Assembly (NCBI GenBank): GCA_963765495.1 | Contig: CAVXWP010000001.1 | Span: 1,248,715 to 1,312,714 of the forward strand | DNA from: Blastocatellia bacterium | GTDB lineage: Bacteria > Acidobacteriota > Blastocatellia > UBA7656 | Length of the DNA stretch: 64,000 nucleotides | Direction of reading: 5' to 3' | In this document: positions 1 to 64,000 of the stretch, piece by piece | Numbering within the stretch: the first letter of the stretch is position 1 | Layout of the letters: the number at the start of each line of letters is the position of its first letter | Made by a program: the position numbers and the translations under genes | Notes under the pieces: generated by a model | The model's database searches: none | What the model saw: only the letters and a program-made list of their open reading frames with translations | What the model was told of the DNA's origin: nothing

Positions 1-17
1 CGGAGCGCGATGAGAGA

Positions 18-1229
18 GTGAAAATGAAAATCGCCATCATCGCAACACATCCCATTCAATACCATATCCCGTGGTTTCAGAGACTGGCGAAACAGGAACA
101 GATAGAGCTTAAAGTCTTTTACGCTCTCTTACCAAGCCCCGAAGATCAGGGCGTTGGTTTTAATATTCCGTTTGCATGGGATATTCCCATGCTTGAGGGC
201 TATGACTGGGCGATAATTCCTAACCGTAGAAAGTCGCCGTCGCTGAGAGGTTTTTTTGCCAGCAGCACGCCCGCGATCAAATCGCTTCTGGCCGAATTCA
301 AACCCGACGCTGCGATCATAACCGGCTGGCAGTCGCTGCCGATGCTACAGGCTCTGTGGGCGTGCAAGAGACTCAATATCCCGCGTATAGTTCGAGGCGA
401 TTCTAATGCTATGCGTGCAAGGCCCAGACTCGTGCGATTGCTGCACCGTGGTCTTCTGCGTCACTTTGATGCTTTTCTTTCTACTGGAAAGGCCAATAAA
501 GAGTTTTATATTCAATACGGCATAGATTCGAAGCGCATTTTCTCAAGCCCTCATTTTGTAGACAATAAGAGATTTCAGGAACAATATGATCAGGTAATCA
601 CCGAACGCGCCGCGATCCGAAAAGGATGGGGGGTGACCGTTGGCCACACCTGTTTTCTTTACGCGGGAAAACTTGAGCCTAAAAAGCGCATTATGGATTT
701 GCTTGAGGCGCTTGATATAGCGCGCTCGACCGCGCCCGCAATTCACCTGCTCGTTGCGGGTACGGGCGAATTGATGGATGAAGCCCGCCAGCTTGTGGAA
801 AACAAAAAACTGTCTGTTACCTTTGCCGGTTTCTTGAACCAGACCGAAATTACCCGCGCTTATGCGGCTGCCGATTGCCTCGTCCTCCCTTCGGATTTCG
901 GAGAGACCTGGGGGCTTGTCGTAAACGAAGCCATGATTTGCGGGCGACCGGCGATTGTCAGCGACCGCGTGGGCTGCGGGCCTGATCTGGTTGAAGACAG
1001 TGTGACAGGGGCCATCTTCCCCTGCGGCAATATCAATGCTCTCGCAGATAGACTGATAGAGATGGCATCCGACCCGGCACATCTTATCTTTATGGGTGAA
1101 CGCGCCAGAGAGAGAGTACAAAACTATTGTGTCGAAAAGGCAGTGAAAGGTATATTACAAGCAGTCGAATATGTGACAGAAGAGCGCCGAGAAGAGTATC
1201 AGCTTGAGTCTCACTTAAGCCGTAAGTAG
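18..1229 (+). CDS. Glycosyltransferase, GT4 (GT-B fold) family
   Basis: 403-aa ORF. The C-terminal half carries a GT4 E-x7-E type motif (PSDFGETWGLVVNEAMICGRPAIVSD). It is the first gene of a same-strand sugar-biosynthesis run. The start could instead be the ATG at 24. Confidence 0.8.
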   Translation: MKMKIAIIATHPIQYHIPWFQRLAKQEQIELKVFYALLPSPEDQGVGFNIPFAWDIPMLEGYDWAIIPNRRKSPSLRGFFASSTPAIKSLLAEFKPDAAIITGWQSLPMLQALWACKRLNIPRIVRGDSNAMRARPRLVRLLHRGLLRHFDAFLSTGKANKEFYIQYGIDSKRIFSSPHFVDNKRFQEQYDQVITERAAIRKGWGVTVGHTCFLYAGKLEPKKRIMDLLEALDIARSTAPAIHLLVAGTGELMDEARQLVENKKLSVTFAGFLNQTEITRAYAAADCLVLPSDFGETWGLVVNEAMICGRPAIVSDRVGCGPDLVEDSVTGAIFPCGNINALADRLIEMASDPAHLIFMGERARERVQNYCVEKAVKGILQAVEYVTEERREEYQLESHLSRK

Positions 1230-1243
1230 TCTGAAACCCTGAA

Positions 1244-2455
1244 ATGGAAAAGAAAAAAGTCATTCACGCATGGTTGCCCGACACGGCTTTCAAGGGAGGG
1301 ATTCAAGCCTTCTCGCGCGATTTCCTGAAGGCTTTAAACCAGAGCGCCCCTGATGCGCAAAAGATCGTTCTGATCAAGAATGATCTTCCCGGAGGACTAT
1401 GGCAGATCAGGGGCTTTGAGTACAGATGTTTCGGGCGCTGGCCAAAGCCTCTGCGCACGCTCTTTTTTGCATTGGGCCTGTTGAGAACGGCCTTTTTTCA
1501 TCGCCCTCAGTTGATCATCGTAGGTCACGCAAATTTCGCCATCGTGGCCTCGTTTCTCAACTGGCTTTTAGGCATTCCCTACTGGGTGATCATATATGGA
1601 ATCGAAGTGTGGGATGAAAACGGGGCGAGAGTAGCATCCGCCCTGCATTCTGCCGACAGATTACTTGCTATCAGCAGGTTTACGCGGGATAAGGTGATCG
1701 AGCAACAGGGGATTGACCCCGAACAATTCACACTCCTTCCGACCACTTTCGATGAGACACGTTTTCTACCCGGCCCAAGACCCGAGGCCTTGATGGACAG
1801 GCTGAATCTGATGCGGGAGAAGCAGATAATATTGACGGTCTCTCGTCTGGCGGGCGAGGAACGCTATAAGGGATATGATCAAATTCTGAAAGCGATGCCC
1901 GCAATTCTCCGGGCGGTTCCCAATGCTCACTACATACTTGTAGGGAAGGGCGAAGATAAAGACCGCATCCGTCAGTTGATCGCAGAACTGGGTATCGAAG
2001 AGCACGTGACGCTCGCCGGATACGTACCCGTAAGGGAACTGGTCGATTATTATAACCTGTCGCATGTCTTTGCTATGCCAAGCAAGAAAGAAGGATTCGG
2101 AATAGTGTTTTTGGAGGCGCTCGCCTGTGGAAAGCCGGTGGTTGCGGGCAACCAGGATGGATCGGTTGATGCTCTGTGTGACGGCAAACTTGGCGTGCTG
2201 ATCAACCCCGATGACGTGGACGAAATAGCCGGGGCCCTCATAGAGATTTTGCAACGTCGATACCCCTTGCCGATCATTTATTCGCCCGATGCGCTTCGGG
2301 AAAAAGTATTAGAGATTTATGGGTTCAATCGCTTTACTCAAACTCTAAAAGAGAATCTCGATGATTTCTTTGGGTTGCTTGATGATCGTGCTGATTATGC
2401 TTCTGAGCAATCGCGCAGATTAAGCTCGCCCGCGCCGCCGCCCGGAACACGATAA
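1244..2455 (+). CDS. Glycosyltransferase, GT4 family
   Basis: 403-aa ORF with GT4 motif PSKKEGFGIVFLEALACGKPVVAGNQDGSVDAL. Tightly packed with its neighbours. Confidence 0.8.
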   Translation: MEKKKVIHAWLPDTAFKGGIQAFSRDFLKALNQSAPDAQKIVLIKNDLPGGLWQIRGFEYRCFGRWPKPLRTLFFALGLLRTAFFHRPQLIIVGHANFAIVASFLNWLLGIPYWVIIYGIEVWDENGARVASALHSADRLLAISRFTRDKVIEQQGIDPEQFTLLPTTFDETRFLPGPRPEALMDRLNLMREKQIILTVSRLAGEERYKGYDQILKAMPAILRAVPNAHYILVGKGEDKDRIRQLIAELGIEEHVTLAGYVPVRELVDYYNLSHVFAMPSKKEGFGIVFLEALACGKPVVAGNQDGSVDALCDGKLGVLINPDDVDEIAGALIEILQRRYPLPIIYSPDALREKVLEIYGFNRFTQTLKENLDDFFGLLDDRADYASEQSRRLSSPAPPPGTR

Positions 2456-3645
2456 TGAGAGTGCTTCATACAATCCCCTCCCTGTCTCCTCGCGACGGAG
2501 GCCCAAGCTTTGCCTTGCCTGTGATTGCCGGAGGGCTTCACAGGGCGGGGATTCAGGTGGATGTGGCGGTGACAGATGATGATGGACGAGGAGGCCACCT
2601 CGATGTCTCTCTCGACAGGCCCGTCAACCGCGATGGAGTGAATTACTTTTACTTCAGGCGGCAGTCGCGCTTTTATAAAACTTCGTGGTCGATGACCGGC
2701 TGGCTTTCGCGCCATATCCGGCAATACGACCTCGTTCATATACACGCGCTCTTCTCTTATTCGAGTACGGTGGCGGCTTTTCTGGCTATGAAAAACCATA
2801 TCCCTTATGTAGTGAGACCTCTCGGGGTGCTCAACAGGTGGGGGATGCAGAACCGCCGCAGAGGGCTGAAGCAACTCTCTTTTCGCCTGATCGAGCGGCA
2901 TATACTCGACAATGCCGCCGCCGTTCACTACACGAGCCAGCAGGAAAGACTTGAGGCCGAAGAAGCAGGCGCGACCTCGCGACCCTCGGTTATTCCGCTC
3001 GGGATCGACCTCTCTGAATTTGAGCAGATGCCGGGGCCGGGCAGTTTTTACCGGAAATTTCCCGAAGCAGTTGATCGCGATATTATCCTGTTTCTTTCAC
3101 GTCTCGATGCCAAGAAGGGGCTAGACCTTTTGTTGCGCGCCTTTGCCGAAATCCAGGATCAATGCCCACAGGCATTGCTTGTTATCGCGGGCAGCGGCGA
3201 GGAAGCCTTCGTAGCCGGTTTGCGCCAACTGGCCGAGGCGTTAAAGGTTGCAGATAAAATTATCTGGGCGGGTTTTTTGAGCGGAGAGGAAAAACTCTCT
3301 GCGTTTCGGGCGGCCACTCTGTTTGCCCTGCCCTCTTATTCGGAGAATTTCGGGATCGCCGTGGTCGAGGCGCTTGCCGCAGGATTACCTTGCGTGGTTT
3401 CCGATCAGGTGGGCATCGCTTCTGATATTTCGGAGTTTGAGGCGGGGCAGGTTGTGCCGTGTCAGGCGGCCCCGCTCGCTTTAGCGTTGCGCAGCCTTTT
3501 AACAGAGCCGGACCTGCGGCGTGCTCTTGCGTTGAGAGCGTGCCGACTGGCACGTCATCGCTTTTCCGAGGAGTCGATGGTCCGCGCGCTCACTGGTCTG
3601 TACGGTCAGGTTGCGCTGCGTCCGGCTGTGGCGGTTGAAGGATGA
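2455..3645 (+). CDS. Glycosyltransferase, GT4 family
   Basis: 396-aa ORF. Its ATG overlaps the upstream stop (ATAATGA). GT4 motif PSYSENFGIAVVEALAAGLPCVVSDQVGIA. Confidence 0.8.
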   Translation: MRVLHTIPSLSPRDGGPSFALPVIAGGLHRAGIQVDVAVTDDDGRGGHLDVSLDRPVNRDGVNYFYFRRQSRFYKTSWSMTGWLSRHIRQYDLVHIHALFSYSSTVAAFLAMKNHIPYVVRPLGVLNRWGMQNRRRGLKQLSFRLIERHILDNAAAVHYTSQQERLEAEEAGATSRPSVIPLGIDLSEFEQMPGPGSFYRKFPEAVDRDIILFLSRLDAKKGLDLLLRAFAEIQDQCPQALLVIAGSGEEAFVAGLRQLAEALKVADKIIWAGFLSGEEKLSAFRAATLFALPSYSENFGIAVVEALAAGLPCVVSDQVGIASDISEFEAGQVVPCQAAPLALALRSLLTEPDLRRALALRACRLARHRFSEESMVRALTGLYGQVALRPAVAVEG

Positions 3646-4091
3646 AAATAGCCATCGTTTCTTCGTGCGGCGGTCATCTGGCCGAGATCAGAATGCTCAG
3701 ATCCGTTTATGAAAGCCACGAGCATCTGTATGTCTTGAACGACCGGGCGATATTACCGGAGGACATGGAGGGTAAAACCTTCTTTATACGACATTCGGAG
3801 CGCGACTGGCTCTTTTTTGTCAATTTGCTGGAAGCGTGGCAGGTGCTCAGAAAGCATCGCCCCGATATTATTTTGAGCACCGGAGCAGGGCCTGTGGTCC
3901 CGTTTGCGCTTGTGGGCAAACTCTTTCGAATTCCAACCGTCTATATTGAAATCTCGACCACCGTAACCCGGCCATCGCTTACGGGTCGCATCATGTATTA
4001 CCTGGCGGATAGATTCTTTTATCAGTGGAAAGAGCTTGAGACTCATTTCCCCAGAGGCACCTACGGAGGGTTGATACAGTGGTCTTTGTGA
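3642..4091 (+). CDS. Alg14-like membrane-anchoring subunit of a split glycosyltransferase (PssD/Cps14F-like)
   Basis: 149 aa. N-terminal VSSCGGHLAEIRML matches the Alg14 GGH motif. 4-nt overlap with the upstream gene, and followed by an Alg13-like partner. Confidence 0.7.
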   Translation: MKIAIVSSCGGHLAEIRMLRSVYESHEHLYVLNDRAILPEDMEGKTFFIRHSERDWLFFVNLLEAWQVLRKHRPDIILSTGAGPVVPFALVGKLFRIPTVYIEISTTVTRPSLTGRIMYYLADRFFYQWKELETHFPRGTYGGLIQWSL

Positions 4092-4570
4092 CGGTTGGCA
4101 ACGCCACTCAGGGGTTTCGACGTTTGCTCGACGCGGTGGATGATCTTGCTGACCGAGGTATCTTTGAGAACGAACCCGTCACTATTCAATCTGGTCATAA
4201 TGATGACTTTGATTCTCGATGTTGTGAAGTGCGTCAGTTTATTTCAATGGATGAATTTGACAGATTGATGGAGAGCGCAAGCCTGATTATCTGTCATGGC
4301 GGATGCACGCAATTACAGGCGATCCGACTCGGGAAAATTCCTGTAGTGATGCCGCGCAGAGAGAAGTACGACGAACACGTCAACGATCATCAGGTACAAC
4401 TCGTTCAGGCTCTGGCTGCGGAGAATCGAATCGTACCGGCTTACGAACCTGATGATTTGTCGGCTGCGATTGTCGAGGCAAGACGCCTGAACGCGCACGC
4501 GCTGCCCCCTCCGCGTTCGCCTATGGTTTCGCTTGTGGCCCGGGCTATCGAAGAGCTTGTGGCGCGCTAA
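4079..4570 (+). CDS. Alg13-like catalytic subunit (glycosyltransferase family 28 C-terminal domain; PssE/Cps14G-like)
   Basis: 163 aa beginning MVFVTVGNATQGFRRLL, the typical start of the GT28 C-terminal domain. Overlaps the Alg14-like gene by 13 nt. Confidence 0.7.
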   Translation: MVFVTVGNATQGFRRLLDAVDDLADRGIFENEPVTIQSGHNDDFDSRCCEVRQFISMDEFDRLMESASLIICHGGCTQLQAIRLGKIPVVMPRREKYDEHVNDHQVQLVQALAAENRIVPAYEPDDLSAAIVEARRLNAHALPPPRSPMVSLVARAIEELVAR

Positions 4571-4582
4571 ATCTTGTAAGCA

Positions 4583-5578
4583 ATGAATAAGAAGGCTCTG
4601 ATTTTTGGCGTGTCGGGCCAGGACGGCTCATATCTCGCCCGTTTGCTCCTGAACAAAGGTTATGAAGTCTATGGGACTTCCCGCGACGCGCAGGTAGCGT
4701 CGTTTCAAAATCTGCTCCGGCTTGGTATTCGTGAGAAGGTCAACCTCGAATCCGTCTCGCCTATAGATTTTCGAAGCGTCCTGCAAGCCATTATGAAAGC
4801 CGAGCCCGATGAAATCTATAATCTGGCGGGTCAGACATCTGTGGGGCTCTCTTTTCAGCAGCCCGTAGAGACGCTCGAAAGCATAGGACTTGGAACCTTG
4901 AACCTGCTTGAGGCAGTCCGATTCACAGGCCGCCCCATTCGGCTATATAACGCCGGGTCGGGCGAGTCTTTTGGCGATACGATTGATAAACCGGCCGACA
5001 GGGAAACACCCTTTCGCCCGCGAAGTCCTTACGCTGTGGCAAAGGCAACAAGCTTCTGGGAGGTAGCTAACTACCGCGAAGCCTATGGCCTGTATGCCTG
5101 TTCGGGTATTCTCTTTAACCACGAATCTCCCTTGAGGCCCGAGCGATTTGTCACGAAAAAAATAGTCGCTTCCGCCTGTCGCATTGCCGCCGGAAGCGAT
5201 GAGAAACTTCATCTCGGAAATATCTCGATTGAGAGAGACTGGGGCTGGGCGCCCGAATATGTCGAGGCCATGTGGCTTATGTTGCAACAGGGAGAGCCGC
5301 AGGATTATGTGATAGCAACCGGCGAATCGCATCGGCTGGAAGAGTTTGTTGATGCGGCTTTTTCCTACTTCAATCTGAACTGGCGCGAGCACACCAGCAT
5401 AGATCAAAACCTGTTCAGGCCGACCGACATTATGGTGGGAAGGGCAAATCCGTCCAACGCCAGAAAACTGCTTGGGTGGCAGGCCCGCTTTAAGATGAAT
5501 GCCGTTGTGCGAATGATGATAGAAGCGGAACTGGAAGAGACGGGTTTGCGGATTGGAAAGGGTCTTTCGAATCGATAA
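4583..5578 (+). CDS. gmd: GDP-mannose 4,6-dehydratase, short form (Pseudomonas-type)
   Basis: 331 aa. SDR glycine motif GVSGQDGSYLARLLLNKGYEVYG, PRSPYAVAK catalytic Y-x3-K, and [11 protein letters not shown], all Gmd hallmarks. Confidence 0.75.
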   Translation: MNKKALIFGVSGQDGSYLARLLLNKGYEVYGTSRDAQVASFQNLLRLGIREKVNLESVSPIDFRSVLQAIMKAEPDEIYNLAGQTSVGLSFQQPVETLESIGLGTLNLLEAVRFTGRPIRLYNAGSGESFGDTIDKPADRETPFRPRSPYAVAKATSFWEVANYREAYGLYACSGILFNHESPLRPERFVTKKIVASACRIAAGSDEKLHLGNISIERDWGWAPEYVEAMWLMLQQGEPQDYVIATGESHRLEEFVDAAFSYFNLNWREHTSIDQNLFRPTDIMVGRANPSNARKLLGWQARFKMNAVVRMMIEAELEETGLRIGKGLSNR

Positions 5579-5604
5579 GAAGCGCAAGAGTTAAGGAGGA
5601 AGGT

Positions 5605-5682
5605 TTGTACATTTTAGGAATCAATGCTTATCACGGCGATGCTTTGGCGGCGGCAGATATTTGGCTTTTGGGACGGCAATGA
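5605..5682 (+). pseudogene. Orphan 5' stub of a carbamoyltransferase gene (RBS plus about 17 homologous codons, then a stop)
   Basis: AAGGAGGA at 5592-5599 and TTG at 5605. Translation is [15 protein letters not shown], then TGA at 5680. Nucleotides 5620-5651 match 7331-7362 at 31 of 32 positions. Confidence 0.7.
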
Positions 5683-5831
5683 AGGATTTATTTCAGGCAT
5701 ACTGGTATCGCCTCCTTGTAGATATAAAAATTGATGTATTTCGCAGCGAGGAAACAGATACAGATAATCAATACGGCAAAGCCGTAACTGGTAAAAAAGC
5801 CGCAAGATGAACACGCAGCCTCTATAGAAAA

Positions 5832-5867
5832 GCCTGTGGAGCAAACCTTTCATTTACTCCACAGGCG
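5832..5867 (-). terminator. Stem-loop terminator downstream of minus-strand ORF 5913-6611
   Basis: 10-bp perfect stem, gcctgtggag (5832-5841) with ctccacaggc (5858-5867), and a 16-nt loop. On the minus strand it is followed by TTTTCTATA. Confidence 0.55.
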
Positions 5868-5912
5868 GTCACTGGATTAGGGATTTAACTTCCCTCGGGA
5901 CTGGTTCCCCCA

Positions 5913-6611
5913 TTACGGCGCTGTCGGTGGGGTATTCGAAGGCGTTGCAGGTGGCAGTTCGGGTGAAGACCTCCTGCCTTTGTGGCGCTCGACGTGACTC
6001 GCGCTCGTCCACGCCGCAAGCATCGCCGGATTGTTGCGGTATTTGTTACGAACTACCGCATTTAGCTGCTTTACATGTTTCAGCCCTTTGCCGATGACTA
6101 CATCGAGCGAGGCCGTAGCCGTTACCTGGCCTTCCCGGTCGTGGTTGCGCCCGGTAATCGCTTGCTCGAATGCCTGAATAGCCTCCTGAAGTTCGCTCAG
6201 GAAGTCTGTCGCCATTTCGCGGCGTGTAAACTCCGCAGCCAACGGCGTGGCGTCGGACAAAAAGGCTCGCGCCGAGTTCAGCAATGCCTGATCCGAAGGG
6301 TTGCGCGGAAGCCGGAACTTATTTTCAAGCCCCGGGTCTTCCAGCGCTATAGCTCGCGCAGTCAGGCTTATCGCCTCCATTTCATCCATCAACGTCTCGC
6401 GGGCCAGCGATTTCGATTCCGTCTTCTGACGGGCCGCGCCAGCCTTTGATGTTTGGGTCGAGGCCGTCGATTCGATCTCGGATACGGTTGCGCCGACATC
6501 TCCGATGAGCGTGCTGCCAAGCGTAGCCGCAGGAAAATCCGCGGCATGTGCTACGCCAAAATCGCGTACACGGCGCAGCATTTCGTATCGTCTCGATTCA
6601 TTTTGATTCAT
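5913..6611 (-). CDS. Hypothetical protein (232 aa), opposite strand inside the EPS locus
   Basis: Start moved to the ATG at 6611 (MNQNESRRYEMLRR...), preceded by AAAGGAGACACAAT. No recognisable motifs. The C-terminus is P/T-rich. Confidence 0.55.
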   Translation of the reverse strand: MNQNESRRYEMLRRVRDFGVAHAADFPAATLGSTLIGDVGATVSEIESTASTQTSKAGAARQKTESKSLARETLMDEMEAISLTARAIALEDPGLENKFRLPRNPSDQALLNSARAFLSDATPLAAEFTRREMATDFLSELQEAIQAFEQAITGRNHDREGQVTATASLDVVIGKGLKHVKQLNAVVRNKYRNNPAMLAAWTSASHVERHKGRRSSPELPPATPSNTPPTAP

Positions 6612-6738
6612 ATTGTGTCTCCTTTTGAAATACGACGCAGGCCGCCGAGGCCTACGGCTGAATATACTAAATATTGATTTTTCAATGGTTATCACACTCG
6701 ACGAGGGGGCACTCCCCCAGAAAACCGATTTTGACGAT

Positions 6739-6906
6739 TGTTTGAGCCGATTTGACGGCTGGTTTAATCGTTTTGCGCGCTTGCGAAGTTCTCTGAACGA
6801 ATGTTTGAACCGGTTTCCGCGATGTTGAAGTCATCTTTGCCGATGTTTGAGCCCGCTTTCACACTGTTGACGCCCTTTTCGACTCTGTTGAAATGAGATT
6901 TACGGT
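6739..6906. repeat. Array of eight exactly phased 21-bp degenerate repeats (TGTT(T)GA-N-TTT type)
   Basis: Units start at 6739, 6760, 6781, 6802, 6823, 6844, 6865 and 6886. Five begin TGTTTGA or TGTTGA. Confidence 0.75.
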
Positions 6907-7021
6907 TGCGCGAAACGATCTGTCCGAGCGGGTAGCCGGTTTAGGGGAATTACAGACGGTCGCGTCATCCCGTCATAATGGATAGACGGAATTAGTAAGG
7001 GAAATAACGCAAAAATGTTAT

Positions 7022-7183
7022 ATAAATCATCAGCAATTCTCGGTTTAGAAATTCTGTCTTAACAAGAAGTGAACCACGAAATACACGAAGCACACGAAAT
7101 AGAAGAATTATTCGTGTATTTAGTCTGTTTCGTGGTATATCCCGGTGCGATTTCCTCTAAACCGAGAATTGCTGATAAATCAT
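7022..7183. mobile_element. MITE-like element: 144 bp with 19-bp perfect terminal inverted repeats and a 9-bp direct (target-site) duplication
   Basis: IR-L cagcaattctcggtttaga (7031-7049) is the exact reverse complement of IR-R tctaaaccgagaattgctg (7156-7174). ATAAATCAT flanks both ends (7022-7030 and 7175-7183). There is an internal hairpin at 7073-7137 and no ORF inside. Confidence 0.7.
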
Positions 7184-7315
7184 ACAGCTTTATCCTCGTC
7201 GCTTGTCTCGATCAGGGCATCTTACGGCGGGATTCAGCCACGAATAAGCACAAATGGCCACGAACGATTTGTGCAGGCGCGTGGCCTGCTATTAGTTAAA
7301 AGGAAAGATACAGTT

Positions 7316-9106
7316 ATGATTATTCTTGGCATCAATGCTTATCACGGCGATGCTTCGGCGGCCATCATTTCAGACGGAGAGCTTATCGCCGCGATTGAAG
7401 AAGAACGCTTCAATCGCGTTAAGCATTGCGCCGGTTTCCCGGCGGCGTCTATACGCTATTGCCTGGAGGCGGCCGGTGTCAGCATCGAAGATGTCGAGCA
7501 CATAGGAATCTCGCGCGACCCGTCGGCGCACCTCCACAAAAAGATTCTGTTTGCGGCAACGCGCGCGGCTAAAAGCGTCTCGGGCTTTGATCGCGCGAGC
7601 AAAGAGGCGAGCGGTAAAAGCCCTCGCGGTATCTTTACGGCTGTGGCTGAAAGGCTCGCCAACGCCGGGCGGGTGCGCGACCTGAAAGAGGATCTGGCAA
7701 AGGCTCTGGGGGTAACAAAAAACAGCCTGCGGGCGGAATATCATAATGTCGAGCATCACGTAGCGCATCTGGCAAGCTCTTTCTTTGTTTCGCCTTTTAA
7801 CGAGGCGGCGCTCCTTTCAATAGACGGGTTCGGCGATTTCATCTCGACTATGTGGGGCATAGGCGAGGGAAATTCGATAGAAGTTCTCGGGCAGGTTGAA
7901 TATCCGCACTCGACGGGGATTTTGTACACGGCGACGACGCAGTTCCTGGGCTTTCCCTACTACGGAGATGAAGGCAAGGTAATGGGGCTGGCTCCTTACG
8001 GCAAGCCCCGTTTCATGGAGGAATTCCGCGACATAATCAGGACCGAAGAAGACGGGCACTTTCGCCTGAATTTGAACTACTTCCGCCATCACGCCGAGGG
8101 CGTAGACATGTCGTGGGACGAGGGGTCGCCGGTGATCGGGCGGATTTTCTCAGATGAATACGCGAGCCTCTTTGGCCCGCCGAGAGAAAAGAGCCAGCCG
8201 CTAACGGACCGCGAGCGCGATATAGCGGCAAGCCTTCAGCAGCGGCTCGAAGAGGTGGGATTTCATATCCTGAATCATTTGCATCAAAAGACGCGTCTCA
8301 CTGATCTCGGGCTTTCGGGCGGAGTCGCTTACAACTCGGTCCTGAACGGCAAGATACTGCTCAACACGCCGTTTCGCCGCGTCTTCATTCAACCGGCGGC
8401 GGGCGATAGCGGCACCGCGCTTGGCGTCTGCTATCAAATCTATAACGGCCTCTTGAACCGGGCGCGCAGTTTCGTTATGGAGGGCGCTTACACCGGGCCC
8501 GAGTTTTCCGATGAAGAGATACGCCGCGAATTGGAGTTGAGCGAGTTGCAGTTTGAGACGTATTCCGATAGCGAAGTCACAAAGCGCGCGGCCCGTGATA
8601 TTGCCTCGGGCGCTGTGATGGGGTGGTTTCAGGGGCGCGTGGAGTTTGGCCCTCGCGCGCTCGGCAACCGCTCGATCATCGTCGATCCGCGCCGCGCCGA
8701 TATGAAAGAGATACTCAACGAACGCATCAAGAAGCGCGAGCCGTTTCGCCCCTTCGCTCCATCAATTCTTGAAGAGCGGGTCGGAGATTATTTCGAGCAG
8801 ACGCACCCTGCTCCCACGATGCTTATGGTCTATCAGATCAGGCCCGAACGACGCGCAGAGATTCCAGCCGTCACCCACGTTGACGGGTCGGGGCGTTTGC
8901 AGACTGTAACCAGAGAGGTAAACCCGCGCTATTATCAGTTGATCTCGGATTTTTATGAGCTTACCGGCGTGCCCGTTGTGCTCAATACTTCTTTCAATGA
9001 AAACGAGCCGATAGTCTGCACTCCTCGTCACGCGATTGACTGTTTTTTGAAGACTCGAATGGATGTGCTCTATCTTGGCAATCACGCCGTTCGAAGGGCA
9101 AATTAA
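7316..9106 (+). CDS. Carbamoyltransferase, NodU/CmcH family
   Basis: Start set at the ATG at 7316 ([37 protein letters not shown], the family N-terminal signature). The 7145 start in the ORF track reads through the MITE. Confidence 0.85.
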
Positions 9107-9120
9107 AAGGAATCAGGTTT

Positions 9121-11208
<2,088 letters not shown>

Positions 11209-11217
11209 TAATCTCTC

Positions 11218-12489
11218 ATGCGTATTATTATTCTCAATCAATTCTTTTACCCTGATCATTCGGCCACGAGTCAGTTGATGACCGATCTGGCCGAAAACCT
11301 TGTCGAGCGTGGCGTAGATGTGACTGCGCTTGCCGGACGCGGGCGTTACAACGGCGGCGAACGACTCGCGCCGCGCGAGTCGCACAAGGGTATTCGCATC
11401 GAGCGGGCATGGGCTACGAGCTTTGGCAAGCAAAGCATGCTCGGCAGGCTTTCAGACTACCTGTCGTTTTATGTAGGGGCTTCGTGGAAGCTCATTCGCC
11501 TTCCGCGCCACGATATAGTTATGGCGCTTACGACCCCGCCCCTGATAGGACTTGTAGCTCTCATAATCGGTCGCCTTCGACGAATGCGAGTGGTTGCGCT
11601 CGTGCAGGATATCTATCCCGACATAGCCGTTGCGCTTGGGACGGTTCCGGCGCGAAACCCCGCGACAAAGCTTCTTGACGGGCTCAATCGGTTTATCCTG
11701 CGCGGGGCGGATCGAATAATCGTTCTGAGCGAATGCATGCGCGACCGCATAACGAAAAAGATCGAAGGCGCTCTTTCGCGCATAGATGTCATTCATAACT
11801 GGGCAGACGGGTCGAAGATCAGCCCGCTTGGAGAAGAAGAAAACGCCTTTGCCTCCGAGCATAACTCCGAGGGGAAGTTTGTCGTTCTATTCTCGGGGAA
11901 TTTCGGAAAGGTCAACGAGTTTCAGACCGTACTCGATGCCGCTCTCGTGTTGCGGGACCGCTCCGATATAGCTTTTCTCTTTATAGGCGAAGGTGCAAAA
12001 GCGAGCGAGATCAGACAGTTTTCCGACCGTCACAATCTCACAAATATCCGTCTGCTTCCTTATCAGCCCCGCGAGTCTTTGCGTCTCAGCTTAGCTGCGG
12101 GGCACGCCTCCCTTGTTACACTCGCGGATAATCTGGCCGGTCTCAGCGTGCCGAGCAAAACCTACGGCATTCTTGCGGCGGCCCGGCCCATACTCTTTGT
12201 CGGCGATAGCCGCAGCGAGATAGCGCGCCTCATTTTGGAAAACGACTGTGGTGCAGTAGTAGCCGCCCAACAGAGCGTCCGCCTCGCTCAAATCATATCG
12301 GATTGGGAATCTGATCGGACAAGACTCGAACGGATGGGCGCGGCGGCTCGTTCCTTGTTTGACCGCCGTTTCGACCGGCCCCACGCGGTTAGAGCTTATC
12401 TGGAATCCTTCGCAAAATGCATGGATGCCACCCCTCGTCGCCTGACGAGCGCTCTTGTAAAAAGAGCGGAGCATCGAGGAACTCTGTAA
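11218..12489 (+). CDS. Glycosyltransferase, GT4 family (WcaI-like)
   Basis: 423 aa. MRIIILNQFFYPDHSATSQL N-terminus and SVPSKTYGILAAARPILFVGD, typical of WcaI-type GT4 enzymes. Confidence 0.75.
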   Translation: MRIIILNQFFYPDHSATSQLMTDLAENLVERGVDVTALAGRGRYNGGERLAPRESHKGIRIERAWATSFGKQSMLGRLSDYLSFYVGASWKLIRLPRHDIVMALTTPPLIGLVALIIGRLRRMRVVALVQDIYPDIAVALGTVPARNPATKLLDGLNRFILRGADRIIVLSECMRDRITKKIEGALSRIDVIHNWADGSKISPLGEEENAFASEHNSEGKFVVLFSGNFGKVNEFQTVLDAALVLRDRSDIAFLFIGEGAKASEIRQFSDRHNLTNIRLLPYQPRESLRLSLAAGHASLVTLADNLAGLSVPSKTYGILAAARPILFVGDSRSEIARLILENDCGAVVAAQQSVRLAQIISDWESDRTRLERMGAAARSLFDRRFDRPHAVRAYLESFAKCMDATPRRLTSALVKRAEHRGTL

Positions 12490-12522
12490 AAGAGAATAGC
12501 CTTTCAAGAAAGGGTATAGAGT

Positions 12523-14109
12523 ATGTCATTTATATTCCTCACTGCCTTTGTTTGCTCGCTCCTGCTTTCGTTCGTCCTTACGCGCTATGTGCGTAACCTG
12601 GCGGTCGCTCGCGGGTGGGCGGCGACTCCTCCCATGCCGCATCACATTCATGCCAACCCCATACCCAGATTGGGAGGAGTGGGCATCTATCTCTCCGTCG
12701 CTTTGATTACGGGCCTGATGTTAGTTGGAGCGAAGCTGTTCAATTATGATATAGGCCCCATACAACATCGCGCGCTCTACATCCTTCTTGCGGGTACTAT
12801 AGTTTTTGTGCTTGGGTTTTACGATGATATTTATTCGGTTAGTCCTTACATAAAATTTGCGACACAGACTCTTGGCGCATTGGTGCTATATTTATCGGGG
12901 ATTCATGTGGGCGGTTTGCCGCCTCTTTTAGGCGGCTATGATCCGGGCTGGTGGTTGTCCCTGCCTCTAACAATTCTCTGGGTCTTATGGATTACAAATG
13001 CCTTCAATCTGATCGACGGGATTGACGGGCTCGCAGCCGGATCGGCGTTGTTTTCAACCCTGACAGTCTTTGTCATAGCATTGATTAGCGGCAACAACAT
13101 GACCTCGCTACTAGCCATCATTATGGGCGGCGCGATACTCGGTTTCCTTCGATTCAATTTCAACCCGGCGACTATTTTCTTAGGGGACTGCGGAAGCCTG
13201 TTTCTGGGATTTATGTTAAGCGCGCTCGCACTCGTCGGATCGCAGAAAGCCTCTACCGTGTTTGCCGTAGCCGTGCCGGTAGTCTCATTCGGACTGCCTG
13301 TGCTTGAAACGCTGATTTCCATCGCGCGTCGCTTCCTTAGCGGAAAGCCGCTGTTTTCGCCCGACCGCGATCACATACATCACAAGTTGCTTGATAGAGG
13401 TTTGTCTCAACGTCAGGTCGTGATAACCCTTTACGGGGTCTCAGCCATTTGCGGGTTATTGAGCCTTTTTCTTCTGGCTCCCGGCGGCGCTCCCGTGGCA
13501 GTAGTACTTTTCGTGCTGGGTGCGGGCATCTGGATAGGAGTCCAGCACCTCGGCTATCACGAGTTTTACGAACTCCGTAGAGTTGCCAATCGCACCATGA
13601 GCCAGAAGCGGATCATTGTAAACAACCTGTCTATCAGACGTGCAGTGGCAGAACTGCCGAAAGCTGAAAACCTCCTCGATCTTTGCTCAATACTTGAAAC
13701 TGCGTTTGAAAGCAATGATTTTGATAGCTTCCACCTCAGTCTCGCGCCCCGTGCCGCCGGGACACAGTTTATGACTGATGACCCTGAACTTACAGGTAGG
13801 CATAATTATATCTGGCACAAGCCAGCGGGAGGCAGAAGCATAGACACAGAATCCTTGCCCCACTGGACGCTTGTACTTCAATTGATGACAAAGGAAGGAT
13901 CGAACGGCTATTTCCTGCTCTACCGCGCCAGCAACGAACGCCCGCTACTGGTTGACGTAAATCTGCTTACATTAGAATTTCAAGTTGCCTTGTCTAAGGC
14001 GGTCGATCGCATAGTTGCTAAACCTAAGCGACAGCAGGTGATGAAGCAGTCGTCGCTGGTACAGGGGAAAGCCGTGGCCTTTGTGCCTGAAGTAATTAGC
14101 AAGTCATAA
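12523..14109 (+). CDS. Polyprenyl-phosphate sugar-1-phosphate transferase, MraY/WecA family, with a ~180-aa C-terminal extension
   Basis: 528 aa and multi-pass hydrophobic. NAFNLIDGIDGLAAG and FLGDCGSLFLGF motifs of glycosyltransferase family 4 (MraY/WecA). Residues ~345-528 are soluble with no motif I recognise. Confidence 0.8.
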   Translation: MSFIFLTAFVCSLLLSFVLTRYVRNLAVARGWAATPPMPHHIHANPIPRLGGVGIYLSVALITGLMLVGAKLFNYDIGPIQHRALYILLAGTIVFVLGFYDDIYSVSPYIKFATQTLGALVLYLSGIHVGGLPPLLGGYDPGWWLSLPLTILWVLWITNAFNLIDGIDGLAAGSALFSTLTVFVIALISGNNMTSLLAIIMGGAILGFLRFNFNPATIFLGDCGSLFLGFMLSALALVGSQKASTVFAVAVPVVSFGLPVLETLISIARRFLSGKPLFSPDRDHIHHKLLDRGLSQRQVVITLYGVSAICGLLSLFLLAPGGAPVAVVLFVLGAGIWIGVQHLGYHEFYELRRVANRTMSQKRIIVNNLSIRRAVAELPKAENLLDLCSILETAFESNDFDSFHLSLAPRAAGTQFMTDDPELTGRHNYIWHKPAGGRSIDTESLPHWTLVLQLMTKEGSNGYFLLYRASNERPLLVDVNLLTLEFQVALSKAVDRIVAKPKRQQVMKQSSLVQGKAVAFVPEVISKS

Positions 14110-14370
14110 GTTTTATCAAGAGAAAGCCCCCGAAGCGTAAGGTAATTAAAGATTGCCATCCACGCTGCCCGTAGGTGTATATAGCCCGCGCCTGCGAATC
14201 GCCTTCCACTCCTACCTCGACCATCGCCAGTTCTTCTCCTCCTTCATCTTCAAAGCGAAAACGATCCCCGCTTCCAACCCGGGCAGGGACAAGCCCGCGC
14301 CGTGCGAAGCACCGTCTGCGCCAATCGCCCCTACAGGCTACATTGAGTTGAAACCCGCTATAATTGAAGA

Positions 14371-16239
14371 TTACTCCCGCGCCTTGAGTCTCGCTTTGAG
14401 ATCGAAGTCCGGTGTCCTGATTGCGCCAATCAGATTCTGTGCTATGCACAAATCTCGAAACCGGCCATTCTGCTTTGCCATTAGGGAATTGCCGTTACCT
14501 GATTCGACCAAACGCCCTCCTTCAAGCACATAGACCATGTCCGCATTGAGAATAGTTGAAAGCCTGTGGGTTATTATCAGGATGGTTATGCGGCCATGAA
14601 GATTCTCTATCGCGCCTTGAATGCGTCTCTCATTTTCGGAATCAAGTGCGCTGGTCGCTTCATCCAGGATCAATAGCGAAGGCTTGCGTAGGATCGCTCT
14701 TGCTAAAGCCAGTCTTTGCCTTTCCCCGCCTGAAAGCCGCGCGCCGCGATCCCCCAGAATCGTTTCTATTCCCTCTGGCAGTGCCGAAACAAAATCTTCT
14801 GCTGCCGCAAGCCTTAAAGCCTTATTAATCTCTTCGTCGCTTGCCAGGGGGCAGGCCCAGACAAGATTAGCCCGCACAGTGTCGTGAAATAAGAAGGTGT
14901 CTTGCGTGACATAGCCTATCTGGTCCCGCCAGCTTGCAGCGCACCCGGCTCTGAGAGGCGTCCTGTCAATCAAGACGCAGCCTTCGGTAGGAGTCACCAG
15001 TCCAATGATAAGGTCTGCAATCGTACTCTTGCCCGCGCCCGAAGGCCCGACAATAGCGGTCGTCTGGCCTGCGGGGATATCCAAGCTGAGATCGCAGATT
15101 ATATCCTTCCCGTCTTCGTCATATCTGAATGATACATTTTCCAGTTGTAATGAATCAGTCAGAGAGACTCCCTGTGTCTCAGCTACCTTGTTTTCAGAAG
15201 CGGCTTCGCACCTTTCCTGCATCTTTTTTACCGTAGCAAACGAAGGCAGCAGGTTTATAAATTGCTGGTAGTTTTGTTGAATGTTTGAGAGTCTCGGCAT
15301 GATACGGGCAAATACGAACAGCAGCAAAAGCACTTCTGCGGTTGGGAGCGAGAGCACCTTGAAGGCGATGTAAACGATCAGGCTTAAGACAAGAACTGAC
15401 CCTATCTCGAACCATAATCTCAAATCGGCGTAATCGCGTGTTCCCTCAACGCTGACTTTCGTCACCCGTTCGATCAGCGAGGAAAACATTCTTCCAGTTC
15501 GCTCTTCGGCGTTATAGCTCTTTATCGTTTTTAATGCGCCCAGATGCTCTATTGTCGCGGCATACATCTCGTTGCTGATTCTTGAGTACTCCTCGCCGTT
15601 TACACGCGAAGCCCGAACCTTTCCCTTGAGCAGAAACAACAGCGCCGCCCCGCAGGCAAATACGAGTGCCGACATCGCTGTCGAAAGACGAACGGCCAGA
15701 GCGATATAGACCAGGGCTATCGTGGAATTAGATATCAGAAATAAGAGACTGTAGGTTGCCGAGTAAACGCGGTCGAGTTCTGATGTAAGAGCGTGAGTGA
15801 AATCCGAGGCCCGGCTTTTTGAAAGGAATATCCACCCGGCATTCATTATTGCCTCGTATATCTGCCGCCGCAGATGATCCACGAATTCGTAACCGAGCGC
15901 GAGACTCGAAATGGTTTGCCGACGGGACAACAGCGCGTGCGAGCAGGTTATCGCTATGTAGATAAAGAGAACCGTGATCAAAGTTGGGTGCAATCCGGTG
16001 GCCGCAAAAAAAGAAGATGCGATTTCGGCAAGGCGGCCTATGTTGCCTTGCTGCACATCCAGGCCCACGAGTCCCATCAGCGGCAACAGCAAAAGCAACC
16101 CTATGCCTTCGGTCAGGCCAACCAGGATCATCAGCCCCAGCACGATCAGCACCCTCCACCGAAGGGTATCGAGCAGGGTTGCCGTATAGGATCCAAGCAA
16201 ACCGCGCCCGTCCGCAGATTCAGCTTTCTTTTCCACCAT
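14371..16239 (-). CDS. ABC exporter (fused permease plus ATPase), probable lasso-peptide exporter (McjD-like)
   Basis: 622 aa. N-terminal half is transmembrane. Walker A GPSGAGKST, signature LSGGERQR, Walker B LLILDEATSALD. It is the last gene of the lasso cluster. Confidence 0.8.
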   Translation of the reverse strand: MVEKKAESADGRGLLGSYTATLLDTLRWRVLIVLGLMILVGLTEGIGLLLLLPLMGLVGLDVQQGNIGRLAEIASSFFAATGLHPTLITVLFIYIAITCSHALLSRRQTISSLALGYEFVDHLRRQIYEAIMNAGWIFLSKSRASDFTHALTSELDRVYSATYSLLFLISNSTIALVYIALAVRLSTAMSALVFACGAALLFLLKGKVRASRVNGEEYSRISNEMYAATIEHLGALKTIKSYNAEERTGRMFSSLIERVTKVSVEGTRDYADLRLWFEIGSVLVLSLIVYIAFKVLSLPTAEVLLLLFVFARIMPRLSNIQQNYQQFINLLPSFATVKKMQERCEAASENKVAETQGVSLTDSLQLENVSFRYDEDGKDIICDLSLDIPAGQTTAIVGPSGAGKSTIADLIIGLVTPTEGCVLIDRTPLRAGCAASWRDQIGYVTQDTFLFHDTVRANLVWACPLASDEEINKALRLAAAEDFVSALPEGIETILGDRGARLSGGERQRLALARAILRKPSLLILDEATSALDSENERRIQGAIENLHGRITILIITHRLSTILNADMVYVLEGGRLVESGNGNSLMAKQNGRFRDLCIAQNLIGAIRTPDFDLKARLKARE

Positions 16240-16255
16240 CTTTAACTCCGTTAGC

Positions 16256-17449
16256 TCAGTCCTCGCGCCTTATTATTCTCTGCATGTATTTTGTGGCCAG
16301 CCTGAGGGGGCGCAAGAAATAATAGAGTAAAGAGATGGAAGAAGGCAGGCTCAATAGCTCCCATTCGAGAGGAGTTGGGACCGCATTGTCGAGGATCAAT
16401 CTGGCCTTATCGCGCAACCGCTTCATCGTTTTTATATAGAAAAGGTCTTCTTCAAAAAACCATGCCCGGCCATCTACCTCTCGAAAGAGCTTTGCGCCTG
16501 CCTCTGCCGCGAGTGGTTTTACGATTGGGTCGGTTTGAGTTTCCCTCAAGACATCGTCGGGGACATCGGCCTCAAGCATCTCATAGGCGAGCAGGATGCC
16601 GAGAAAGAGCATGCGTTCGCTGCCTGCGGCTCTTGCCTGTTTGATCATCTGCGCCCAGTTCATTTGTTCGTATGTCCGGGTGAGTTCGGCCAGATCGCAT
16701 ATCCAGTTCAAATGCTTCCAGGCGTGTTTTGCCCCGTGCACGCATAAGAGTAGAAACAAATCTTCGGAAGAGAGAGTTGGAACCCTGGCTCCATCCATAG
16801 AGATATGCTCGATCCGCTTCCAGTAATCCTCGGGGTCGGGCGCGAATGTGTACCTCGTAGGCACGATTGACCAGTGAAGATCAACCGTCGTCATCCAGTT
16901 CTCGGTTCCGAAAGCATGCTCGCATCGGAACTCGATGAGGGAAGCCTCCTGCTCGCGGGTAAGATCGAATTGCGGCTCGAACCCGGTTGAGCTTAATAGC
17001 TCGCTGATCTTTGGAACATCTGACTTGCGCACCAGAATGTCAAGATCGAGGAATTGCCTGAGCGCGATGTCTCCGTAAACGCTCCGGGCAAGGATCGGCC
17101 CCTTGAAGGGGATCGCCTCGATGCCGTGAGATTCGACAAGCTTCAGAAGTTTTATCAATTCGTTGGTCAGAAAAAGATTGTATCCTGTATTAAAATGAAA
17201 TTGCTCTCGAAGCCGGAGCAGAACCTGTTCGGGAATCTGCTCAGGGCAAATGGCTTTGAGGTGATAATACAGAAGCGGCATCACTGCGTGCCTGAAAGCC
17301 ATCGCCGACAGGTAATCCCAATCTATTTCTTGCTTGAGTAAAGACCTGATTCGATCAGCTTTTTCAGTCGTCATGCGCGCCCGCGTGCAGCAGATAAGAA
17401 TTTCAACTTCGGGGCGCGCGCCGATTGTAGTGATGCTTATAGATTTCAT
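16256..17449 (-). CDS. Nucleotidyltransferase-family protein (lasso-cluster associated)
   Basis: 397 aa. The LDLDILV motif and overall pattern match the uncharacterised nucleotidyltransferase family that accompanies HPr-kinase-like genes in lasso clusters. Confidence 0.6.
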   Translation of the reverse strand: MKSISITTIGARPEVEILICCTRARMTTEKADRIRSLLKQEIDWDYLSAMAFRHAVMPLLYYHLKAICPEQIPEQVLLRLREQFHFNTGYNLFLTNELIKLLKLVESHGIEAIPFKGPILARSVYGDIALRQFLDLDILVRKSDVPKISELLSSTGFEPQFDLTREQEASLIEFRCEHAFGTENWMTTVDLHWSIVPTRYTFAPDPEDYWKRIEHISMDGARVPTLSSEDLFLLLCVHGAKHAWKHLNWICDLAELTRTYEQMNWAQMIKQARAAGSERMLFLGILLAYEMLEADVPDDVLRETQTDPIVKPLAAEAGAKLFREVDGRAWFFEEDLFYIKTMKRLRDKARLILDNAVPTPLEWELLSLPSSISLLYYFLRPLRLATKYMQRIIRRED

Positions 17450-17549
17450 GCGGCCCTTCTTTTACAATCCCGGCCATCAGTGAAGCCGAACAGCCGAGTT
17501 TGATTCAACGATTCGGCAGAGCATAGGGCCTGTTGATCGAGAGATACTT

Positions 17550-18698
17550 CTATCGGCTGTATTTTAGCGATAAATCGCCGATCCTGCTCAGGGCGTCGTG
17601 CGAAGTCTTGAAGCGAGCGGGAAATCTATCTGAAATCCGGCGCGCGATTTCGTCGAGTGAAGTTTGCCCATCCATCTCGGAGAGGATAAAGCGATCTATC
17701 TCGCCTTCTTCATCGAGCGCGGGCGCATAGTTTGAGGCGCGTTTGCGGAGCCGAGCCGGAGACAAAGGCGCGCCGAAAAAGGTTGATTGTTTGAAATCGG
17801 CTTTTACGGCCCGGGGATCATTCTGATCAAGGATGCGAGTGTTCCAGCGCCAGATGTAATCCTCTTCTACAAGATCGCCTTGCAGGATAAGAGAAACTCT
17901 GTCGTCAGCGGCAATAGCTACCGGTTCATACAAGGGAAATAAGGCATTGCCGTAGATGAGTTCAGGCTCGCCGGGGGCATTGGAAAAGCCCACCCCTTCT
18001 ATTAAAGAGGCGTCAAACCATGCGATTATTGCGTGCGCGGTTCCCGCCCGCTTCGCGGTCCAGACAAGTTCTGCGCTTACATCAGGGTTTTCTATGGTGT
18101 TGTAATCGAGCGTGGCCCAGCATTGCGGTTCAAGTAAGAGTTGTTCTGGCCTGACGCGACTCTTCCTCCAGGTATTGACCACGATTTTATGGGCCGCGCG
18201 CATATCGAGGCCGTAGTCATTGGCTCTCCAAGGGATTTTGTATTGATCGTATAAATCAGGCGCGTCAACAACAGAGGCCCACATCGTATCGCGCAGTGGA
18301 ATCAGCGTGCCGCCGGGCACGAGCAGCCTCTTGCGCGCATCAATTAACGAAGGAATGTGATTCTGAAAAAAAGAGAGTACGCCGCGCATATCAGAGACAA
18401 TAACATCAGCCTGTTCGGGCAAGGTTATTCGAGTTGATAAATCCTGGATAAACTCGATGCGTCCGTCGAGTTCGTTAGCAGCGGCGATCTCTTTAGCTAT
18501 TTGAATGGCATCATCCGGCTCAACCCCGTAGACGCGGCGAGCGCCGAATTGACAGGCGAGCATGGCGAAGATTCCAGTGCCTGTGCCTATGTCGAGCACC
18601 ACCGCGCCGGGTTTGATCGCCTGACGTAACGCCTGAACATAGCCGCTCATGCGCGCACTGTCGGTGATCATTTTTCCATAGGCGGATATAGTATACAT
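17550..18698 (-). CDS. Class-I SAM methyltransferase with PRMT-like architecture and a PqqD/RRE-like C-terminal tail
   Basis: 382 aa. [20 protein letters not shown] plus [28 protein letters not shown] parallels the PRMT1 N-terminus and motif I. The double-E loop position reads [14 protein letters not shown]. The tail [24 protein letters not shown] resembles PqqD. Confidence 0.6.
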   Translation of the reverse strand: [382 protein letters not shown]

Positions 18699-18699
18699 T

Positions 18700-19710
18700 T
18701 TAACCCTGTTCGGCCCCCGCGCAGATCAAAGCAGGTTGTGTCAAAGTCTGAAAATCATCAATCAATACATCGCATAGTTTTGACAGATACGCCGGGTTCG
18801 TATGAGGGATCGCTCGCCGCACCGGCACACCTTCAATAATACGATTCAGCAATTCGAACTCCTGAGCGCGCCTTATCTTATCCAAGAGATAATTTGTATA
18901 GGTGTTTGCGATTAAGCTGATCAGTGTTTCCCTGGAGGCTACAGCTTCGACGAAGGGAGCCCTCGGATCATCAATCCGGTTGGAGAGAATGTAAATCGCG
19001 GCAAGAGGGAGCGGGTGTCGCTGAAAATGGTAGCCTTCTTTTGTCAGATCCAGATACCGTTTATCCCAGGTGGGGGTCAGTCGCGGAAGGGCTTCGGACG
19101 AACCGTACAGGACATTGACCGATTCAGGCCATAGGCGAACGCGCGGATATGCTGGTTGAACCAGGAAGTGATCGCCCATATCGGAAAGCACAGTGACATC
19201 ATCCGATAAAACCGAATAACCCAGTTCTCCAAATGCCGCGGCAGTTGTTGATTTGCCCGCGCCCGCCGCGCCGAGCAAAACAATTGCCTGATCGCCTACA
19301 GCAATCGCGCTGGCGTGCATGCAGGTGACGCCGCGCAGGCGCAGCACGAATCCGAGCACCGGGCCGAGCAGGTAGGTAGCCGTATCTTCAAGCGTCAGAT
19401 CATCCGGCCATCTGGCCCATATCTCTGTTCCTGATTTATCAACGATAAATTCGGTCCCGTCGCCGTAAAGCAGGCGAAAATAACCTCCATCCACTTCCCA
19501 CACTCTTAAAGTCGGGCGGTCTTGCTCATCTCTACTCGTGGTGACATACCAAATCTGCTGAGAGACACAGGTCGGGTCGTCCATCCACGAAGGCATCAGT
19601 CCCAACCATACCCGCACATCCGTATGTGACACCCTCGCCTGAGCAATCGGCCCTGGTATAGGCAGGTTTGCACAGATTCTCAACCCATAGGCAAAATAAT
19701 GTAATGCCAT
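18700..19710 (-). CDS. HPr-kinase-related kinase (lasso-peptide kinase-like)
   Basis: 336 aa. MHASAIAVGDQAIVLLGAAGAGKSTTAAAF is the HprK C-terminal-domain P-loop pattern. Located directly downstream of the precursor gene. Confidence 0.7.
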   Translation of the reverse strand: MALHYFAYGLRICANLPIPGPIAQARVSHTDVRVWLGLMPSWMDDPTCVSQQIWYVTTSRDEQDRPTLRVWEVDGGYFRLLYGDGTEFIVDKSGTEIWARWPDDLTLEDTATYLLGPVLGFVLRLRGVTCMHASAIAVGDQAIVLLGAAGAGKSTTAAAFGELGYSVLSDDVTVLSDMGDHFLVQPAYPRVRLWPESVNVLYGSSEALPRLTPTWDKRYLDLTKEGYHFQRHPLPLAAIYILSNRIDDPRAPFVEAVASRETLISLIANTYTNYLLDKIRRAQEFELLNRIIEGVPVRRAIPHTNPAYLSKLCDVLIDDFQTLTQPALICAGAEQG

Positions 19711-19770
19711 AGTCCTTAAAGAGATGAATTATCTTCCGTACAGTAAAACGGTAATTCTACACGGATACAG

Positions 19771-19805
19771 GCACTAGATGGGGAGCGTCTTTTCCTATCT
19801 AGTGC
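19771..19805 (-). terminator. Stem-loop after the precursor gene (possible attenuator)
   Basis: 9-bp stem, gcactagat (19771-19779) with atctagtgc (19797-19805), and a 17-nt loop. No clear U-tract on the minus strand. Confidence 0.3.
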
Positions 19806-19845
19806 ACAATCAAAAACCGAGGGAGTTAATTTTACTTAATACTCG

Positions 19846-19995
19846 CTACGCTGTTTTAGTTTCCATGCCCAAACCGCCATCACCCGCTACCTTTGCCATG
19901 CCCACGTTCTGTGTTATCTCGCGGATGTTGCCATAGGCAACCATCTCGGGGCTTTTATATGCCTTTCCTGGTTGGTTCTCATCCTGTGACTTCAT
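19846..19995 (-). CDS. Lasso-peptide precursor (49 aa): MKSQDENQPGKAYKSPEMVAYGNIREITQNVGMAKVAGDGGLGMETKTA
   Basis: ATG at 19995 preceded by GAAGGAGAAATACT. The start lies 17 nt inside the 3' end of the cyclase gene. The leader fits Y-x2-P-x-(L/M)-x3-G-x5-T-x. Confidence 0.7.
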   Translation of the reverse strand: MKSQDENQPGKAYKSPEMVAYGNIREITQNVGMAKVAGDGGLGMETKTA

Positions 19996-21856
19996 AGTAT
20001 TTCTCCTTCTGTGCTTCGCATCTGGCCGACTCAATCGATTGTAGCCAGTTATTCAAACTGAGCGGGCGTAAATTAATCCATGCCTTGTAGGGGTCCTCTT
20101 CTCTAAATACATTGCCCATTGCTGCTCTGTCAACGTATTTATTCAATTCCGGCTCAGGAACGAACCAATCAACCCATTGTGCATCGGGTTGGCGTAGAGC
20201 TTCAACATAGGGGAAGCCGGCCAGCGGTGACTTCGGACGCCGCCGCACGGATTCAGGTAATACGTCACGCATTGAGGCGCGGAGTAATTCCTTTTTCACA
20301 CACCAGGGAACAGGCGGAAGCGATAGGAAATAATCTATCAACCGAAGATCAAGCAATGGATGCCGGTGCTCGATTGGAAAACTTGTTATGCCCGCATCGT
20401 GGCTCTCTAAAAGGCTCGACCAGAGGGCCGTTGATGTTAAGACTCTATAGGCATAAGGGCGGACAGGATGGTTCGACGGCGGATAGGAACTCAGTTGTTG
20501 CCATCGAGTAGCCAGATCTAATTGTTTCGCAAGAGCCTGATTTATCCAGACTGGATATGTCGGCTCTAGCTGCGGGGTTTGCCTCCCCATCAAACGACCG
20601 AGCTTGTCTCGAAAGCCGAGCGGTATAATTCTGCGCTGGGAAATGGCGTACCTGGCTGTGTTTATCACAAGTCGTCCGAATTGCCTGTCTTTGAGTAAAG
20701 ATCGAAGGTAGGGCTTTGGTGACTCGTTCAGAACCGTATCCCCGTCCCACCCCGTCAGCCCGACACGGCTATGAGCCGCCTGTAGTTTTGATTGATCGAC
20801 AGATATCGCGGGTTGCGGATCATTGACAGGTTCAGGGCGGCGAAATTCGGGGTTGTCCCAGTTTTCATATAGCTTGTAGTCGTCTCCTGCGATGTAATCT
20901 ATAAGGATGCCCAGTCTTTCTGCCGCCAGTCCTGAGTAGTATCGCTCTTCGTCGGGAATCACTCTGTCATAGACTACTGCATAGGCTCGCAGGTCATAGC
21001 AGGCGGACTGCTCCGAAAGCAGTTTAACGGCTGTTGCTGCTATAGCCGTTGAGTCCAGCCCGCCACTCATTGAAACGCTGACCCGGTCAGTCCGCAGCCG
21101 ATCATTTACCGCTGTTTGCAATAGCTCTCTAAAATGCTCGACATAATCATTTGCGCGGCGGTATCGAATGCGGCTGTCTGCGGGCAAAGCCCAATATCGC
21201 TTCAATCGTTGGGTTCCATCCGCCCACGTTAAACAGTGTGCGGGTGGCAGTCGCTGAATGTCGGCAAAGGTCGTCGTGGATGGCTCCTGGTTAGAGTCAA
21301 ACAGCAGAAAATCTGCGATGGCTAAATCATTCAATTCATCCGAAACCGCCGGGTGCATTCGCACGCAGTTCAACGTGTTGCTGAATATCAGATGACCGCG
21401 CACCTGAGCGTGATAAAAGGGCTTTACCCCGAAATGATCGCGTGCGCAAAACAGGCTCCGCTTTCGGCTGTCCCAGATGGCAAAGGCGAAATCGCCTATA
21501 AGATGCTCGACACACTCTTCGCCCCAGACCTCGTAGGCCCGCAAAATAAGCTCTACGTCGGTTACTCCCTCAAGCTTTATTGATCCTTTGGATTCCAGTT
21601 TCCCGATCAATTCCGAGCGGCCATCTACTCGCGCATCCGCCGTTATCCAGACTCCCCCGTCCAGACTGAATGGCTGATGCTCGCGCTCGGATTCAAACGT
21701 AGTCCGCAGCATCGTGTGGCCGAAGCCTATATTGCCGTCAATCCAGATTTCCTGAGCGTCGGGGCCGCGATAGGCCATAAACCCCGTCATCCGCCGCAAC
21801 AGTTGTCTGTCAACAGGTGCGCCGTCCAGGTTGATGATGCCAAGAATGCCGCTCAT
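19979..21856 (-). CDS. Lasso-peptide macrolactam synthetase (asparagine-synthetase-like, C protein)
   Basis: 625 aa. N-terminus is MSGILGI (Ser replaces the AsnB catalytic Cys2). PP-loop SMSGGLDS. ATGA overlap with the B2 gene. Confidence 0.85.
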   Translation of the reverse strand: MSGILGIINLDGAPVDRQLLRRMTGFMAYRGPDAQEIWIDGNIGFGHTMLRTTFESEREHQPFSLDGGVWITADARVDGRSELIGKLESKGSIKLEGVTDVELILRAYEVWGEECVEHLIGDFAFAIWDSRKRSLFCARDHFGVKPFYHAQVRGHLIFSNTLNCVRMHPAVSDELNDLAIADFLLFDSNQEPSTTTFADIQRLPPAHCLTWADGTQRLKRYWALPADSRIRYRRANDYVEHFRELLQTAVNDRLRTDRVSVSMSGGLDSTAIAATAVKLLSEQSACYDLRAYAVVYDRVIPDEERYYSGLAAERLGILIDYIAGDDYKLYENWDNPEFRRPEPVNDPQPAISVDQSKLQAAHSRVGLTGWDGDTVLNESPKPYLRSLLKDRQFGRLVINTARYAISQRRIIPLGFRDKLGRLMGRQTPQLEPTYPVWINQALAKQLDLATRWQQLSSYPPSNHPVRPYAYRVLTSTALWSSLLESHDAGITSFPIEHRHPLLDLRLIDYFLSLPPVPWCVKKELLRASMRDVLPESVRRRPKSPLAGFPYVEALRQPDAQWVDWFVPEPELNKYVDRAAMGNVFREEDPYKAWINLRPLSLNNWLQSIESARCEAQKEKYYEVTG

Positions 21857-22323
21857 TTGTCTCTTGCCTCTGCCGATGCTATGTCGCGGTCGAATGGAGA
21901 AAAACGCATTTCAACATCCTGGCTGTCGTTTAGAGCAAGGTCCATAAACTCAACCCAGGCATGAGCCTCCATCCGCCCCGCCTCTTTGCGTGCGCCGAAG
22001 CGCAGGCGGCTTTCAATCCGCCGCCGTCGCAGTAGCCACCATAAAATCAGGGATTCTTGCAAACAATTAGCGCGATACGGCCCCCACCGGGAAGCGATTC
22101 TCACTATCCTTGCCACCATCCGGGCTTTCTCGATCAATTTCTCGTTTTGTTCCTGCGGGATTTTTTTATCAACGGGCGATAAACGCAATAGAGCAGATTG
22201 CCAGCGATTGAATCCCACCACTCGCAACGCAGCGCCTGTGAGTGGAAACATAGGGAGAGCCTGCGCAAGCAATCGCCACTCTGGCAATGAAAGCTGCCGA
22301 GCCTTTTGCCACTTACCCGGCAT
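21853..22323 (-). CDS. Lasso-peptide leader protease B2 (transglutaminase-like Cys protease)
   Basis: 156 aa. RANCLQESL (Cys) and EAHAWVEF (His) match the B2 family pattern. Overlaps the B1 gene by 11 nt. Confidence 0.8.
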   Translation of the reverse strand: MPGKWQKARQLSLPEWRLLAQALPMFPLTGAALRVVGFNRWQSALLRLSPVDKKIPQEQNEKLIEKARMVARIVRIASRWGPYRANCLQESLILWWLLRRRRIESRLRFGARKEAGRMEAHAWVEFMDLALNDSQDVEMRFSPFDRDIASAEARDK

Positions 22324-22594
22324 TTATCTCCACTAATCCCTGTTCCGTCAATCTGCCGATCAGGTCCATTAAATCCTGTCGCAGCAGTTGCTCATCCACA
22401 TCATATTCATCAAGTAAAATCTCGTAAGCCGCCTGAATGGAATCGCTTGTTGTGAGAAGCGCCCACATGCGAGTCCCTATCTCGTCAAGGCCAAAGTAGC
22501 GCTCGCTTATCAAATTGAGAATGACCGATTCGCCGCCAACCGTGGAGACCAATACATCTGATGGCACTAATACACGTTTCTGAAATGCTTTCAT
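22313..22594 (-). CDS. PqqD-family RiPP recognition element (lasso B1)
   Basis: Start moved to the ATG at 22594 (MKAFQKRVLVPSD...), preceded by AGAGGAATC. ESVILNLISERYFGLDEIGTRMWALL...AYEILLDEYDVD...LMDLIGRLTEQGLV is the PqqD pattern. Confidence 0.8.
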   Translation of the reverse strand: MKAFQKRVLVPSDVLVSTVGGESVILNLISERYFGLDEIGTRMWALLTTSDSIQAAYEILLDEYDVDEQLLRQDLMDLIGRLTEQGLVEINAG

Positions 22595-22868
22595 GATTCC
22601 TCTTGCGAACACTCAACTTCCCTGTATTTTGGATTTGCCTGAATTGTGGGCTATCCCCTGCACCCTTTGAATGATGATATCTTGCCATCGTTCCTAATGA
22701 AAAGGCAAATCAAGTTTGAGGCTATTGCTCACAAGAACCTTTTTCGTTGCTTTACTTACATAGAATTTCGGCCAAGATTTGGTGCTCGCCTGTACGCTAC
22801 GTAAAGGAATCTAAAGAGCCGGATACAAACCGGCTAAGGCGCGGCACGGCTTTAGTAAAAACAAGAGT

Positions 22869-22898
22869 GGGGAGAGAACCTCAAGACCGTTCTCTCCC
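22869..22898. terminator. Bidirectional stem-loop terminator
   Basis: Stem ggggagagaac (22869-22879) with gttctctccc (22889-22898). TTCGGATTTTTT follows on the plus strand and TTGTTTTTAC on the minus strand. It sits 50 nt past the stop of the minus-strand ORF at 22947. Confidence 0.6.
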
Positions 22899-22946
22899 TT
22901 CGGATTTTTTGGAAAAGCGCCGATGCTCGGTCGGCGCGCCTCCGGC

Positions 22947-23171
22947 TTACTTTGAAGTCTGGCGCAAAGCCAGACACAGGCCCAGCCCTATCTCCACACC
23001 ACAGGAAATTCGAGTCAGAGTCGGGTGCTCTGCGATTGTCTCTATCATGTTCTGAAATGGTTTTGGCCCGAACTTCCATAAAAGCGTATAACGCTTTGGC
23101 TCGATAAGACCTACTACGCCCTCGCCGATCATCGTGACTGCCAGCAATTCTTTTAGCCTTTTGCCAAGCAT
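22947..23171 (-). CDS. Small hypothetical membrane protein (74 aa)
   Basis: ATG at 23171 preceded by TAGGAGGGCTT. Two hydrophobic stretches (LLAVTMIGEGVVGLI and ISCGVEIGLGLCLAL). Terminator downstream. Confidence 0.5.
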   Translation of the reverse strand: MLGKRLKELLAVTMIGEGVVGLIEPKRYTLLWKFGPKPFQNMIETIAEHPTLTRISCGVEIGLGLCLALRQTSK

Positions 23172-23519
23172 AAGCCCTCCTATGTTTTGTAGTAATCGAG
23201 TTCGAAAAGAGTATAAGGAACTTGAAGCGTCCCGAAGATATTGTATCAAAAGGCGCTGATCGGTTCATGCCGCTCTGCTTTTCTTCCCGTTTTGATATGG
23301 ATTTGCTAGAATTCCCCAGGCAGGAATCTGATTCTATATTTTACAGCCTCTCTTTGGAGAGAAAGCCCCCGCCCGCAAGCCACGCTTCACTACTTTTTGA
23401 CTGGCTGAATTGTAAAGACGCTTTGAGAAATTGACTCATATTTCCGCCTCTCAGTCAGCCACCTCTCAGTAGCTTGCGGCCCGGCCCCGCGCAGAGAATT
23501 TAAGAAGGAGGCACACGCA

Positions 23520-24050
23520 ATGGCTGCAAATGTTATCGAGTTGCGCCCCGATTATCAGGAACGCTACAGGTTCGAACAGCAACGCATTCAATCAATAATA
23601 GAGAGCCGGAAAGCCGAGCGCGAAAGCGTGATAAAGGATTTGAAAGATGCCGCCTGGAATGATCAGGTCGAACTGGTTCGCGTATTGATTGCTCAAAAAA
23701 GCGCCCTCGATATCGTTATCGCCGCGCAGGAAAAACGATACCAGTCACTCGACAGACAGTTACAGCTTGCCGAGGCCGAACTCAATCGGGCAAAACAGGC
23801 GCTTGATCTTCTCTCCAATCAGGAAAAAGATATACTTGCCAAAATCGAGAAGCATAGACAACAGGCGCAAGCCCTTGAGCAGGAAAGACAGGAACACCTC
23901 TCGGTTGTAAGCTTGATCGAGCAGAAGATCAAGGCTCTTCGCGACCTCAATGGCGTGATAGAAAAGATCGAGTTGGCACCTCTAAGAGAGAATATAAAAG
24001 AGTGCCGCGAAGAACTGAAAAGATTTCTTGGCCGAACCTCGAATCGCTAA
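23520..24050 (+). CDS. Hypothetical coiled-coil protein (176 aa)
   Basis: AAGAAGGAGG lies upstream of the ATG. The sequence is Q/E/K/L/R-rich with heptad-like character throughout. Confidence 0.55.
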   Translation: MAANVIELRPDYQERYRFEQQRIQSIIESRKAERESVIKDLKDAAWNDQVELVRVLIAQKSALDIVIAAQEKRYQSLDRQLQLAEAELNRAKQALDLLSNQEKDILAKIEKHRQQAQALEQERQEHLSVVSLIEQKIKALRDLNGVIEKIELAPLRENIKECREELKRFLGRTSNR

Positions 24051-24102
24051 ATTGCCGCGCTTCTACAGACTGCCCGGGTGTTTGTACCCGTTGCGCCGAG
24101 AT

Positions 24103-25248
24103 TTATTGATTATCGGTACGGGCGGGTTCGCCCGGTTGCCCGTCCGCATAGATTCCTCGCCTTACGCGCACCTTTAAATCGGTCCTTGTGCTGTAAACCT
24201 TTATCAAGTGAAATTTCGTATCCTCCGGGCTGCGCTCGGATGAATAGGCGATGACGTACTCGGAGCCAATCTCTTCAATAATCTGATCCCTGATCTCTTC
24301 ACAATCAATCGTATGAATGACCTGACCCGGCTCCGCCATTGCCCCGCCGTAGTGATTCTGAGAGTCCGCGCAATCGATGCGCTGCTCGAAATCCCAGACC
24401 TTTCCCCCGGTCTCCTCCGCAAGCGTTTGAAGAGGCTCTTGACCGGCTTCAAGCTCGCCAACGTATCGCTGAAGTAGTTCATGCATTTTACGAGCGACGG
24501 GATCGAGCCGCTTTATAACAGGCAATGGCTTCTCAACCTTTGGCTTCAATTCATGAAGCAGCATCGCCGCCTGACTGACAACATAGACAGTGGCCCGAGC
24601 GCGATGCATGGCCTTGAGCGCTTCCTCAAAGGAGGATTGCGAAGATGTATCGACACCGTCGGTCATTAATACCACGCTGCGCCGCCCTGTAATCTTCAGC
24701 AGAAGATCATCGGCTGCGCGGGTCAATGAATCGTACAGGCGCGGGTTCGGTCGCGGCCTGAAATTCCAATCAAGAGCCTTTCTGAGCGCGGCTCGATCAT
24801 CGGTCCACGACGACAGCAATTCCACTTTGTCAGCGTAGGAAATCAGAGCGACCCTGTCTTCTTTACCAAATGACTCGATGAGTTTCCACGCAAGTTCCCG
24901 ATGGATGTTGATGTTTTTGAGCGTGGTCAGGTCGCCGCTGCTGTCAAGAATGAGAAGAATATTGGCGGGAGTACGCAGGATGGAAGTGATCTGCTGGCGC
25001 TTATCGTCTTCGGTGACGATGACATCAGCGTGATCCAGCCGTGTGGGCAGTTTGCCGAGCGCGCCTTGAATGCTGACCGGAAGAAGAACCTCTTCGGTGC
25101 GGAGACGAACGGGTGTGTTATCATCCCCCGCTTGTGGCGCAGGCTTTTTTTTCTGCATACGTCCGCTTTGAGCCCTCGCGGATAACCCTGCGACAGCAAT
25201 AATACAAATTACGAGTAGAACCTGGATTTTTAGAGCTTGCCTTACCAT
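24103..25248 (-). CDS. Secreted von Willebrand factor A (VWA) domain protein
   Basis: 381 aa. N-terminal signal peptide (LLVICIIAVAGLSARAQS) and a MIDAS-like LILDSSGDL. Confidence 0.7.
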   Translation of the reverse strand: MVRQALKIQVLLVICIIAVAGLSARAQSGRMQKKKPAPQAGDDNTPVRLRTEEVLLPVSIQGALGKLPTRLDHADVIVTEDDKRQQITSILRTPANILLILDSSGDLTTLKNINIHRELAWKLIESFGKEDRVALISYADKVELLSSWTDDRAALRKALDWNFRPRPNPRLYDSLTRAADDLLLKITGRRSVVLMTDGVDTSSQSSFEEALKAMHRARATVYVVSQAAMLLHELKPKVEKPLPVIKRLDPVARKMHELLQRYVGELEAGQEPLQTLAEETGGKVWDFEQRIDCADSQNHYGGAMAEPGQVIHTIDCEEIRDQIIEEIGSEYVIAYSSERSPEDTKFHLIKVYSTRTDLKVRVRRGIYADGQPGEPARTDNQ

Positions 25249-25581
25249 CTCTTCAACTGCCTTTCACCTATAATCGCCCTAACAGACCCATATTACAGAT
25301 AACTCTGCGGCACCTTTTAAAGAACGATGTTCCGATCAAATATTTCACTCTGATCATAAAAATCAAGCCACTGGATTTCCATTTTGAACCTTACTCTTCA
25401 CGTGGTTACAATAGTCAGGTGGGCCGAAGGATATCAATGCCAAACGTCTGTTTCTTTTCAATATTTTCAGTGCGCACCTTATTGAACCGATGCGATCCAA
25501 AGCTATTGCCCGAGATTGGAGCGGGGCTAGCCGTGAGATTCAACTTTAATGAATACCACTTAGGATTGCATCGGTGAAAGA

Positions 25582-26952
25582 ATGAAATCTGACCCTGACC
25601 GGCACGAAATCAACGACTCGGATCGTAAACCTGAACCGAAATCTACCGGGCTTGCCTTTCTGTTGCGTGCCCTCGGACACCGTAACTACCGGCTGTTTTT
25701 CAGCGGGCAAAGCATATCCCTTATCGGGACCTGGATGACTCGCGTGGCAACAAGCTGGCTGGTCTATCGCCTGACCGGCTCGGCATTGCTTCTCGGGATA
25801 GTCGGATTTGCGGGACAGATTCCATCCTTTCTTCTTGCGCCTTTTGCCGGAGTCCTTGTCGACAGGTGGAACCGTCATCGCCTGCTTATCGCCACACAGG
25901 TGCTTGCGCTCCTTCAATCGCTCGGTCTTGCAATTCTTGCTCTGACACACCTGATAAACATCTGGCACGTTATCGCGCTCAGCCTCTTTCAAGGGCTCAT
26001 AAATGCTTTCGATATGCCTGCGCGGCAGGCCATAGTAGTGGAACTGGTTGAGAAGAAAGAGGACCTTGCCAATGCCATCGCGCTCAACTCTTCAATGGTA
26101 AACGCCGCCCGGTTGCTTGGTCCGTCCCTTGGCGGAATCATCATCGCAGCCGTCGGTGAAGGGTGGTGTTTTCTGCTCGACAGCATAAGCTATCTGGCAG
26201 TCATCGCTTCGCTTCTGGCCATGAAGATGACTCCGCGCGCGAGTCGTCGGGCGAGACAGACGAGAATCCTGCAACAGTTTCGCGAGGGCTGGACCTATGT
26301 TGCCCGGTCCTCTCCCATAAGCGGGCTGTTGCTGCTGCTCGCGCTTGTCAGCCTCGTAGGGATGCCCTACACGGTCTTGATGCCGGTCTTTGCAAACGAG
26401 ATTCTGCACGGCGGCCCAAATACGCTTGGCCTGTTGATGGCGGCATCAGGCGTGGGAGCGCTTACGGGTGCGTTGTTTCTCGCCTCGCGCAAAACGGTTC
26501 TCGGTCTGGGCAAACTTGTCCCTCTGGCGGCAGCCATGTTTGGCGCGGGTCTTATCGCGTTTTCGTTTTCGCGGGTGCTCTGGCTCTCTTTGCCTTTGAT
26601 GATAGTCAGCGGCCTCGGATTCATGATGCAGATGGCCTCAAGCAATACCCTGCTGCAAACCATCGTGGAAGAAGACAAACGAGGGCGCGTGATGAGTTTT
26701 TACACGATGGCCTTCATGGGGACCGCGCCCTTTGGCAGCCTGCTGGCAGGAAGCCTTGCCGAGCGCATAGGCGCTCCGCACACCTTGATGTTTGGCGGGC
26801 TGGGCTGCATCCTTGGGGCTTTGTGGTTTGCAAGATCGCTTCCGAGACTGCGGCAGCAAGTTCGCCCGATCTACATCGAAATGGGCATCCTTCCAGAGAT
26901 CGCATCAGGAATTCGGAGCACCTCTGAATTGGTCGTTCCGCCTGAAACCTGA
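25582..26952 (+). CDS. MFS transporter (MFS_3/EntS-like)
   Basis: 456 aa. About 12 hydrophobic segments by eye. N-terminal RNYRLFFSGQSISLIGTWM is typical of this MFS sub-family. Confidence 0.75.
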   Translation: MKSDPDRHEINDSDRKPEPKSTGLAFLLRALGHRNYRLFFSGQSISLIGTWMTRVATSWLVYRLTGSALLLGIVGFAGQIPSFLLAPFAGVLVDRWNRHRLLIATQVLALLQSLGLAILALTHLINIWHVIALSLFQGLINAFDMPARQAIVVELVEKKEDLANAIALNSSMVNAARLLGPSLGGIIIAAVGEGWCFLLDSISYLAVIASLLAMKMTPRASRRARQTRILQQFREGWTYVARSSPISGLLLLLALVSLVGMPYTVLMPVFANEILHGGPNTLGLLMAASGVGALTGALFLASRKTVLGLGKLVPLAAAMFGAGLIAFSFSRVLWLSLPLMIVSGLGFMMQMASSNTLLQTIVEEDKRGRVMSFYTMAFMGTAPFGSLLAGSLAERIGAPHTLMFGGLGCILGALWFARSLPRLRQQVRPIYIEMGILPEIASGIRSTSELVVPPET

Positions 26953-27117
26953 AACCGCGCTATGGAAAAAGAAGCATTGCCGCTTGTGTTTTTCCGGCTG
27001 AGCCGATATTTTGACCAGTAGCAATATAAGACGACGCGCAAACAGAGAGACGTTTACCCGATGAACGTATGAACCAGACGCGCTTCTTCATACGATTCGG
27101 CAAAAGGATAACAGGAT

Positions 27118-28083
27118 ATGAATAAGATGAATCGTCGCGAGTTTATTACAACAACGCTCGGAGCTACCGGGGTAATAGGCACAGGGATATTGCTGAAAGA
27201 TGAATTCGTCACCGGCTCTGCCTCGAGCGCCCCAAACTCGAACTCCCCAAACCTGATCGTTGATCCTTTGATTAAAAGCCCGGTCGATAAAGTCGCCCTC
27301 GGAAAAAGCGGCGTTAAAGTCTCGGTCGTAGGCATCGGAACCGGCACCGTCGGATGGAATCATCAGTCGAATCAGACTCGTCTGGGTCAGGAGGCTTTCA
27401 CTCGCCTCATCCGTCATGCCCTCGACAGCGGTATTAACTTCTTCGACCTTGCCGATCAGTATGGATCGAATCCCTATTTCAGTCGCGCCGTAGAAGGCGT
27501 GGCCCGCGACCGCTATGTGATACAGACGAAGACAAACAGCCGCGACCCCGATCAGGCTCGACAGGATATCGACCGTTTCCTTAAAGAGCTGAAGACCGAT
27601 TACATTGATTCGTTGATCGTTCATTGTGTGACCGAACCCGACTGGACTACTCGTTTTCGCGGAGTTATGGATGTGCTTGAAGAGGCAAAACAGAAAGGCA
27701 AGATACGCGCGCACGGAGTAACCTGTCACAGCTTCGTCGCGCTGGAAGCCGCCCACGCAAGCGACTGGGTGCAGATAAATCAGGTGCGCTGGAACCCCCG
27801 GCAGGCGCATATGGATGCGGAAGTCGAAACGGCGCGAAACCTCTTTGGCAGGATGCGGAGCAAAGGGCAGGGAATGATTGGCATGAAGGTGGTCGGACAG
27901 GGTGATATCGTAAACGGAAGTAAAGCTATGGCGGCTAAGGACTGTTTTCGCTTTCAGATCGAATCGGGTGTCGTTGACGCTTTCGTCGTAGGCGTAGAAA
28001 GCGTACCGCAAATTGAGGAACTGATTCAGGGGACTCAACTGGCCCTGAATGACATCGGGTACCGCAGAGTCCAGATCGCCTGA
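27118..28083 (+). CDS. Tat-exported aldo/keto reductase
   Basis: 321 aa. Twin-arginine signal MNKMNRREFITTTLGATG. GINFFDLADQYG and IDSLIVHC are AKR-like motifs. Confidence 0.7.
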   Translation: MNKMNRREFITTTLGATGVIGTGILLKDEFVTGSASSAPNSNSPNLIVDPLIKSPVDKVALGKSGVKVSVVGIGTGTVGWNHQSNQTRLGQEAFTRLIRHALDSGINFFDLADQYGSNPYFSRAVEGVARDRYVIQTKTNSRDPDQARQDIDRFLKELKTDYIDSLIVHCVTEPDWTTRFRGVMDVLEEAKQKGKIRAHGVTCHSFVALEAAHASDWVQINQVRWNPRQAHMDAEVETARNLFGRMRSKGQGMIGMKVVGQGDIVNGSKAMAAKDCFRFQIESGVVDAFVVGVESVPQIEELIQGTQLALNDIGYRRVQIA

Positions 28084-28117
28084 TTGTACCCCACAGCGGG
28101 AAACTACTCTCTTCACT

Positions 28118-28163
28118 CGGTCTCATCTGAGATTTCAAATCTCTCAAATCTCGGATGAGACCG
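28118..28163. terminator. Palindrome between convergent genes (bidirectional terminator candidate)
   Basis: Stem cggtctcatc (28118-28127) with gatgagaccg (28154-28163). The loop contains tcaaatctc tcaaatctc. The right arm overlaps the last codons of the minus-strand epimerase gene. Confidence 0.55.
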
Positions 28164-29121
28164 TTGCGTTACGTCTGTTCTCGCGCCACCTTTTGCAAAG
28201 ATCACGAGCGGCCTCGCTCCAGTCTGGAAACTCGAAATCAAATCCCGACTCCAGAAGCTTACCCGGTACGACCCGCCTGCTTTTTAATATAAGCTCGGTT
28301 TCGGTCCTCAGAAAAATCGCGCCAATCTCAAGCATCCATCTGGTTGCGGGAAGACCTGCGCGCACACCTGCGGCCTCGCGCAAAATCCGCATGAACTCAG
28401 CCTGCGGCAGCGGGTTTGGCGATGAGAGATTTACCGGACCTTCAAATTCCGGGTGCTCGATCAGATAGTAGACCGCTCGCACGAAATCCTGATCGTGAAT
28501 CCAGGAAATGTATTGTCGCCCGCTCGCTGCGCGACCGCCGAGACCGCGCCGCACGAGTCCGAGCAGCACATCGAAAATTCCACTACGGTCGGGACTCAAT
28601 GTTAGAGCCGAACGCATCAGCACCATTCGCGTATCAGGCGCGGCGAATTCCTCGGCAGCGCGCTCCCACGAGGTAGCTACGTCAATACTGAAGCGCCACG
28701 TGTCGGGCGCATTTGGCTCTGCCCCGCCCAGGATTCCTGTCGCTTCATCGTTTGGTGCGTCCAGACGATGGGCATAGATCGTAGCCGTGCTGGCCTGTAA
28801 CCACACTTTCGGCGGACGCCTGGCGCGAGTTATTGCCTCGCCTATGACACGGGTTGATTTCACCCGAGATTCCTTGAGTATCCGGCGGTTTTCATCCGTG
28901 TACCGACAGTTCACACTCTGCCCGGCCAGATTGATGATTACATCCGCCTCTTCAAATTCCGCCGCCCAGTCTCCGAGGCTCTCCCCGTCCCACCCCGCAA
29001 CACGCCACCGGGCGGTCCGTGGCCTTCGACTGAGGACCACAACCTCGTGTTTGTCTCTGAAAAATGCGCGAGCAAGAACCTCGCCTACCTGTCCTGTGCC
29101 GCCGGGGATTACGATTTTCAT
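28144..29121 (-). CDS. NAD-dependent epimerase/dehydratase family protein (YfcH/TIGR01777-like, C-terminal DUF1731-type region)
   Basis: Start moved to the ATG at 29121 (MKIVIPGGTGQVGEVLARAF, Rossmann glycine motif). The longer ORF-track start adds 79 aa of low-quality sequence. Confidence 0.7.
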   Translation of the reverse strand: MKIVIPGGTGQVGEVLARAFFRDKHEVVVLSRRPRTARWRVAGWDGESLGDWAAEFEEADVIINLAGQSVNCRYTDENRRILKESRVKSTRVIGEAITRARRPPKVWLQASTATIYAHRLDAPNDEATGILGGAEPNAPDTWRFSIDVATSWERAAEEFAAPDTRMVLMRSALTLSPDRSGIFDVLLGLVRRGLGGRAASGRQYISWIHDQDFVRAVYYLIEHPEFEGPVNLSSPNPLPQAEFMRILREAAGVRAGLPATRWMLEIGAIFLRTETELILKSRRVVPGKLLESGFDFEFPDWSEAARDLCKRWRENRRNATVSSEI

Positions 29122-29242
29122 AAGTCGTACCTTGAAAGAATTGGCGCGCTGTGGGCATGATACACGAGCAGGCACGGATATACATCTTTTGCAGGTCGAT
29201 TTGAAACCGTTTATTTCCAGATGAGGAGAGAGGAGAAGTCGT

Positions 29243-30127
29243 ATGCTGATAACGCGTCGCAAATTCCTGATGACGAGTTGCGCGGGGCTCGCATCCACTG
29301 CGCTTATGAAAGGCCGCGCTCTTCGAGGTATCGCTCGCGCAAGGGGAGTTAAATTCAAGGTGGGTGTGACGGATTGGAATCTGCGCCGGGAAGGCGTCGT
29401 CGGTTCTATCGCTCTGGCAAAAAAACTTGGCTTTGACGGTGTTCAGGTGAGCCTCGGGGTAGGCGCAGACAGCCTGCCTCTCAGTGATGCGGAGCTTCAA
29501 AAATCATTTCTCGCTGAATCCAAAAAGGTGGGACTGCCGCTGGCTTCGGTTTGTTTGAATATCCTCCACCGCAATATCTTGAAATCCGATCCTCTTGGCC
29601 AGCGATGGGTAGCCGATTCGATTCCTATCGCGCGAAATCTTGGTGTGAAGGTCATCCTGTTGCCGTTTTTCGGACGCGGCGCGTTAACGACTCAGGCCGA
29701 GATGGATTACGTAGGCGATGCGCTTCGGGAAATTGCGCCCGAGGCTGAAAAGGCAAAGGTGATTCTGGGACTTGAAGACACCATATCGGCTGCCGATAAC
29801 GTCCGCATAATGGACCGCGCGAAATCCCCGTCCGTCCTGACCTATTACGATGTAGGCAATTCTACTCAAAACGGCTTCGACGTAATAAAAGAGATTCGCT
29901 GGCTTGGGCGGGAACGTATCTGTGAAGTTCACCTAAAGGACAATCCGCATTATCTGGGCCAGGGAGCCATCGATTTCACGGCGGTCGTTGACGCTCTTGC
30001 CGATATAGGCTTTGACAGGTGGGCGCAGCTTGAAACCGATTGCCCTACAGGATCGGTTGAGGCCGATATGAACACAAATCTGAAATTCATTCGAGGGATA
30101 ATCGCAAAGCGAAATAGCTCTCGATGA
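29243..30127 (+). CDS. Tat-exported sugar-phosphate isomerase/epimerase (xylose-isomerase-like TIM barrel)
   Basis: 294 aa. Signal MLITRRKFLMTSCAGLASTAL. General resemblance to the AP-endonuclease-2/xylose-isomerase TIM-barrel family (EVHLKDN, GQGAIDF). Confidence 0.55.
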   Translation: MLITRRKFLMTSCAGLASTALMKGRALRGIARARGVKFKVGVTDWNLRREGVVGSIALAKKLGFDGVQVSLGVGADSLPLSDAELQKSFLAESKKVGLPLASVCLNILHRNILKSDPLGQRWVADSIPIARNLGVKVILLPFFGRGALTTQAEMDYVGDALREIAPEAEKAKVILGLEDTISAADNVRIMDRAKSPSVLTYYDVGNSTQNGFDVIKEIRWLGRERICEVHLKDNPHYLGQGAIDFTAVVDALADIGFDRWAQLETDCPTGSVEADMNTNLKFIRGIIAKRNSSR

Positions 30128-30166
30128 TCTGCCGAAGGATTGGAATGGCGGAAGGAAGGGATAAGC

Positions 30167-31051
30167 ATGAACGATGATGACATATCTGCCGCGACTCCGC
30201 AGACCGATACCGCGTTGATTGCGGGTGCGGGCGGTCTCCTGGGGCGATTCATGACCGACCGGCTTTCGCTCTCAGGCTGGCGGGTTGTGCCGCTCGCTCG
30301 CGCTGAACTCGATATTACAAATGAGGATGACGTGCAAAAGGCGATAGAGAGTGCGCGTCCCGGTGTAGTCATAAACTGCGCTGCGACCGCAGACGTTGAC
30401 AGGTGTGAGAGCGATCCCGAGTGGACCTTTGCCGTAAACGAAACGGGGCCGCGACTGCTTGCGCGGGCCGCGCGCGATGTGGGCGCAGAGATGGTTCACG
30501 TCAGCACCGATTATGTGTTCGACGGCACAAAAGAAGGTTTTTACACTCAGGAAGACGAACCCGATCCGCTCAGCGTATACGGGAAATCGAAGCTTGCGGG
30601 CGAGCGGGCGGTCGTTGAAGAAGCCGAGCGTTTCTATATCATAAGGACATCGTGGCTGTTCGGGCCGGGCGGGAAGAATTTTGGAAGTCGCGTGATCGAG
30701 TATGCCCGAAAGGGCGCGAGCCTCAAGGGGGTCACCGACCAGACCTCTATTCCCACCTATGCGCCTGACCTTGCGCGGCGAATCGAGGAAATAATAAACC
30801 TGAAAGCCCACGGCCTCTACCACGTGACGAACACGGGCGCGGGCAACTGGTATGAGTTTGCGCGGCTTGCGCTCGATCTTGCCGGGATGAGTGATGTTGA
30901 GATAACGCCTGTCGTCCGCGCCGATCTCAACCAGCCAGCGCCCCGCCCGACAAATTCCGCCATGCGATGTCTGGTCTCCGAGCAGTTGGGTCTTGCGCCG
31001 CTACGTCACTGGCGCGATGCGCTTGCCGAATTCATCCGCGAATACTCTTAG
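30167..31051 (+). CDS. rmlD: dTDP-4-dehydrorhamnose reductase
   Basis: GAGGLLG glycine motif, NCAATADVDRCESDPE, STDYVFDG and YGKSKLAGE, all RmlD hallmarks. The ATG at 30167 is preferred over the TTG at 30140. Confidence 0.8.
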   Translation: MNDDDISAATPQTDTALIAGAGGLLGRFMTDRLSLSGWRVVPLARAELDITNEDDVQKAIESARPGVVINCAATADVDRCESDPEWTFAVNETGPRLLARAARDVGAEMVHVSTDYVFDGTKEGFYTQEDEPDPLSVYGKSKLAGERAVVEEAERFYIIRTSWLFGPGGKNFGSRVIEYARKGASLKGVTDQTSIPTYAPDLARRIEEIINLKAHGLYHVTNTGAGNWYEFARLALDLAGMSDVEITPVVRADLNQPAPRPTNSAMRCLVSEQLGLAPLRHWRDALAEFIREYS

Positions 31052-31064
31052 AAAAAAAAGGGTT

Positions 31065-31128
31065 TTAGACAGGAATAACAGGATTTTAATTTTGTTCAAT
31101 CCAATCAAATCCTGTTATTCCTGTCTAA
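31065..31128. repeat. 21-bp perfect inverted repeat between convergent rmlD and the 761-aa AAA+ gene (bidirectional terminator candidate)
   Basis: ttagacaggaataacaggatt (31065-31085) with aatcctgttattcctgtctaa (31108-31128). The right arm encodes the last residues LDRNNRI of the minus-strand gene. Confidence 0.75.
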
Positions 31129-33390
31129 GATTATTTGCCCGCCTTCATCAATATCTGCCTGAATCTCTACATTGGTCATATCAGCGTGCTCGATCAGAAA
31201 TCTGGCAAGCGGCGCGACTATCATTTGCTCGATGGTCCGTTGCAAAGGGCGCGCTCCGTATCGCGCATCGAATCCTTCCCTTGCCAATCGTTTGACCAGC
31301 CTTTCGGTCCACGTCAGACGAATGCCTGCCTGACTCAACCCTTCCCGCTTGGAAATCTCCGAGAGTTCCTTGCCTGTTATCGCCAGAATCTTCTCTTCGT
31401 CCAGAGCATCGAATCTGACTATACGGTCAATGCGATTGAAGAATTCCGGGCGGAAAAATGACTGCGCCTCCGCGCTGTAAGATCGCGCCGCGCTGTTGTC
31501 AAAGCCTACCTGTTGCAGCTTATCTGCTCCGATGTTGGAAGTCATTATGATGATTGCGCTGCGAAAAGTCGTAGCGCGTCCAAAGCGGTCGGTCAATCGC
31601 CCTTCATCGAAAACGCTCAACAGCACATCGAATACTTCCGGGTCGGCCTTTTCTATTTCGTCCAGCAGCACGACCGCGAACGGCTGGCGGCGCATTCGTT
31701 TTATCAATTCGCCAGGCAACCCGTCGCTATTGCTTATCAATCTTTCAGCCGCGCCCGCGCCGCTGTACTCGCTCATGTCGAGGCGGACAAGGCGATCCTT
31801 TTCTTCGCCGTGGCCAAAAATAAATTCGGAAATGCTGCGGGCAAGTTCGGTCTTTCCCACCCCCGTGGGGCCGCAAAAAAGCATGACCCCGATGGGGCGG
31901 CCGGGGTCGTTCAATCCAGCTTTGAATGTTGTGACCAGATTGGCACCCGCCCGACACGCATCCTCCTGTCCGATGATCCGGCGGCTGAAATACTCGACGA
32001 CCTCCGACCGGTTCATCGGCAAATCATCGCGGAGGAAAAGCTCGGGCAACCCCGTCTGCTTTGTGAACTGATCGGTGACAGCGTCCGCGCTCACACTCTT
32101 TGAGTGATCGAGCGAGTGCGCGAGTCGGGCGCGTTCGAACAGGTCGGACAGAAACAGAATCGTCTTTCCCGGAAATGCTTGATACGGGACGAAGCGATGA
32201 AAGAGCCTGTAGACCAGTCCCGCAAGATCGGTTTCAGCCTCGATGTTATTGCTCAATTCCAGAGACCTGATCGAACGATTGAGAATCGAGAGACTCTTTG
32301 CGCGGTCGAACGGTTCGAGATTTAAGACCTGAAACAAATCTACAAGCCCGGGCAGCAATCTGCGACAGGCGTCGAGTTCTGCGGGTGTGGCCTCGGCTAT
32401 GAGTTGAAGCTCTCCGCGCTCAAGGTAAGGCATAAGAAACGCGGCGATTGACGCCTGCGGCTCGCGGCTTGCGGTCACAATCAAATCGAGAAGGTTTCCG
32501 ACCGCGAGCGCGCCGCTTATATCTGACAGTTCCTCGATCACGCGCTCGCACCGCGCCTCCCACTGACCGAGGTACTGCATCCCGGCGATCAGTCGGCCCC
32601 CGCCGGTCAGCCAGTAGCGTTGCCGATGCGGTGTTTCGCCCTCTTCAATCTTTTCGGCCTGCCGTTCGATGCTGCGCACCGCATTGACCAGCAGCGTAGT
32701 CTTACCTGATCCCGTTTCGCCAACGATGATGACGTTTGCTTTCTCTTTGCTGATTCGCTCGGCGAGGTCCGCGACTTCGCGTTCGCGTTCCCAGGCTTGA
32801 GAATATTGCCGTCTCATGCTCGGCTCACCCAGCGGTTCGGCCACGCTTGTGAGCGTCGAAAGATCGGGCTTGTACGCGTATGAGCGCTCTTTTCTGGGTA
32901 TATGCAATACAATCTCGTCAAGCATTACGGATTTCGGCGGCAGGTAGCCGGACAACTGGAGCGGAGTCATCCCCTTCAGACTTTCCTGAACATAGGTAGT
33001 TACAAGCTCTTTCAGACTCCTGGCTTCGTAGTAATAAAACCTTATTCCGAGTATCGGCAGCGCGCAGACGAGCAGCCCGCCTTCCTGTCGTCCGTGAACG
33101 CAGGCGATGCGCAAAAGTATCGGCTCATCGCCCGGGAAGATGCGATTTTCAACGCGATACTCCGGGCGCACGGCTACCTTGAAATGCACAAGACGAGCGT
33201 CAAGGAAATCGGGCTCCGCCTGCCAGGGATACTCTTCATACATCCAGACGATATATGCTTTCAGCTGAGCCGCCGCATCAGAGAGCGTCCTGCCGACGGC
33301 CGCGACAGGCGGGTCGTATTCGACGAGGCTGGCCGTGTGGCTGCCTTCGAAGTCTTCCCAGCTAAGATATGGAAATCGGTATGTCGGCAT
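31105..33390 (-). CDS. Clp/Hsp100-like double-AAA+ ATPase, paralogue C (761 aa, no C-terminal extension)
   Basis: D1: Walker A GETGSGKT, ClpA/B-type [18 protein letters not shown], and the Walker B position reads [10 protein letters not shown]. D2: [30 protein letters not shown]. The N-terminal ~190 aa is not AAA+. Confidence 0.8.
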   Translation of the reverse strand: [761 protein letters not shown]

Positions 33391-33400
33391 CTGAATATTG

Positions 33401-36400
33401 TTAATCCTGTCTAAACTCTAAAGGCAAATCGAGCCTCGCAAGCGCGAAGGCGCGAAGCTCGTGAGCGGTTGGCAGCTTCAAGGTTATAAGCCCCGACCGC
33501 AAATCGAGCGTATGACCCTGCTCTTCATAAATGCGAATCACCGGCAGCAACCGCGTGTCACTAAATCCCCTGAGAGATGTCTTCGCCCCTTCGCCTTCGA
33601 TGACGGGCAAGACCCTCACCTGAGCAGGAAAGATGTTCTCCTGCTCGGTATAAAACAGGTGCGTGCCCTCCTCGGTCTTCGCAAGCTTTTGCGCCTGCGC
33701 CCCTGTGATGAGCAACGCGCTCGCATTGTTTTCCAAAATCTCGCCGTCATTTTCCACCCCGGTTACATCCAATCCCAACTGGTTCCCAAACAGCTTTGTG
33801 TAAAGTTTGATGAGCCTTGCGCGGATGTCGCTTCCAGATTCGCTCAACGAACGGATGTGAATGAGGGCGCGGTTGTGTTTCGGATCAACGGGATCGGCTA
33901 TCGTTTCGAGCAGGCTCGTTTCTCGAAGCGCCACCGCCAGTTGATCTTCGATCTTGTCTCCGTAAGGCGGAGAGTTCGCCGCAAGTTCGCGCAGATAGCC
34001 CTGAACGGAAGGGGCCGCGATTATCTGTTTCCACAAATCCTGCTCGTCTGTCTGTCTCAATGTCATCTGTCCGGCGGCGAGGCTCCGCCCCCTGGAGCGA
34101 GCCTCGTGTCTTTCCTCCGGTCTGTCAATTCGTTCGGCGAGGCGGCGGCTGATGTTTCGGATGCGGCGAGCCTGTTCCTGAATCAGAAAGTAGCGATACT
34201 GATCCGGCTCAATCGCCTCGGGCGTGATCGGGCCTTCGGGGCGCAGGTGCGTTACCTCCGCTTCGATTCGGTCAACCGCCAAATCGATCCGGGCAAGGAC
34301 CGCCCTCGAATCCAAAGCCTCAATTATCACTCTCAAATAATCATCGGTCCTGGCACCGATAAGCGCATCCACGCTTACGGCGAGTCCCGTCTTGTCTGGG
34401 TAGAGGCTCACGATAGTGGGCGCGTCGGGTCTGAGAAGCGCGAGTCTTGCTGCGATTGGTTGAGTCAGTTGCTGTTCGAGCGCCCGCTTCAAGGCTCGCG
34501 CGCCCAGTTGCGGGTGGTAGCCCTCGTCTATGATTCGCTCCATCGCGCGCTCGTCCACACGAAGCACGCATTTTCTTCTGACGAGCCCCTCGCGGGCAAA
34601 GACTTCTTGAATAAGCGTTTGCGCGATCTTTCCTACATCTTCGCGGCGCAGCCTTTCGAAAGGGATCACGCGATCAAGCCGATTGAAGAATTCAGGCTTG
34701 AAGAATTTCTCGGCAGCCTGAATGTATGCCGATGCCTCGCGCGCGTGGTCCTGCCGAAAACCGAGATTGCTGCTCGCCTCTCTCACGCCGAGATTTGAAG
34801 TCATAATCAGGATCGCGTTTGTGAAATCTGCGGTGCGCCCGAGTGCGTCGGTCAATCGCCCGTCGCCCATCACCTGTAGCAGCAGATTGAACACATCGGG
34901 GTGGGCCTTTTCTATCTCGTCGAGCAGAACCACGGCGAAGGGGCGGCGGCGTATTGCGCTCGTCAGCAGACCCTCCGGCTGATCGAACGTGCCTACGAGG
35001 CGAGCCACCGAATAGGCCGAAGAGTATTCGTTCATGTCGAAACGCAGCATCTTATCGGCGTCGCCGAACAGATAACGCGCCACAGACTTTGCGCATTGCG
35101 TCTTGCCTACGCCGGTGGGGCCGAGGAAAAGGAAGGAGGCAATCGGGCGGTTGGGGTCGTTGAGTCTGGCTCTGGCTACGCACACGGCATCGGTAACGGC
35201 CTCGATGGCCTCGGTCTGCCCGATCACTTCATTGCCAATCGCCTCTATCACATCCCAGCGTTCGAGGCTTGCGCGGTTGCTCAAAAAAGTCATCCGAAGC
35301 CCGCTTTTTGCGTGGAATTCTTCGAGCACGGCTTCTCGAAGTATGCCTATGTTGCGGTACTTCACCGCGAGTTGATTTAGGAAAGCGGCGGCCTTGCCCG
35401 GAAACGCCGCGTCGCGCACATAGCGGCGCTCAAGATCGAGCACGGCGGGCAATACCTCTATGGCGAAATGGCAGTTGTGTTGTTGTTCGAGTCTTCTGAT
35501 CAGGCTGATGAGTATGCGAATCACATCACCTTCACCCGGCTCTCTTACCTGAATTACATGGAACAGATCGGCAAAGCCGCGATCTTTTTCCTGGAGAACG
35601 CGATAGGCTTCCGGGGTTATTTCGGCAAGCAGGCGAAATTGCCGCTTCTCGACAAATGGTTTCAATACGTCGGCCACGCTGAGAGTCGAACTGCTCGTCA
35701 CACCCGCATGAAAGAGTCCCAACAGGTCATCGAAGTAAAGTGTATGCTCGCGCTTTTCGGCTTCTTTCAGGATTGCGAGCAATCTGTTTTCCCACTGGCC
35801 TACATAAGACATGCCGGAGATGAGCCTCTGCGGAGAAAGCAGCCAGAGGTTTCTCTTTGACGAGTACCGCGATTTTTTTCGCGCCACTTTCTGATAGACA
35901 TACTCGTGAATGATGGCGGTCTTCCCAACCATTCGCGGACCCGCGAGCAGAACCGGGCGTTTGTCGACTCCCGAAAGCAGTCTGGTGATTTCTTCCACCT
36001 CGCGGTCGCGGCAGATCACCCGGCTCAACTCGTCAGGGAAGAGATGGTCAAGGCATCTGCCTACGGTGTCAAGCTCGGTCTCTCCGTCAAGCTCGGCGCT
36101 TGTGGTGAGAGCAGCGAATATCAATTCCTGTGGCGGCGTGGCTAACTGAGGCGGATGAATATCAAGATCGAGCGTAGTGACCCATGCCTTTCCTTCGACC
36201 GACATCTCTTCGGGTTTTGGCGCGCTCTTGGGGTCTCTCTTCTCCTTTTCACGGAAGTAGAGGACCAGATTTTCCGTAGCCCTGTCGGCGAGCGTCTCTC
36301 CCCGGCCCACTTCAAACCATAGATCGGGCACGCTCGGCGAAAAGGCCACCTTTCGGTCAAGCGCTTCGAAGGTAGCGATCAGGAAACGGCAGGCGACTTT

Positions 36401-36667
36401 ACGGCTCCCCAGATCGAGCACGAGCTTGAGCAGGTGATCTTCCACGACGGGTGAGAAAGAAAAGGCGGCTAATTCTTCGTGGCGCATCGACTTGCCCAGC
36501 CGCTTGATCTCCTCTCTGAGGTCCTTGACGAGTCTGTTCACAGTGCGGTTCAGGTCTTCGCCTCTCGCCACGGGGTCGGAAAAAAAGAGCGGGCGAACAG
36601 TGTAGAGGGGGGCGGGCGTCCCTTCGGGAGACAGCTTCTCGATGTAAAGAGGAATCGTGATGTTCAT
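33401..36667 (-). CDS. Clp/Hsp100-like double-AAA+ ATPase, paralogue B (1088 aa) with a release-factor-like C-terminal module
   Basis: D1: [34 protein letters not shown]. D2: [37 protein letters not shown]. About 300 aa of extra C-terminal sequence. Confidence 0.8.
   Translation of the reverse strand: [1088 protein letters not shown]
33404..34315 (-). other. Class-I release-factor-like module (domains 1, 2 and 4; GGQ domain absent) at the C-terminus of paralogue B
   Basis: Residues ~785-1088. [45 protein letters not shown] parallels RF1 [70 protein letters not shown] parallels [43 protein letters not shown] parallels [19 protein letters not shown]. No GGQ motif. Confidence 0.5.
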
Positions 36668-36722
36668 TTCTGAGTTTAATCTCTACGAGTCTAATTCTGG
36701 CTCTTTGTCACCCTTCGGTTGA

Positions 36723-39700
36723 TTATGTCGCAAAGAGCGAATTTGCGTCTTTGATGATGCGCTGTTCGATGGCCCCGCTTATTGCCTCGCTGATCTCCTG
36801 CCAGGAAAGCTTCTTCCTTAGCGCCGTGTCTTCGATGACAAACTCTTTCTGATTGAACAGGCGGCGTTTCTCTTGCGCTCCAACCGAGCCGCGTCGCTCA
36901 AGCCCCGCCGGAGGCTGATAACCGGCTATGGCTGCCTCGCTCGTGTGAACAAGGCAGGGCGTAGATTGTTTCTCTTCGACAAACAGATGCAGACCGCGCT
37001 CGGGCTCGTATCTGGGATAGGCGAGCGGCGCGCTTATCCCAAGCGCGATACCGACTACTTCCTTCCGGGCCGAGGCAAAAAATTCCTTTACATTCTCAAC
37101 CTTCTGTTTGATTGTCGGGCGTCCGAGCAGTTCGAACATCTCGATCTGTTGTTCGCTCTTGTCGCCCCTCTTTTGATCCGAATCGGTTGCCTGGCTTGCG
37201 AACTTGAAGACCTGAAGACTGGCCCCGATGTTATTGGCTGCGCGGCAGTATGCTTCCGCCAGTTCGAACAGCCATTTTGGATTTTCGCCGTAGACGGCAA
37301 GCGTGGCATAATCCGGCTTCTTGAATTGCAACGCGTATATGCAAAGCAGCACCTCGTCCCACTCTCCAGACAGCGCCAATAACAGGGCCGCAAGCTTTTC
37401 TTTCTCGCCACTCACCCGGCCGTAGACTGCAAGTAATGCTTTGTCTTCGAGGGCCGATATCTTTTCCATAAACGACTTCAACCGATCCATTCCGAGCTTG
37501 AGTCTGGGAAGTTGAGCCAGTCTCTCCATATCTTCGGCTCGTTTCCAGCCTTGCCCGGAGACTCTCTTTTTGAGTCGTTCAAGATTGAATATTTCGTTTT
37601 GCGCCTCAAGTACCGCCGGGCTGTGCTCAAGCCTCTGAGAGTTGCGGCGAATCTCGGCCACCTCTCTTGCGATCTCGCCCAATCCCCGGTCGGCTCTGGC
37701 GGCGAGCCGTTTGCTTTCGTCTTCCTTTCTCAGTTGCGCGGCAATTGAGAGCCGGTCGCCCTCTACGCCGACATCGGCTGAGAGCGATTCATTCGAAGAT
37801 TGCGTGTTCAAGACTTCGGCAAGCGGGACAAGAAGCTCGCGCTCGATTACTCGCTTCAAGGGGCGCGCACCATAACGCGAATCGTACCCTTTGCGCGCAA
37901 GATAGCCCGCCACATCATCTGCAATATTCAGCCCGACCGCGCGATAAAGTATGCCGTCGCGGTTCTTGAGCAACTCAAGCTCGCGTTTGGCAATGCTCAG
38001 AATAGTCTGCTCGTCGAGCGGAGCAAAGGGCACTATCCGATCTATGCGGTTGAAGAATTCGGGCCGGACAAAGGCGCGAACTTCGCTCAGAAAATGTTCG
38101 CGCGCCCTTGCCGCTTCATCCGACTCTTGCCCGAATCCTATGGAAGAACGCCGGAAAGATTCGGCCCCGAGATTGCTCGTCATGATGACAACCGAATTCG
38201 AGAAATCGGCCACACGTCCCTGCGCGTCGGTCAGCCGGCCTTCGCCAAGAACCTGAAGCAGCAGATCGAAAAACGACGGGTGAGCCTTTTCGAATTCATC
38301 CAGCAGGACCACGGCAAAGGGCTGCTCGCGCACTTTCGAAGTGAGCAATCCTTCCGCCCCCCAGACGCCGCCTATCAGGCGAGTGACCGCAAGCGGGCTG
38401 GCGTATTCGCTCATGTCGAATCTGATCATCCTCTCTTTGCTGCGGAAGAGAAACTCGGCAAGCGAGCGTGCCATCTCCGTCTTACCCACGCCGGTTGGCC
38501 CAATAAACATCAGCGATGCGATAGGCTTGCGCGGGCGAGCGAGCCGCGCCCTCACAATGGCGAGCAAATCCACGATGAGCGATACGGCATCCATTTGCCC
38601 GATCACCCTTTCGGCGAACCATTTCGCAGTCTCGCCCAGATCGAGCCTTTCAGTCGGATTCAACAGAAACAGCGGCAGCCCTGTCTCATTCGAAAAGGCA
38701 TTAATCACATCTTCAACCGAAAGCGGCTTCCCCGGCTCGCGGTCCTCAAAGAGGTTCCTGAGAAAACGTAACGGGCGACCGGGATAAGCCGAGTAGGTAG
38801 CGTACCTGCGATGCAGGCGATCGGTTGTTTCTAAGCCGTCAATATCTATGGCTACATCTTTAGGGCCGCTCGATTGGAGGGCATAACCGAGGAGGATGGC
38901 TTTGCCCTTTTCAATTGAAGGCTCTTCAATCTTGATTTGCGAAAACGCTTCGAGCAGTTGAGGGTCGTCGCGCTCGATTACGGGCAATTGCTCGGACGTG
39001 CATTCAGAGACGGCGAGCAAATCCCCCCGGCTGATGTAGGGGCGAAGGAAGGCGGCTATACCCTGGCTGCCGGATGCGCTTTTCCCAACCTCCATGAGTT
39101 CAAGGAGATTTCCAAGATGAAGTATCGCCTTCTGTTTCGATGCTTCGCGCCACAGCCGCCCGCAGCGCTCCTGCCACATGCCAAATCCCGACATGCCTGC
39201 TACCAGACGCGAGCCGCTCGTGGCCCAGAATGGAGTGCGACCCAGATTGAAATCGTGCCGTCGTCTGACCAACTCGTGCAAGGCTGCGGTCTTGCCTACG
39301 CCCGACGGCCCAACCAGCAATACGCTGCGCGGATTGCTCCCGGCCAGGGCTTCGGCTATGCGCGTCACGGTGTCGTCGAGTTCAAATCTCTGAGCCAGGC
39401 GCTCGCGTGTCAGATCGGTAGCGACCACATCGAGGACAGATTTATTCTCCTCTTTTCTCCCTTCGGACCCGTCCGCGATCTGTTTCGGAGCACGGATTGT
39501 AGCCGTGACGCTTGTCTGATCAAGCATCGTCATGCGATTTCTCTGAAGCCAGATGAGGTCTCCGAGCGAACCCGCCTTCTTGATTCTGAGCAGGTGCGCG
39601 TGGATGTTTGATGAAACCACCTGCTCGAACGTGTCGGGATCGCGCTCGACTACAAGTATGCCAAGCGCCGGAACATAAGCGAGATAACCATCATCGGCAT

Positions 39701-40016
39701 GTTGCCAGCGAATCAGATCAAAGCTCAATCGCGCAGGCTCGCGCCAGGCAACGGACCGCGAAGGGGGATCGAGGTGGATGGTTACTTCGTCGATTTCAGG
39801 GCTGATCCCAGAAGGGTCCGCGCCGCGCCTCATGTGCAGCGCGAGCGGCGGCGAGGTCTCAAGTATTCGAATCGCGTTTGCCTTGAGCGCATCAAGCAAC
39901 TTCTTTGCGTCGGCGCCGTATCGGGACACTTCCGGGAAGAAGAGCGTCTCGCTGATAAAGGTATCATTTTCCAGGCGTTGAATTATTGCTGTAAGACGAA
40001 AATCATGTTTTGGCAT
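36723..40016 (-). CDS. Clp/Hsp100-like double-AAA+ ATPase, paralogue A (1097 aa) with a release-factor-like C-terminal module
   Basis: D1: [26 protein letters not shown], and the Walker B position reads [11 protein letters not shown]. D2: [37 protein letters not shown]. About 320 aa of extra C-terminal sequence. Confidence 0.8.
   Translation of the reverse strand: [1097 protein letters not shown]
36726..37694 (-). other. Class-I release-factor-like module (GGQ domain absent) at the C-terminus of paralogue A
   Basis: Residues ~775-1097. [39 protein letters not shown] parallels RF [63 protein letters not shown] parallels the ISG..Y..L..E.GGHRV pattern. [15 protein letters not shown] parallels [34 protein letters not shown] parallels [19 protein letters not shown]. 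No GGQ. Confidence 0.5.
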
Positions 40017-40155
40017 AACAGGTTTCGGCTCGTAAAAGATACCTCACTCGTTTCGTAATTGAAAACTGAATGGCCCTGTGGCCCGACAAAGTAATTCTTC
40101 TCATTTTCAAGCTGGCCTTGAATCTGCGACGGTCGCTTATTATACTCGCACCGCT

Positions 40156-40941
40156 ATGGCAGAATCGAATGTGACAATCAGAGAATGCGTATCGATTGAT
40201 GATTTCAAGCAGTGCGTCGAATTCGAGCGCGCCATCTATAACGATCAGGACGTGAACATCATGCCTATCCGTCTTTACATGCTCTCGAAGGCTTGTAAAG
40301 CTCCAACCATCGGCGCATTTGATGAGACGGGGCAGATGGTAGGATTTGTCCACACGGCGCTCGCTCTGATGCACGGGCGCGTAATTTATCATTCGCACCT
40401 GGCCGCCGTGGCCGAAAAGTTACGCCACAGGGATATAGGATTTCGAATGAAGCTCGCGCAACGCGAGCGGGCGCTCGATGCGGGCATCTCGCTGATCGTC
40501 TGGACCTTCGATCCCATCCATTCACGTAGCGCGCATTTCAACATAAACAAACTGGGCGCGATAATGAGGCGCTACGAGCCAAATTATTACGGCGAAGGTC
40601 TTTCGACTGTTTTCGATCCGGGTGTCCCGTCCGATCGCCTTTACGCTCACTGGTGGATAAAATCGCCTCACGTACTTTCGGTGCTTGCGGGCAATCGCCC
40701 CCATCTTGATGAGGTGTCGGTTTCGGTCACTATTCCCGAAGATGTTCAGGCCGTGCGGGCCAGTTCGCCCGAAGAGCATGTTAAATGGCGTTTCCGGGCA
40801 CGCGAAGATTTGCAGCGAGAGCTTTCCTACGACCATATCATTCGCGGGTTTGAGCGCGATCAGGAAAAAGGCGTGGGCCGCTACCTGTTCGGACCCGATG
40901 AGGACCAGTTCCATTTCAGCGCCTACGATGGTCAATCGTGA
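40156..40941 (+). CDS. GNAT-like acyltransferase, partner of the OSBS/NSAR enolase
   Basis: Start set at the ATG at 40156 (MAESNVTIREC...). About 260 aa. HLAAVAEKLRHRDIGFRMKLAQRERALDAGISLIVWTFDP resembles an acetyltransferase-fold core. Located immediately upstream of the enolase-superfamily gene. Confidence 0.5.
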   Translation: MAESNVTIRECVSIDDFKQCVEFERAIYNDQDVNIMPIRLYMLSKACKAPTIGAFDETGQMVGFVHTALALMHGRVIYHSHLAAVAEKLRHRDIGFRMKLAQRERALDAGISLIVWTFDPIHSRSAHFNINKLGAIMRRYEPNYYGEGLSTVFDPGVPSDRLYAHWWIKSPHVLSVLAGNRPHLDEVSVSVTIPEDVQAVRASSPEEHVKWRFRAREDLQRELSYDHIIRGFERDQEKGVGRYLFGPDEDQFHFSAYDGQS

Positions 40942-41046
40942 GTTGTGAAGCGTGATGCGTGATGCGTGATTTTCAGGCATATGGCTGTTAACAGATGCTT
41001 GCCAATCTCCGGGTCACGAATCACGAATCACGCTTCACGCGTCACG
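40937..41046. repeat. Heptamer-built palindrome (GTGATGC/GTGATTC type) between the GNAT and OSBS/NSAR genes
   Basis: Left arm cgtgagttgtgaagcgtgatgcgtgatgcgtgatt and right arm gtcacgaatcacgaatcacgcttcacgcgtcacg, with a ~40-nt loop. Confidence 0.8.
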
Positions 41047-41081
41047 GATCGCGATTCATTGAGCGCCTCCCGAAAATAATC

Positions 41082-42203
41082 ATGAGATTGCAACTTGAAA
41101 GAATCGAACTCCGCGAGATCGAGCTTCCGCTCAGGTGGCCGTTTGAGACCAGTTTTGGTCGCACTACAGAACGGCGCATTCTGATCGTTAAGGTCTTTGA
41201 TCGCTCGGGCGCGTACGGCTACGGCGAATGCACGGCTGCCGAAGGTCCCTTCTATAACCACGAAACGGTTGATACCGCCCGGCTCATCATCGCAGATTAC
41301 GTCTGTCCGCTTTTGGCCTCGGCACAGATAGAGGAGGCGAGCGAAGTCTCTTCGGCATTGTCGCGTATCCGAGGAAACCTGATGGCGCGAGGTGCGGTCG
41401 AAGCCGCCGTCTGGGATCTCGAAGCAAGGATTGCCCGACAACCGCTCTGGAAATATATCGGCGGCACGCGCACAGAGATTGATTGCGGCGTTTCCATAGG
41501 CTTGCAGGAGACTACCGAGGCGCTGCTCGAAAAGGTTGCCCGCGAACTTGAAAGCGGTTATCAGCGAATAAAAATAAAGATAAAACCGGGCCGCGACCTA
41601 GAGCTTGTCGAAGCCATTCGCTCGCGGTTCCCCGGTATACGTTTGATGGTTGATGCCAATTCCGCCTACACGCTTGCCGACATAGATTTATTGAAGAGGC
41701 TCGACGGGTATGACCTGATGATGATCGAGCAGCCGCTTACGCCCGGCGACCTTATCGATCACGCCAAATTGCAGCGCGAGATCTCTACGCCCGTCTGCCT
41801 TGATGAATCCATACTGAGCCTGATTGATGCGCGCCACGCAAGCGAACTGGGCTCGTGTCGTGTAATAAACATAAAACTCGGACGAGTAGGCGGGCACAGG
41901 GAAGCGAAATTGATACAGGAGTTTTGCGCAAATCGCCGCATACCCGTCTGGTGCGGCGGGATGCTTGAAGCCGGAATCGGTCGGGCGCACAACATAGCCA
42001 TGTCAACGCTCGCCGGGTTTACGTTGCCGGGCGATGTATCGGCTTCCGAACGCTACTGGGAGGAAGACATCATCGAGCCTCCAGTCACAATCACATCGCG
42101 AGGCACTATCGAAGCGCCTGCGGGGGCGGGAATCGGCTATGAAGTAAACGAGCGCCGCATCGAAACGCTTACGGTGAGGCGCGATAATATCGAATTGCAT
42201 TAG
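41082..42203 (+). CDS. o-Succinylbenzoate synthase / N-succinylamino-acid racemase family enolase
   Basis: Start set at the ATG at 41082 ([28 protein letters not shown]...). [25 protein letters not shown] and the CLDES metal-ligand/catalytic pattern of the MLE/OSBS subgroup. Confidence 0.8.
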
Positions 42204-42235
42204 CATTCCGGTGATTTTCAAGACGAGGAGAGAGA

Positions 42236-42982
42236 ATGTCAGAATTTGAAGGCAGGGTAGCGATAGTCACGGGTGGGACGCGGGGCATCGGCCACGCAAT
42301 TGCGCTTGAACTGGCTAGGCGAGGTGCGAGCGTCGCCTTCAGCTTCACTCGAAACAAGGAGATGGCCGATACGGTCGCCAATCAGATTGAAGTCCTTGGC
42401 GGGCGGGCGCTCTCTTTTCAGGCCGACGTTACCGACGCAGAGCTTGCCGAAAAGATGGTAAAGGGAGTCAAGGAACAGTTCGGATCGGTCGATTATCTGG
42501 TCAACAATGCCGGTATAACGCGCGACAAACTTATAATGATGATGAGCCGGGATGACTGGGACGCGGTCATCGGCACAAATTTGAGCGGCGTCTTTAACGT
42601 GACCAAACCGGCGGTTTCCATAATGGTCCGCCAGCGGCGCGGAAGCATTCTCAACATCGCCTCGATCAGCGGGGTGGTTGGTATGGCGGGTCAGACAAAC
42701 TATTCAGCCTCAAAGGCGGGGGTTATAGGTTTCACAAAGGCCCTGGCAAAAGAGGTGGGTCGCAGAAACATAAACGTAAACGCTCTGGCGCTCGGCCTGA
42801 TCGAGACCGATATGACAGGCGCGCTCACGGATGAGTATCGCCAGAAGATGATCGAGCAGATACCGCTTGGCCGATACGGCACGGTAGAGGAAGTGGCGCG
42901 CATATCGGCTTTTTTGCTTTCCGATGATGCGCGATACATCACCGGGCAGGTAATTCAGGCCGACGGCGGACTCGCTATGTAG
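42236..42982 (+). CDS. fabG: 3-oxoacyl-[ACP] reductase
   Basis: 248 aa. TGGTRGIGHAIA, NNAGITRD, YSASKAGVIGFTKALAKE and GQVIQADGGLAM are classical FabG/SDR motifs. Confidence 0.85.
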   Translation: MSEFEGRVAIVTGGTRGIGHAIALELARRGASVAFSFTRNKEMADTVANQIEVLGGRALSFQADVTDAELAEKMVKGVKEQFGSVDYLVNNAGITRDKLIMMMSRDDWDAVIGTNLSGVFNVTKPAVSIMVRQRRGSILNIASISGVVGMAGQTNYSASKAGVIGFTKALAKEVGRRNINVNALALGLIETDMTGALTDEYRQKMIEQIPLGRYGTVEEVARISAFLLSDDARYITGQVIQADGGLAM

Positions 42983-43155
42983 TAGGCAGTAGGCAGTTAT
43001 TATGAAGCCATGATCAGATCCGCGTAAATCCGCCCGACCCGCGTCCGTCCTGGCCTATTTCTATTCGCCCGATTATGCAGTTGCAATTAGACTGACAATT
43101 GGCTTCACTCAACTGCCCACTGCCCACTGCCTACTGCTTACTGCCTACTGCCTGC
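42979..43155. repeat. Heptamer-built palindrome (GCAGTAG type) between convergent fabG and htrA
   Basis: Left arm gtagtaggcagtaggcagtt (42979-42998, starting in the fabG stop codon). Right arm aactgcccactgcccactgcctactgcttactgcctactgcctgc (43111-43155). Loop ~110 nt. Confidence 0.8.
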
Positions 43156-44690
43156 TAATCAAATGTTACCGTGATGAAAGTCATCTGCCCGCCGCGTTCG
43201 ATTTGAAGCGCTACCTGATTGGTCTTGATCGAATTTATAGCTTCGACCAGGTTTTCGACGGATGTTACTTCCACGGTGTCTATGCGGTGAATGACATCGC
43301 CGTGACGGATACCCGCCTCGGAAGCGGGGCTGCCGGGCGCTACGGATTGGACCATCGCGCCGTGCGGCACACTCAGCTTCATTTGCTCGGCCATTTCGGG
43401 TGTTACGGTCTCGGCGGTTATACCAAGCCGCGTGGATTGAGGGTGCGCCTCATCGCCCTGGCTTTCAGAGTCGTTGCGAGCCGTATTGACATCTGCCGGA
43501 CGTTCGGTGACTTCTACTTTGGCCGAAAGCGGCTGCCCGTTTCGCACATAATCGACCTGCGCAGATTCGCCCACGGAAGTTTCGGCTACGACCTCCATCA
43601 ACTCTCGTGGCGTTCTCACTTTCTTACCGTTAAAGGCAAGTATCACATCCCCGCTCTGCAATCCTGCGTGGCCGGCGGGGCTTTGAGGATCGCTCAGGCG
43701 ATCAATCAACACGCCGGAATTCGGTTCCAGATTGAGCGCGTGGGCCGTGGCTTCGTCGAGCGGCCTGATAATCACCCCGAGGTATCCGCGAGTGACCTTG
43801 CCGTTTTTGACCAGTTTGTTAAAGACATTACGCACCACGTTTGATGCAATGGCAAAACCGATACCCACGCTGCTGCCCGTCTGGGAAAATATCAAGGTGT
43901 TTATGCCGATCACTTCTCCCTGCATGCTGACGAGCGGACCGCCGGAATTTCCCGGATTGATCGAGGCATCGGTCTGGATAAAGCGGCTGTATTGAGAGCC
44001 GCGAGTGTTAAGCTCGCGCCCGGTAGCTGAGACAATGCCTGCGGTCAGGGTTTGCGCCAGCCCGAAAGGGCTTCCGAGAGCCAGCACCCAGTCGCCCTGT
44101 TCGACTTCATCCGAATCTCCGAGCGTGGTCGTGGGGAGTCCATCGCCTTCGATCTTGATGACGGCGATGTCGGTCTCGGGGTCCGTGCCTACGAGTTTCG
44201 CTCGTATGGTGCGTCCGTCGGCAGTCGTCACTTCGATCCTGTCGGCGTGGCCCACTACGTGATCGTTCGTCAATATATACCCGTCGGGTGTGACGATAAA
44301 CCCCGAGCCTGTTCCGGGCCTTCGCCTGGGGGTGTTCTGATCGGGGCTGCCGAAGTTGAACAGATCGGGCAAGCCGGACTCACGCGAAACTGTTTCGACT
44401 ACGTTGATGTTGACGACGGCGGGCTTTATAGCCTTTGCAATCTCGCGGAACGAAACTGATAGCTCGACCGGCGAAGGAGCCGCAACCGAATTGGCCGTTC
44501 CTGGTGGAGGAAGCACCGGAACGTTTGAAGCGATTTTGTGAGTCGATGAACGCGCGATGGCGAATATAATAAAACCTGAAATCAGGGCGAGCGTGACCCA
44601 TATCCATGCCTGATCTCTCCATCGCCTGCCTCTAGGTTTCGGGGTTTGATCTTCGGGGTAAGGTTCTGTTCCGGTGTTTATGTCTTGCAT
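43155..44690 (-). CDS. HtrA/DegP/DegQ-family periplasmic serine protease with two PDZ domains
   Basis: 511 aa. N-terminal TM/signal segment. Catalytic TNDHVV, D and GNSGGPL. Two PDZ-like regions (GVLIDRL...GLQSGDVI and GAMVQSV...GIRHGDVI). Confidence 0.85.
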   Translation of the reverse strand: MQDINTGTEPYPEDQTPKPRGRRWRDQAWIWVTLALISGFIIFAIARSSTHKIASNVPVLPPPGTANSVAAPSPVELSVSFREIAKAIKPAVVNINVVETVSRESGLPDLFNFGSPDQNTPRRRPGTGSGFIVTPDGYILTNDHVVGHADRIEVTTADGRTIRAKLVGTDPETDIAVIKIEGDGLPTTTLGDSDEVEQGDWVLALGSPFGLAQTLTAGIVSATGRELNTRGSQYSRFIQTDASINPGNSGGPLVSMQGEVIGINTLIFSQTGSSVGIGFAIASNVVRNVFNKLVKNGKVTRGYLGVIIRPLDEATAHALNLEPNSGVLIDRLSDPQSPAGHAGLQSGDVILAFNGKKVRTPRELMEVVAETSVGESAQVDYVRNGQPLSAKVEVTERPADVNTARNDSESQGDEAHPQSTRLGITAETVTPEMAEQMKLSVPHGAMVQSVAPGSPASEAGIRHGDVIHRIDTVEVTSVENLVEAINSIKTNQVALQIERGGQMTFITVTFD

Positions 44691-44818
44691 TAACTTCAGC
44701 CCTTTCTAAACGACGGTAACTTATCTTCAAGATTAGCTGTTAAGAAGAATCAACGCAACCATCTGATAGAGTTGGGTGGAGGCAGGGCCATTAAATTCTC
44801 AGGAAAAACTTTGCCTAC

Positions 44819-44876
44819 TTTGCGTCTTTGCGACTTGCGAAGCCACAGGTACTTTCAAAGACGCAAAGACGCAAAG
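44819..44876 (-). terminator. Heptamer-built hairpin (CTTTGCG type), terminator candidate for the HK-RR operon
   Basis: ctttgcgtctttgcg (44819-44833) pairs with cgcaaagacgcaaag (44862-44876). On the minus strand it is followed by GTTTTTCC. Confidence 0.6.
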
Positions 44877-44953
44877 AGATTTCATTTAGCAAGTCGTAGT
44901 TTTCTGCTGCTCAGCAGGCTTGGCCAGGAATTAAATTGTCCTGGAGTGGAAAT

Positions 44954-45060
44954 GATGCGTGATACGTGATACGTGATTTTCAGACTGGCCGCAGATTCAA
45001 GACAACTTGCAAGCCTGCTAAATCACGCATCACGCATCACGTATCACTATCGCATCACGA
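44954..45060. repeat. Heptamer-built palindrome (GTGATAC/GTGATGC type) just downstream of the response-regulator gene
   Basis: Left arm gatgcgtgatacgtgatacgtgattt. Right arm aaatcacgcatcacgcatcacgtatcac...cgcatcacga. The loop contains cttgcaagcctgct. Confidence 0.8.
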
Positions 45061-45062
45061 AT

Positions 45063-46454
45063 TCATACCAGCTGGTCGGTCACCCTTCGCGAGCGGGTGA
45101 GGCCGTAGGTCTTCAGTTGCCGGTAGAGCGTGCTTGGCGAGATGCCAAGTATTTCGGATGCTTTCCCCTGATGCCATCCCGTCTGCTCAAGTACCGTGAG
45201 TATCTGTTTCTTCTTCAACTCGTCGAGATTGCCCGGTTGGATGTCTTCATCCACAAATCCCGTCTGACGGCTTGAACTGTGAGTGCGAATCTCGATGGGC
45301 AAATCTTCCGGGAGAATCAGGTTGTCGCTTGCCAGTATGATCGCGCGCTCTATGACGTTCCGCATCTCGCGCACATTGCCGGGCCAGGAATAATTTATCA
45401 TTACCTCCATAGCCTCTTCGCTGATCTGAAAACTGCTGCCCCCGCTCACTCGCCCCAGGAAATGTTCCGCGAGCGAAGGGATGTCTTCGGGCCGTTCCCT
45501 GAGCGGTGGCAGGAGGATTGTAAAATTGTTTATGCGGAACAGGAGATCGGATCGGAATTTGCCTTCCGCCACATACTGATTCAGATCGCGATTGGTCGCG
45601 GCCACAAACCGCACGTCCACCTCGACTTTTCTGGTGCCGCCCACGCGGAAAAAGGTCTGAGTTTCAAGCACGCGCAACAGCTTGGACTGAAGCGTCAGGT
45701 TCATCTCGCCTATCTCATCCAGAAAGAGCGTGCCGCCGTGCGCAAGCTCCAACAGCCCGAGCTTTCGCTTTCGCGCTCCGGTGAATGCGCCTGCTTCATA
45801 GCCGAACAGTTCGCTTTCGAGCAACGTCTCTTGAATCGCCGCGCAGCTTATATCGATAAACGGCCCTTCGCGCCGGTTTGAAAAGCAATGAATAGTGTTG
45901 GCCACAAGTTCTTTGCCGGTCCCGGATTCTCCTGTCACAAGTACCGTGGCATTCGAGACGGCTACCTTCCTGACAAGCGACATCACATCGAGCATCTTCT
46001 TGCTGCGAACGACGATGTCGGGCGCTTTCTCTTTGTAAGTCAGCCGGGATTGAAGTATCAGGTTTTCACGTCGAAGCTGGCGTTTCTCGTATGCCTTGCA
46101 GAGTATGGCTTCAAGCTCGCGGATATGGCACGGCTTTGTGAGGTAGTCGTATGCTCCAAGCTTCATGGCCTGAAGCGCGGTCTCTACCGTGGCATGCCCG
46201 GTCATCAGAAGAACTTCTGGAGGCTGTTCCATCTGTCTGAGTTCGCGAAGAACGTCTATGCCGCCACGCACGGGCATCATTATATCGAGCAAGGCGACGT
46301 CGAATTCGCTCTCTCGCGCTACCTTGAGGGCCGCCTCTCCGTCGTGGACGAGCGTGACCTGATGGCCAAGTCGTAACAACTCTTTCTGAAGGACCAGCCC
46401 CAGATTCTTTTCGTCCTCCGCGATCAGAAGTTTTATACTTGCATTTGAACTCAC
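45063..46454 (-). CDS. Sigma-54-dependent response regulator (NtrC family)
   Basis: 463 aa. REC domain (VALLDIMMP), AAA+ GESGTGKE, GAFTGA motif and a C-terminal HTH (ASEILGISPSTLYRQLK). Confidence 0.9.
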   Translation of the reverse strand: MSSNASIKLLIAEDEKNLGLVLQKELLRLGHQVTLVHDGEAALKVARESEFDVALLDIMMPVRGGIDVLRELRQMEQPPEVLLMTGHATVETALQAMKLGAYDYLTKPCHIRELEAILCKAYEKRQLRRENLILQSRLTYKEKAPDIVVRSKKMLDVMSLVRKVAVSNATVLVTGESGTGKELVANTIHCFSNRREGPFIDISCAAIQETLLESELFGYEAGAFTGARKRKLGLLELAHGGTLFLDEIGEMNLTLQSKLLRVLETQTFFRVGGTRKVEVDVRFVAATNRDLNQYVAEGKFRSDLLFRINNFTILLPPLRERPEDIPSLAEHFLGRVSGGSSFQISEEAMEVMINYSWPGNVREMRNVIERAIILASDNLILPEDLPIEIRTHSSSRQTGFVDEDIQPGNLDELKKKQILTVLEQTGWHQGKASEILGISPSTLYRQLKTYGLTRSRRVTDQLV

Positions 46455-49117
46455 TGTACACCCTCCATTCTAATTACTTCTCCTTCGAATAATTCGTGCG
46501 AACTCACCGGCTCTTCCTCAAAAGACAGGGGCAGTAAGACTTTGAACGTGCTGCCTACGCCTTCGGTCGAATCGACTTCCATCTTCCCTCCGTGTTCTGA
46601 AACGATGCCGTAGCAGACCGAAAGACCAAGACCCGTACCTCTGCCGAGGGGCTTGGTTGTAAAGAAAGGATCGAAAATCTTTTGCAGATGAGGAGCCGAT
46701 ATCCCACAACCCGTGTCCGTAAATTCGACCGATACGTTACGCTCGGGGCTCGCTTCGCTCCAGCCCGTTTTTATCGTCAGCGTGCCGTTGCCCTCCATCG
46801 CGTCGAAGGCGTTTGAGATCAAAGCGATGAATACCTGTTTCATCTGCCCTTCGTTGACCTGGACGGGCGTAAGCGTTTCATCGAGCAGTTTGACGACATT
46901 CATCTTGCCGAGCTTCGGATGATGTTTGATCAGTTGCAGCGTCTGCTCGATGATCTGATTGATATCGCTCGAAAGTTTTTCGGCCTGGCGCTGATGCGAG
47001 AAGTCGAGCAGGCTGTTTGTGATCGTCTTGCATCTGAAGGCTTCGTCCCGAACGATTTGCAGATATTCACTGAAATCCTGATTCAATTCCTGATCCTGCA
47101 ATTCGTCTACGCGGGCGGTCAGCGCCTCGGCGCAGGCCGCTATGGTCGCAAGCGGGTTGTTAAGCTCGTGGACAACGCCCGCGGCAAGCCTCCCGATCGA
47201 GGCAAGCTTTTCGGCGTGAATGACCGCCTCGTTCATCTTCTTTTGCTCGGTCACGTCTTCGCCTACGGTGATGACGTGAGTGACCTCGGCGTTATCTACG
47301 CGCATGGGTATTTTACTGATCTTCCAGACCTTCTTATGGCCTTCGACGAAAGACTCCTGCTCCATGCGGACCATTTCGCCGCTACGGAACACATCTACGA
47401 ATTCGCCTTCGAGTTTGCGGCGCGGCTGGCGCGTCAGGACGTGAAAGACGTTTCGCCCGAGGACTTCATCGCGACTGATGCCCCGGCCTCCGACCTCGCG
47501 ATTCCGGTTCCAGGCCACGATGCGCATATCGCGATCCACCACGTAAAGCGAGACGGGAAGCGAGTCAATTATCTTTTCGGTAAACCGTTTCTGTTCTTCG
47601 ATCTCTCGCGTGCGGCGGCTCACCTCGACCGCAAGGTTTATGGAAGTGTCTTTTGTGCTTTGATAGACCTCTGTATTTCTGATGGCGAGGCTGAGTTGCT
47701 GGGCGACGGCTCCGAGCAGTTTTTGATCGTCTGCGCTGAAAGGGCGTGGAGCGTGGCTTGCGCAAATGAGCGCGCCAAGCAGCGATTCATCGAAGATGAG
47801 CGGCACTATGGTTTCGATTGAAATATTCGGATCGCGCAGGAGGCGCTCTCTGACGCGGGTTTCAATGGTGGACTGGCCACCGAAATCCGAGCCCAGATAA
47901 CTCATCGCGCGCTCTTCGTTATACCAGTTGTTTGCCCCGTATTTCTCTTCGAGCGAGCGCGCGTAAATAGCCGAAGCGAGGCTTTCGGGTTCGTTTGCGG
48001 CCCGGACTACGACGGCGCAGATGTCGCATTCGAGGCTCTTGCCTACGCTGAAGACCGCATAGCCGAGCAACTCGTCCATTTCGAGCGAGGTCATGAGGTT
48101 GTTGCCGAGGTTATAGACAAAAGAAAGTTGAGCGGCGCTCTTTCTGGTTTCGACATATAGCCGGACATTTTCGAGCACGACGCTCAACTGATTGCAGATG
48201 GTTGTAAGCAACTCCGATTGCTGTTCGGGAAAACCCTTATGAGTGCGAGAGAACAGGCAAATCGCCCCGATGGCTTTGTCTTTTACACCTAAGGGGGCGC
48301 ATACGACGCTTTGAATCTTGCTCAACAGTTCCCCGGAAAACCCTTTGCGGGCGGAATCGGGGCGAAGTTCCAGCACTAAAGACCTGCCGTTCATCATCGG
48401 CGCGGTCTTCGAATAAAGGTCGAGCAGAGAGTGTCGGCTTTCATCATCGCCCGGGAAGCCTTCTGAGGCTACCACGTTCATGGACTGATTATCGTGATTT
48501 CTGAGGTAAACGACACCGGCATCGGCATTAAGATTCTTGACCAGGACCGCGAGCGTGCCTTTTATCAGGACATCGGGTTCGAGCGAGCTTGCAAGCACGC
48601 TTGAAACCGCGTGGAGAACATTCAATTGCTCGAATTTCTCTCTTAACTCGCGTTCGTTGCGATGGCTGCGAAGCTGCGCCTTTATACGCGAAAGCAACTC
48701 GGTCCTTTGATAAGGCCGGGTGATGTAATCGCTCGCGCCCGCGTTCAGGCAGGCCACTTTATCCTGCGGACGATGGCTCTTCGATATTATCGCTACGGGA
48801 AGCTCGGCGGTCGCCCGCGTCTGACGTATCTGTTTACAGAAGTCGAGCGCTTCCTGCGCCCAATTCAACCGCCGCAGGCTTTCGCCCGAATCGTCTTCGG
48901 CAGGCTCTATAGCTTTGGCCGCGATGCGAGATGCGTATATATCAATGATTACGAGCGAGACCTCGTTGGTATTGAGGAATTCTCGCGCCTCCTCGAAAGA
49001 GACGAACGTGTTTGATGTATAGCCTGTCGCCTGAAGCAAACGTTCTATTGCGCGGGCAGATTTGGCCTCATCTCCCAAAATCAGGAGGCGATCTGCTGAT
49101 TCGCCCTGGCTGGACAT
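46451..49117 (-). CDS. Cytoplasmic hybrid sensor histidine kinase (REC, GAF x2, PAS, HisKA, HATPase)
   Basis: 888 aa with no TM segment seen. N-terminal receiver-like domain (LVIIDIY...ISK), H-box HELNNPLATI and G2 box GTGLGLSV. 4-nt overlap with the RR gene. Confidence 0.8.
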   Translation of the reverse strand: MSSQGESADRLLILGDEAKSARAIERLLQATGYTSNTFVSFEEAREFLNTNEVSLVIIDIYASRIAAKAIEPAEDDSGESLRRLNWAQEALDFCKQIRQTRATAELPVAIISKSHRPQDKVACLNAGASDYITRPYQRTELLSRIKAQLRSHRNERELREKFEQLNVLHAVSSVLASSLEPDVLIKGTLAVLVKNLNADAGVVYLRNHDNQSMNVVASEGFPGDDESRHSLLDLYSKTAPMMNGRSLVLELRPDSARKGFSGELLSKIQSVVCAPLGVKDKAIGAICLFSRTHKGFPEQQSELLTTICNQLSVVLENVRLYVETRKSAAQLSFVYNLGNNLMTSLEMDELLGYAVFSVGKSLECDICAVVVRAANEPESLASAIYARSLEEKYGANNWYNEERAMSYLGSDFGGQSTIETRVRERLLRDPNISIETIVPLIFDESLLGALICASHAPRPFSADDQKLLGAVAQQLSLAIRNTEVYQSTKDTSINLAVEVSRRTREIEEQKRFTEKIIDSLPVSLYVVDRDMRIVAWNRNREVGGRGISRDEVLGRNVFHVLTRQPRRKLEGEFVDVFRSGEMVRMEQESFVEGHKKVWKISKIPMRVDNAEVTHVITVGEDVTEQKKMNEAVIHAEKLASIGRLAAGVVHELNNPLATIAACAEALTARVDELQDQELNQDFSEYLQIVRDEAFRCKTITNSLLDFSHQRQAEKLSSDINQIIEQTLQLIKHHPKLGKMNVVKLLDETLTPVQVNEGQMKQVFIALISNAFDAMEGNGTLTIKTGWSEASPERNVSVEFTDTGCGISAPHLQKIFDPFFTTKPLGRGTGLGLSVCYGIVSEHGGKMEVDSTEGVGSTFKVLLPLSFEEEPVSSHELFEGEVIRMEGVQ

Positions 49118-49290
49118 ACGGATGCCTGCTTTAGATGCGGGGCTGCGGGGTGGTTTTAGGGGCTTGCCAAATTGATTGAAGCGGGGCCAATTTAAGTCAT
49201 TTTGACGGATGTGTCAACACAATAATGAAAAGGTGAGGGCAGGTTTTAAAAGGTGAAGACCTGTTTTAAGGCGAGTATCAAACGTGGATC

Positions 49291-49411
49291 GATGCGTGGA
49301 GCGTGATGCGTGAAGGGTGATGCGTGATTTAGCAGGCCTGCAACATGCTTTTGACATGCAGGCTCCTTAAAATCACGTATCACGCATCACTCTTCACTTT
49401 CCACGCATCAC
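49291..49411. repeat. Heptamer-built palindrome (GTGATGC type), inverted orientation relative to the 45.0-kb copy; abuts the recA stop
   Basis: Left arm gatgcgtggagcgtgatgcgtgaagggtgatgcgtgattt. Right arm aaaatcacgtatcacgcatcactcttcactttccacgcatcac. The loop agcaggcctgcaac is the reverse complement of the gttgcaggcctgct-like loop at 45.0 kb. Confidence 0.8.
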
Positions 49412-50469
49412 TCTTTTGGCGCGGCTTTGCGAGAAGAAGTCTTCGCTTCGGTCTCCGGCTCTTGAACCTGTTCCGGGAGTCCGAGCGCCTGACGCACTTC
49501 GGTCTCGATCCGGGCAGCCATTTCAGGCTCAGACTTGAGAAGGTTTTTGACGTTTTCGCGTCCCTGCCCGAGCCGCTCGCCTTGAAAGCTGAACCAGGCT
49601 CCGCTTTTATCCACTATTTTGTGAGTGACGGCAAGGTCCAGAAGATCGCCTTCGTGCGATATTCCCTGACCATACATAATGTCGAATTCGGCCTCCTTAA
49701 ACGGAGGGGCCACCTTATTCTTGACTACCTTGACCCTCGTGCGGTTGCCGACTACCTGATCGCCGTCTTTTATGGAGCTGGTTCGACGAATATCGAGTCT
49801 GACCGAGGAGTAGAATTTCAGGGCGCGACCGCCTGTAGTGGTTTCAGGCGAGCCGAACATTACGCCTATCTTTTCGCGAATCTGGTTGATAAAAATAAGC
49901 GTGGTATTCGAGCGCGCCACGACGGCCGTCAGTTTCCTGAGCGCCTGAGACATCAACCGCGCCTGCAAACCCGGCAGCGAATCTCCCATGTCGCCGTCGA
50001 GTTCGGCGCGCGGCACAAGGGCTGCGACCGAATCTATTACCAGCACATCAACGCCGTTTGACCGGACGAGCGCTTCGGTGATCTCAAGCGCCTGCTCGCC
50101 GGAATCAGGTTGCGAGATAAAGAGGTCGTCTACTTTGACCCCGAGTCTTCCGGCATACTCGGCATCCATCGCGTGTTCGGCGTCAATATAGGCGGCAACG
50201 CCTCCCTGTCGTTGCGCCTGCGCGACAATATGGAGGGCGAGCGTAGTCTTGCCGCCTGATTCGGGGCCGTATATCTCGACTATGCGCCCGCGCGGCACGC
50301 CGCCTACCCCGATTGCTGCGTCCAGGCTCAGACACGATGTAGAGATGGTCGGAACATCGACTACCTTTTTCTCTCCGAGTCGCATGATCGAGCCTTTGCC
50401 AAATTGTTTTTCAATATGCGCAATCGCTGCGTCAATTGCGCGGTTTCTCTCCGCACGTTCATCTGCCAT
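49408..50469 (-). CDS. recA: Recombinase A
   Basis: 353 aa. [14 protein letters not shown], Walker [18 protein letters not shown] and [14 protein letters not shown]. Confidence 0.97.
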
Positions 50470-50588
50470 ATTTTGATGAATGGTTCCTTTCTATAAGAGT
50501 GAATTTTAAGGGTAAATTATAGCACATCGCGCCTTGCGCTCCTAAGTCAAATCTCGACGCGCAGGAGCGGTTTGCGGAAAGGAAAAAA

Positions 50589-50609
50589 GGCGCCGGTTTA
50601 ACCGACGCC
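50589..50609 (-). terminator. Orphan Rho-independent-type terminator 120 nt upstream of recA
   Basis: Stem ggcgccgg with ccgacgcc (one mismatch) and a 5-nt loop. A6 on the plus strand gives a T6 run after the hairpin on the minus strand. No convincing minus-strand gene lies upstream of it. Confidence 0.4.
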
Positions 50610-51368
50610 CTTGGCCCCTCAGGTTATAATTGGCAAGCATCGTTGGGTGGGTAATGCTTATCTGCTTATAGACTTCTGCAACCCCCGTACCAGAAAGCCT
50701 GATCGGGCGCAAACCCGTGGAATCTCCCATTTCATGTCGTTTTACTATCACCGGAAACGGCCCCGCTTCCTTTATTCTCTAGCATTTATGTGTCTGTTTT
50801 GTAAGATTCTGGGACAACTATTCCCCACCTCGATCTCAGAGTTATAATGATCGAATAAAGGCTGTTTTAGGGTAAATTGGTCTGCTAATCGAACACTTTG
50901 AATCTTAATAAGACGAACACTGCGTATTGAAAACGCTGATGTGGATGAGAATGAGCCTTGAGCCTCTTGGCGGAGGTCTCTGATTTTGGGTTTAAGGAAT
51001 AAAAAACTTGATTCATGGATTTTCAAGGAGACGGTTTGAACGACAGGGGTAGCCATCTGCGCGTTGGAGGCTTTCGAAGGGCGCAGAATGCTTAAAAGCC
51101 TGCGGCAAGGGGTGCGTGAGGGGGGCAGGCAACCCGATGGCATATAAGTTGCACAAAAGCGGTGTGGGAAGAACAAAACGGCGCTGGTCGCCTGAGCGGA
51201 GCAAAGAAAAGTGCAAGAATACGGGGATAAAAAGTTCTTGAAACAAAAGAGAGCAAAGGGCGTTAGAAGGGGTTGAATGTGGCCCCATCGCAACAGTGGG
51301 GATGAAGGCAACATTCTGGAATTTAAGGTAGAGCAAAAAGTATTTCGAAAAGAAAAAGGGTGGAAGAA

Positions 51369-51755
51369 ATGGCAAAGAATATTAGTTCAAAGAGCAGAGT
51401 GGCTAGAACAGAAACCAGAACGGCAAGAATCGATTTTGGATCGCTCGATCCGAATGAGCTGAAGACCATTGTTCGCGACGGGCTGGTCACTATGAATATG
51501 GCCGAACGCGAGGAATTTATACAGATGCTTGAAGCGAAAATGAGACAGGCGAGCCTCAACATGAGGGCCTATCTCGTACCGCTCGGCATACCGGGCAGAA
51601 GCCCCGAGGACCTTACACCTACGGAGGTGGGGCACCTGATCAGATTCCTCAAATTCAATGTCCCGCGAGCGATGCCGGCAGTCATAAGTGCCCTGTCAGG
51701 ATACGGCGTCTTTGCGGAGAAGACCGCCGACTACGCGGGTCCGATGGCCGCTTGA
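51369..51755 (+). CDS. Hypothetical protein (128 aa)
   Basis: ATG at 51369 preceded by AAAGGGTGGAAGAA. Composition is protein-like. No motif recognised. A hairpin follows. Confidence 0.45.
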   Translation: MAKNISSKSRVARTETRTARIDFGSLDPNELKTIVRDGLVTMNMAEREEFIQMLEAKMRQASLNMRAYLVPLGIPGRSPEDLTPTEVGHLIRFLKFNVPRAMPAVISALSGYGVFAEKTADYAGPMAA

Positions 51756-51779
51756 TCGGCTCAATTCGATTGCTACACT

Positions 51780-51817
51780 GATGCCCGCCCGGTTTCCCCA
51801 AGGATCGGGCGGGCATC
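51780..51817 (+). terminator. 12-bp GC-rich stem-loop after the 128-aa ORF
   Basis: gatgcccgcccg (51780-51791) with cgggcgggcatc (51806-51817). There is no U-tract, so function is uncertain. Confidence 0.4.
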
Positions 51818-52293
51818 GTTGCGTGCAGAATGGATAGAGACCTTCCCAACCATCTCCATAAATCAATCCCGCCTCTTTGATCGGCATTTTTCAGAGAGCG
51901 CAGGGAAGCCTAAACGCCACTCCACTGAGGCATTTATGTCTCGGCAAAGCCCCCTGCTTTGCAGTCATAGTCAGTCAACGTGTATACTAAGGATCACGAG
52001 TGTTTTGGCATTGAGGTTGCAGTTGACCGATTGCCCGGTTGAGGCAAACTGCGTAGTATCAAGCCAAACAACCTGAGAAATTTATAATCACCGGCAGCGC
52101 CAGGTCTCGCTCGCCTCACACTGCTCGACGGAGCGGCTGACAAATAACAGTGTCTCGGGGGGGGCCCCAATTGCCGGAAAATCACTGCTTCCGATTGCTC
52201 TGGCCGCGTTTACAGACGCCGGGCTTAAGGGCCGGACGCAGATAATCGTTGATCCGTTCAAACAATCAAGAATGTGGGTGGAGAACCATTTTT

Positions 52294-53898
52294 ATGACTA
52301 ATACTGATTCTAATATCTCGAAAGCCAATCATGCGCGTCTTGATGCCGTCGCTCAAAAATTGTTGCCGAGGCGCAATCTGATACTCGCTTCAAATCGCGG
52401 TCCCATCGAATACCAGTGGAATGAATGGACCTCGGCGTGGGAGGGCAAGCGTGGGGCGGGTGGGGTGGTTACGGCTATGAGCGCAGTCAGCCGGTTTATC
52501 AACCCCGTCTGGATTGCCTGTGCAATGACCGAGGGTGACCGCAATCTGGCCGATGAGGTTGGCAATGAGTACATAAAGTGGTCGCAGGGCGAGTATCAAT
52601 ACCGCCTGCGCTTCGTTGCCCCGAGCGAAGAGGCTTACAACGATTACTACGGGCGCATAAGCAATCCTCTGCTCTGGTTTTTGCAGCATTACATGTGGGA
52701 CGCCTCGCGCACGCCTAACATTACTCGCGCAACCCGGCAGGCGTGGGAGCATTACAAGAGCGTCAACTCGCAGATAGCCGATTGTATTCGGCAAGAGATC
52801 GCCCGAGCAGAAAAACCGCCCGTCGTTATGCTCCACGATTATCACCTCTACCTGTGCGCGGGTTTGCTCCGTCCCGAGCTTAACCCTGAAACCGTACTGA
52901 CGCACTTTATTCACATACCCTGGCCGGAGCCGGGATACTGGGGGCTGTTGCCGGGCGATTTTCGCGAGAGCATATTTCGCAGCCTTGCGGCCTGTGACCT
53001 GGTTGGTTTCCAGACATCGACCTTCGCGCGCAACTTCCTCCACACCTGCGCCGAATTCATTCCCGAAGCCGAGGTGAATCTGAGTGAAAGAACGGTGACT
53101 ATTGACGGGCATAAGACCTATGTTCGATCTTATCCGATCTCGATTGATGTAGAGGGAGTGATGGCGCTCGGCGAGTCGGTCGAGGTCCGCGAGTACAGAC
53201 AGAGGCTCAGAGCCAGATGCGGCGACCAGACCATAGTTCGCATAGATCGAATAGAACCGAGTAAGAACATCGTTCGCGGTTTTCAGGCCCTTGAGCAGTT
53301 GCTGGAAGATTACCCCGAGTATCACGGGCGATTAAAGCTTTTGACCTTTCTGGTTCCGTCGCGGCTATCGGTCGAAGAGTATAAGAAATATCTTGAAGAG
53401 ATCATGGTGAGCGCCGGGTGGATCAACACCAGATTCTCTGATGGAAACTGGCAGCCTATAGATTTGATCGTGGGCGAAAACTATGAGCGAGCGATAGCCG
53501 CCATGCAGCTTTACGATGTGCTGCTCGTAAATCCTGTGATCGACGGCATGAATCTGGTGGCCAAGGAAGGCGCAATACTGAATCAGAACAATGGAGTGAT
53601 ATTGCTTTCCGAAGGAGCCGGGGCCTCAGAGCAGTTGGGTAAAGGCACGATGGTCGTCTCGCCCGCCGACGTTATCGGCACAAGCGAAGCCCTGCGCAAG
53701 GCGCTCGAGATGCCTTTCGAAGAGCGAGCGCAAAAGGCCGAATGGCTCAGTCGCGCCGTCATGGAAGAAGACATTACCATGTGGCTCTGTCATCAATTTC
53801 AGGACATACTCGAATTATTTGTGGAGCCTGAAACCTCATCCGAAGAATTGACCGATTCAAAGACGATGGCGGCAACCGACAAACGGGCAGCGAAGTAA
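52294..53898 (+). CDS. otsA: Alpha,alpha-trehalose-phosphate synthase (GT20)
   Basis: Start set at the ATG at 52294 (GGTGGAG RBS). LILASNRGPIEY, HDYHLYL and DGMNLVAKE are GT20/OtsA hallmarks. No otsB is adjacent. Confidence 0.85.
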   Translation: MTNTDSNISKANHARLDAVAQKLLPRRNLILASNRGPIEYQWNEWTSAWEGKRGAGGVVTAMSAVSRFINPVWIACAMTEGDRNLADEVGNEYIKWSQGEYQYRLRFVAPSEEAYNDYYGRISNPLLWFLQHYMWDASRTPNITRATRQAWEHYKSVNSQIADCIRQEIARAEKPPVVMLHDYHLYLCAGLLRPELNPETVLTHFIHIPWPEPGYWGLLPGDFRESIFRSLAACDLVGFQTSTFARNFLHTCAEFIPEAEVNLSERTVTIDGHKTYVRSYPISIDVEGVMALGESVEVREYRQRLRARCGDQTIVRIDRIEPSKNIVRGFQALEQLLEDYPEYHGRLKLLTFLVPSRLSVEEYKKYLEEIMVSAGWINTRFSDGNWQPIDLIVGENYERAIAAMQLYDVLLVNPVIDGMNLVAKEGAILNQNNGVILLSEGAGASEQLGKGTMVVSPADVIGTSEALRKALEMPFEERAQKAEWLSRAVMEEDITMWLCHQFQDILELFVEPETSSEELTDSKTMAATDKRAAK

Positions 53899-53930
53899 AA
53901 AAACTCCGACATATCGGTTAGATAAGAAGG

Positions 53931-54003
53931 AACCAGCCACAGAGGCACCGCAGCCACAGAGAAAAGCCAATAAAATTCTCTGTGGCTCTGTGGCTCTGTG
54001 GTT
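53931..54003 (+). terminator. Heptamer-built hairpin (CCACAGAG type), otsA terminator
   Basis: Left arm aaccagccacagaggcaccgcagccacagagaa, right arm ttctctgtggctctgtggctctgtggtt, loop ~12 nt. Followed by ATTTTGAATTCTTTCTTTT. Confidence 0.7.
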
Positions 54004-54148
54004 ATTTTGAATTCTTTCTTTTGCGCCCCGGGTTGATCCCTTCATTGGGCCTCTCTCACTCGAGACTTTCTAATCCCGACCGGATTACTGTAAAATCTCG
54101 GCTACGAACCGAATAGATGGTGAAGGGATTCGTCGCACAGGCTGCCGG

Positions 54149-57100
54149 ATGAGAAAAGCTGTTTCATCAATCACGATACTGTTAATTGTGGTGCTGTTTG
54201 CGCCTCTCGGCTTCTCGCCGCTTGTTCGGGCGCAGTCGGGCGAAGAGAAACAACAGCCCTCAAGCCCCACGCTTGAAAAGGCGCGGCAGATAGCCGCCCT
54301 CGTTGAATCGAGAGATTCACAGGCCCTGAGCAAAATCAGAGAGGCGCTTTCAAGCGATGACTGGTATGTCAGAGGGACGGCTGCGGAAGCTCTCGGGCAT
54401 CTGGGCGACAAATCGGCCGCCCGGGATTTGCTCCCTTTGATTGAGGACCGGAACTGGTTTGTCAGGAACGCTGCGCTGTGGTCTTTGATAGCTCTCAAAG
54501 AGGCGTCGGTCGCCGCAGATGTTCAAAAGCTTGTGGAATCGTCCGACCCGTATGAGCGGGCGCAGGCCCTGACCGCGCTTGGACAGTTCAATTACACACC
54601 CGCCACCGACTCGTTGATTCAGGCGCTCGCAGATGAAAACGAGCAGGTCAGGCGCGCTGCCGCCTCTGCCCTCGGCGAAATGAAGGCTTCCCGATCCGTC
54701 GATGCGCTTCTGCCTCTGCTGAAAGATGATGACCCGGCTGTAAGAACATCCGCCGTCATAGCGCTCGGCAAGCTGGGAAACAGCCGCGCCGAGCCGATGA
54801 TCGCCGCTTTGCTGGCAGACGCAGGCGAAGACTCCTGGCAATACGCCGCATCGCTTTATCGCCTGGGGAATCGCGATCATCTGGAGGGCGTCACATCAGC
54901 GCTCAAGAGTCCTTACCCGGATGTGAGACTTCAGGCCCTAAATACCGTTGCCGAATTTGGCGATGCGCGGGCATTGCCGGATGTCTTAGAGATGGCAAAA
55001 ACGGCTTCGGCGAAGGCTTCCGATGCGACCGGCGACAGGGAAGCCCTGGAGATGCGTCTGGGGGTTGCGCGATCTTTATACAGGTTTGAAGGCGAGCAAT
55101 CGCGCGAGGCTCTCATAACGATGCTCGAAGACCCCACGCCGCAGGTTCGAGCCGTCGCCGTCGAATCGCTTGGCAAGGTCGGGGCGGGCACAGGGGGCAG
55201 CGATCAATCCGGGCGTTTGCTTTCGGCGCTCATCAGTCTTTTAAGCAAAGAAAAATCCCCTGTGGTAGTCTCGGCGCTGGGCGAATCGCTCGCCTCGTTT
55301 GATCGCAATCGGGTGATCGATCTTTTGCTCGAATCGCGCAAGGCAGACGGCAAGCTCAGCCCGAATGTGGCATCGGCGCTTCAAGCGGTGGATGTAACTA
55401 CGGATACCTTGATAGCGAGGTTGAATTCGACCGATGCCGACGAGAGAATGCGCGCAGCCGAACGTCTTGGCCTGCTGGGCGACCAGCAGGCGGTCGAGCC
55501 GTTGATGGCGGTGCTTGCCGCTTCAAAAGAGGTCGAACTGCGCGCACGGACGGCCTCGGCGCTTGGCGAACTCGGCGACAGGCGAGCGGTCGATGCCTTG
55601 ATCGAAGCATCAGGCGCGCCTGAAAAAGAGGTGAAAAGGGCTGCTGTGACTTCGCTTGGATTGATAGGCGATCCGGCGGCGACCGACACCCTTTTCCGCG
55701 CCGCCAGAGACAGCGACCCCGCCGTGCACGCCTCGGCCGTACGGTCTCTGGCCCTGCTTGGAATTTCAGTCGAACGGCTCGCAACGGATTTGTCGAACCC
55801 CAACTGGCAGGTCAGGGCCGCTGCCGTTTCTACACTTGCCCGCCTTGGCGACCGCTCGGCCGTACCCACGGTCATCGACGCGCTCAAAGACCGCGACCCC
55901 AGAGTGCGCGCCGAGGCGGCAACCACGCTCAGCGCGCTTGAAGACCCTAGCGCAATCAGTCCGTTGATAGGTGCGCTTGGTGATACGAGCGCGGATGTCA
56001 GGATTCAGGCTACCACGGCGCTTGGCAGATTCAAGGACAACCGCGCCCTTGCTCCTCTGACCGGGTTGCTCAATGACAGGGACTCTCGCGTGAGTCTGGC
56101 CGCGGCAGAATCGCTTGCGCGTATGCAGGACCCACGGGCCACTCGGGTGCTGATCGAATCGCTCTCAAAAGAGGATTATCGCGTGCGCGCCCGCGCGGCT
56201 CAGGTGCTTGCCAGGGTCTCTGCCGAAGGCAATACGGATCAGGCGCTCCCGGCTCTGGCTTCGGCTATCCGCGACAGGGACCCGGTGGTTCGTTATTACG
56301 CGTCGGAGGCATTGGAGGGGGCCGGAGCCAAATCGGTGCCGCTGCTAATACAGCTTTTGCGATCCGAGCGCGAAGCCGACCGGGGCAGGGCAGGGCGAGT
56401 TTTGTGGCGACTGGGAAAGCCCTCGGTCGAGCCGCTGATCGCCCTCCTGGAAGATCGCTCTTCAACGCCTGAGACGCGGGCAGTCGCCGCAAGCACGCTC
56501 GGTATGATAGGCGATGCCCGCGCCATCAAACCGCTGACCGCGCTCTTGAAAGATGAGCGTTACTTTGTCCGCCAGCAGGCCGCGCGCGCGCTCGGACAGA
56601 TGGGCGAGCCTGCAATCGAGCAGGTGCTCGGTATGACCACCTCATCTGTCCCTGCCACAAGAGAGGCGGCGATAGAGGCGCTTGGCGGCATCAATTCCGC
56701 GACCTCGATTGACAGAATAATCGAAGCGCTTTCCGACTCGAACCCTGCCGTTCGGGCAGCGGCGGTGCGGGCGCTCGGAGAGAGTGCAAACGAGCGGGCC
56801 GTCGCGCCTCTGATGACCCTGATGCGAGACGAATCGAGCCCGCTCCGTCCGCAGGCCGCCGCCTCGCTTGCCAAACTCGGCCCCGTGGCCTTGCCCGGAC
56901 TCATCTCAGCGCTCAGAGCCGACCATCCTTCCACCCGCGCTCTTGCATCCGAATCGCTGGGCTACATCGCTTCGCCCGAAGCCGTTCAACCGCTCATTAG
57001 TCTGGTCAGGACCGATTCGTCGGGCGCTCGCTCGGAAGCCATCGAGGCGCTCGGCAAAATAGGCGATCCGGCTGCCATAGATGCTATAATTCAAGCGATT

Positions 57101-57403
57101 CGCAACGGCTCTGTGACTGTCCGCAAGCGAGCCGCTTCGGCTCTTTCGCGGTTCCGAGACGACAGGGCAATCGAAGCACTCAGCTCGCTTTTGACCGATC
57201 GCAACGATGAAATCCGACAGCAGGCCGTCGAGGGGCTGGGCGAGATAGGTAATCAGCGCGTGGTAGTTCAGCTTGAGCAGATGGCCGACAACGACAACAG
57301 TTCGGATGTGCGCTCTGCCGCTGCCCGTGCCATCGAGCATATACGCGCTCAAGGTCAGGGAGGAAATCAGAAACCGGACCGGCAAAAGGCATCGCGTCCT
57401 TGA
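54149..57403 (+). CDS. Secreted HEAT-repeat (PBS-lyase-type) protein, about 33 repeats
   Basis: 1084 aa. Signal peptide (ILLIVVLFAPLGFSPLVRA-QS). A ~31-aa unit of the form D..VR..AA.ALG.LGD.RAV.PL...L.D recurs throughout. Confidence 0.85.
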   Translation: MRKAVSSITILLIVVLFAPLGFSPLVRAQSGEEKQQPSSPTLEKARQIAALVESRDSQALSKIREALSSDDWYVRGTAAEALGHLGDKSAARDLLPLIEDRNWFVRNAALWSLIALKEASVAADVQKLVESSDPYERAQALTALGQFNYTPATDSLIQALADENEQVRRAAASALGEMKASRSVDALLPLLKDDDPAVRTSAVIALGKLGNSRAEPMIAALLADAGEDSWQYAASLYRLGNRDHLEGVTSALKSPYPDVRLQALNTVAEFGDARALPDVLEMAKTASAKASDATGDREALEMRLGVARSLYRFEGEQSREALITMLEDPTPQVRAVAVESLGKVGAGTGGSDQSGRLLSALISLLSKEKSPVVVSALGESLASFDRNRVIDLLLESRKADGKLSPNVASALQAVDVTTDTLIARLNSTDADERMRAAERLGLLGDQQAVEPLMAVLAASKEVELRARTASALGELGDRRAVDALIEASGAPEKEVKRAAVTSLGLIGDPAATDTLFRAARDSDPAVHASAVRSLALLGISVERLATDLSNPNWQVRAAAVSTLARLGDRSAVPTVIDALKDRDPRVRAEAATTLSALEDPSAISPLIGALGDTSADVRIQATTALGRFKDNRALAPLTGLLNDRDSRVSLAAAESLARMQDPRATRVLIESLSKEDYRVRARAAQVLARVSAEGNTDQALPALASAIRDRDPVVRYYASEALEGAGAKSVPLLIQLLRSEREADRGRAGRVLWRLGKPSVEPLIALLEDRSSTPETRAVAASTLGMIGDARAIKPLTALLKDERYFVRQQAARALGQMGEPAIEQVLGMTTSSVPATREAAIEALGGINSATSIDRIIEALSDSNPAVRAAAVRALGESANERAVAPLMTLMRDESSPLRPQAAASLAKLGPVALPGLISALRADHPSTRALASESLGYIASPEAVQPLISLVRTDSSGARSEAIEALGKIGDPAAIDAIIQAIRNGSVTVRKRAASALSRFRDDRAIEALSSLLTDRNDEIRQQAVEGLGEIGNQRVVVQLEQMADNDNSSDVRSAAARAIEHIRAQGQGGNQKPDRQKASRP

Positions 57404-57453
57404 TTTGAAGTTGTTTCGAGAACCGGGTACGATCTTAAAAAGAAGTTGAATCT

Positions 57454-58062
57454 ATGACGAGAAAACTGCAACACATTCTAATAATTTCACTGGTTCTGAT
57501 CGTGATGGCGTTCGCCGGTTGTGTCAGTGACCCGACGCCGACCACCTCAAGCTCCGGCGGCACACAGCCGTCTGCCACCCCCACCCCCGATCAGCCCGCG
57601 ACTGCTTCAACAAATAGCTCTACAAGTGGCGCTACGCCACCCGAATCCGCGACGGGCGGGGCAGCGACCGGAGGCGATAATGGACAGGCGAAAGGAAGAC
57701 TGGCTGGAACTTACACCCTGGCCGAAGTCGAACACGACGGCACTGTGGATATGATAAGCTCCGACAACGCTACCGAGATCAGATTCAGACCCGATGTTCA
57801 AAGTCCGCTCAGTACCGGCACGTTCAATCGAACATCGAGAATGAATAAGAAGGTGGATCACATAGATACCGGGCAGTATTTGATAGAGCCGCCCGATAAA
57901 TTCAGTTTGAATATCCTCACATCCAAAAGACAGATGGTAAATCCGCCGGTTCGGAAGGATTACAAATACGCGCTTTCCCCGGATGGCGATGAACTGAGGC
58001 TGACGGCCCCGGATGGGAAAATGGCCCTGTTTCGCAGAACGAAACCGCTGCCGGAGAAGTGA
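57454..58062 (+). CDS. Lipoprotein, hypothetical
   Basis: 202 aa. Lipobox MAFAGC, followed by a low-complexity S/T/P/A linker. Confidence 0.65.
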   Translation: MTRKLQHILIISLVLIVMAFAGCVSDPTPTTSSSGGTQPSATPTPDQPATASTNSSTSGATPPESATGGAATGGDNGQAKGRLAGTYTLAEVEHDGTVDMISSDNATEIRFRPDVQSPLSTGTFNRTSRMNKKVDHIDTGQYLIEPPDKFSLNILTSKRQMVNPPVRKDYKYALSPDGDELRLTAPDGKMALFRRTKPLPEK

Positions 58063-58073
58063 AGTGGCTCTGA

Positions 58074-58544
58074 ATGGGCATAACCCGATCCGCGATGCTG
58101 ATATTTCTCAGCCTGCTCGCTGTGGCGTCCCTGTCGTGTCACGAGGGTGGCGAGACTTCTACTCCGAGCCAGGGGCAGCAATATGCCGCCTCGCCTGAGA
58201 TAGCCGAGAATTCAGGCCGTCATCTGTCGGGTGAATTTGCGGTTCGCTCAGTCGAAGATGTTTATACGGCTAAGGATTTTACAAACCCGGTTGATGTGAT
58301 TTTCAAGTTCACCGAAGACGGGACATTCCGCCGAGAGCGGTTGTCGAAGGGAGTAGTTACAAGCTGGGATGAAGGGTCTTATATCATAGATACACACGAC
58401 AATCTGGCGCTCTATATTGAGAGCGCCGGGGGAGTCGCGTTTGCCTCGGCCCGCCTTGAGGTTTACACCATAAAAGAGCAGGGCGTCGAGGGATTAAAAT
58501 TGAGTCGAGGCGAGGCGCTGACTCTTCTCCTGCAAAAAAGATAG
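58074..58544 (+). CDS. Lipoprotein, hypothetical
   Basis: 156 aa. Signal plus lipobox-like VASLSC. 11 nt downstream of the previous lipoprotein gene. Confidence 0.6.
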   Translation: MGITRSAMLIFLSLLAVASLSCHEGGETSTPSQGQQYAASPEIAENSGRHLSGEFAVRSVEDVYTAKDFTNPVDVIFKFTEDGTFRRERLSKGVVTSWDEGSYIIDTHDNLALYIESAGGVAFASARLEVYTIKEQGVEGLKLSRGEALTLLLQKR

Positions 58545-58726
58545 TTTGAAAGGTTCAATAAGAGACCGTGTGAAAAAGAACTTTTTTGCGAAATTCGATT
58601 TAGACTTTCCGGCTCTTGTTTGTTGCGCTATGATAGCAATAGTTGAACACTCGCGTGGGCAAAAGGGTGGAAATCTGGTAGCAACGATCCGTCCTTGACA
58701 GGATCAAAGATAGGGAGAAGCAGAAA

Positions 58727-59200
58727 ATGCGCGCCTATGATGGTATAAAGGCGGAGCGAGGGCGCCCGGTCAACCTTGAGACGCCCGATTTTCTAGAACA
58801 GGCTCGTCAATTACTTTCCAGGAGCATCCCCGTAGAGATGCGCATGAGCGGCAGCAGCATGCGACCCTCTATTGAGGACGGGGATATCATTACCATCTTA
58901 CCCATAACGGATACCCCTTTGAAACCGGGCGACGTTGTTTTGTACCAGAGCCGCTACGATACGGCAGTCATCCACAGAGTCGTTCGCGTCGAACGGGCAA
59001 CCTCCTCCGAGCGCACGATTGTGACTCGCGGCGATGCATCGTTGCAAAATGATATGCCGGTGCCGCAGCACAGGGTGCTGGGACTTGTGAAGCGCGTCGA
59101 GCGCGCAGGCGAGCGCATAAAGATGGTCAGACCTCGAAACAAGACCGTTAAATGGACGATTGCCTTTCTGCGCAAACTCAAGTTCTGGGCCAACTCCTGA
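58727..59200 (+). CDS. S24/S26-family serine peptidase (Sec11/SipW-type signal-peptidase-like), no obvious membrane anchor
   Basis: 157 aa. SGSSMRPSIEDGDII (nucleophile Ser), VIHRVVRV (His) and TRGDASLQND resemble archaeal/ER-type signal peptidase I motifs. Confidence 0.55.
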   Translation: MRAYDGIKAERGRPVNLETPDFLEQARQLLSRSIPVEMRMSGSSMRPSIEDGDIITILPITDTPLKPGDVVLYQSRYDTAVIHRVVRVERATSSERTIVTRGDASLQNDMPVPQHRVLGLVKRVERAGERIKMVRPRNKTVKWTIAFLRKLKFWANS

Positions 59201-59283
59201 ATCAGAGCGCAATATTTCCAAATACGCCGGAAATCAAACCCTCCAATCTGAGGTCTCGAATCTCAAAACACAAATCAGGCTCG

Positions 59284-60144
59284 TCACCCGGCGACGATCC
59301 TGCCTGCCGCCAGCAGGCCAAATAAAATAAGTCCAAGCACGATCCTGTATCCTACGAAGAGAAAAGTGGTGTGTCGCTGAAGATATCTTATGAGAAAGGC
59401 GATAGATATATACCCCGATATGGCCGCCACTATGGTCGCTATGATGAGCGTGGTCCAGTTTGAATCGAGCGATTTAAAGGCTTTGGGCAATTCAAGCAGG
59501 CCGCTGCCGGCGATGGCAGGCATAGAAAGCAGGAATGAAAAGCGAGCCGCGGTCTCGCGGGTGAGCCCGCTAAAGAGGCCCCCCGTAATAGTAGTGCCTG
59601 AGCGGGAAGAGCCTGGGATGAGCGCGAAGATTTGAGCGAAGCCTACGATTATGGCGTCGCGCAGTTTCAGATCCTTCATATCGCGGCTGTGACGAGCGGT
59701 AAGCTCTGCGATGGTCAACAGGATGGCAAGCCCTATCAAACTTGCGGCTATGACCCTGATATCTTTGGTGAGCTTGCCTTCGATGACGTGTCTGAAAAGC
59801 AGTCCGACGACGGCGACCGGGATAGAGCCTGCGATGACGAGCCAGCCAAGCCAGGCATTGTATTTAGCGGTTTCGCTTACGGGTTTGCGCCTGATCAAAG
59901 CCAGGTTGGCAGAGACAAAGCCGATGATGATATTAATTATGTCGGACCAGAAGTATATGATAACGGCAACGAGCGTGCCCAGTTGAATGACGGCGATGAG
60001 AGCGGTCCACTGATCGGGGTGATCGGGATTGATGAGGCCAAAGAGATTGCCTGCGATAGTGAGATGAGCAGTGCTGCTGATGGGGATAAATTCCGTGAGA
60101 CCCTGAATCAACCCTAAAATGATGGCTTGCCAGATTGACATCAA
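59284..60144 (-). CDS. uppP: Undecaprenyl-diphosphate phosphatase
   Basis: 286 aa. LGLIQGLTEFIPISSTAHL and PGSSRSGTTITGG are BacA/UppP motifs. Confidence 0.9.
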   Translation of the reverse strand: MMSIWQAIILGLIQGLTEFIPISSTAHLTIAGNLFGLINPDHPDQWTALIAVIQLGTLVAVIIYFWSDIINIIIGFVSANLALIRRKPVSETAKYNAWLGWLVIAGSIPVAVVGLLFRHVIEGKLTKDIRVIAASLIGLAILLTIAELTARHSRDMKDLKLRDAIIVGFAQIFALIPGSSRSGTTITGGLFSGLTRETAARFSFLLSMPAIAGSGLLELPKAFKSLDSNWTTLIIATIVAAISGYISIAFLIRYLQRHTTFLFVGYRIVLGLILFGLLAAGRIVAG

Positions 60145-60272
60145 AAATATCCTTCCCCTTGAATGTTCAACGGGCGAGTGATACTACAAACAGGAGAGCT
60201 TAACTGTCAACGTCAGTCCGCAGGAAGTTGAGCGAGGGCTATAAAAATCATTCGAGAGGCGTAAGAAATAGC

Positions 60273-60467
60273 ATGAGCGAAGAGAGTAAACGGGGATTAC
60301 GAATCTTTCTGCAATACTGGGCGCTGTTGGGAGTGCTCGCGGGATTTAATCTATACCTCTATTTCAAGCGAGGCTCCGCGCTTTCGCTGATACTGGCCGT
60401 CGTCTGTAGTTGCATATTCATAGGCTGGGTCTTTTTCTATATATTTTACGTACGTCGAGAGAAGTAG
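60273..60467 (+). CDS. Small hypothetical membrane protein (64 aa)
   Basis: Two hydrophobic helices (YWALLGVLAGFNLYLYF and LILAVVCSCIFIGWVFFYIFY). Start is uncertain (60228 or 60273). Confidence 0.4.
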   Translation: MSEESKRGLRIFLQYWALLGVLAGFNLYLYFKRGSALSLILAVVCSCIFIGWVFFYIFYVRREK

Positions 60468-60480
60468 GCATAAGTGAAAG

Positions 60481-60510
60481 TTGACAGGCAAGCGAGTAGT
60501 TGTTTAAGAT
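60481..60510 (+). promoter_or_regulatory. Sigma-70-like promoter candidate for tRNA-Phe
   Basis: TTGACA (60481-60486), an 18-nt spacer, then TAAGAT (60505-60510), about 40 nt upstream of the tRNA. Confidence 0.35.
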
Positions 60511-60549
60511 CACTATCTTGAATTGAGGGGCTAAAAGAGACCCGTAAGT

Positions 60550-60625
<76 letters not shown>

Positions 60626-60670
60626 ATAGAATCAATAACTTACAGGCGGTCGAAAGATTGCTTTTTCCTT

Positions 60671-60694
60671 CAGGGCCACATTCAGGGCCACATT
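60671..60694. repeat. Perfect tandem 12-mer (CAGGGCCACATT x2) between the tRNA and the integrase relic
   Basis: 60671-60682 equals 60683-60694. Confidence 0.8.
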
Positions 60695-60740
60695 GAAATT
60701 GCATGTCTGATTAATATGGATCTTAAATCCTCCAATTGAT

Positions 60741-60970
60741 ATTGCCGCAAAATGTTGGAGGGACGCTACCGCAAAGGACGACGCTTCAACACAACCCACT
60801 TGGGCAACGCAAAGCGGCTGTTCGCAGACGAAAACCCAAAGGTGGTCAGCGGGCGACAGGGGCACTCCTCGATTGTGCTGACTCTAAACACCTACTTGCA
60901 AGTCCCCCCCCCCTAAATGCAGAAAGCGGCGACCAACAAACTAGCTAGGATGCTGTTCGAAAGGGAGGGC
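60741..60970 (+). pseudogene. C-terminal relic of a tyrosine recombinase/integrase
   Basis: Translation: ..RFNTTHLGNAKRLFADENPKVVSGRQGHSSIVLTLNTYLQVPPP*MQKAATNKLARMLFE. This parallels the integrase C-terminus HDLRHT...NPKVVSERLGHSSI.LTLDTYSHV.P.MQ..AA..L. The catalytic box is degenerate, there is an in-frame TAA, and the N-terminal two-thirds is missing. Confidence 0.65.
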
Positions 60971-61004
60971 ATTGAAGTTAACCAGCAAAAACTTGCAACA
61001 CGCT

Positions 61005-64000
61005 TTAACCGGACAGAAGACGTTGTTTCTCGGCCTCTACGTCTCTGTAAGTTGCCTCTCTATCCCCAGGACGCCGCAATGCGTTCAAGCATATCTCGGG
61101 TTCTGGGCCATGGTATACCCACGGTACGAGCCATCTCCGCCACTGTTCAGCAATAGTGCGCTCTTTATCCCCACCTTCGTATAACCCATGCGAGACAACT
61201 CCTCTTGAGTTGTATTGCTCAATAGCGATCCCCTTCTCGATGTCATCCGATTGCAGTTCCTCAATCAAGTTTCTGAGTTCAATATGTGGCCAAGCGAGAT
61301 CGGAAGGATCAGGAGGATAGTAATAGAGTACGTTGCCAATATGTTGATCAGCGACAGTCTGGCGGTCCCTCTCCGATGCTAGCATGCGGGTTGTAGCTAT
61401 CCATTCCCTCAATTCCTCTGCCTTAACTTGCAGCGCTTCATCAACACCGGGCGGTTGGTGCCATAATCTTAATAGCTCCCAGGCGAAGTGCGCGCGACGT
61501 TTCTGTTCGTCGGTAACTGGTTCCTCTCCTTTTTCAGCAGAATGGGCCTTATAAAGATCGCAGATCACATCAATAAAAAATCTCGGGTCTGTAGATAGAA
61601 TTTTGTGCAAAGCGAGATCCTTTTTTCAAAGCTCCGTGTAAGTAGTGGTAGGTACGCATATTCGCGGCGAGCGAGTTCGGCTAAGTCGAGATCGCTGCGG
61701 GATGGAGCAAATCAAACAATTCCTCTATCCAGTGGGAGCCACTCGACATGCGCGAAGTCTTACCTTCATTTAATTCCTTTAGGGCTTGGTCCAATACTCC
61801 CAAGAGATTTTCGGAATCCAAAAGGGTAAGGCTTTTTGGCGTCAGCGCAATAACATCAAGGGCGCGGCCCACAGCCATAAGTTTCTCAACAGCCATTAAG
61901 ATTGTTTCTCTATCTTCAGTCGGGTGAATCCAATGCTTATTTTGCCAATACTCTCGTTCTACATCGGGGCCTAAAGTACTGACCAGTTCAAATGTCTCTC
62001 GTGTCTCTGGATAGTCAATAAAGGCGATGGCCTTCACATCGGCGGGCCACCCCCTCTCATCAGCTAGGGAAATAACCACACTGGTCCATTGGTACCCCAA
62101 TCGGTAATAAGCAATGCGAGACAGAATGGCGGCAAAGTTACGTTGCCTATGTGAACCTTGAGCCGCTCTGCCGTAAACGTCCAGGAGCGCCTCATCACTT
62201 TGCAGCAGGTTAAATACGGGCGCGCTCAATAGGGCTGGGTACGACACTCTGTCTAAGACTCATCAATACCTCAACGCCACCCGCCTCCCAAATCTCTTCA
62301 ACAGCCTCGGCTCTTAATCTTTTACGTTCCACATCCAACGCTTGAAAGTCATTACTTGAAAGCGGAATGTCCGGATGAGACTCATTGAAAAGCCACGCCA
62401 CTCGTTCCGCTGGATCAATCGGGGCAAACAAATTTTCTATCTCCTCCAGTCGCTCAAGCTGATTGGCGGGTAGTGCCATGCCGCTCTGCAAACTGACGAT
62501 GAGAATTTATGAAATCTCTTAATGCATTCCAAAGGCTATTGCGGTCATTCTCTGTTAGATCTGTTGCAGCCAACGATCTGAAACGATTCTCTATTGCAGT
62601 TTGGTGAGATTCCGAAACCTGAGTGTAAAACTGAATCAGTTGTTTGCATCGACTCTGCTCAATCCCGGCATACTTAATCGTACGATCTATATACTCAAAA
62701 TAAGCTTGCCGAACCCCTCCGTGCGTCAACTTTTCTCGCTTCGAACGTGAAAGGTCCTTCCAAATTGGATCATTCGTGGGCGACGCAAAATCATTTGGCT
62801 TTGGCATCAATACGAGCAATAATGACCAGCCAACCTCAGGTTCGCGCTCCAATATTGGATCCAGCGCTTGTAGGCGTTGCTCAAGACTAGCGCTTGTGCC
62901 TGGATTCCACGCTAAGAAGATCCCTCGGAGGCTGTTAATAGGCCTATTGACTAAGCGACCGCCCGGATCAAGCTTCGCCATTTGTGCCAATATAAGGGCT
63001 ACACGTCCGAGATACATTGGATCCCAAGCCAGAGTTTCCAGAGCCCACCAGAGGGCGGGGTGCAATGGGTGTCCAAAAGTGCTATCGCCTTCTTCAAAGA
63101 TGGGGAGTAGCTTTTCAATCGGACCCTGGAGGAGATGTTCCAGGGACTCCAGAAAAGGGTTTGGAGCGGCCTCCACCAAGACCGGATACTGTTCTCTCAG
63201 GCTTGCCGTAAGCCGCCAGTCCTCATTTAATCCTGGCAACCGGCGGATGAGTTGATCGGCAAAGGCTTGGCATCTCTGATTTGCCGGTATAGCTCCAGTC
63301 GCTTCAAGATCGGTACCTATAACAACAATTCTGAGCAGGGTCTCCGCAAGTCCGTCCCGAAGCCATTTGGAGTGGCGCATTCCACCCGTGTGCAGCGTCG
63401 CATAGGCCCTCTCGTCGGGAGGAAAGTCAATGGCCGGGTCCTTTTCTTCAAATACTCTCAGGACAATGTCACTTAGTCTTTCCAAATGACTGCGGGTAAT
63501 GTAACGAACCACCAAGGCGAAAGCCGTGGCAGGCGCAGTCACAACCCAGGCGTCGCCGACCTTTGTTAGTAAGGGATGGTCGACTGATAAGAATGGATGG
63601 AGTTGATCACAGAAGGTAACAAAGTTTTCCCCTGTAATTGCCTGAATGACCTCTTTGTCGCCATCAAAGTGTTCGCTCCAGCCACCGAGCAAAATGGCAA
63701 GAACTACCTTATCTGAATGCTCCGCTTTCGCCCATCAGGGATTTCCGAGCATAGGTCTGCTTGTTGTAATAGATTCCACACGCGCCAGACCGAAGGGCTG
63801 CAACCACACGCACGCGCTTCGATCTCGGATTGATCTTGAGTTAGCCCCATTTCAATTAGGGCTTTTGTGAATTGATCCGTCAGAGAATTTTGAAGCTGAT
63901 AGCCCTCCTTGCGCGTTATTGCAGAGTTGCCAAGGGCAGTAATAACAGTGTGTTGGAAGCGGGCAAGCAACTGCGCCTTTTCTGTTGCAGGGGGGCGTAA
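61005..64000 (-). pseudogene. Large ORF of unknown function broken into at least 5 pieces (runs off the window end)
   Basis: Minus-strand ORFs 63704-64000, 62454-63692, 62210-62491, 61681-62247 and 61005-61610 abut or overlap in different frames. The text reads continuously across junctions. No motif recognised. Confidence 0.5.

Follow-up and report, generated by a model that had tools for sequence, protein, structure and literature searches.

A kinase-methyltransferase lasso-peptide operon of a Blastocatellia bacterium that appears to represent an uncharacterized subclass of phosphorylated lasso peptides

Introduction

The paeninodin cluster of Paenibacillus dendritiformis C454 combines split B1/B2 genes, a cyclase, and an ABC exporter with an HprK-family kinase (PadeK; homologs ThcoK and SyanK). 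This kinase carries a His-Lys-Asp-Asp signature and phosphorylates the linear precursor near its C terminus; in paeninodin the acceptor is a strictly C-terminal Ser, and the cluster has neither a methyltransferase nor an N gene and comes from a host of another phylum than the bacterium studied here. The pseudomycoidin cluster of Bacillus pseudomycoides DSM 12442 pairs a kinase (PsmK) with an NTP_transf_5 enzyme (PsmN) that adds hexoses onto the phosphate and in which D134/D136 are essential; here, too, the acceptor is a C-terminal Ser, and there is no methyltransferase. In the Gram-negative Bradymonas sediminis FA350, the bsf cluster (BsfK and BsfN) has a YxxPxL leader motif at positions -17 to -12, Ile(-2), a B1 that stimulates the kinase, and phosphorylation at Ser3, again without a methyltransferase.

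Two further groups of systems are relevant. In Bacillota, linear polyphosphorylated peptides (LPPs; Popov et al. 2026) combine a kinase resembling HprK, an NTP transferase that is uncharacterized, a transporter similar to MsbA, and an RRE with a YxxP leader and a location inside polysaccharide loci, but they lack a cyclase, B2, and a methyltransferase and use a SipW-like signal peptidase instead. SAM-dependent methylation is known among lasso peptides from StspM/lassomycin (C-terminal carboxyl) and LihM/cellulonodin (Asp O-methylation leading to aspartimide); according to review descriptions, these are O-methyltransferases that are not PRMT-fold, and no kinase is coupled to any of them.

The window analyzed here (the whole stretch of 64,000 nucleotides) holds an operon that a sequence-only reading had described as a lasso-peptide cluster with a kinase, a nucleotidyltransferase, and a PRMT-fold methyltransferase. 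That reading placed the kinase-nucleotidyltransferase pairing with paeninodin/pseudomycoidin-type clusters, and the literature on the clusters confirms that it is of the paeninodin/pseudomycoidin/Bsf type.

Results and Discussion

Positions 14371-22594 of the minus strand contain eight intact, tightly packed ORFs in the order B1-B2-C-A-K-M-N-D, and family and profile matches bear out, gene by gene, the identities and order of the sequence-only reading.

22313..22594, minus: B1, PqqD-like RiPP recognition element, 93 aa (PF05402, E 5e-14; NF033536, E 3.4e-15)
21853..22323, minus: B2, transglutaminase-like Cys leader peptidase, 156 aa (NF033537, 84.5 bits against a cut-off of 33; PF13471, E 1e-21)
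19979..21856, minus: C, Asn-synthetase-like macrolactam (isopeptide) cyclase, 625 aa (NF033535, E 1.8e-122, 410 bits, under the 525-bit cut-off; Asn_synthase and GATase_7 above theirs)
19846..19995, minus: A, precursor, 49 aa, MKSQDENQPGKAYKSPEMVAYGNIREITQNVGMAKVAGDGGLGMETKTA (GGAG 8 nt upstream of the ATG; NF033528, E 3.7e-5, below cut-off)
18700..19710, minus: K, HprK/PEPCK-fold P-loop peptide kinase, 336 aa (AF2/Foldseek; weak profile matches to Hpr_kinase_C of Pfam, E 6e-4, and TIGR04352, E 2.5e-9, both below curated cut-offs)
17550..18698, minus: M, PRMT-fold SAM methyltransferase, 382 aa (PrmA and PRMT_C; PDB profile; Foldseek)
16256..17449, minus: N, NTP_transf_5 nucleotidyltransferase-fold enzyme, PsmN/BsfN-like, 397 aa (PF14907, E 1e-67)
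14371..16239, minus: D, MsbA/HepA-like ABC exporter with fused permease and ATPase, 622 aa (ABC_membrane and ABC_tran; best NCBIfam matches HepA_fam_ABC, E 6e-105, and MsbA, E 8e-86, both below cut-off)
18..14109, plus: EPS-type polysaccharide biosynthesis locus, convergent with the lasso operon (context; pathway membership is not implied)

The B1, B2, and C assignments are supported by the PqqD, NF033537, and NF033535 matches, respectively. B1 starts at an ATG at 22594 preceded by a Shine-Dalgarno-like AGAGGAA, with an alternative GTG start at 22612; the B2 translation carries the NCLQES Cys and the AHAWVE His, and the cyclase begins with MSGI (no Cys2) and contains SGGLDS. B1 and B2 overlap by 11 nt, as had been noted, B2 and C by 4 nt, and C and A by 17 nt, while the M start follows the kinase stop codon after a gap of 1 nt. 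Scans for promoters and terminators gave nothing better than shuffled sequence. The nearest homologs come from Blastocatellia/Pyrinomonadaceae MAGs, which makes the acidobacterial type of host suggested earlier plausible. Overall, 14371-22594 is a complete and probably functional class II lasso-peptide operon.

The central pair of enzymes is widely distributed. K has more than 5,400 homologs and M more than 2,400; 62 of 84 retrieved loci hold both, K being the immediate upstream neighbor of M in 45 and its immediate downstream neighbor in 3, and these K-M loci span Acidobacteriota, Cyanobacteria, Chloroflexota, Gemmatimonadota, Deinococcota, Proteobacteria, and Myxococcota. The distances of K and M co-vary (Mantel r, 0.605; reached by 0 of 999 permutations), and the order B1-B2-C-A-K-(oxygenase)-M-N-D is also found in loci L002 to L004; because gene order recurs in independent genomes, the arrangement is not due to chance. 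Some full-length loci (e.g., L045) have M but no N, but an M in a lasso context is hardly ever without its K. Stand-alone M homologs with the same motifs are found in Chloroflexia in housekeeping contexts with no kinase or lasso gene, so a phosphopeptide is no strict need of the M family. These homologs would suit an M that is a housekeeping or EPS methyltransferase merely lying within the operon, the product then being a plain paeninodin/pseudomycoidin-type phospho(glyco)lasso peptide; we consider this very improbable, given the location of M between K and N, with a gap of 1 nt to K, a placement kept in 45 of the 62 loci and at least seven phyla. No characterized lasso peptide with such a methyltransferase turned up in the literature open to searching, which took in a review of lasso modifications from June 2026 but not MIBiG, and the reviews consulted, reaching to mid-2026, list no kinase-coupled methyltransferase modification. 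The sequence-only reading had not recognized the gene combination as that of a characterized lasso peptide; it was right in that no characterized product was found in that literature, but the combination is not rare and belongs to a large multi-phylum family.

The precursor is a called gene in the source genome (P0121), and no other relatives of it, not even any with 5-residue words in common, were found among 5.8 billion proteins. Its leader contains Y13-x-x-P16-x-M18 ... Y21-G22 ... T28-Q29 and its C terminus reads ...ETKTA, with a K47-T48 motif; about 37 precursors of related loci have in common the leader YxxPxLxxYGxIxxxT-x and the C-terminal K-T motif. Counted from the canonical Thr(-2) cut, the ring acceptor Asp39 is core position 10, as in about half of the family, a point that the sequence-only reading had missed and that implies a 10-residue ring or else a shifted cut. 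In support of the cut site, entropy is lowest, in the D9 and the D10 group alike, at position +1 following Thr-x (A/T/S/N). The pseudomycoidin ring has 9 residues (Ala1-Asp9), and no native 10-residue lasso ring has been reported, an engineered 10-residue fusilassin ring being the only mention. The window tail is Gly-rich and, like the pseudomycoidin tail with its few bulky residues, offers little bulk, having none; an aromatic residue occurs in only 7 of 37 tails. Such a tail makes it likely that the modified Thr serves as the lock holding it threaded, a role that the authors of the pseudomycoidin study proposed for the modifications of that peptide.

The AF2 model of K (pLDDT 92) matched PEPCK (E 1e-7) and HprK/P C-domains (TMt 0.54-0.68) in Foldseek, and the homolog alignment shows H132, G152-K153-S154-T155, D171, and K217 to be invariant. 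Known lasso kinases target a C-terminal Ser or Ser3 of the linear precursor. The core was correctly described as lacking Ser, as translation confirms, but it does hold Thr46 and Thr48; unlike paeninodin, the precursor ends in Ala, and its family has the conserved K-T motif followed by 0 to 2 residues. Where Bsf has Ile(-2) and Ser3, the window precursor shows Thr(-2) and, in the place of Ser3, Ala or Gly, along with the C-terminal K-T motif. The type-2 relatives (GxSG...E8; e.g., Pseudomonas sp. N040 and Erythrobacter donghaensis) appear similar to Bsf at Ser3. Among 37 type-1 precursors, [KR][ST] falls within the last 6 residues in 32 and the K-T motif is present in 27. This conservation in related precursors points to Thr rather than Ser as the likely phospho-acceptor, and the Ser-less core thus likely still offers the kinase a target near its C terminus. 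Counting against Thr phosphorylation, the L064 core, on a truncated contig, has no Ser or Thr whatsoever.

M has the PRMT fold that had been proposed for it: residues 7-272 match PRMT8/2/1 (E ~1e-40 in a profile search against PDB; Foldseek TMt 0.84-0.86), and the whole fold (Rossmann domain plus beta-barrel) and SAM-binding motif I (VLDIGTGTG) are common to M and the eukaryotic type I enzymes PRMT1, PRMT8, and PRMT2. The arginine-binding residues are gone, though. The double-E loop has become S102-D103-x-R105-G106, with its second position variable, and THW has become (L)IYG; Asp takes the place of the loop's first Glu in 83 of 90 sequences, and position 105, adjoining Asp103, is Arg in 69 and His in 8 of the 90. 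M further carries about 70 aa of helical extension at its C terminus, and its substrate pocket is altered. Arg is absent from the cognate core and present in only 14 of 37 type-1 cores, and among 17 type-2 cores there are 4 that lack both Lys and Arg; a second M paralog, in which double-E and HW are kept, is restricted to clusters with Arg-bearing cores. The loss of the arginine-binding loops, together with these core compositions, makes it improbable that M methylates arginine (or lysine), and Arg105 beside Asp103 suggests an anionic substrate. The acceptor that we favor is the newly added phosphate, which would yield a methyl phosphodiester cap. We know of no precedent for a PRMT-fold enzyme that O-methylates a phosphate.

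Two other acceptors have to be weighed against the phosphate. M might instead be an N-methyltransferase acting on Lys47 of the K-T motif or on another Lys (e.g., Lys35), giving a phospho-Thr, methyl-Lys lasso peptide with independent modifications. PRMT-fold enzymes are N-methyltransferases, the best single Pfam match of M is PrmA, a Lys/N-terminal methyltransferase, and beyond the prevalence of K-T (27 of 37), a single type-1 core is without Lys. Yet Arg replaces the motif Lys in L044 and L049 (RRT), at least two of the four type-2 cores without Lys or Arg (L073 and L074) are paired with M genes, a conserved Arg/His by the catalytic Asp would be odd for cationic Lys, and Lys methylation would not account for the strict coupling to K; we therefore judge it unlikely. 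Somewhat more doubtful still is O-methylation of a carboxylate, either that of the C terminus, the site known from lassomycin (where the enzyme is unrelated), or that of Glu45. A free C terminus is the sole feature common to all M-associated precursor types, the pocket Arg105/His114 would fit carboxylate and phosphate equally well, there are known lasso peptides with C-terminal methyl esters, and the stand-alone M homologs do without a kinase. It would not explain, however, why lasso-cluster M has a near-constant K partner, usually directly before it, and the known lasso carboxyl methyltransferases appear in reviews as O-methyltransferases outside the PRMT fold.

With the phosphate as the preferred acceptor, we propose the following pathway, each step of which is drawn from homology and comparative sequence. 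B1 would bind the leader through YKSPEM...YG...T, and K would phosphorylate the K-T Thr of the linear precursor (Thr48 or, less likely, Thr46), possibly more than once. M, which would be translationally coupled to K, would methylate a non-basic acceptor, with the C-terminal carboxylate as second choice. N, in which K116-G117 and D135-x-D137 (the equivalent of the essential PsmN pair) are invariant among 35 homologs, would add a hexose or nucleotide to the phosphate, as PsmN does; M and N acting on one phosphate would be in mutual competition. Whereas the pseudomycoidin N gene lies between B2 and D, the order here is K-M-N-D. B2 would cut after Thr28-Gln29, and C would link the new N terminus to Asp39 in a 10-residue Asn1-Asp10 ring, or Gly1-Asp8 if the cut is shifted. 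The MsbA/HepA-like ABC protein, which has no peptidase domain among its Pfam/NCBIfam domain matches, would export the product.

The proximity to an EPS locus reported earlier is borne out by the polysaccharide genes at 18-14109 on the plus strand, which include four GT1 genes, two GDP-mannose dehydratase-like genes, an epimerase, a carbamoyltransferase, and a WecA-like GT4. Polysaccharide genes also adjoin the lasso operon in its closest relatives (L001 to L005) and in L063, L066, and L080; Bacilli RiPP clusters with a kinase and an NTP transferase as well as a protein similar to MsbA are embedded in capsule loci, the top ABC matches of D are polysaccharide/lipid exporters, and unmodified pseudomycoidin is unthreaded. 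These observations would fit a cell envelope- or EPS-associated phosphoglycopeptide, branched-cyclic or only loosely threaded, tied in function to the polysaccharide locus, and exported by the MsbA/HepA-like transporter, in place of a free, threaded antibiotic-type lasso. We give this a low probability: the canonical lasso enzymes B1, B2, and C are all present, and an EPS-type neighbor of any sort occurs in only 14 of 84 loci, so the linkage may largely be local synteny.

Our combined results lead us to favor, with moderate confidence, a reading in which a complete B1-B2-C-A-K-M-N-D lasso operon, acting through the pathway proposed above, would belong to a large, multi-phylum, and apparently uncharacterized subclass of phosphorylated lasso peptides of the paeninodin/pseudomycoidin/Bsf type. 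The product of the window is an uncharacterized variant among phosphorylated lasso peptides, with a chemistry that we infer, and the same enzyme combination is widespread among soil and water bacteria.

Gene content of the lasso peptide operon

Eight closely spaced ORFs at 14371-22612 on the minus strand make up a lasso peptide operon whose gene content is confirmed and which belongs to a large, uncharacterized family of clusters carrying a kinase (K) together with a methyltransferase (M). Profile searches gave the same eight gene identities as the sequence-only reading, which had staked itself on HMM support for B1, B2, and C; this support was obtained.

Genes of the lasso peptide operon, with the evidence for each assignment
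B1, minus strand: PqqD-like RRE; PF05402, 52.7 bits (cut-off 23.4)
B2, minus strand: transglutaminase-like Cys leader peptidase; NF033537, 84.5 bits (cut-off 33); Cys and His motifs present
C, minus strand: Asn-synthetase-like cyclase without the glutaminase Cys; MSGI N-terminus, SGGLDS motif
A, minus strand: 49-aa precursor; ATG with GGAG 8 nt upstream
K, minus strand: P-loop kinase with weak similarity to HPr kinase; Pfam and TIGRFAM scores below cut-off
M, 17550-18698, minus strand: methyltransferase; matches to PrmA and the PRMT oligomerisation subdomain
N, minus strand: NTP_transf_5 protein; PF14907, E 1e-67
D, minus strand: fused ABC exporter; nearest families HepA/MsbA

The cyclase scored above the cut-offs for Asn_synthase and GATase_7; its match to NF033535 had an E value of 1.8e-122, but at 410 bits it fell below the 525-bit cut-off. 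The precursor is a gene in the source genome's own annotation. The 11-nt overlap claimed earlier for B1 and B2 is present, the overlap between B2 and C is 4 nt and that between C and the precursor 17 nt, and 1 nt separates the kinase stop codon from the methyltransferase start codon; because the genes are packed so tightly, we regard them as a single operon. The G+C content is even across the region. For M, the source annotation begins at Met10 (373 aa); since all homologues align from Met1 (MY[ST]I...), we prefer the 382-aa ORF.

Upstream from B1 is a short hydrophobic ORF (74-100 aa; 22947-23249, minus strand), with hairpins at 22817-22900 between it and the lasso operon, including a terminator-like one at 22835-22817. 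It had no counterpart in related loci and is probably outside the cluster. An attenuator hairpin in the 135-nt spacer between precursor and kinase was rejected, as folding was no better than that of shuffled sequence (z -1.5). A promoter and terminator scan of 14000-23400 gave fewer matches than shuffled sequence and was therefore uninformative. The sole RNA gene detected in the window was tRNA-Phe (GAA), at 60550-60625.

The operon adjoins a polysaccharide locus on the plus strand (18 to 14109), a position that resembles that of Bacilli RiPP clusters with kinase, NTP-transferase, and MsbA-like genes, which sit inside capsule loci. That Bacillota and Acidobacteriota share such a location hints at a cell envelope role rather than a classical antibiotic one. 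Because an EPS-type neighbor was found in only 14 of 84 related loci, a functional link to EPS is not claimed.

Distribution of the kinase-methyltransferase module

M has more than 2,400 homologues; the best 120 are full length and about 60% identical, and the named hosts among them are Blastocatellia/Pyrinomonadaceae MAGs. Three close relatives match the window cluster in gene order, B1-B2-C-A-K-(2OG oxygenase)-M-N-ABC, also beside polysaccharide genes. In two Blastocatellia relatives, a 2OG-Fe(II) oxygenase gene lies between kinase and methyltransferase (L002 9449-9970, L003 8639-9250; L numbers denote retrieved loci with M homologues, in local coordinates), which suggests further hydroxylation of their products. 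A fourth close relative (L001 8942-19402; GCA_023250515.1) likewise has polysaccharide genes nearby, but its K-M-N genes adjoin two neighboring lasso gene sets and the order differs. Its two precursors are ...PAMSK and ...DAAMS, and this locus also encodes a 577-aa fusion of NTP_transf_5 and a different class I methyltransferase.

A scan with one genome per species gave 80 loci; our counts cover 84 loci, with family HMMs built from the first matches. K and M occurred together in 62 of the 84, the remainder being mostly short contigs, and K was directly upstream from M in 45 loci and directly downstream in 3. Distances between kinases were correlated with those between methyltransferases (Mantel r 0.605, reached by 0 of 999 permutations). 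In lasso contexts, M was almost never found without K; N was common, yet missing from some complete loci (e.g., L045). Hosts include Acidobacteriota, Cyanobacteria (Aerosakkonema, Chamaesiphon), Chloroflexota, Longimicrobium, Trueperaceae, Myxococcota, Erythrobacter donghaensis DSM 16220 (L059), and Pseudomonas sp. N040 (L035). The last two are cultured, as are the module carriers Aerosakkonema sp. BLCC-F183 (L008), Argonema antarcticum, and Planktothrix sp. FACHB-1355.

Kinase, NTP-transferase, and phospho-acceptor

The structure of the kinase was modeled because its sequence scores fell below curated cut-offs. The AF2 model, built from 27 homologues (pLDDT 92), has the expected P-loop fold of HprK/P and PEPCK; Foldseek matched it to PEP carboxykinases (E 1e-7) and to the HprK/P C-terminal domain (TM 0.54-0.68). 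No variation was seen at His132, Gly152-Lys153-Ser154-Thr155, Asp171, or Lys217, and the window sequence also has D170. The reported signature of lasso kinases is His-Lys-Asp-Asp, and the window kinase thus shares with the paeninodin type an HprK-family enzyme with the His, the P-loop Lys, and the Asp-Asp pair. More than 5,400 homologues were found, some from cultured cyanobacteria. In N, Lys116-Gly117 and Asp135-x-Asp137 are invariant; the equivalent positions in the pseudomycoidin enzyme PsmN are essential for activity (the D134A/D136A mutant is inactive), so that the cluster also has the NTP_transf_5 enzyme with catalytic DxD motif that is typical of pseudomycoidin. Sequence searches of the PDB with K and N gave no significant match.

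About 54 precursors were recovered beside lasso genes; a homologue search with the window precursor found no protein other than itself. One leader, Y-x-x-P-x-L-x-x-Y-G-x-I-x-x-(I/L/M)-T-x, is common to all the recovered precursors. The window leader has Y13-K-S-P16-E-M18 and, sixteen residues later, T28, a spacing identical in the ~54 related precursors; with the Tyr taken as -17, the Thr falls at the canonical -2. Acidobacteriaceae precursors with Ile/Val at -2 (Duan et al. 2023) were set aside as a different family with ...AYQADE C-termini.

The cores fall into two types. Of the 37 type 1 sequences (window included), 32 have [KR][ST] at the C-terminus with 0-2 residues after it, and in 27 of the 37 the pair is K-T. 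The paeninodin type has a C-terminal Ser as acceptor; the window precursor ends in ...E-T-K-T-A, and the conserved K-T motif (Lys47-Thr48) stands in its place. The earlier statement that the core lacks Ser is correct, but the kinase still has a likely target in this motif: from the conservation of the C-terminus, the phospho-acceptor is likely to be Thr48 (or Thr46).

Type 2 (17 sequences) begins with G-x-S-G and has Glu/Asp at position 8, resembling BsfA of the Bsf system, which is phosphorylated on Ser3. Such precursors (GxSG...E8, variable C-terminus; L010, L012, L017, L020, L035, and L059) are accompanied by the same M and a more distant kinase, and their hosts include two of the cultured strains, Pseudomonas sp. 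N040 and E. donghaensis DSM 16220.

Ring size and tail

Textbook lasso peptides have rings of 7-9 residues and bulky residues as plugs. With the canonical cut after Thr-Gln, the presumed ring Asp of the window precursor (Asp39), its first acidic core residue, is at core position 10 (NVGMAKVAGD). In the 37 type-1 cores, acidic residues first appear at position 9 (18 cores), 10 (16 cores), or 11 (1 core). An alternative is a shifted cut that gives a G1-D8 ring: an Asp/Glu at position 7, 8, or 9 of the window core is obtained only if the cut moves by 1-3 residues (V1-D9, G1-D8, M1-D7). Among the first six positions, entropy is lowest at +1, where the A/T/S/N composition is alike in the D9 and D10 groups, and an indel within the ring distinguishes pairs such as AVGQSGKKD (L029) and AVGGVVGKND (L040). 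Because of this +1 conservation and these in-ring indels, the alignments favor a single cut site, with a ring that has 9 residues in some peptides and 10 in others. No native ring of 10 residues was found in the searchable literature; engineered fusilassin tolerates rings of 7-10 residues (2026 review). The calculated neutral monoisotopic masses for an N1-D10 lasso are 1887.918 unmodified, 1967.885 with phosphate, 1981.900 with phosphate and methyl, and 2143.953 with a hexose in addition; for a G1-D8 lasso, the first three are 1674.807, 1754.773, and 1768.789.

The window tail is GGLGMETKTA, and an aromatic residue occurs in only 7 of 37 type-1 tails. When its kinase and N are left out, pseudomycoidin is unthreaded, and the authors of that work proposed the phospho-hexose as a lock. 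By analogy, this logic, in which a modification would lock the tail, fits the window peptide.

Fold and substrate of the methyltransferase

M is a genuine PRMT homologue. Over residues 7-272, its profile (29 sequences) matched PRMT8, PRMT2, and PRMT1 with E ~1e-40, and its AF2 model (pLDDT 81) superimposes on PRMT1/8 with TM 0.84-0.86, keeping the Rossmann and beta-barrel fold of type I enzymes. In the PRMT double-E loop, two invariant Glu hold the guanidinium. This loop is not kept in M: the first Glu is replaced by Asp103 (D in 83 of 90 sequences), and the second position is unconserved (G/E/Q/A/R). The THW loop is likewise not kept, with L247-I248-Y249-G250 instead. Beside Asp103 is Arg105 (R in 69 of 90, H in 8). 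A PqqD-like RRE in the M tail was considered and found no support; hhalign of the C-terminal 70 aa against 56 B1 sequences gave a probability of 5%, and the AF2 model has helices only there.

These substitutions suggest that M is not an arginine methyltransferase by the usual mechanism. The window core contains no Arg, the sole Arg of the precursor being leader R25, whose position is not conserved; Arg is present in only 14 of 37 type-1 cores, and 4 type-2 cores lack both Lys and Arg. Clusters carrying M include both precursor types and both kinase subfamilies, and what they have in common is a kinase and the free C-terminus of the peptide. Because of these shared features and the cationic pocket residue in M, the acceptor is most likely an anionic group. 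Phosphate is favored over the C-terminal carboxylate, as we infer from the coupling of K and M; against phosphate stand Chloroflexia homologues that have the same motifs and no kinase nearby. We consider it possible, though unlikely, that M was re-tooled from guanidinium to anion binding and O-methylates a phospho-Thr installed by K, giving a methyl phosphodiester, on a 10-residue Asn1-Asp10 ring. If so, the methyl phosphodiester cap would be new both as a modification of peptides and as a reaction of the PRMT fold, and the ring would exceed any native ring reported.

The Chloroflexia stand-alone homologues (L026 9448-11164, L032 9392-11164) are full length and have the same SDLRG...H...YG motifs; lasso and kinase genes are absent from the 10 kb around them. 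These homologues always follow a ~150-aa SHOCT-domain protein with an N-terminal poly-Arg tract. The idea that they might be "true" double-E PRMTs failed, as the same SDLRG motif was found in them.

A second PRMT-like paralogue, which retains the double-E loop (SE...E) and the HW of THW and thereby serves as an internal control, occurs in five loci (L007 4124-5416, L011 11131-12423, L071 3882-5993, L064 7038-8324, and L062 1-1119); the L011 protein matched PRMT4.2 at E 2e-28. Where a precursor was found (L007, L011, L071, and L064; not L062), the core contains Arg in 4 of 4, in the context G-R-G or T-R-G in L007 and L011. K-M clusters with this second gene are candidates for truly arginine-methylated lasso peptides.

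Relation to known systems and significance

The window cluster appears to work like the paeninodin, pseudomycoidin, and Bsf systems, but it lacks the Ser acceptor that is a defining feature of those systems, and none of them has an enzyme of the M family. Lasso modifications in reviews of 2021, 2022, and June 2026 comprise C-terminal methyl ester, aspartimide, phosphorylation, phosphoglycosylation, acetylation, citrullination, hydroxylation, epimerisation, prenylation, halogenation, cross-links, dehydroalanine, and a second isopeptide bond; no PRMT-fold enzyme is among them. No characterized product of a K-M lasso cluster was found in the searchable literature, MIBiG being outside the scope of the search.

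With about half of its precursors having Asp at position 10 and most tails lacking aromatics, the K-M family puts both textbook rules, on ring size and on plugs, to the test. Lasso peptides are prized both as antibiotics and as stable scaffolds, and the range of products that can be made grows with every new tailoring enzyme. Here, a PRMT-fold methyltransferase family without the arginine-binding residues is partnered with a kinase in thousands of lasso clusters from many phyla; solving one example would annotate all such clusters and would also reveal the function of a bacterial PRMT-like enzyme.

Follow-up and report, generated by a model that had tools for sequence, protein, structure and literature searches.

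To our knowledge, protein arginine methyltransferases (PRMTs) are seen as enzymes essentially of eukaryotes that carry out a single reaction, the methylation of arginine, and we know of no PRMT-fold enzyme that methylates lysine. The lasso peptide methylations that we are aware of are the formation of a C-terminal ester and the methylation of Asp leading to aspartimide. StspM and LasF perform C-terminal carboxyl O-methylation, TceM and LihM are PIMT homologues giving the aspartimide, and lassomycin carries a C-terminal methyl ester. Clusters of the paeninodin/pseudomycoidin type encode an HprK-like kinase together with a PF14907 protein and, as reviews describe them, contain no PRMT-fold methyltransferase. 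The lasso literature to mid-2026 yielded no description of a PRMT-fold enzyme such as the one analysed here, and the expectation of an activity without a described lasso counterpart holds over that literature. The cluster type itself has been cloned by others from soil metagenomes, and its product was not obtained (PMC12670498).

The window analysed here is a stretch of 64,000 nucleotides from a Blastocatellia bacterium (Acidobacteriota). It carries a lasso cluster in the order B1-B2-C-A-K-M-N-D, with the following genes (positions within the window):

22313..22612, minus strand: gene B1, stand-alone PqqD/RRE protein (PF05402, 52.5 bits, cut-off 23.4)
21853..22323, minus strand: gene B2, leader peptidase (NF033537, 84.5 bits, cut-off 33)
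19979..21856, minus strand: gene C, lasso macrolactam cyclase (NF033535, E 1.8e-122; Asn_synthase)
19846..19995, minus strand: gene A, 49-aa lasso precursor (NF033528 and NF033521 sub-threshold; homologous precursors in 40+ loci)
18700..19710, minus strand: gene K, HprK-like kinase (TIGR04352 and Hpr_kinase_C, both weak)
17550..18698 (stop codon included), minus strand: gene M, open reading frame of a 382-aa PRMT-fold SAM-dependent methyltransferase, D-type
16256..17449, minus strand: gene N, NTP_transf_5 nucleotidyltransferase-like protein (PF14907, E 9.6e-68)
14371..16239, minus strand: gene D, ABC exporter (ABC_tran and ABC_membrane)

Precursor, B1, B2 and C are all present, with matches to NF033536, NF033537 and NF033535, a leader motif and an Asp acceptor, which confirms the lasso RiPP setting that the first-pass annotation had assigned to M. 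The cluster resembles the paeninodin/pseudomycoidin type in its HprK-like kinase, its PF14907 protein and a Ser/Thr at or near the core C-terminus. Cores of the window type differ in the Lys that precedes the Thr/Ser and in the up to three residues that may come after it. K and M meet at a TAA-a-ATG junction and are translationally coupled; across loci the gap between them has a median of 19 nt, with overlapping genes in 15/45. K and the core lasso genes adjoin M in 52 of the 65 genome loci, which come from several phyla, and the D-type family is found in Acidobacteriota, Cyanobacteria, Chloroflexota and others. Four orphan M homologues lie amid housekeeping genes.

By sequence and by structural model, the PRMT likeness of M is far above chance. 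PRMT1 is the best PDB match in a phmmer search (E 1e-29), the top entry being 1orh, the PRMT1 mutant E153Q. The Pfam families PRMT_C (PF22528; 41.2 bits, cut-off 27, covering residues 138-271) and PrmA (49.8 bits) both match. The AF2 model has a pLDDT of 88, and Foldseek superposes it on PRMT1 with a TM of 0.86-0.88 and an rmsd of 2.3-2.4 Å over ~313 columns. The earlier reading of the minus-strand frame 17550..18698 as a 382-aa protein with a PRMT fold is thus borne out by Pfam, phmmer, AF2 and Foldseek alike, and its three alignments of M with PRMT1 were recovered with HMMER, including the pair LVPGGTLIP / LAPDGLIFP. Upstream of its C-terminal tail, M is built as follows:

18294..18698, minus strand: residues 1-135, N-terminal helices and Rossmann SAM-binding domain (PRMT1 alignment)
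17784..18293, minus strand: residues 136-305, PRMT beta-barrel with dimerisation arm (PF22528, AF2 strands, Foldseek)
17724..17783, minus strand: residues 306-325, linker with pLDDT 54-63 (AF2) and a single helix at 314-323, C-terminal to a conserved strand

Like the type-I PRMTs (PRMT1/Hmt1, PRMT6, PRMT2, PRMT8), M joins a Rossmann domain to a beta-barrel with dimerisation arm, the latter recognised by both PF22528 and Foldseek, and shares with them the equivalent of Met48, motif I with the post-I Glu and, on helix alphaY, the Arg contacting the SAM carboxylate. Motif I, the post-I E60 and the alphaY R16 align with PRMT1 as expected of a class-I Rossmann domain. The SAM-binding residues are near invariant among 178 M homologues (G38/G40/G42 in 178/178, E60 in 175/178, R16 in 177/178), and K299, A300, F302, Q304, S305, T306 and F307 are conserved in the homologue alignment. 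M departs from the type-I PRMTs in an extra strand and a ~70-aa helical C-terminal extension, in its bacterial origin and RiPP-cluster location, and in a probable substrate devoid of Arg. Some databases label the homologues as PrmA, the ribosomal protein L11 methyltransferase. The Pfam PrmA match, however, spans only profile positions 152-257 of 296 and the NCBIfam PrmA equivalogs give 31-42 bits against cut-offs of 183-269, and a housekeeping PrmA or PRMT was rejected on model scores and synteny. A methyltransferase of the PIMT or StspM type was likewise rejected, as PF01135 (PCMT) reaches 16.1 bits (cut-off 20.3) over residues 12-61 only, at the SAM motif, and the Pfam search returned no O-methyltransferase family. 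M resembles StspM/LasF and TceM/LihM as a SAM-dependent enzyme of lasso tailoring, but it differs from them in fold and family and probably also in chemistry.

The substrate pocket of M is remodelled at two sites that define the PRMT active site:

18357..18395, minus strand: residues 102-114, equivalent of the double-E loop
17952..17960, minus strand: residues 247-249, L-I-Y at the position of the THW loop (PRMT1 alignment)

The first loop reads S102-D103-M-R-G-V-L-S-F-F-Q112, and the alignment places D103 and Q112 opposite E144 and E153 of PRMT1. Instead of the two invariant Glu of PRMTs, the family has Asp at the first position (176/178) and a variable residue at position 112 (Q in 96, R in 25, E in 21, G in 13, D in 8 and A in 7 of the 178). 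Position 105 is R in 155 and H in 14 of the homologues. The THW loop is replaced by L247-I248-Y249, where Y249 is kept in 170/178, I248 in 155/178 and L247 in 149/178. The D-type signature consists of S-D-(L/I/M)-R-G at 102-106, Pro109 (176/178), Phe111 (143/178) and E-L-I-Y-G at 246-250. The altered double-E loop and the missing THW, both noticed in the window protein at first reading, are accordingly conserved throughout the 178 homologues. The near invariance of pocket signature and SAM motifs indicates selection on an active site.

An uncharacterised sister family of PRMT-fold enzymes, here termed E-type, helps to interpret this pocket. Examples are L018:4193-5419, L022:5689-6903 and L068:8001-9212. 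E-type proteins are ~28-30% identical to M, belong to the same Pfam fold families and occupy the same slot after the HprK-like kinase (B1-B2-C-A-K-M-D-N), as seen in L066, L068-L071 and L073. Their loop, S-E-x-x-G-x-E-x-x-x-E, aligns with both Glu of Hmt1/PRMT1, and its three acidic Glu are present in 109/114, 96/114 and 109/114 sequences. Unlike M, the E-type thus retains both double-E Glu as well as the (H)W of THW; it also has a ~100-aa N-terminal extension and lacks the C-terminal tail. D-type and E-type are two PRMT-fold branches that fill one position, right behind the HprK-like kinase gene, in widespread B1-B2-C-A-K-M-(D)-N lasso clusters, and the two enzymes occur together in L018 and L022.

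The precursors divide along the same line. The window precursor MKSQDENQPGKAYKSPEMVAYGNIREITQNVGMAKVAGDGGLGMETKTA has a single Arg, which lies within the leader as had been pointed out before; the leader carries Y..P....YG.I.EIT and the predicted core NVGMAKVAGDGGLGMETKTA ends in K-T-A. A K-[ST]-x0-3 ending is present in 43 of the 52 precursors from D-type loci. With core boundaries predicted from the Thr(-2) rule only, Lys occurs in 49/52 and Arg in 13/52 D-type-associated cores. Where the D-type enzyme is the only one, 10/49 cores contain Arg and 39/49 are Arg-free, as opposed to 8/8 Arg-containing cores with the E-type (p 2.6e-5, from sequences that are not phylogenetically independent). 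Among the last 6 core residues, Arg is found in 5/6 E-type versus 6/49 D-type-only cores, and Lys in 2/6 versus 41/49. The leader Arg is not conserved across precursors. The earlier proposal of a non-arginine substrate for M is supported by this contrast with a sister that sits in the same slot, has kept the double-E pair and always faces cores with Arg.

We hold with moderate confidence that M, with its type-I PRMT fold, is a catalytically active SAM-dependent methyltransferase of peptides and tailors the lasso precursor A encoded upstream. The most likely reaction, judging from the peptide sequences, would be N-methylation of the conserved Lys near the peptide C-terminus and not of arginine. 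M would mono-, di- or trimethylate the epsilon-amine of the Lys in the C-terminal K-[ST] motif, most probably on the linear precursor, the stage at which StspM acts (PMC9266682). K would phosphorylate the Thr/Ser neighbouring this Lys, and N might decorate the phosphate further; both the methyl acceptor and the order of the K, M and N steps are our inference. Characterised lasso kinases, including those of the paeninodin/pseudomycoidin type, require only a C-terminal Ser and show little sequence dependence (PMC8498205), so that the kinase does not account for the conserved Lys.

Alternatively, M could methylate an oxygen nucleophile common to all peptides, either the C-terminal carboxylate or a phosphate or phospho-sugar that K and N attach, while the Lys would serve the kinase or bioactivity. 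Three D-type-associated cores are free of Lys (L011b, with Arg instead and R-T for K-T, L032 and L050). Nine precursors do not end in K-[ST], yet the active-site loop of their M proteins looks no different, so that the acceptor could be a group shared by all peptides. The absence of covariation between the active-site loop and the presence of a K-[ST] ending also weakens the case for recognition of Lys or phospho-Thr by M. K, M and N travel together, M is coupled to K, and StspM/LasF set a precedent by forming the C-terminal methyl ester on linear lasso precursors (PMC9266682). In the substrate loop, the conserved R105 lies beside D103 and could accommodate a negatively charged group, for example a phosphate or carboxylate. 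An invariant Asp in the pocket would nevertheless be odd for an anionic acceptor, and oxygen methylation leaves unexplained why C-terminal Arg goes with the E-type and C-terminal Lys with the D-type. The known lasso carboxyl methyltransferases have other folds, and their families are represented in the searches of M by no more than the low PCMT score. We consider methylation of an oxygen rather unlikely.

The C-terminal tail raises the separate matter of how M might find its substrate:

17553..17723, minus strand: residues 326-382, three-helix tail of M, a truncated wHTH resembling PqqD in its helical half

The first-pass annotation had proposed a PqqD/RRE domain here. The helical part of that proposal finds support, weak and sub-threshold throughout, in several signals that agree with each other. 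AF2 places helices at 330-341, 348-358 and 366-381, forming a three-helix bundle as in PqqD, and a model of the tail alone has a pLDDT of about 89-92 over the helices. The order and spacing of the helices correspond to alpha1-alpha3 of PqqD/RRE proteins (PF05402; PqqD 3g2b; the lasso B1 protein TfuB1, 6jx3), and the tail motif LMDG..SL.EIA follows the shared signature (L)(M)DG..(S/T)(L).EIA. Among Pfam families, the M-family tails most often match PF05402 (19 of 45 tails at E<=0.1, lowest E 8e-4); the register does not vary, and the matches are limited to profile positions 21-50 of 67. Its gathering score of 23.4 bits is reached by 0/45 tails, the window tail scoring 14.4-14.9 bits, and full-length M gives no PqqD match in Pfam at E<=0.1. 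Foldseek ranks PqqD 3g2b first among PDB matches of the tail model (E 0.46, prob 0.97, TMq 0.52) and lists, at rank 18, 6jx3_B, a structure of lasso B1 with bound leader. A profile of 30 tails retrieved nothing significant from PDB sequences, with 3g2b at E 0.16.

Were the tail a functional RRE able to bind the leader by itself, M would depend on the leader and not on B1, and these matches would be in line with such a role. It might also fit the E-type sister, which has its N-terminal extension instead; this extension has no Pfam match even at E 10 and gives a weak hhalign match to B1 that keeps the register (E 0.0022). Against such a function, the tail corresponds to the helical half only. 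It has ~57 residues as compared with about 85-90 in PqqD, no beta-strand is predicted by AF2 in residues 306-382 of M, and the three-stranded sheet of PqqD is missing. In the solved RRE-leader complexes known to us, the leader pairs with strand beta3. None of the similarity scores passes its threshold. An hhalign comparison of 43 tails with the B1 family of the same loci found no similarity (prob 1%), and the tail is thus not a recent copy of the cluster B1. Unlike PqqD, the tail forms the C-terminal end of an enzyme and is dispensable in one subclade, being absent in 11/60 M homologues though the leaders of those clusters look alike and share the motif. The cluster, moreover, already encodes a stand-alone B1. 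Searching 1.84 billion representatives with the tail profile gave 1,144 matches, and all of the top 150 have the tail at the C-terminus of M-like proteins or fragments, with no other architecture or stand-alone RRE among them. A self-sufficient RRE is hence unlikely, and that part of the earlier proposal was not borne out. Sequence and model together indicate that the tail is a truncated PqqD-like module and not a demonstrated RRE. We suggest that it may be the three-helix remnant of a PqqD-type winged helix, which could provide M with an accessory docking site that contacts either the leader or a partner protein, for instance K or B1.

That M is still an arginine methyltransferase, acting on a core Arg, the leader Arg or a cellular protein, is very improbable. 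The overall PRMT fold and the PRMT1-like sequence would suit such an activity, as would the R-T in place of K-T in precursor L011b and the four orphan copies outside lasso clusters. Both guanidinium-binding Glu and the THW are lost family-wide, however, most D-type-only cores are free of Arg, and the one in the leader is not maintained. Arg-containing cores are served by a separate family with an intact double-E pair, and L018 and L022 encode both enzymes. A catalytically dead scaffold organising a K/N tailoring complex, as the loss of the canonical catalytic Glu pair and the tight coupling to K might suggest, is scarcely credible given SAM motifs and a new D-type pocket signature that are near invariant in 178 sequences.

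Returning to Lys N-methylation as the preferred reading, we tentatively propose that the PRMT fold was recruited twice in bacteria for RiPP tailoring. One branch would have remained an Arg methyltransferase, and the D-type would have been re-tooled for lysine or another non-guanidine acceptor, working with a kinase on a C-terminal Lys-Thr/Ser and carrying a truncated PqqD-like module. The M family is large, bacterial, embedded in lasso clusters and uncharacterised, with a consistently remodelled pocket; the tail profile alone retrieves >1,000 representatives at 50% identity. With lysine or some other group that is not a guanidine as acceptor, the family would widen the reaction scope of the PRMT fold, add a new tailoring step to lasso peptides and provide a natural E-type/D-type pair for the study of PRMT specificity. 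The cluster type cloned without a product (PMC12670498) gains a concrete hypothesis on the mass shifts to expect. Should the proposal prove true, these clusters would make the first N-methyl-lysine/phospho-threonine lasso peptides, and M would be the first enzyme of PRMT fold to methylate something other than arginine.

The methyltransferase gene under study, M, encodes a 382-aa protein and is the sixth gene in a co-directional, operon-like run of lasso peptide genes:

B1, 22313-22612: RRE protein (PqqD, 52.5 bits)
B2, 21853-22323: leader peptidase (NF033537)
C, 19979-21856: lasso cyclase (NF033535, E 1.8e-122)
A, 19846-19995, minus strand: 49-aa precursor
K, 18700-19710: HprK-related kinase (weak matches)
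M, 17550-18698, minus strand: PRMT-fold methyltransferase
N, 16256-17449: nucleotidyltransferase-like protein (PF14907 NTP_transf_5, E 9.6e-68)
D, 14371-16239: ABC exporter (ABC_tran and ABC_membrane)

The TAA stop of K and the ATG of M are separated by a single base. The public gene call (P0001) gives M 373 aa, starting at Met10. Residues 1-9 (MYTISAYGK; window 18672-18698) fit the conserved family N-terminus MY.I..YG., hence we prefer the longer form and consider the public call probably nine codons too short. The cluster flanks (9121-14109 and 24103-25248), read by eye, seem to encode a GDP-mannose 4,6-dehydratase, a GDP-fucose synthase, a glycosyltransferase and a WecA/MraY-type transferase on one side and a vWA-like secreted protein on the other.

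M has the fold of protein arginine methyltransferases (PRMTs). A phmmer search against all PDB sequences returned PRMTs only, with PRMT1 as the top match (E 1e-29, residues 10-259). Pfam detected PRMT_C (PF22528, 41.2 bits, cut-off 27), with PrmA covering the SAM-binding core only. The AlphaFold2 model (mean pLDDT 88, from 111 homologues) retrieved PRMT6, PRMT2, PRMT1 and PRMT8 from the PDB at E values of about 1e-27 with Foldseek, and superposed on PRMT1 with a target-normalised TM-score of 0.86-0.88 and an rmsd of 2.3-2.4 A. When 178 family members are aligned, the residues that bind SAM hardly vary (G38, G40 and G42 178/178, E60 175/178, R16 177/178), so M should be able to bind SAM. The substrate pocket is remodelled alike throughout the family. 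PRMT1 E144 corresponds to D103 in M (176 Asp, 2 Glu), followed two residues on by R105 (155 Arg, 14 His). The position of E153 is variable at residue 112 (Q 96, R 25, E 21, G 13, D 8, A 7), and the T-H-W motif is replaced by L247-I248-Y249 (Tyr in 170). The best-scoring PDB sequence is 1orh, the PRMT1 E153Q mutant, because M carries Gln at this position. The first-pass annotation had aligned three segments of M to PRMTs by hand and described an altered double-E loop; HMMER returned the same alignments, supporting the PRMT assignment, and the loop proved to be as described and shared across the family, not peculiar to this locus.

The family is large and tied to lasso clusters. With M as query, a word-indexed search gave 2,494 relatives (E<=0.001), of which the 120 top-ranked are full-length, 57-67% identical and mostly from Acidobacteriota metagenomes; a tail-only profile recovered 1,144 representatives at 50% identity. 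Scanning one genome per species yielded 65 M loci in Acidobacteriota (Blastocatellia, Pyrinomonadaceae), Cyanobacteria, Chloroflexota, Planctomycetota, Desulfobacterales, Binatia, Rokubacteria and others. M adjoins K and core lasso genes in 52 loci, in the order B1-B2-C-A-K-M-(D)-N. K and M are separated by a median of 19 nt and overlap in 15/45 loci. Among the other 13 loci, seven are truncated at the edge of a contig, L007 has K without a core lasso match, L063 has a lasso gene without a K match, and four are true orphans amid housekeeping genes. The orphan copies (L020:8001-9149, L039:7926-9152, L043, L058) carry the tail, and no lasso gene lies within 8 kb of them; the genes around them include those for GTP cyclohydrolase, CoaBC, PRPP synthetase and Leu/Phe-tRNA protein transferase. 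Such enzymes may act in trans or on a different substrate. Some clusters (L004:7347-7970, L010:7171-7947) hold an extra gene between K and M for a 2OG-Fe(II) oxygenase of about 207 aa (PF13640, E 8e-13), absent from the window, which suggests an added hydroxylation step. A Pyrinomonadaceae subclade (L047:4967-8945; also L042, L044, L048, L049, L052, L054 and L062) combines a tail-less M of 314-329 aa with a shorter cyclase (544 aa), no B2 gene between B1 and C, and almost identical precursors (NVGPKGNLDGGGGSAAGPKTGT).

The 52 precursors from M loci share the leader motif Y..P....YG.....T and a core with an Asp acceptor, usually followed by Gly-Gly. Lys occurs in 49 of these cores and Arg in 13. 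Most precursors (43/52) end in Lys then Thr or Ser (K-[ST]) plus 0-3 residues, as in DKT, TKT, KTG, KTGF or KTS, and the ending in the window precursor is ...ETKTA. The nine without this ending come mostly from clusters whose K is just 22-31% identical, and are often Pro-terminated. The active-site loop of M does not differ between clusters with and without the ending. Several loci with a divergent kinase-like gene (L025:6330-6512, L028:6689-6838, L034, L050, L023) have Met-rich precursors lacking K-T, one ending in eight Met then Pro (…GGKPMMMMMMMMP). Lasso leaders are usually cleaved after Thr(-2)-x; cut in this way, the window precursor (19846-19995, minus strand) would have Asn as residue 1 and Asp10 as its first acidic residue. 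A ring closed at Asp10 would be larger than any in described lasso peptides, to our knowledge. Many homologous precursors have Asp at core position 9 or 10. The first experimental case of Asn as residue 1, metanodin, dates from 2025 (PMC12670498).

A sister family provides a natural contrast. Besides M, L018 and L022 contain another PRMT-fold gene (28-30% identity to M), and in six further loci such a gene occupies the slot after K in lasso clusters (L018:4193-5419, L022:5689-6903, L066:8001-9215, L068:8001-9212, L069:8001-9209, L070:6001-7215, L071:6001-7218, L073:6001-7215). These E-type proteins (1,745 matches at E<=1e-10; about 404 aa) differ from the D-type family of M, with its Asp in place of the first Glu. 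They retain the double-E loop S-E-x-x-G-x-E-x-x-x-E (109/114, 96/114 and 109/114), aligned with both Glu of Hmt1/PRMT1, as well as the (H)W of THW. They lack the C-terminal tail and instead have an N-terminal extension of about 100 aa, which has no Pfam match and aligns weakly but in register with B1/PqqD (hhalign E 0.0022). Arg in E-type-associated cores often lies in RG/GR context or near the C-terminus. Arg is found anywhere in the core in 8/8 cores accompanied by an E-type gene versus 10/49 with D-type only (Fisher p 2.6e-5), and among the last six residues Arg occurs in 5/6 E-type-only versus 6/49 D-type-only cores (p 7e-4) and Lys in 2/6 versus 41/49 (p 0.017), p-values which overstate the case since the sequences are not phylogenetically independent. 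The pattern covers several phyla. Most simply read, these data pair the accessory methyltransferase with the basic residue near the core C-terminus, a canonical PRMT pocket going with Arg and the Asp pocket with Lys. This strengthens the earlier proposal of a non-arginine substrate for M. A divergent M-family member (L059:2775-3908, minus strand of the locus; 30% identity) combines a T-E-x-x-G…D-E loop with the same C-terminal helical tail, adjoins a tail-less D-type M, and belongs to a cluster with Arg in its core; possibly it stands midway between the two families.

M is thus a SAM-binding enzyme of PRMT fold with a remodelled pocket, a kinase gene as neighbour and a conserved K-[ST] in its precursor. 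We suggest that M methylates the epsilon-amine of the K-[ST] Lys, with D103 replacing the Glu pair as partner of the Lys ammonium group. K would phosphorylate the adjacent Thr/Ser, and characterised K relatives phosphorylate the C-terminal Ser of linear precursors (PMC8498205). N might then decorate the phosphate in the manner of PsmN (PMC9266682). R105 might interact with the phospho-Thr beside the Lys, or with the carboxylate at the C-terminus. As the chief alternative, M could O-methylate that carboxylate or the phosphate, a reading favoured by R105 in the pocket and by the few cores without Lys.

The tail (residues 326-382) might help dock M on the leader or a partner protein. Following the barrel, the AlphaFold2 model has an extra conserved strand, a linker modelled with low confidence, and helices at 330-341, 348-358 and 366-381; a tail-only model from 45 homologous tails gives the same helices (pLDDT about 90). 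In Pfam, these tails match PqqD (PF05402) most often (19/45 at E<=0.1, best 8e-4; next family 3/45). The matches always span profile positions 21 to 46 or 50 (of 67), and none reaches the gathering score of 23.4 bits. Among 350,542 PDB chains, Foldseek placed PqqD 3g2b first (E 0.46, prob 0.97, TMq 0.52) and the leader-bound lasso B1 structure 6jx3_B at rank 18; a tail profile search of PDB sequences gave 3g2b at E 0.16. The methods agree on kinship with PqqD, each signal being weak. The tail is about 57 residues long with no predicted beta-strand, its Pfam matches are limited to the helical half of the profile, and hhalign found no similarity to the B1 family from the same clusters. Furthermore, 11/60 homologues (314-329 aa) end directly past the barrel, and their precursors keep the same leader motif. 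The first-pass annotation had read the tail as the helical part of a PqqD/RRE domain that would dock on the leader, a proposal supported only in part; these results argue for a separable, PqqD-like three-helix module possibly able to bind the leader, and not for a complete RRE. The tail also fits well onto a helical stretch of Rv2067c, a lysine methyltransferase of M. tuberculosis (8hkr, Foldseek rank 3; rmsd 1.5 A over 43 columns), and weakly matches PF21782, 'PKMT C-terminal winged helix', which points tentatively to a connection with the accessory domains of lysine methyltransferases in bacteria.

Reviews to June 2026 describe two lasso methylations only, the C-terminal methyl ester formed by LasF/StspM and PIMT-type Asp methylation leading to aspartimide (PMC9266682, PMC8498205, PMC13352647). 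A full-text literature search found nothing relevant joining lasso peptides or RiPPs with arginine methyltransferases or PRMTs. Soil-metagenome lasso clusters with 'phospho- or methyltransferases' have been cloned and gave no product (PMC12670498). Public annotations call M relatives 'protein arginine N-methyltransferase 1' or '50S ribosomal protein L11 methyltransferase'. Neither name is supported, as the double-E and THW features of the former are missing and PrmA models score far under their cut-offs. M is predicted to be a RiPP tailoring methyltransferase of a large uncharacterised family, and the unusual chemistry predicted for it is testable.

Follow-up and report, generated by a model that had tools for sequence, protein, structure and literature searches.

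A lasso precursor gene in a Blastocatellia bacterium and its family, in which leader register and ring-size rule disagree

Kinase-tailored lasso peptides and the Blastocatellia cluster

Paeninodin-like lasso clusters are described as typically carrying HprK-like kinases and NTP transferases for secondary tailoring (PMC13381572). Systems of this type (paeninodin; ThcoK, SyanK) share the split B1/B2 proteins, the cyclase, an HPr-kinase-like enzyme and an ABC exporter with a locus that we analysed in a 64,000-nucleotide stretch of DNA from a Blastocatellia bacterium (the window). Their kinase acts on the precursor and the modification lies near the C-terminus, a likeness to what we propose for the window. 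The paeninodin type is phosphorylated on a C-terminal Ser, whereas the window precursor ends in Ala and its family conserves a Thr after Lys or Arg. The window also differs in that the precursor gene follows and overlaps the cyclase gene, in the presence of a PRMT-fold methyltransferase, and in the acceptor Asp, which stands at 9 or 10 in the window family, unlike the fixed position of the paeninodin type. Paeninodin itself has an Ala1-Asp9 ring and a leader Tyr at -15.

Pseudomycoidin (psm cluster of Bacillus pseudomycoides) resembles the window cluster in that a kinase and an NTP_transf_5-type enzyme put a phosphate and a hexose on the tail, the hexose being attached to the phosphate by PsmN-type enzymes (PMC9266682). 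Its tail, like that of the window precursor, is without a strong plug, and its authors proposed that bulky C-terminal modifications keep the weakly plugged lasso threaded. Unlike the window peptide, it comes from a Firmicute, is modified at the terminal residue, has no methyltransferase and can be made without B1/B2. The bsf cluster of Bradymonas sediminis contains A, B1, B2, C, D, K and N genes, as the window does, and no methyltransferase. BsfA is a documented exception to one 'universal' leader rule (Ile replaces Thr at -2); it has a normal Gly1-Asp8 ring and is phosphorylated on Ser3, in the ring region.

A 10-residue ring has been engineered in fusilassin/fuscanodin of Thermobifida fusca, whose native ring is Trp1-Glu9 (9 residues). 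This system is actinobacterial and, unlike the window, has aromatic plugs and no tailoring enzymes. The leader register of its precursor FusA (Y-17, P-14, L-12, G-8, T-2) is the same as that in the window. The window cluster works like the kinase-tailored group of paeninodin, pseudomycoidin and Bsf, and its leader has the register of the well-studied B1/B2 systems. New with respect to that group are the acceptor position, the K-T motif, the PRMT-fold enzyme, the gene order and the NCBIfam scores below cut-off.

The cluster consists of eight co-directional genes, all on the minus strand, in the order B1-B2-C-A-K-M-N-D. B1 (22313-22612, 99 aa) is a PqqD-like RiPP recognition element (Pfam PqqD, E = 6e-14) that scores 55.7 bits against NCBIfam lasso_PqqD_Bac, under the cut-off of 80. 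B2 (21853-22323, 156 aa) is a transglutaminase-like leader peptidase (lasso_biosyn_B2, 84.5 bits with a cut-off of 33; Transglut_core3, E = 1e-21) with a single Cys (C87) and a single His (H121). The third gene, C (19979-21856, 625 aa), encodes an Asn-synthetase-like lasso cyclase (Pfam Asn_synthase and GATase_6/7). It matches NCBIfam NF033535 (lass_lactam_cya) with 410 bits in two stretches, under the cut-off of 525, and a protein search gave 6215 homologues at E<=1e-30, the best non-self matches being 54-64% identical. At the far end of the cluster, D (14371-16239, 622 aa) encodes an ABC exporter with fused permease and ATPase (Pfam ABC_membrane and ABC_tran), for which the best NCBIfam matches are HepA/MsbA-like and all under their cut-offs.

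The precursor gene and its family

The precursor gene A (19846-19995, minus strand) runs from an ATG at 19995-19993 to a TAG at 19848-19846 and encodes 49 aa plus stop (MKSQDENQPGKAYKSPEMVAYGNIREITQNVGMAKVAGDGGLGMETKTA); it was assigned from the ORF read, its translation and the leader motif in relatives. The Shine-Dalgarno-like sequence GAAGGAG (20003-20009, minus strand) lies within the last codons of the cyclase gene, 7 nt 5' of the precursor ATG, and the cyclase ORF stops at 19979, which leaves a 17-nt overlap. Translation of the precursor would be coupled to the end of the cyclase gene through this overlap with its internal Shine-Dalgarno. The ORF, translation and coordinates given in an earlier note on this DNA were all exact on re-reading, and its ribosome-binding site, overlap and suggestion of translational coupling hold. 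A promoter scan found fewer sites than in shuffled sequence.

Scanning one genome per species with the cyclase alignment, we located 80 related loci, mainly in Acidobacteriota, with others in filamentous cyanobacteria and scattered across other phyla. The gene order in the family is B1-B2-C-A-K-(M)-(N)-(D), with B1-B2-C-A-K conserved; of the 80 loci, some of which are truncated, 78 have K, 65 have B1 upstream of the cyclase, 54 have M and 46 have N. At least one small ORF with the leader motif occurs in each of these cyclase-located loci (80/80). Of 83 precursor starts, 40 overlap the cyclase stop and 33 more lie within 50 nt of it (73 in total). A Shine-Dalgarno-like motif precedes most family starts, and the commonest start is 12 codons ahead of the leader Tyr, as in the window precursor. 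The 17-nt overlap is ordinary for the family and not peculiar to the window.

Because a motif-bearing ORF occurs in 80/80 loci, mostly next to the cyclase stop, and the gene order is kept, the small ORF is a true precursor gene, conserved and in its expected place. It adjoins the B1, B2 and C genes, all directly upstream on the same strand, and is the sole motif-bearing ORF in the 64-kb window. The earlier identification of the ORF as a lasso precursor, which was to be dropped if homologous clusters kept their precursor elsewhere or did not conserve it, is thus upheld. The predicted core (NVGMAKVAGDGGLGMETKTA) is free of Cys. Judged from the cluster and the core, the product is probably a class II lasso peptide (no cysteines) of a large, apparently uncharacterised family. 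We found no characterised member in the open literature, that on cyanobacteria and Acidobacteriota included; subscription journals lay largely outside this search.

A protein search with the 49-aa precursor as query returned only the self-match. The precursor family is too divergent for word-based seeding, so the relatives had to be reached via the cyclase. A metagenome scan with the cyclase contributed about a dozen further precursors; most of its contigs, the closest (L088 at 76%, L090 at 72%) among them, end before the precursor. The curated models that score best for the window precursor and cyclase are NCBIfam NF033528, NF033535 and NF033521, and the window scores are under their cut-offs. 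The precursor reaches 23.6 bits with NF033528 (lasso_cyano; cut-off 33) and 15.9 bits with NF033521 (lasso_leader_L3; cut-off 19), a cut-off that some relatives pass. All ten family precursors compared with lasso_cyano match it below threshold, the nine relatives at 22.8-30 bits against the cut-off of 33. Being below the lasso_leader_L3 cut-off, the window precursor would not get named automatically.

Leader register, acceptor position and ring size

The predicted leader comprises M1-Q29 (19909-19995, minus strand), in the register that experiments established for the binding of B1 and the cut by B2 (PMC10368454). Y-17, P-14 and L-12 are needed for B1 binding, and cleavage of BsfA was predicted in this way and confirmed by in vitro digestion with B1/B2 (PMC10368454). 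BsfA keeps the Y-17/P-14/L-12 ruler despite Ile instead of Thr at -2 (PMC10368454). In the window precursor the anchors are Y13 (-17), P16 (-14), M18 (-12), G22 (-8) and T28 (-2; codon 19912-19914), that is, a YxxPxL at -17 to -12 with Met for Leu and a Thr at -2, where lasso precursors rarely have Ile or Val instead; this makes N30 residue 1. The leader motif had been said to fit exactly; this is right for the spacing and the other residues, while at -12 the window has Met and not the usual Leu.

Leader spacing is rigid in 85/85 unique family cores, with the columns Y(-17), P(-14), L(-12), Y(-9), G(-8), I/V(-6), L/I(-3), T(-2) and Q/R/K(-1). Position -12 is Leu in 71/85 members and Met in the window precursor alone. 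When the Thr was not required (relaxed pattern), the Thr column was still invariant in 100 unique precursors; the exceptions were noise, one copy that is apparently decayed and one member whose spacing is shorter by one residue. Such absolute invariance is expected if the Thr is the residue that B2 reads (the S2 determinant). The first column after T-x is T, A, S, N or G in 84% of cores and never Pro. Asn takes this place in 13/85, so that an Asn at core position 1, which the earlier note had called unusual, is an ordinary family residue. In seven of the 85 cores, cyanobacterial ones included, T-x is followed by Gly and the Asp is at 9, with the same leader and homologous B1/B2 (for example ...ELTQ|GTTGNSGND); in the Thr(-2) register these members read as textbook Gly1-Asp9 cores. 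Together, the leader ruler and the invariant Thr moderately favour cleavage between Q29 and N30 over sites further downstream.

The predicted core extends from N30 to A49 (19849-19908, minus strand), bounded by the T-x register and recognised by the invariant Asp and the C-terminal [KR][TS]. Its acceptor D39 (codon 19879-19881) comes tenth after T28-Q29. E45, the one further acidic residue of the core, is excluded as ring acceptor, as it would be at position 16. Described acceptors are an Asp or Glu at core position 7, 8 or 9; in the register set by the leader D39 is at 10, and it falls within this range solely if cleavage is moved to V31 (position 9) or G32 (position 8). The incompatibility of leader register and 7-9 ring rule had been pointed out before and is real, and it is shared by 38/85 family cores. 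Of the candidate cores proposed at that time, N30 with D39 at 10 and the one starting at G32 stand; V31 (Thr at -3, ring of 9) had been omitted.

Family cores consist of a variable stretch after T-x and then an invariant Asp, never Glu, that is usually followed by Gly or Asn. Among 85 unique cores, the Asp is at position 9 after T-x in 45, at 10 in 35, at 11 in three and at 8 in two, so that about 45% (38/85) have it at 10 or 11. More distant relatives, with cyclases 34-37% identical, have Asp or Glu at 8. With Thr at -2 the rings comprise 8-11 residues and 47/85 cores are inside 7-9; with Thr at -3 they comprise 7-10 (82/85 inside), and with Thr at -4, 6-9 (83/85 inside). No single cleavage register fits all family members into rings of 7-9. 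The comparison of homologues that the earlier note had proposed thus found both Thr and Asp invariant and the position of the Asp variable, and the conflict extends to the whole family.

On a neighbour-joining tree of the cyclases (64 tips) the Asp position switches 18 times or more, and for one third of the cyclases the nearest neighbour has a different Asp position. Mixed positions occur even within clusters that have one cyclase (L013 with 10, 9 and 9; L024 with 9 and 11; L029 with 10 and 9; L077 with 11 and 10). The two main types can share their N-terminal triplet, as in NVGSKGAVD (L046, Asp at 9) and NVGMAKVAGD (window), which places the additional residue within the ring. Ring length is clearly plastic within the family.

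A ring of 7-9 residues is part of every lasso peptide definition, and LassoPred builds rings of 7, 8 or 9 only. All structurally characterised natural lasso peptides have 7-, 8- or 9-residue rings (papers of 2020-2022 and a review of June 2026), and our search of the open literature, which subscription journals lay largely outside, gave no natural ring of 10. To our knowledge, genome-mining tools search for acceptors at 7-9 only, so that Asp-10 precursors would not be picked for study. With the tools assuming rings of 7-9, a family in which about 45% have the Asp further out would be largely overlooked. The enzymes of fusilassin accept rings of 7-10 residues, the unnatural 10 included, as well as substitutions at core position 1, and those of caulosegnin natively form rings of both 8 and 9. 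The ring-size rule is softer than the rule of the leader register. Our best reading, held with moderate confidence, is that the precursor is cut after Q29 and that N30 and D39 close a ring of 10 residues. The family probably makes 10-residue rings, so far unseen in nature. If so, the limits of the fold widen and the question becomes how a loose ring stays threaded.

The main competing explanation, which we regard as possible though on balance improbable, is that B2 cuts one or two residues further downstream, giving a V31-D39 ring of 9 (Thr at -3) or a G32-D39 ring of 8 (Thr at -4). This would agree with a 7-9 rule that is so far without natural exception and would bring 82 or 83 of the 85 cores inside it. 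Gly is the commonest residue of the third column (33/85, 39%), and G32 would be a conventional residue 1. Columns 1-3 after T-x are also slightly more conserved than columns 4-8 (entropy 2.9-3.2 vs 3.2-3.9 bits), which would fit an extension of the leader, and a residue other than Thr at -2 is known in nature from BsfA. Against this, characterised lasso precursors have no residues added between T-x and core, even BsfA with its Ile(-2) retains the Y-17/P-14/L-12 ruler, which here indicates N30, and the Thr is invariant in 100 unique precursors, as for an S2 determinant. With Thr at -4, the Asp-8 members (L025 and L066, and the distant L091 and L094) would be left with rings of 6, which are impossible, and the four members with Pro in the third column would start with Pro. 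A Thr at -3 would mean a beta-branched first residue (Val or Ile) in 39% of members and would leave three members with rings of 10; no one register rescues all members. If cleavage is indeed shifted, the 'Thr at -2' and 'Tyr at -17' rulers for calling cores fail for the whole family, and the annotation of precursors changes with either outcome. A further register, built after the Ile/Val(-2) exception, takes V31 as the -2 residue and starts the core at M33 (a 7-residue ring); it was rejected, as it turns all Asp-9 members into 6-residue rings and breaks the Y-17 ruler.

Tail, tailoring enzymes and the downstream hairpin

In the preferred reading, with the cut after Q29, B1 would bind Y13-x2-P16-x-M18, and B2 would seat T28 in its S2 pocket and cut between Q29 and N30. 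The cyclase would then link the alpha-amine of N30 to the side chain of D39. Since D39 is the sole acidic residue within reach, this would give a macrolactam of 10, one above any described natural lasso peptide. An aromatic or Arg plug is absent from the 10-residue tail (GGLGMETKTA). Tails in the family are Gly-rich and usually without aromatics, and [KR][TS] is their sole conserved feature; the motif lies within the last six residues, followed by 0-4 residues, in 77/85 cores. In the window it is K47-T48-A49 (K47-T48 codons, 19852-19857). The C-terminal Ser typical of kinase-tailored lassos is replaced by an Ala terminus here and by [KR][TS] plus 0-4 residues in the family.

K47-T48 is probably the tailoring site. 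The HPr-kinase-like enzyme K (18700-19710, minus strand, 336 aa; weak matches to Pfam Hpr_kinase_C and NCBIfam HprK_rel_A) would phosphorylate T48. Its catalytic motif H...GxxGxGKS...DD is intact (H132, G147, G150, G152, K153, S154, D170, D171) and has the spacing of the BsfK catalytic motif, which was tested by mutagenesis (PMC10368454). N (16256-17449, minus strand, 397 aa; Pfam PF14907, E = 1e-67) is a protein of the NTP_transf_5 nucleotidyltransferase family, to which PsmN (PMC9266682) and BsfN (PMC10368454) of kinase-type lasso clusters belong; it may decorate T48 further. The modified K47-T48 pair would hold the tail in the enlarged ring.

The gene M (17550-18698, minus strand) encodes a PRMT-fold methyltransferase of 382 aa (Pfam PrmA and PRMT_C; PDB PRMT1, E = 1e-29) that aligns with PRMT1 across the catalytic and barrel domains and may methylate K47. 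In place of the two Glu residues of the PRMT double-E loop it has S-D103...Q112. Among 54 family methyltransferases, the first of these positions is Asp in 53 and the second is variably Q, E or G. The window core has no Arg, and the PRMT-fold enzyme plausibly methylates the conserved Lys. A C-terminal tail of about 100 aa, considered as a possible RRE, has a weak Pfam PqqD match (E = 0.065), and BLASTP of it against B1 gave nothing. Lasso methyltransferases known so far are of two kinds, C-terminal O-methyltransferases and PIMT-like enzymes (PMC9266682), and the enzyme differs from both.

The presence of the methyltransferase co-varies with the core. Asp-10 precursors are confined to clusters that carry it (34 vs 0; Fisher p = 1.5e-5, uncorrected for phylogeny), and clusters without it have the Asp at 9 (16), 8 (1) or 11 (1). 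The motif residue is Lys or Arg in 51 and 6 cases with the methyltransferase vs 4 and 11 without (p = 3.8e-6, uncorrected for phylogeny), and the clusters without it derive from perhaps five or six lineages. This co-variation points to a lasso tailoring reaction that has not been described. The association with Asp-10 hints at a tailored C-terminal Lys-Thr as the plug, and we hypothesise that methyl-Lys beside a decorated phospho-Thr is a lock that permits the ring to grow to 10. A fuller reading, in which all parts are taken jointly, is offered tentatively: the family would natively make 10- and occasionally 11-residue rings with one promiscuous cyclase per cluster, and an enzymatic Lys-Thr plug would replace the aromatics, the Thr being phosphorylated and possibly glycosylated or nucleotidylated and the Lys methylated by a PRMT-fold enzyme without the arginine-binding double-E loop.

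The same cut after Q29 and the same N30-D39 ring could also yield a branched-cyclic, unthreaded or transiently threaded lariat, which we consider unlikely; the family would then make tailored lariats and not true lassos, a ring of 10 being too wide to trap such a tail. Most steric locks of lasso peptides are bulky aromatic residues, the window tail, without aromatic or Arg plug, has nothing bulky that could obviously lock a 10-residue ring, and in the absence of its kinase and nucleotidyltransferase pseudomycoidin is produced as a branched cycle. On the other hand, the cyclase is 45-64% identical to enzymes beside Asp-9 precursors, several of them canonical Gly1-Asp9, and the conserved K-T motif with three tailoring enzymes is a plausible plug; threading itself is not to be judged from a sequence. 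That the small ORF is a decayed or non-functional copy, unprocessable through the extra ring residue, is highly improbable: its Met at -12 (the sole case in the family), its scores under the NCBIfam cut-offs and the second, apparently decayed precursor-like ORF of the relative L011 would agree with decay, but it is the sole precursor of an otherwise intact eight-gene cluster, its start codon, Shine-Dalgarno, leader anchors, Asp with the family-commonest Gly-Gly and K-T motif are all intact, and Asp is at 10 in 35/85 cores, including those of L121, with the closest cyclase, and L027, with the most similar core (NIGAAGKVADGGVAPTDKTA).

The 135-nt gap between the precursor and kinase genes contains a hairpin (GCACUAGAU...AUCUAGUGC; 19771-19805, minus strand) with a 9-bp stem (19805-19797/19779-19771) and a 17-nt loop in the minimum-free-energy fold. 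It had been noted before, and its presence is confirmed by the fold; it is not conserved in relatives. The best 45-nt hairpin has -15.2 kcal/mol (z = -2.9 vs shuffles), and the whole intergenic stretch (138 nt folded) is marginal (z = -1.8). The equivalent regions of relatives have no excess structure (median z about 0; 11% with z < -2), no T-run follows the stem and a terminator scan reports nothing at the site, so that a conserved attenuator is ruled out. In this organism the hairpin may adjust how far transcription reads through into K-M-N-D, or make the precursor transcript more stable.

Methyltransferase presence and precursor type

Across the 80 genome loci related through their cyclase (L001-L080), the precursor type co-varies with the presence of the PRMT-fold methyltransferase gene, which in the window lies at 17550-18698 (minus strand). 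An Asp at position 10, counted from the first residue after the leader Thr-x, is confined to methyltransferase-bearing clusters (34 versus 0, p=1.5e-5), and the first residue of the [KR][TS] motif close to the end of the core is Lys or Arg in 51 and 6 cases with the methyltransferase and in 4 and 11 cases without it (p=3.8e-6); both p values ignore phylogeny.

The window methyltransferase aligns with PRMT1 (E=1e-29), and its double-E loop (residues 102-114) reads S-D-M-R-G-V-L-S-F-F-Q-N-H. Asp takes the place of the first Glu, a substitution shared by 53 of 54 relatives, and Gln that of the second, at a position that is variable among relatives (Q, E, or G). Because the window core peptide lacks Arg, arginine is probably not the substrate of this enzyme. 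The protein continues for about 100 amino acids past the PRMT barrel in a C-terminal tail (17550-17860, minus strand). The tail has a weak match to PqqD (E=0.065, 14 bits) and none to the PqqD-like recognition element B1 by BLASTP; it could be a degenerate leader-recognition element.

Multi-precursor clusters and unusual relatives

Many related clusters encode two to three precursors per single cyclase (L013, L024, L029, L077, L023, L026, L061, L076, L084, and L085), and in several of these the copies within one cluster differ in Asp position, for example 10, 9, and 9 in L013 and 9 and 11 in L024. At approximately 8.2-8.4 kb, L011 also contains a second precursor-like ORF (YQSPRLRVYGDIRELPR...), in which Pro replaces the invariant Thr and the tail is unrelated; it probably represents a copy that has decayed or been frameshifted.

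The closest full-length cyclase to that of the window on the tree is found in L121, a JGI metagenome contig, whose core TVGRGSPVADNGVGSMDKTQ likewise has Asp at position 10. This cluster has a 330-amino acid gene without Pfam match between the leader peptidase gene B2 and the cyclase gene, and a 2OG-Fe(II) oxygenase gene after the precursor gene; no downstream kinase/methyltransferase module was found in the remainder of the contig. L105 and L106 are distant metagenome relatives (cyclase approximately 37% identical). Their acceptor is Glu at position 8 and their tails carry two Cys (TGTGNTNELVMYCPGTWGEARKC), which suggests a disulfide-bearing branch sharing the same leader type.

Annotation scores and surroundings of the cluster

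The window cyclase (19979-21856, minus strand) scores under the NCBIfam curated cut-off (410 versus 525), as does the precursor (19846-19995, minus strand; 23.6 versus 33 and 15.9 versus 19). The window precursor would probably remain unnamed in automatic annotation. The precursors of some relatives pass the lasso_leader_L3 cut-off.

The hairpin 3' of the precursor gene (19771-19805, minus strand) is locally significant in the window (z = -2.9), and the equivalent region of 87 relatives was no more structured than expected (median z 0, with 11% having z < -2).

Just beyond the cluster, four ORFs are encoded on the opposite strand (9121-14109, plus strand). By eye only, they resemble a sugar-nucleotide and glycosyltransferase-like set, with likenesses to GDP-mannose 4,6-dehydratase, an NAD-dependent epimerase/reductase, a group-1 glycosyltransferase, and a WecA/MraY-type phosphotransferase.

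Follow-up and report, generated by a model that had tools for sequence, protein, structure and literature searches.

A three-gene cassette encoding an undescribed branch of Clp/Hsp100 double-ring AAA+ unfoldases with predicted release factor-like tails

In Pex1/Pex6 and other hetero-hexameric type-II AAA+ complexes, the subunits are paralogous, and the D1 ring binds ATP without hydrolysing it while D2 serves as the motor. Release factors (RFs) have also given rise to derivatives with reduced domain sets, including PrfH, ArfB, and plant PrfB3, among which ArfB keeps only domain 3 and is the opposite case of the proteins described here. To our knowledge, the known proteins with the RF domain 2/4 fold all act on the ribosome. 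A link between Vms1 and Cdc48 has been described (PMC6514570), and bioinformatic analysis has revealed ClpI of Actinomycetota, a double-ring Clp class whose N-domain varies and in which some subclasses have LGF and others do not (PMC10149685). Here, we analysed a stretch of 64,000 nucleotides from a Blastocatellia bacterium (the window) that contains three consecutive minus-strand genes, designated A, B, and C (Table 1), whose products are subunits of an undescribed branch of Clp/Hsp100 double-ring AAA+ unfoldases.

The open reading frames (ORFs) coincide exactly with the genes and protein lengths of the initial annotation, including the intergenic gaps of 55 and 10 nt. The length of the ORFs and hundreds of full-length homologues show that these are genuine genes that did not arise by chance; gene A has more than 1000 homologues, and the full-length ones are 45-64% identical. 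All three proteins share the plan of double-ring Clp/Hsp100 ATPases, in which an N-domain is followed by D1 and D2, and because both Clp_N and the M-domain are missing, this layout is ClpA-like. The non-AAA N-terminal region reported for each protein is indeed present (about 190-205 aa), and the isolated N-regions of A, B, and C gave no Pfam match to Clp_N even at E values up to 10. An AF2 model of the A N-domain (pLDDT 86.7) is alpha/beta and not all-alpha; searches with it found no significant fold relative in PDB or BFVD, the sole local likeness being a 49-residue HicB-N-like beta-beta-beta-alpha unit. This domain is homologous to those of B (E 2e-6) and C (E 1e-6) by hhalign; it is a family-specific N-domain common to the three proteins. 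The absence of an obvious M-domain was likewise borne out, since the 117-column insertion carried by ClpB in the D1 small subdomain is missing in A, B, and C, as it is in ClpA.

Table 1. Features of the A-B-C locus in the window
Feature	Position	Strand	Basis	Remarks
Gene A	36723-40016	minus	ORF + translation	1097 aa; N-domain, D1 with degenerate motifs, predicted active D2, RF-like tail
Gene B	33401-36667	minus	ORF + translation	1088 aa; plan as A; D1 Walker B position DD; LGF loop; putative diverged RF-like tail
Gene C	31105-33390	minus	ORF + translation	761 aa; N-domain, D1 with degenerate motifs, predicted active D2, VGF loop; no tail
A N-terminal domain	39432-40016	minus	AF2, hhalign	about aa 1-195; alpha/beta, family-specific
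A D1 AAA+ module	38697-39431	minus	alignment with E. coli ClpA and ClpB	
A D2 AAA+ module and D2-small domain	37740-38696	minus	Pfam AAA_2 1.3e-44, ClpB_D2-small 2e-14	
A IGF tripeptide	38133-38141	minus	alignment with ClpA IGL loop in BAP and ClpA	aa 626-628; ClpP-docking loop position
A C-terminal tail	36726-37739	minus	AF2, Foldseek, hhalign	aa 760-1097; predicted RF domains 1, 2, 4
B tail	33404-34372	minus	hhalign to A tail and RF1	aa 766-1088; putative diverged RF-like

The D1 module of A contains a Walker A motif (GPSGVGKT, aa 236-243), HLGNLL at the Walker B position (aa 300-305), and the pore loop GMSGFGMW. The D1 motif L(V/I)(A/S)GM.Y.G.WE.R, at first assigned to all three proteins, fits B and C, and A reads differently. 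At the Walker B position, the window copies read GN (A), DD (B), and GN (C), the same residues as noted initially; at the family level, GN occurs in 55/78 A sequences and an acidic pair in none of them, DD is present in 43 of the 46 B sequences, and C sequences mostly have EN or DN, so that the GN of the window copy of C is atypical. According to the alignment, the D1 arginine fingers (RRF in ClpA/B) are gone in all three proteins and replaced by EAF (A), DLF (B), and DLF (C). Considering that the P-loop is kept and that the catalytic glutamate and both arginine fingers are lost, D1 is catalytically degenerate and at best able to bind nucleotide.

The alignment with ClpA/ClpB also agrees with the proposal that D2 is the ring with catalytic motifs. 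As expected for the canonical D2 first reported, all catalytic motifs are kept in A, B, and C (including LLDE(F/I)EKA, MTSN, and GARPL), with matches to Pfam AAA_2 (E 1e-40 to 1e-48) and ClpB_D2-small and with 42-45% identity to E. coli ClpB D2 (43% for A). However, the D2 pore loop of the three proteins is 5 residues shorter than that of ClpA/B, and the GYVG motif is consequently lost; the shortened loop of A reads GGVWG, an aromatic or hydrophobic residue survives in the A and B families, and no aromatic residue is found at the loop anywhere in the C family. Pore loops that are weak in the motor ring (D2) and strongly conserved in the dead ring (D1) are unusual for a threading unfoldase and count against the reading that we favour below.

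In contrast to the claim that no IGF/LGF loop is present, all three proteins have tripeptides of this type in alignment with the IGL loop that ClpA carries after D2 sensor 1, namely IGF in A (Table 1), LGF in B (residues 635-637), and VGF in C (residues 628-630). Within the families, [ILVMF]G[FLM] is found in 51/78 A, 40/46 B, and 30/37 C sequences, and the shorter G-(F/L), found in 78/78, 39/46, and 36/37, respectively, is close to invariant. In all 46 B sequences the residue after G is hydrophobic or aromatic, and in 27/78 A sequences GF is preceded by A, P, T, S, R, or K, unlike in a classical ClpP tripeptide. Since the claimed absence of the loop was wrong, it cannot be assumed that these proteins are not protease partners, and the GF loops suggest a possible coupling to ClpP, although no ClpP-related gene was detected in the neighbourhood of the locus.

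The C-terminal tails were already described as RF-like at the outset, and the structure search with the A tail model leads to class-I RFs. The AF2 model (pLDDT 87.2, pTM 0.81) gave top 30 Foldseek matches in PDB that are all RF2, RF1, mtRF1, or PrfH (E 6e-9 to 1e-2, probability 0.90-1.00, TM 0.34-0.51 over the whole tail), and its predicted strands and helices map one to one onto RF1 domains 2 and 4. By hhalign against E. coli RF1, 'ERGLHLF..CLVHTSE' corresponds to RF1 174-203 and 'ERRG..RRLFN..IED' to RF1 292-320, recovering the 'ESGGHR...HTS' and 'RR..G....R.YN....TDHR' motifs; the 'R.Y....D' strands of domain 4 are conserved, as is a stretch at the switch-loop position. Only about 13 aa separate the 'HTS' strand from the domain-4 motif, compared with about 88 aa, including GGQ, in RF1. 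The GGQ domain (domain 3) is hence gone from the A tail, and the 'GAQ' of the window copy is located in the switch-loop equivalent and not in the GGQ loop. PxT/SPF is absent, and the equivalents of RF1 Q185, R186, and P188-T190 are not conserved in the A family. Profile-based searches were negative, as neither the Pfam PCRF and RF-1 models matched the tail at E values up to 10 nor did the A tail profile find any RF among PDB sequences. Judging from the model, the A tail is a class-I RF-like module consisting of domains 1, 2, and 4 only. The domain 2/4 superdomain of this tail is kept across phyla (approximately 560 clusters at 50% identity). The RF fold was observed structurally for the A tail only; hhalign relates the B tail to that of A (prob 74%, E 3e-5), and a weak collinear alignment with RF1 covers residues 4-203, in which only the domain-2 part is recovered. 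The B tail motif 'IRIYEEQGHTLDLRSG' resembles an RF1 motif by eye, and in the RF1 alignment it falls at about residues 243-264 (domain 3) with no alignment confidence. From these alignments, the B tail, which is acidic (mean pI 5.5), is most simply viewed as a diverged copy of the RF-like module of A. As they possess neither the hydrolase domain with GGQ nor the motifs that recognise stop codons, the RF-like tails cannot act as release factors.

We tentatively favour the reading, which falls somewhat short of probable as a whole, that A, B, and C form an unfoldase that is probably hetero-oligomeric, possibly works with ClpP, and is directed to the A site of the ribosome, a function that we infer from the features described above. 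The three proteins would come together in a single mixed hexamer (A2B2C2, for instance), in which D1 might act as a nucleotide-stabilised ring for assembly and substrate holding and D2 as the sole motor. The RF-derived tails might anchor the machine to the ribosome, in the A site or decoding centre, with neither stop-codon reading nor peptide release. The machine could then unfold or extract a protein that is bound there (a nascent chain, a factor that is stuck, or one of the ribosomal proteins), which may be handed to ClpP through the GF loops. Given the lack of conservation at the codon-reading positions and the acidity of the B tail, it is the ancestry of the fold that points to ribosome binding by the tails. 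Moreover, the tails leave from the side of D2, the face at which substrate exits, and it is hard to see how a hexamer anchored to the ribosome in this way would feed substrate into D1. The neighbourhood also speaks against this reading, since it contains no gene related to the ribosome, translation, or ClpP, its flanks change from lineage to lineage, and no fourth gene is conserved.

It is also conceivable, if rather unlikely, that the RF-shaped tail was exapted away from the ribosome, either as a regulatory or oligomerisation element wrapped around the rings and replacing the M-domain or as a substrate or adaptor receptor, in which case the operon would encode an unfoldase specialised in proteostasis that acts with ClpP or without it. 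The loss of the codon-reading residues and of the whole GGQ domain would be consistent with such a change, and RF domain 1 is a long helical bundle that is enlarged in the tail (helices 10-136 of the model). The missing M-domain and the strong divergence and acidity of the B tail point in the same direction, as does the fact that we found no ribosome or translation gene near the cassette. However, the preservation across phyla of the full domain 2/4 superdomain and of the conserved switch-loop-position stretch, throughout the clusters mentioned above, is against this explanation, and all of the top 30 Foldseek matches are proteins acting on the ribosome.

A survey of triplet co-conservation, which had been set beforehand as a check, covered 58 informative loci from Acidobacteriota, Planctomycetota, and Verrucomicrobiota; A-B-C has the same order and strand in 39 of them, in line with the self-contained cassette proposed initially. 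In 9 more loci A-B runs up to the contig end, and Lentisphaerota contributes a single locus (L046), a truncated contig with A-B. A 4-nt overlap and a 2-nt gap separate the cassette genes on a Gemmataceae contig. A mixed hexamer is plausible on sequence grounds, because the gene order is conserved, genes overlap, and the degeneracy of the paralogues is complementary: the D1 Walker B position has GN in the A family, DD in B, and EN/DN in C, an aromatic or hydrophobic residue of the D2 pore loop is present in A and B and absent in C, and only A and B have tails. The obligate hetero-oligomer suggested at first is plausible as well, but the occurrence of A without adjacent B and C in 15/58 informative loci, which are scattered over the tree, counts against it; it is possible that A works alone in these organisms or that B and C are located elsewhere in the genome. 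These solo A copies have the same motifs as other A copies, which, together with the complete D2 catalytic motifs of each paralogue, could also indicate three independent homo-hexamers, i.e., co-transcribed parallel unfoldases with different clients. We consider this doubtful because the A-B-C order is strictly conserved with overlapping genes and the paralogue-specific degeneracy of pore loops, Walker B position, and tails is stable within each family, and because C alone would form a D2 ring without any aromatic pore-loop residue.

PADLOC profiles of DolB and PDC-M37B gave matches (E 1e-19 to 3e-31), and one locus has a toxin-antitoxin pair between B and C; with flanks that vary between lineages, these observations might suggest an anti-phage or conflict system whose ClpB-like effector, as in Dodola (DolB) or the candidate PDC-M37 system, senses or shuts down translation upon infection. 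Such a role is improbable. The PADLOC matches are mostly confined to the generic D2 module (a match between B and PDC-M37B begins in the D1 small domain, at residue 388, and a match between C and DolB extends to profile position 372/375), no full-length ATPase match was obtained, and nothing in PADLOC matches the N-domain or tails. Neighbours of the cassette are ordinary metabolic genes and not defence genes (RmlD, an enolase-family enzyme, SDR, and the like), and no recurrent partner such as DolA was found in the flanks of 80 loci. The A tree roughly tracks taxonomy, as would a cellular function passed on mainly by vertical inheritance, and does not show rapid horizontal spread. That the three genes are ordinary housekeeping ClpB/ClpA/ClpC duplicates, as might be assumed from public names of homologues ('ATP-dependent Clp protease ATP-binding subunit ClpA/ClpC' or 'AAA family ATPase') and from the D2 identity to E. 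coli ClpB, is ruled out, as the initial annotation had argued, by domain content (no Clp_N, M-domain, or D1 catalytic residues; a new N-domain and RF-like tails) and by NCBIfam scores that reach only about a third of the equivalog cut-offs (342, 393, and 305 bits for A, B, and C against 1232 for TIGR03346 (ClpB), and 311, 388, and 293 bits against 993 for TIGR02639 (ClpA)).

No model in Pfam, NCBIfam, or PADLOC covers the N-domain or tails, and no description of the combination was found in the literature, which agrees with the initial view of an undescribed system. Like ClpA/ClpC, the A, B, and C proteins carry both AAA+ modules on a single chain that is collinear with ClpA 196-721 and lacks a long M-domain, as well as a D2 with all catalytic motifs, a ClpB_D2-small domain, and (I/L/V)-G-(F/L) at the ClpP-loop position. 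They differ in the new alpha/beta N-domain in place of Clp_N, in the 5-aa shorter D2 pore loop without GYVG, and in the presence of three specialised paralogues per operon, two of which have 330-aa RF-like tails; in addition, the Walker B DE and Arg fingers typical of both ClpA/ClpC modules are found in D2 and not in D1. ClpB/Hsp104 provides the best D2 sequence match, whereas A, B, and C lack its M-domain coiled coil, Clp_N, and active D1 and have the GF loop. ClpI, from another phylum, differs in having an M-domain and intact ATPase modules and in lacking RF-like tails and a paralogue triplet. Pex1/Pex6 differs in clade and domain context, and here there are three paralogues rather than two, whose hetero-assembly is inferred. 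The modelled A tail resembles RF1/RF2 in the fold and order of domains 1, 2, and 4 and in the 'E.G.H' and 'HTS' strands, but it has no domain 3 and, instead of being a free factor, extends an AAA+ unfoldase at its C-terminus. In its reduced domain set, it may be compared with the RF derivatives PrfH, ArfB, and PrfB3, a comparison that draws on PMC6514570. The nearest functional analogy would be Cdc48 with the RF-like Vms1, here fused into one polypeptide. Eukaryotic Cdc48/p97 with Vms1 (ANKZF1) and Drg1/Afg2 on pre-60S are functionally similar only, in that a double-ring AAA+ unfoldase reaches the ribosome by means of an RF-like module or jointly with one: the AAA+ clade is Clp and not Cdc48, the RF part lacks the hydrolase domain, and it is not homologous to that of Vms1, which has the archaeo-eukaryotic eRF1 fold. 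The joining of an unfoldase with an RF-like tail thus appears to be an undescribed combination present in several bacterial phyla, which may link protein unfolding to the ribosome.

The initial annotation had described A, B, and C as three consecutive minus-strand ORFs encoding double-ring Clp/Hsp100-type AAA+ proteins, and the ORFs were found exactly where it had placed them, with gaps of 55 nt between A and B and 10 nt between B and C. Each protein consists of an N-domain followed by the D1 and D2 rings, and A and B also carry a C-terminal tail resembling class-I release factors (RFs). In Pfam searches, D2 matched AAA_2 (E 1e-40 to 1e-48) together with ClpB_D2-small and was the only domain properly recognised, D1 giving P-loop-level matches. 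No Pfam family matched the first ~200 residues of the three proteins or the C-terminal ~330 residues of A and B, and searches with the isolated N-regions and tails returned zero matches at E values up to 10. Identity across D1 and D2 is 37-39% among the three paralogues, and identity to E. coli ClpB is 42-45% in D2 and 25-28% in D1. A, B, and C form a distinct, conserved branch of the Clp/Hsp100 proteins with three specialised paralogues.

Genes A, B, and C and other features of the window mentioned in the text
Feature	Position	Strand	Description
Gene A	36723-40016	minus	1097 aa ORF
Gene B	33401-36667	minus	1088 aa ORF
Gene C	31105-33390	minus	761 aa ORF
D1 Walker B site of C	32488-32505	minus	aa 296-301
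rmlD	30140-31051		
Gene upstream of A	40078-40941		287 aa, divergent
Protease, response regulator, and kinase genes	43155-49117		
HEAT-repeat gene	54149-57403		1084 aa
Possible lasso-peptide/RiPP cluster	14371-22323	minus	
Polysaccharide biosynthesis cluster	1-14109		

Full-length homologues of A share 45-64% identity and come mostly from Acidobacteriota MAGs, with one from Gemmataceae among the matches listed. A scan in which each species was represented by one genome, with a D1 alignment specific to A as the query, yielded 183 relatives, the best 80 of these loci belonging to Blastocatellia, Pyrinomonadaceae, Gemmatales, Pirellulales, Tepidisphaerales/Phycisphaerae, Verrucomicrobiota, and Lentisphaerota. 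The initial annotation had left it to a neighbourhood survey whether the triplet is conserved; when every long ORF was classified in 82 non-duplicate loci, A-B-C was present in identical order and strand in 39 of them, in Acidobacteriota, Planctomycetota, and Verrucomicrobiota. The others comprise A-B followed by the contig end (9 loci), A-B with C absent from the remaining DNA (4, three of them with an insert separating the two genes), A alone with 4.9 kb or more of downstream DNA (15), and A followed by the contig end (15). The tree of A follows taxonomy, except that loci with solo A (A without adjacent B and C) are scattered through it. A few scanned MAGs bear implausible taxon labels: the operon-bearing loci L009, L013, L017, L023, L030, L059, L080, and L084 include titles such as 'uncultured Clostridia', 'Heliobacteriaceae', and 'Alcaligenaceae', and their A proteins nest in Acidobacteriota/Planctomycetota clades, so the labels look like binning or taxonomy errors.

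On a Gemmataceae contig, adjacent genes of the operon either share 4 nt or are separated by 2 nt, and in an Acidobacteriota locus (L001) a UPF0175/DUF3368 toxin-antitoxin-like gene pair lies between B and C (L001:17081-17822) and a 60-aa ORF between A and B; the order of the operon survives such insertions. Clustering all flanking ORFs of 80 loci revealed no conserved fourth gene, only lineage-specific synteny (an SDR, a radical-SAM enzyme, and a GNAT-like gene) and spurious ORFs of high GC content. The flanks in the window encode RmlD, a sugar-phosphate isomerase-like protein, an enolase-family enzyme, an SDR, and a 287-aa protein with no Pfam match at E <=1e-5; that protein has a counterpart (69% identity) only in the closest relative, locus L005, and so reflects local synteny outside the system. 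No RF gene or ribosomal gene is located within the window, and in a scan for promoters and terminators the counts did not exceed those expected from shuffled sequence.

Several other genes of the window were also observed. Upstream of the operon and on the same strand is an HtrA/DegP-like protease gene (Trypsin_2 and two PDZ domains), adjoined by genes for a sigma-54 response regulator and a GAF/PAS histidine kinase; a Trypsin_2-PDZ protease is also found ~6 kb from the solo A of locus L003, and this recurrence is probably a coincidence. The HEAT-repeat gene encodes a protein made almost entirely of such repeats (13 HEAT_2 stretches, E 4e-178) and lies in the highest-GC stretch of the window (0.59-0.60 vs ~0.53); HEAT-repeat proteins flank the operon in L001 too. 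Judging by gene content (an ABC transporter, an NTP_transf_5 nucleotidyltransferase, a PRMT/PrmA-like methyltransferase, a 336-aa protein without a Pfam match, an asparagine-synthase-like enzyme, and a 156-aa ORF), a lasso-peptide/RiPP cluster may be present. The large polysaccharide biosynthesis cluster, from which rmlD is separate, contains several GT4 glycosyltransferases, three GDP-mannose-dehydratase or epimerase-type enzymes, a carbamoyltransferase, and a family-4 (WecA/MraY-type) glycosyltransferase.

The AAA+ cores were aligned with E. coli ClpA and ClpB, and motifs were counted in 78 A, 46 B, and 37 C sequences. The M-domain, present in ClpB and absent from ClpA, is missing from A, B, and C, as previously claimed. 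The D1 Walker A motif (GKT) is common to all, whereas the Walker B position, DE in ClpA and ClpB, is GN in 55 of the 78 A sequences (never an acidic pair), DD in 43/46 B sequences, and EN, DN, EK, ER, or DR in C. The window copy of C is atypical in having GN (1/37) while its family mostly has EN or DN, and the acidic residue has therefore been lost in its lineage. The D1 arginine fingers (RRF in ClpA and ClpB) are replaced by EAF in A and DLF in B and C, and the D1 pore loop (KYRG) by GMSGFGMW in A, GMSYVGQW in B, and GM.YLGQW in C, each strongly conserved inside its family. The D2 pore loops are 5 aa shorter than in ClpA and ClpB (GYVG), being mostly GG(V/A)(F/W)G in A and GT(F/L/I/M) in B and without any aromatic residue in C; D2 otherwise retains Walker A, Walker B (LLDE.EKA), sensor 1 (MTSN), the arginine finger region, and sensor 2 (GARPL). 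As judged from these motifs, D1 is dead and D2 active in all three proteins. In D1 the catalytic motifs are degenerate and in D2 they are kept, which supports and extends the earlier view that D1 serves as a binding or assembly ring.

The same annotation had denied the presence of an IGF/LGF loop, which proved wrong: IGF in A (SS-IGF-GQ), LGF in B (SN-LGF-RQ), and VGF in C (QQ-VGF-DN) follow sensor 1 and align with the IGL loop of ClpA, and the best PDB match, the BAP chimera, bears exactly that ClpA loop. The G-(F/L) pair occurs in 78/78 A and 36/37 C sequences, and all 46 B sequences have the glycine, with F or L after it in 39; the complete pattern [ILVMF]G[FLM] is found in 51/78 A, 40/46 B, and 30/37 C sequences. 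At the level of sequence, then, A, B, and C carry a ClpP-type tripeptide, and coupling to ClpP may exist, a prospect that we place a little under even. No ClpP gene lies within the window, and solo A has no better ClpP tripeptides or pore loops than triplet A, the motifs being the same in both.

The N-domains of A, B, and C are homologous by hhalign (A to B, E 2e-6; A to C, E 1e-6). An AF2 model (pLDDT 86.7) predicts an alpha/beta fold with two beta-sheet-plus-helix units, for which neither PDB nor BFVD gave a significant whole-domain match. It is not a Clp_N domain, and a HicB-like affinity was set aside since the only match, local and confined to a 49-residue HicB-N-like unit, is too small.

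The RF-like character of the tail was borne out for A. In a Foldseek search of the PDB with an AF2 model built on 20 aligned tails of A homologues (pLDDT 87.2, pTM 0.81), the top 30 matches were all class-I RFs (RF2, RF1, mtRF1, mtRF1a, and PrfH; E 6e-9 to 1e-2, probability 0.90-1.00), spanning the whole tail. In hhalign profile alignments with E. coli RF1, a segment ending in CLVHTSE aligns with GRLKFESGGHRVQRVP...RIHTSACTV (RF1 174-203) and a second segment with RF1 292-320 (switch loop and domain 4), and the predicted strands and helices correspond one-to-one with those of RF1 domains 2 and 4. The spacer between the two segments is ~13 residues in the A tail vs ~88 in RF1, where it comprises the entire GGQ domain 3, the peptidyl-tRNA hydrolase. 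According to the model, the A tail is an RF of domains 1, 2, and 4 without the hydrolase. Domain 3 is missing, and the PxT position and other codon-reading positions are unconserved, so the sequence predicts that the tail can neither release peptides nor read stop codons. The conserved 'RRG.IG.QE.RRR.Y' was considered as a degenerate GGQ loop and rejected, since domain 3 is absent and hhalign maps the segment onto RF1 292-320. Between the A and B tails hhalign finds a relationship (probability 74%, E 3e-5, 181 columns), and the B tail aligns collinearly but weakly with RF1 residues 4-203; it seemingly keeps 'R.Y....G...D.R', matched by eye and placed in RF1 domain 4 without alignment support. 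C has no tail. The RF kinship is detectable only by structure and motif-level profile alignment: hmmsearch of PDB sequences with the tail or N-domain alignment gave coiled-coil noise or nothing, and the tail profile, which found 747 clusters (50% identity) among 1.84 billion representatives (560 at E <=1e-10), did not recover canonical RFs. Among the 150 best matches listed, the tail forms the C-terminal end of proteins of ~1100 aa or of fragments.

With regard to function, A, B, and C would assemble as one mixed ring, the tails would attach to the A site or decoding centre of the ribosome, and the machine would extract or unfold some ribosome-associated target, possibly for ClpP; the package as a whole is offered tentatively, as somewhat less than an even prospect. 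Taken singly, hetero-assembly is rather probable, and ribosome binding by the tails stands close to evens. A ribosome-docking extraction machine, in which a mixed A/B/C Clp-type hexamer settles on stalled, damaged, or hibernating ribosomes by means of tails derived from RFs that bind the decoding centre, and removes a nascent chain, trapped factor, or ribosomal protein, possibly for degradation by ClpP, is conceivable and rather unlikely. For the package, the geometry is hard to picture because the tails leave the ring on the substrate exit side, and the motor ring (D2) has weak pore loops. In the main rival reading, exaptation gave the RF fold a role in regulation or client binding, which we consider possible and doubtful. 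A defence role is poorly supported and very improbable, the PADLOC models DolB and PDC-M37B matching mainly on D2. Plain housekeeping duplication is likewise poorly supported and extremely improbable, the NCBIfam ClpB and ClpA equivalog models scoring 290-390 bits vs cut-offs of 990-1230.

Clp/Hsp100 unfoldases are among the best-studied bacterial machines, and we know of no member with an RF-derived module, a paralogue triplet, or this N-domain, nor did the present analysis bring one to light. A-B-C is a Clp unfoldase of new architecture, and it stands a real chance of being a new kind of ribosome-linked system. The N-domain and tail are covered by no Pfam, NCBIfam, or PADLOC model, the public names of the homologues are generic, and full-text literature searches found no description of the system; a Clp fusion is absent from a survey of release-factor evolution (PMC6514570), and ClpI belongs to a different class (PMC10149685). 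Whatever the role of the tails, the system provides a natural case of a ring with dead D1 and active D2 built from three specialised subunits, concerns ~560 protein clusters now mislabelled ClpA, ClpC, or 'AAA family ATPase', and supplies two domain families without a Pfam model. If the tails bind ribosomes, it would be the first AAA+ unfoldase in bacteria to be physically directed to the ribosome, and would offer a testable way into ribosome quality control or turnover in Acidobacteriota and the PVC superphylum, groups that abound in soils and waters but have received little study. The A tail would represent a new fate for the release-factor fold and the mirror image of ArfB, with the decoding module retained and the hydrolase lost. 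The extraction machine, if real, would be a new branch of ribosome quality control and a fused, bacterial counterpart of Cdc48-Vms1 or Drg1.
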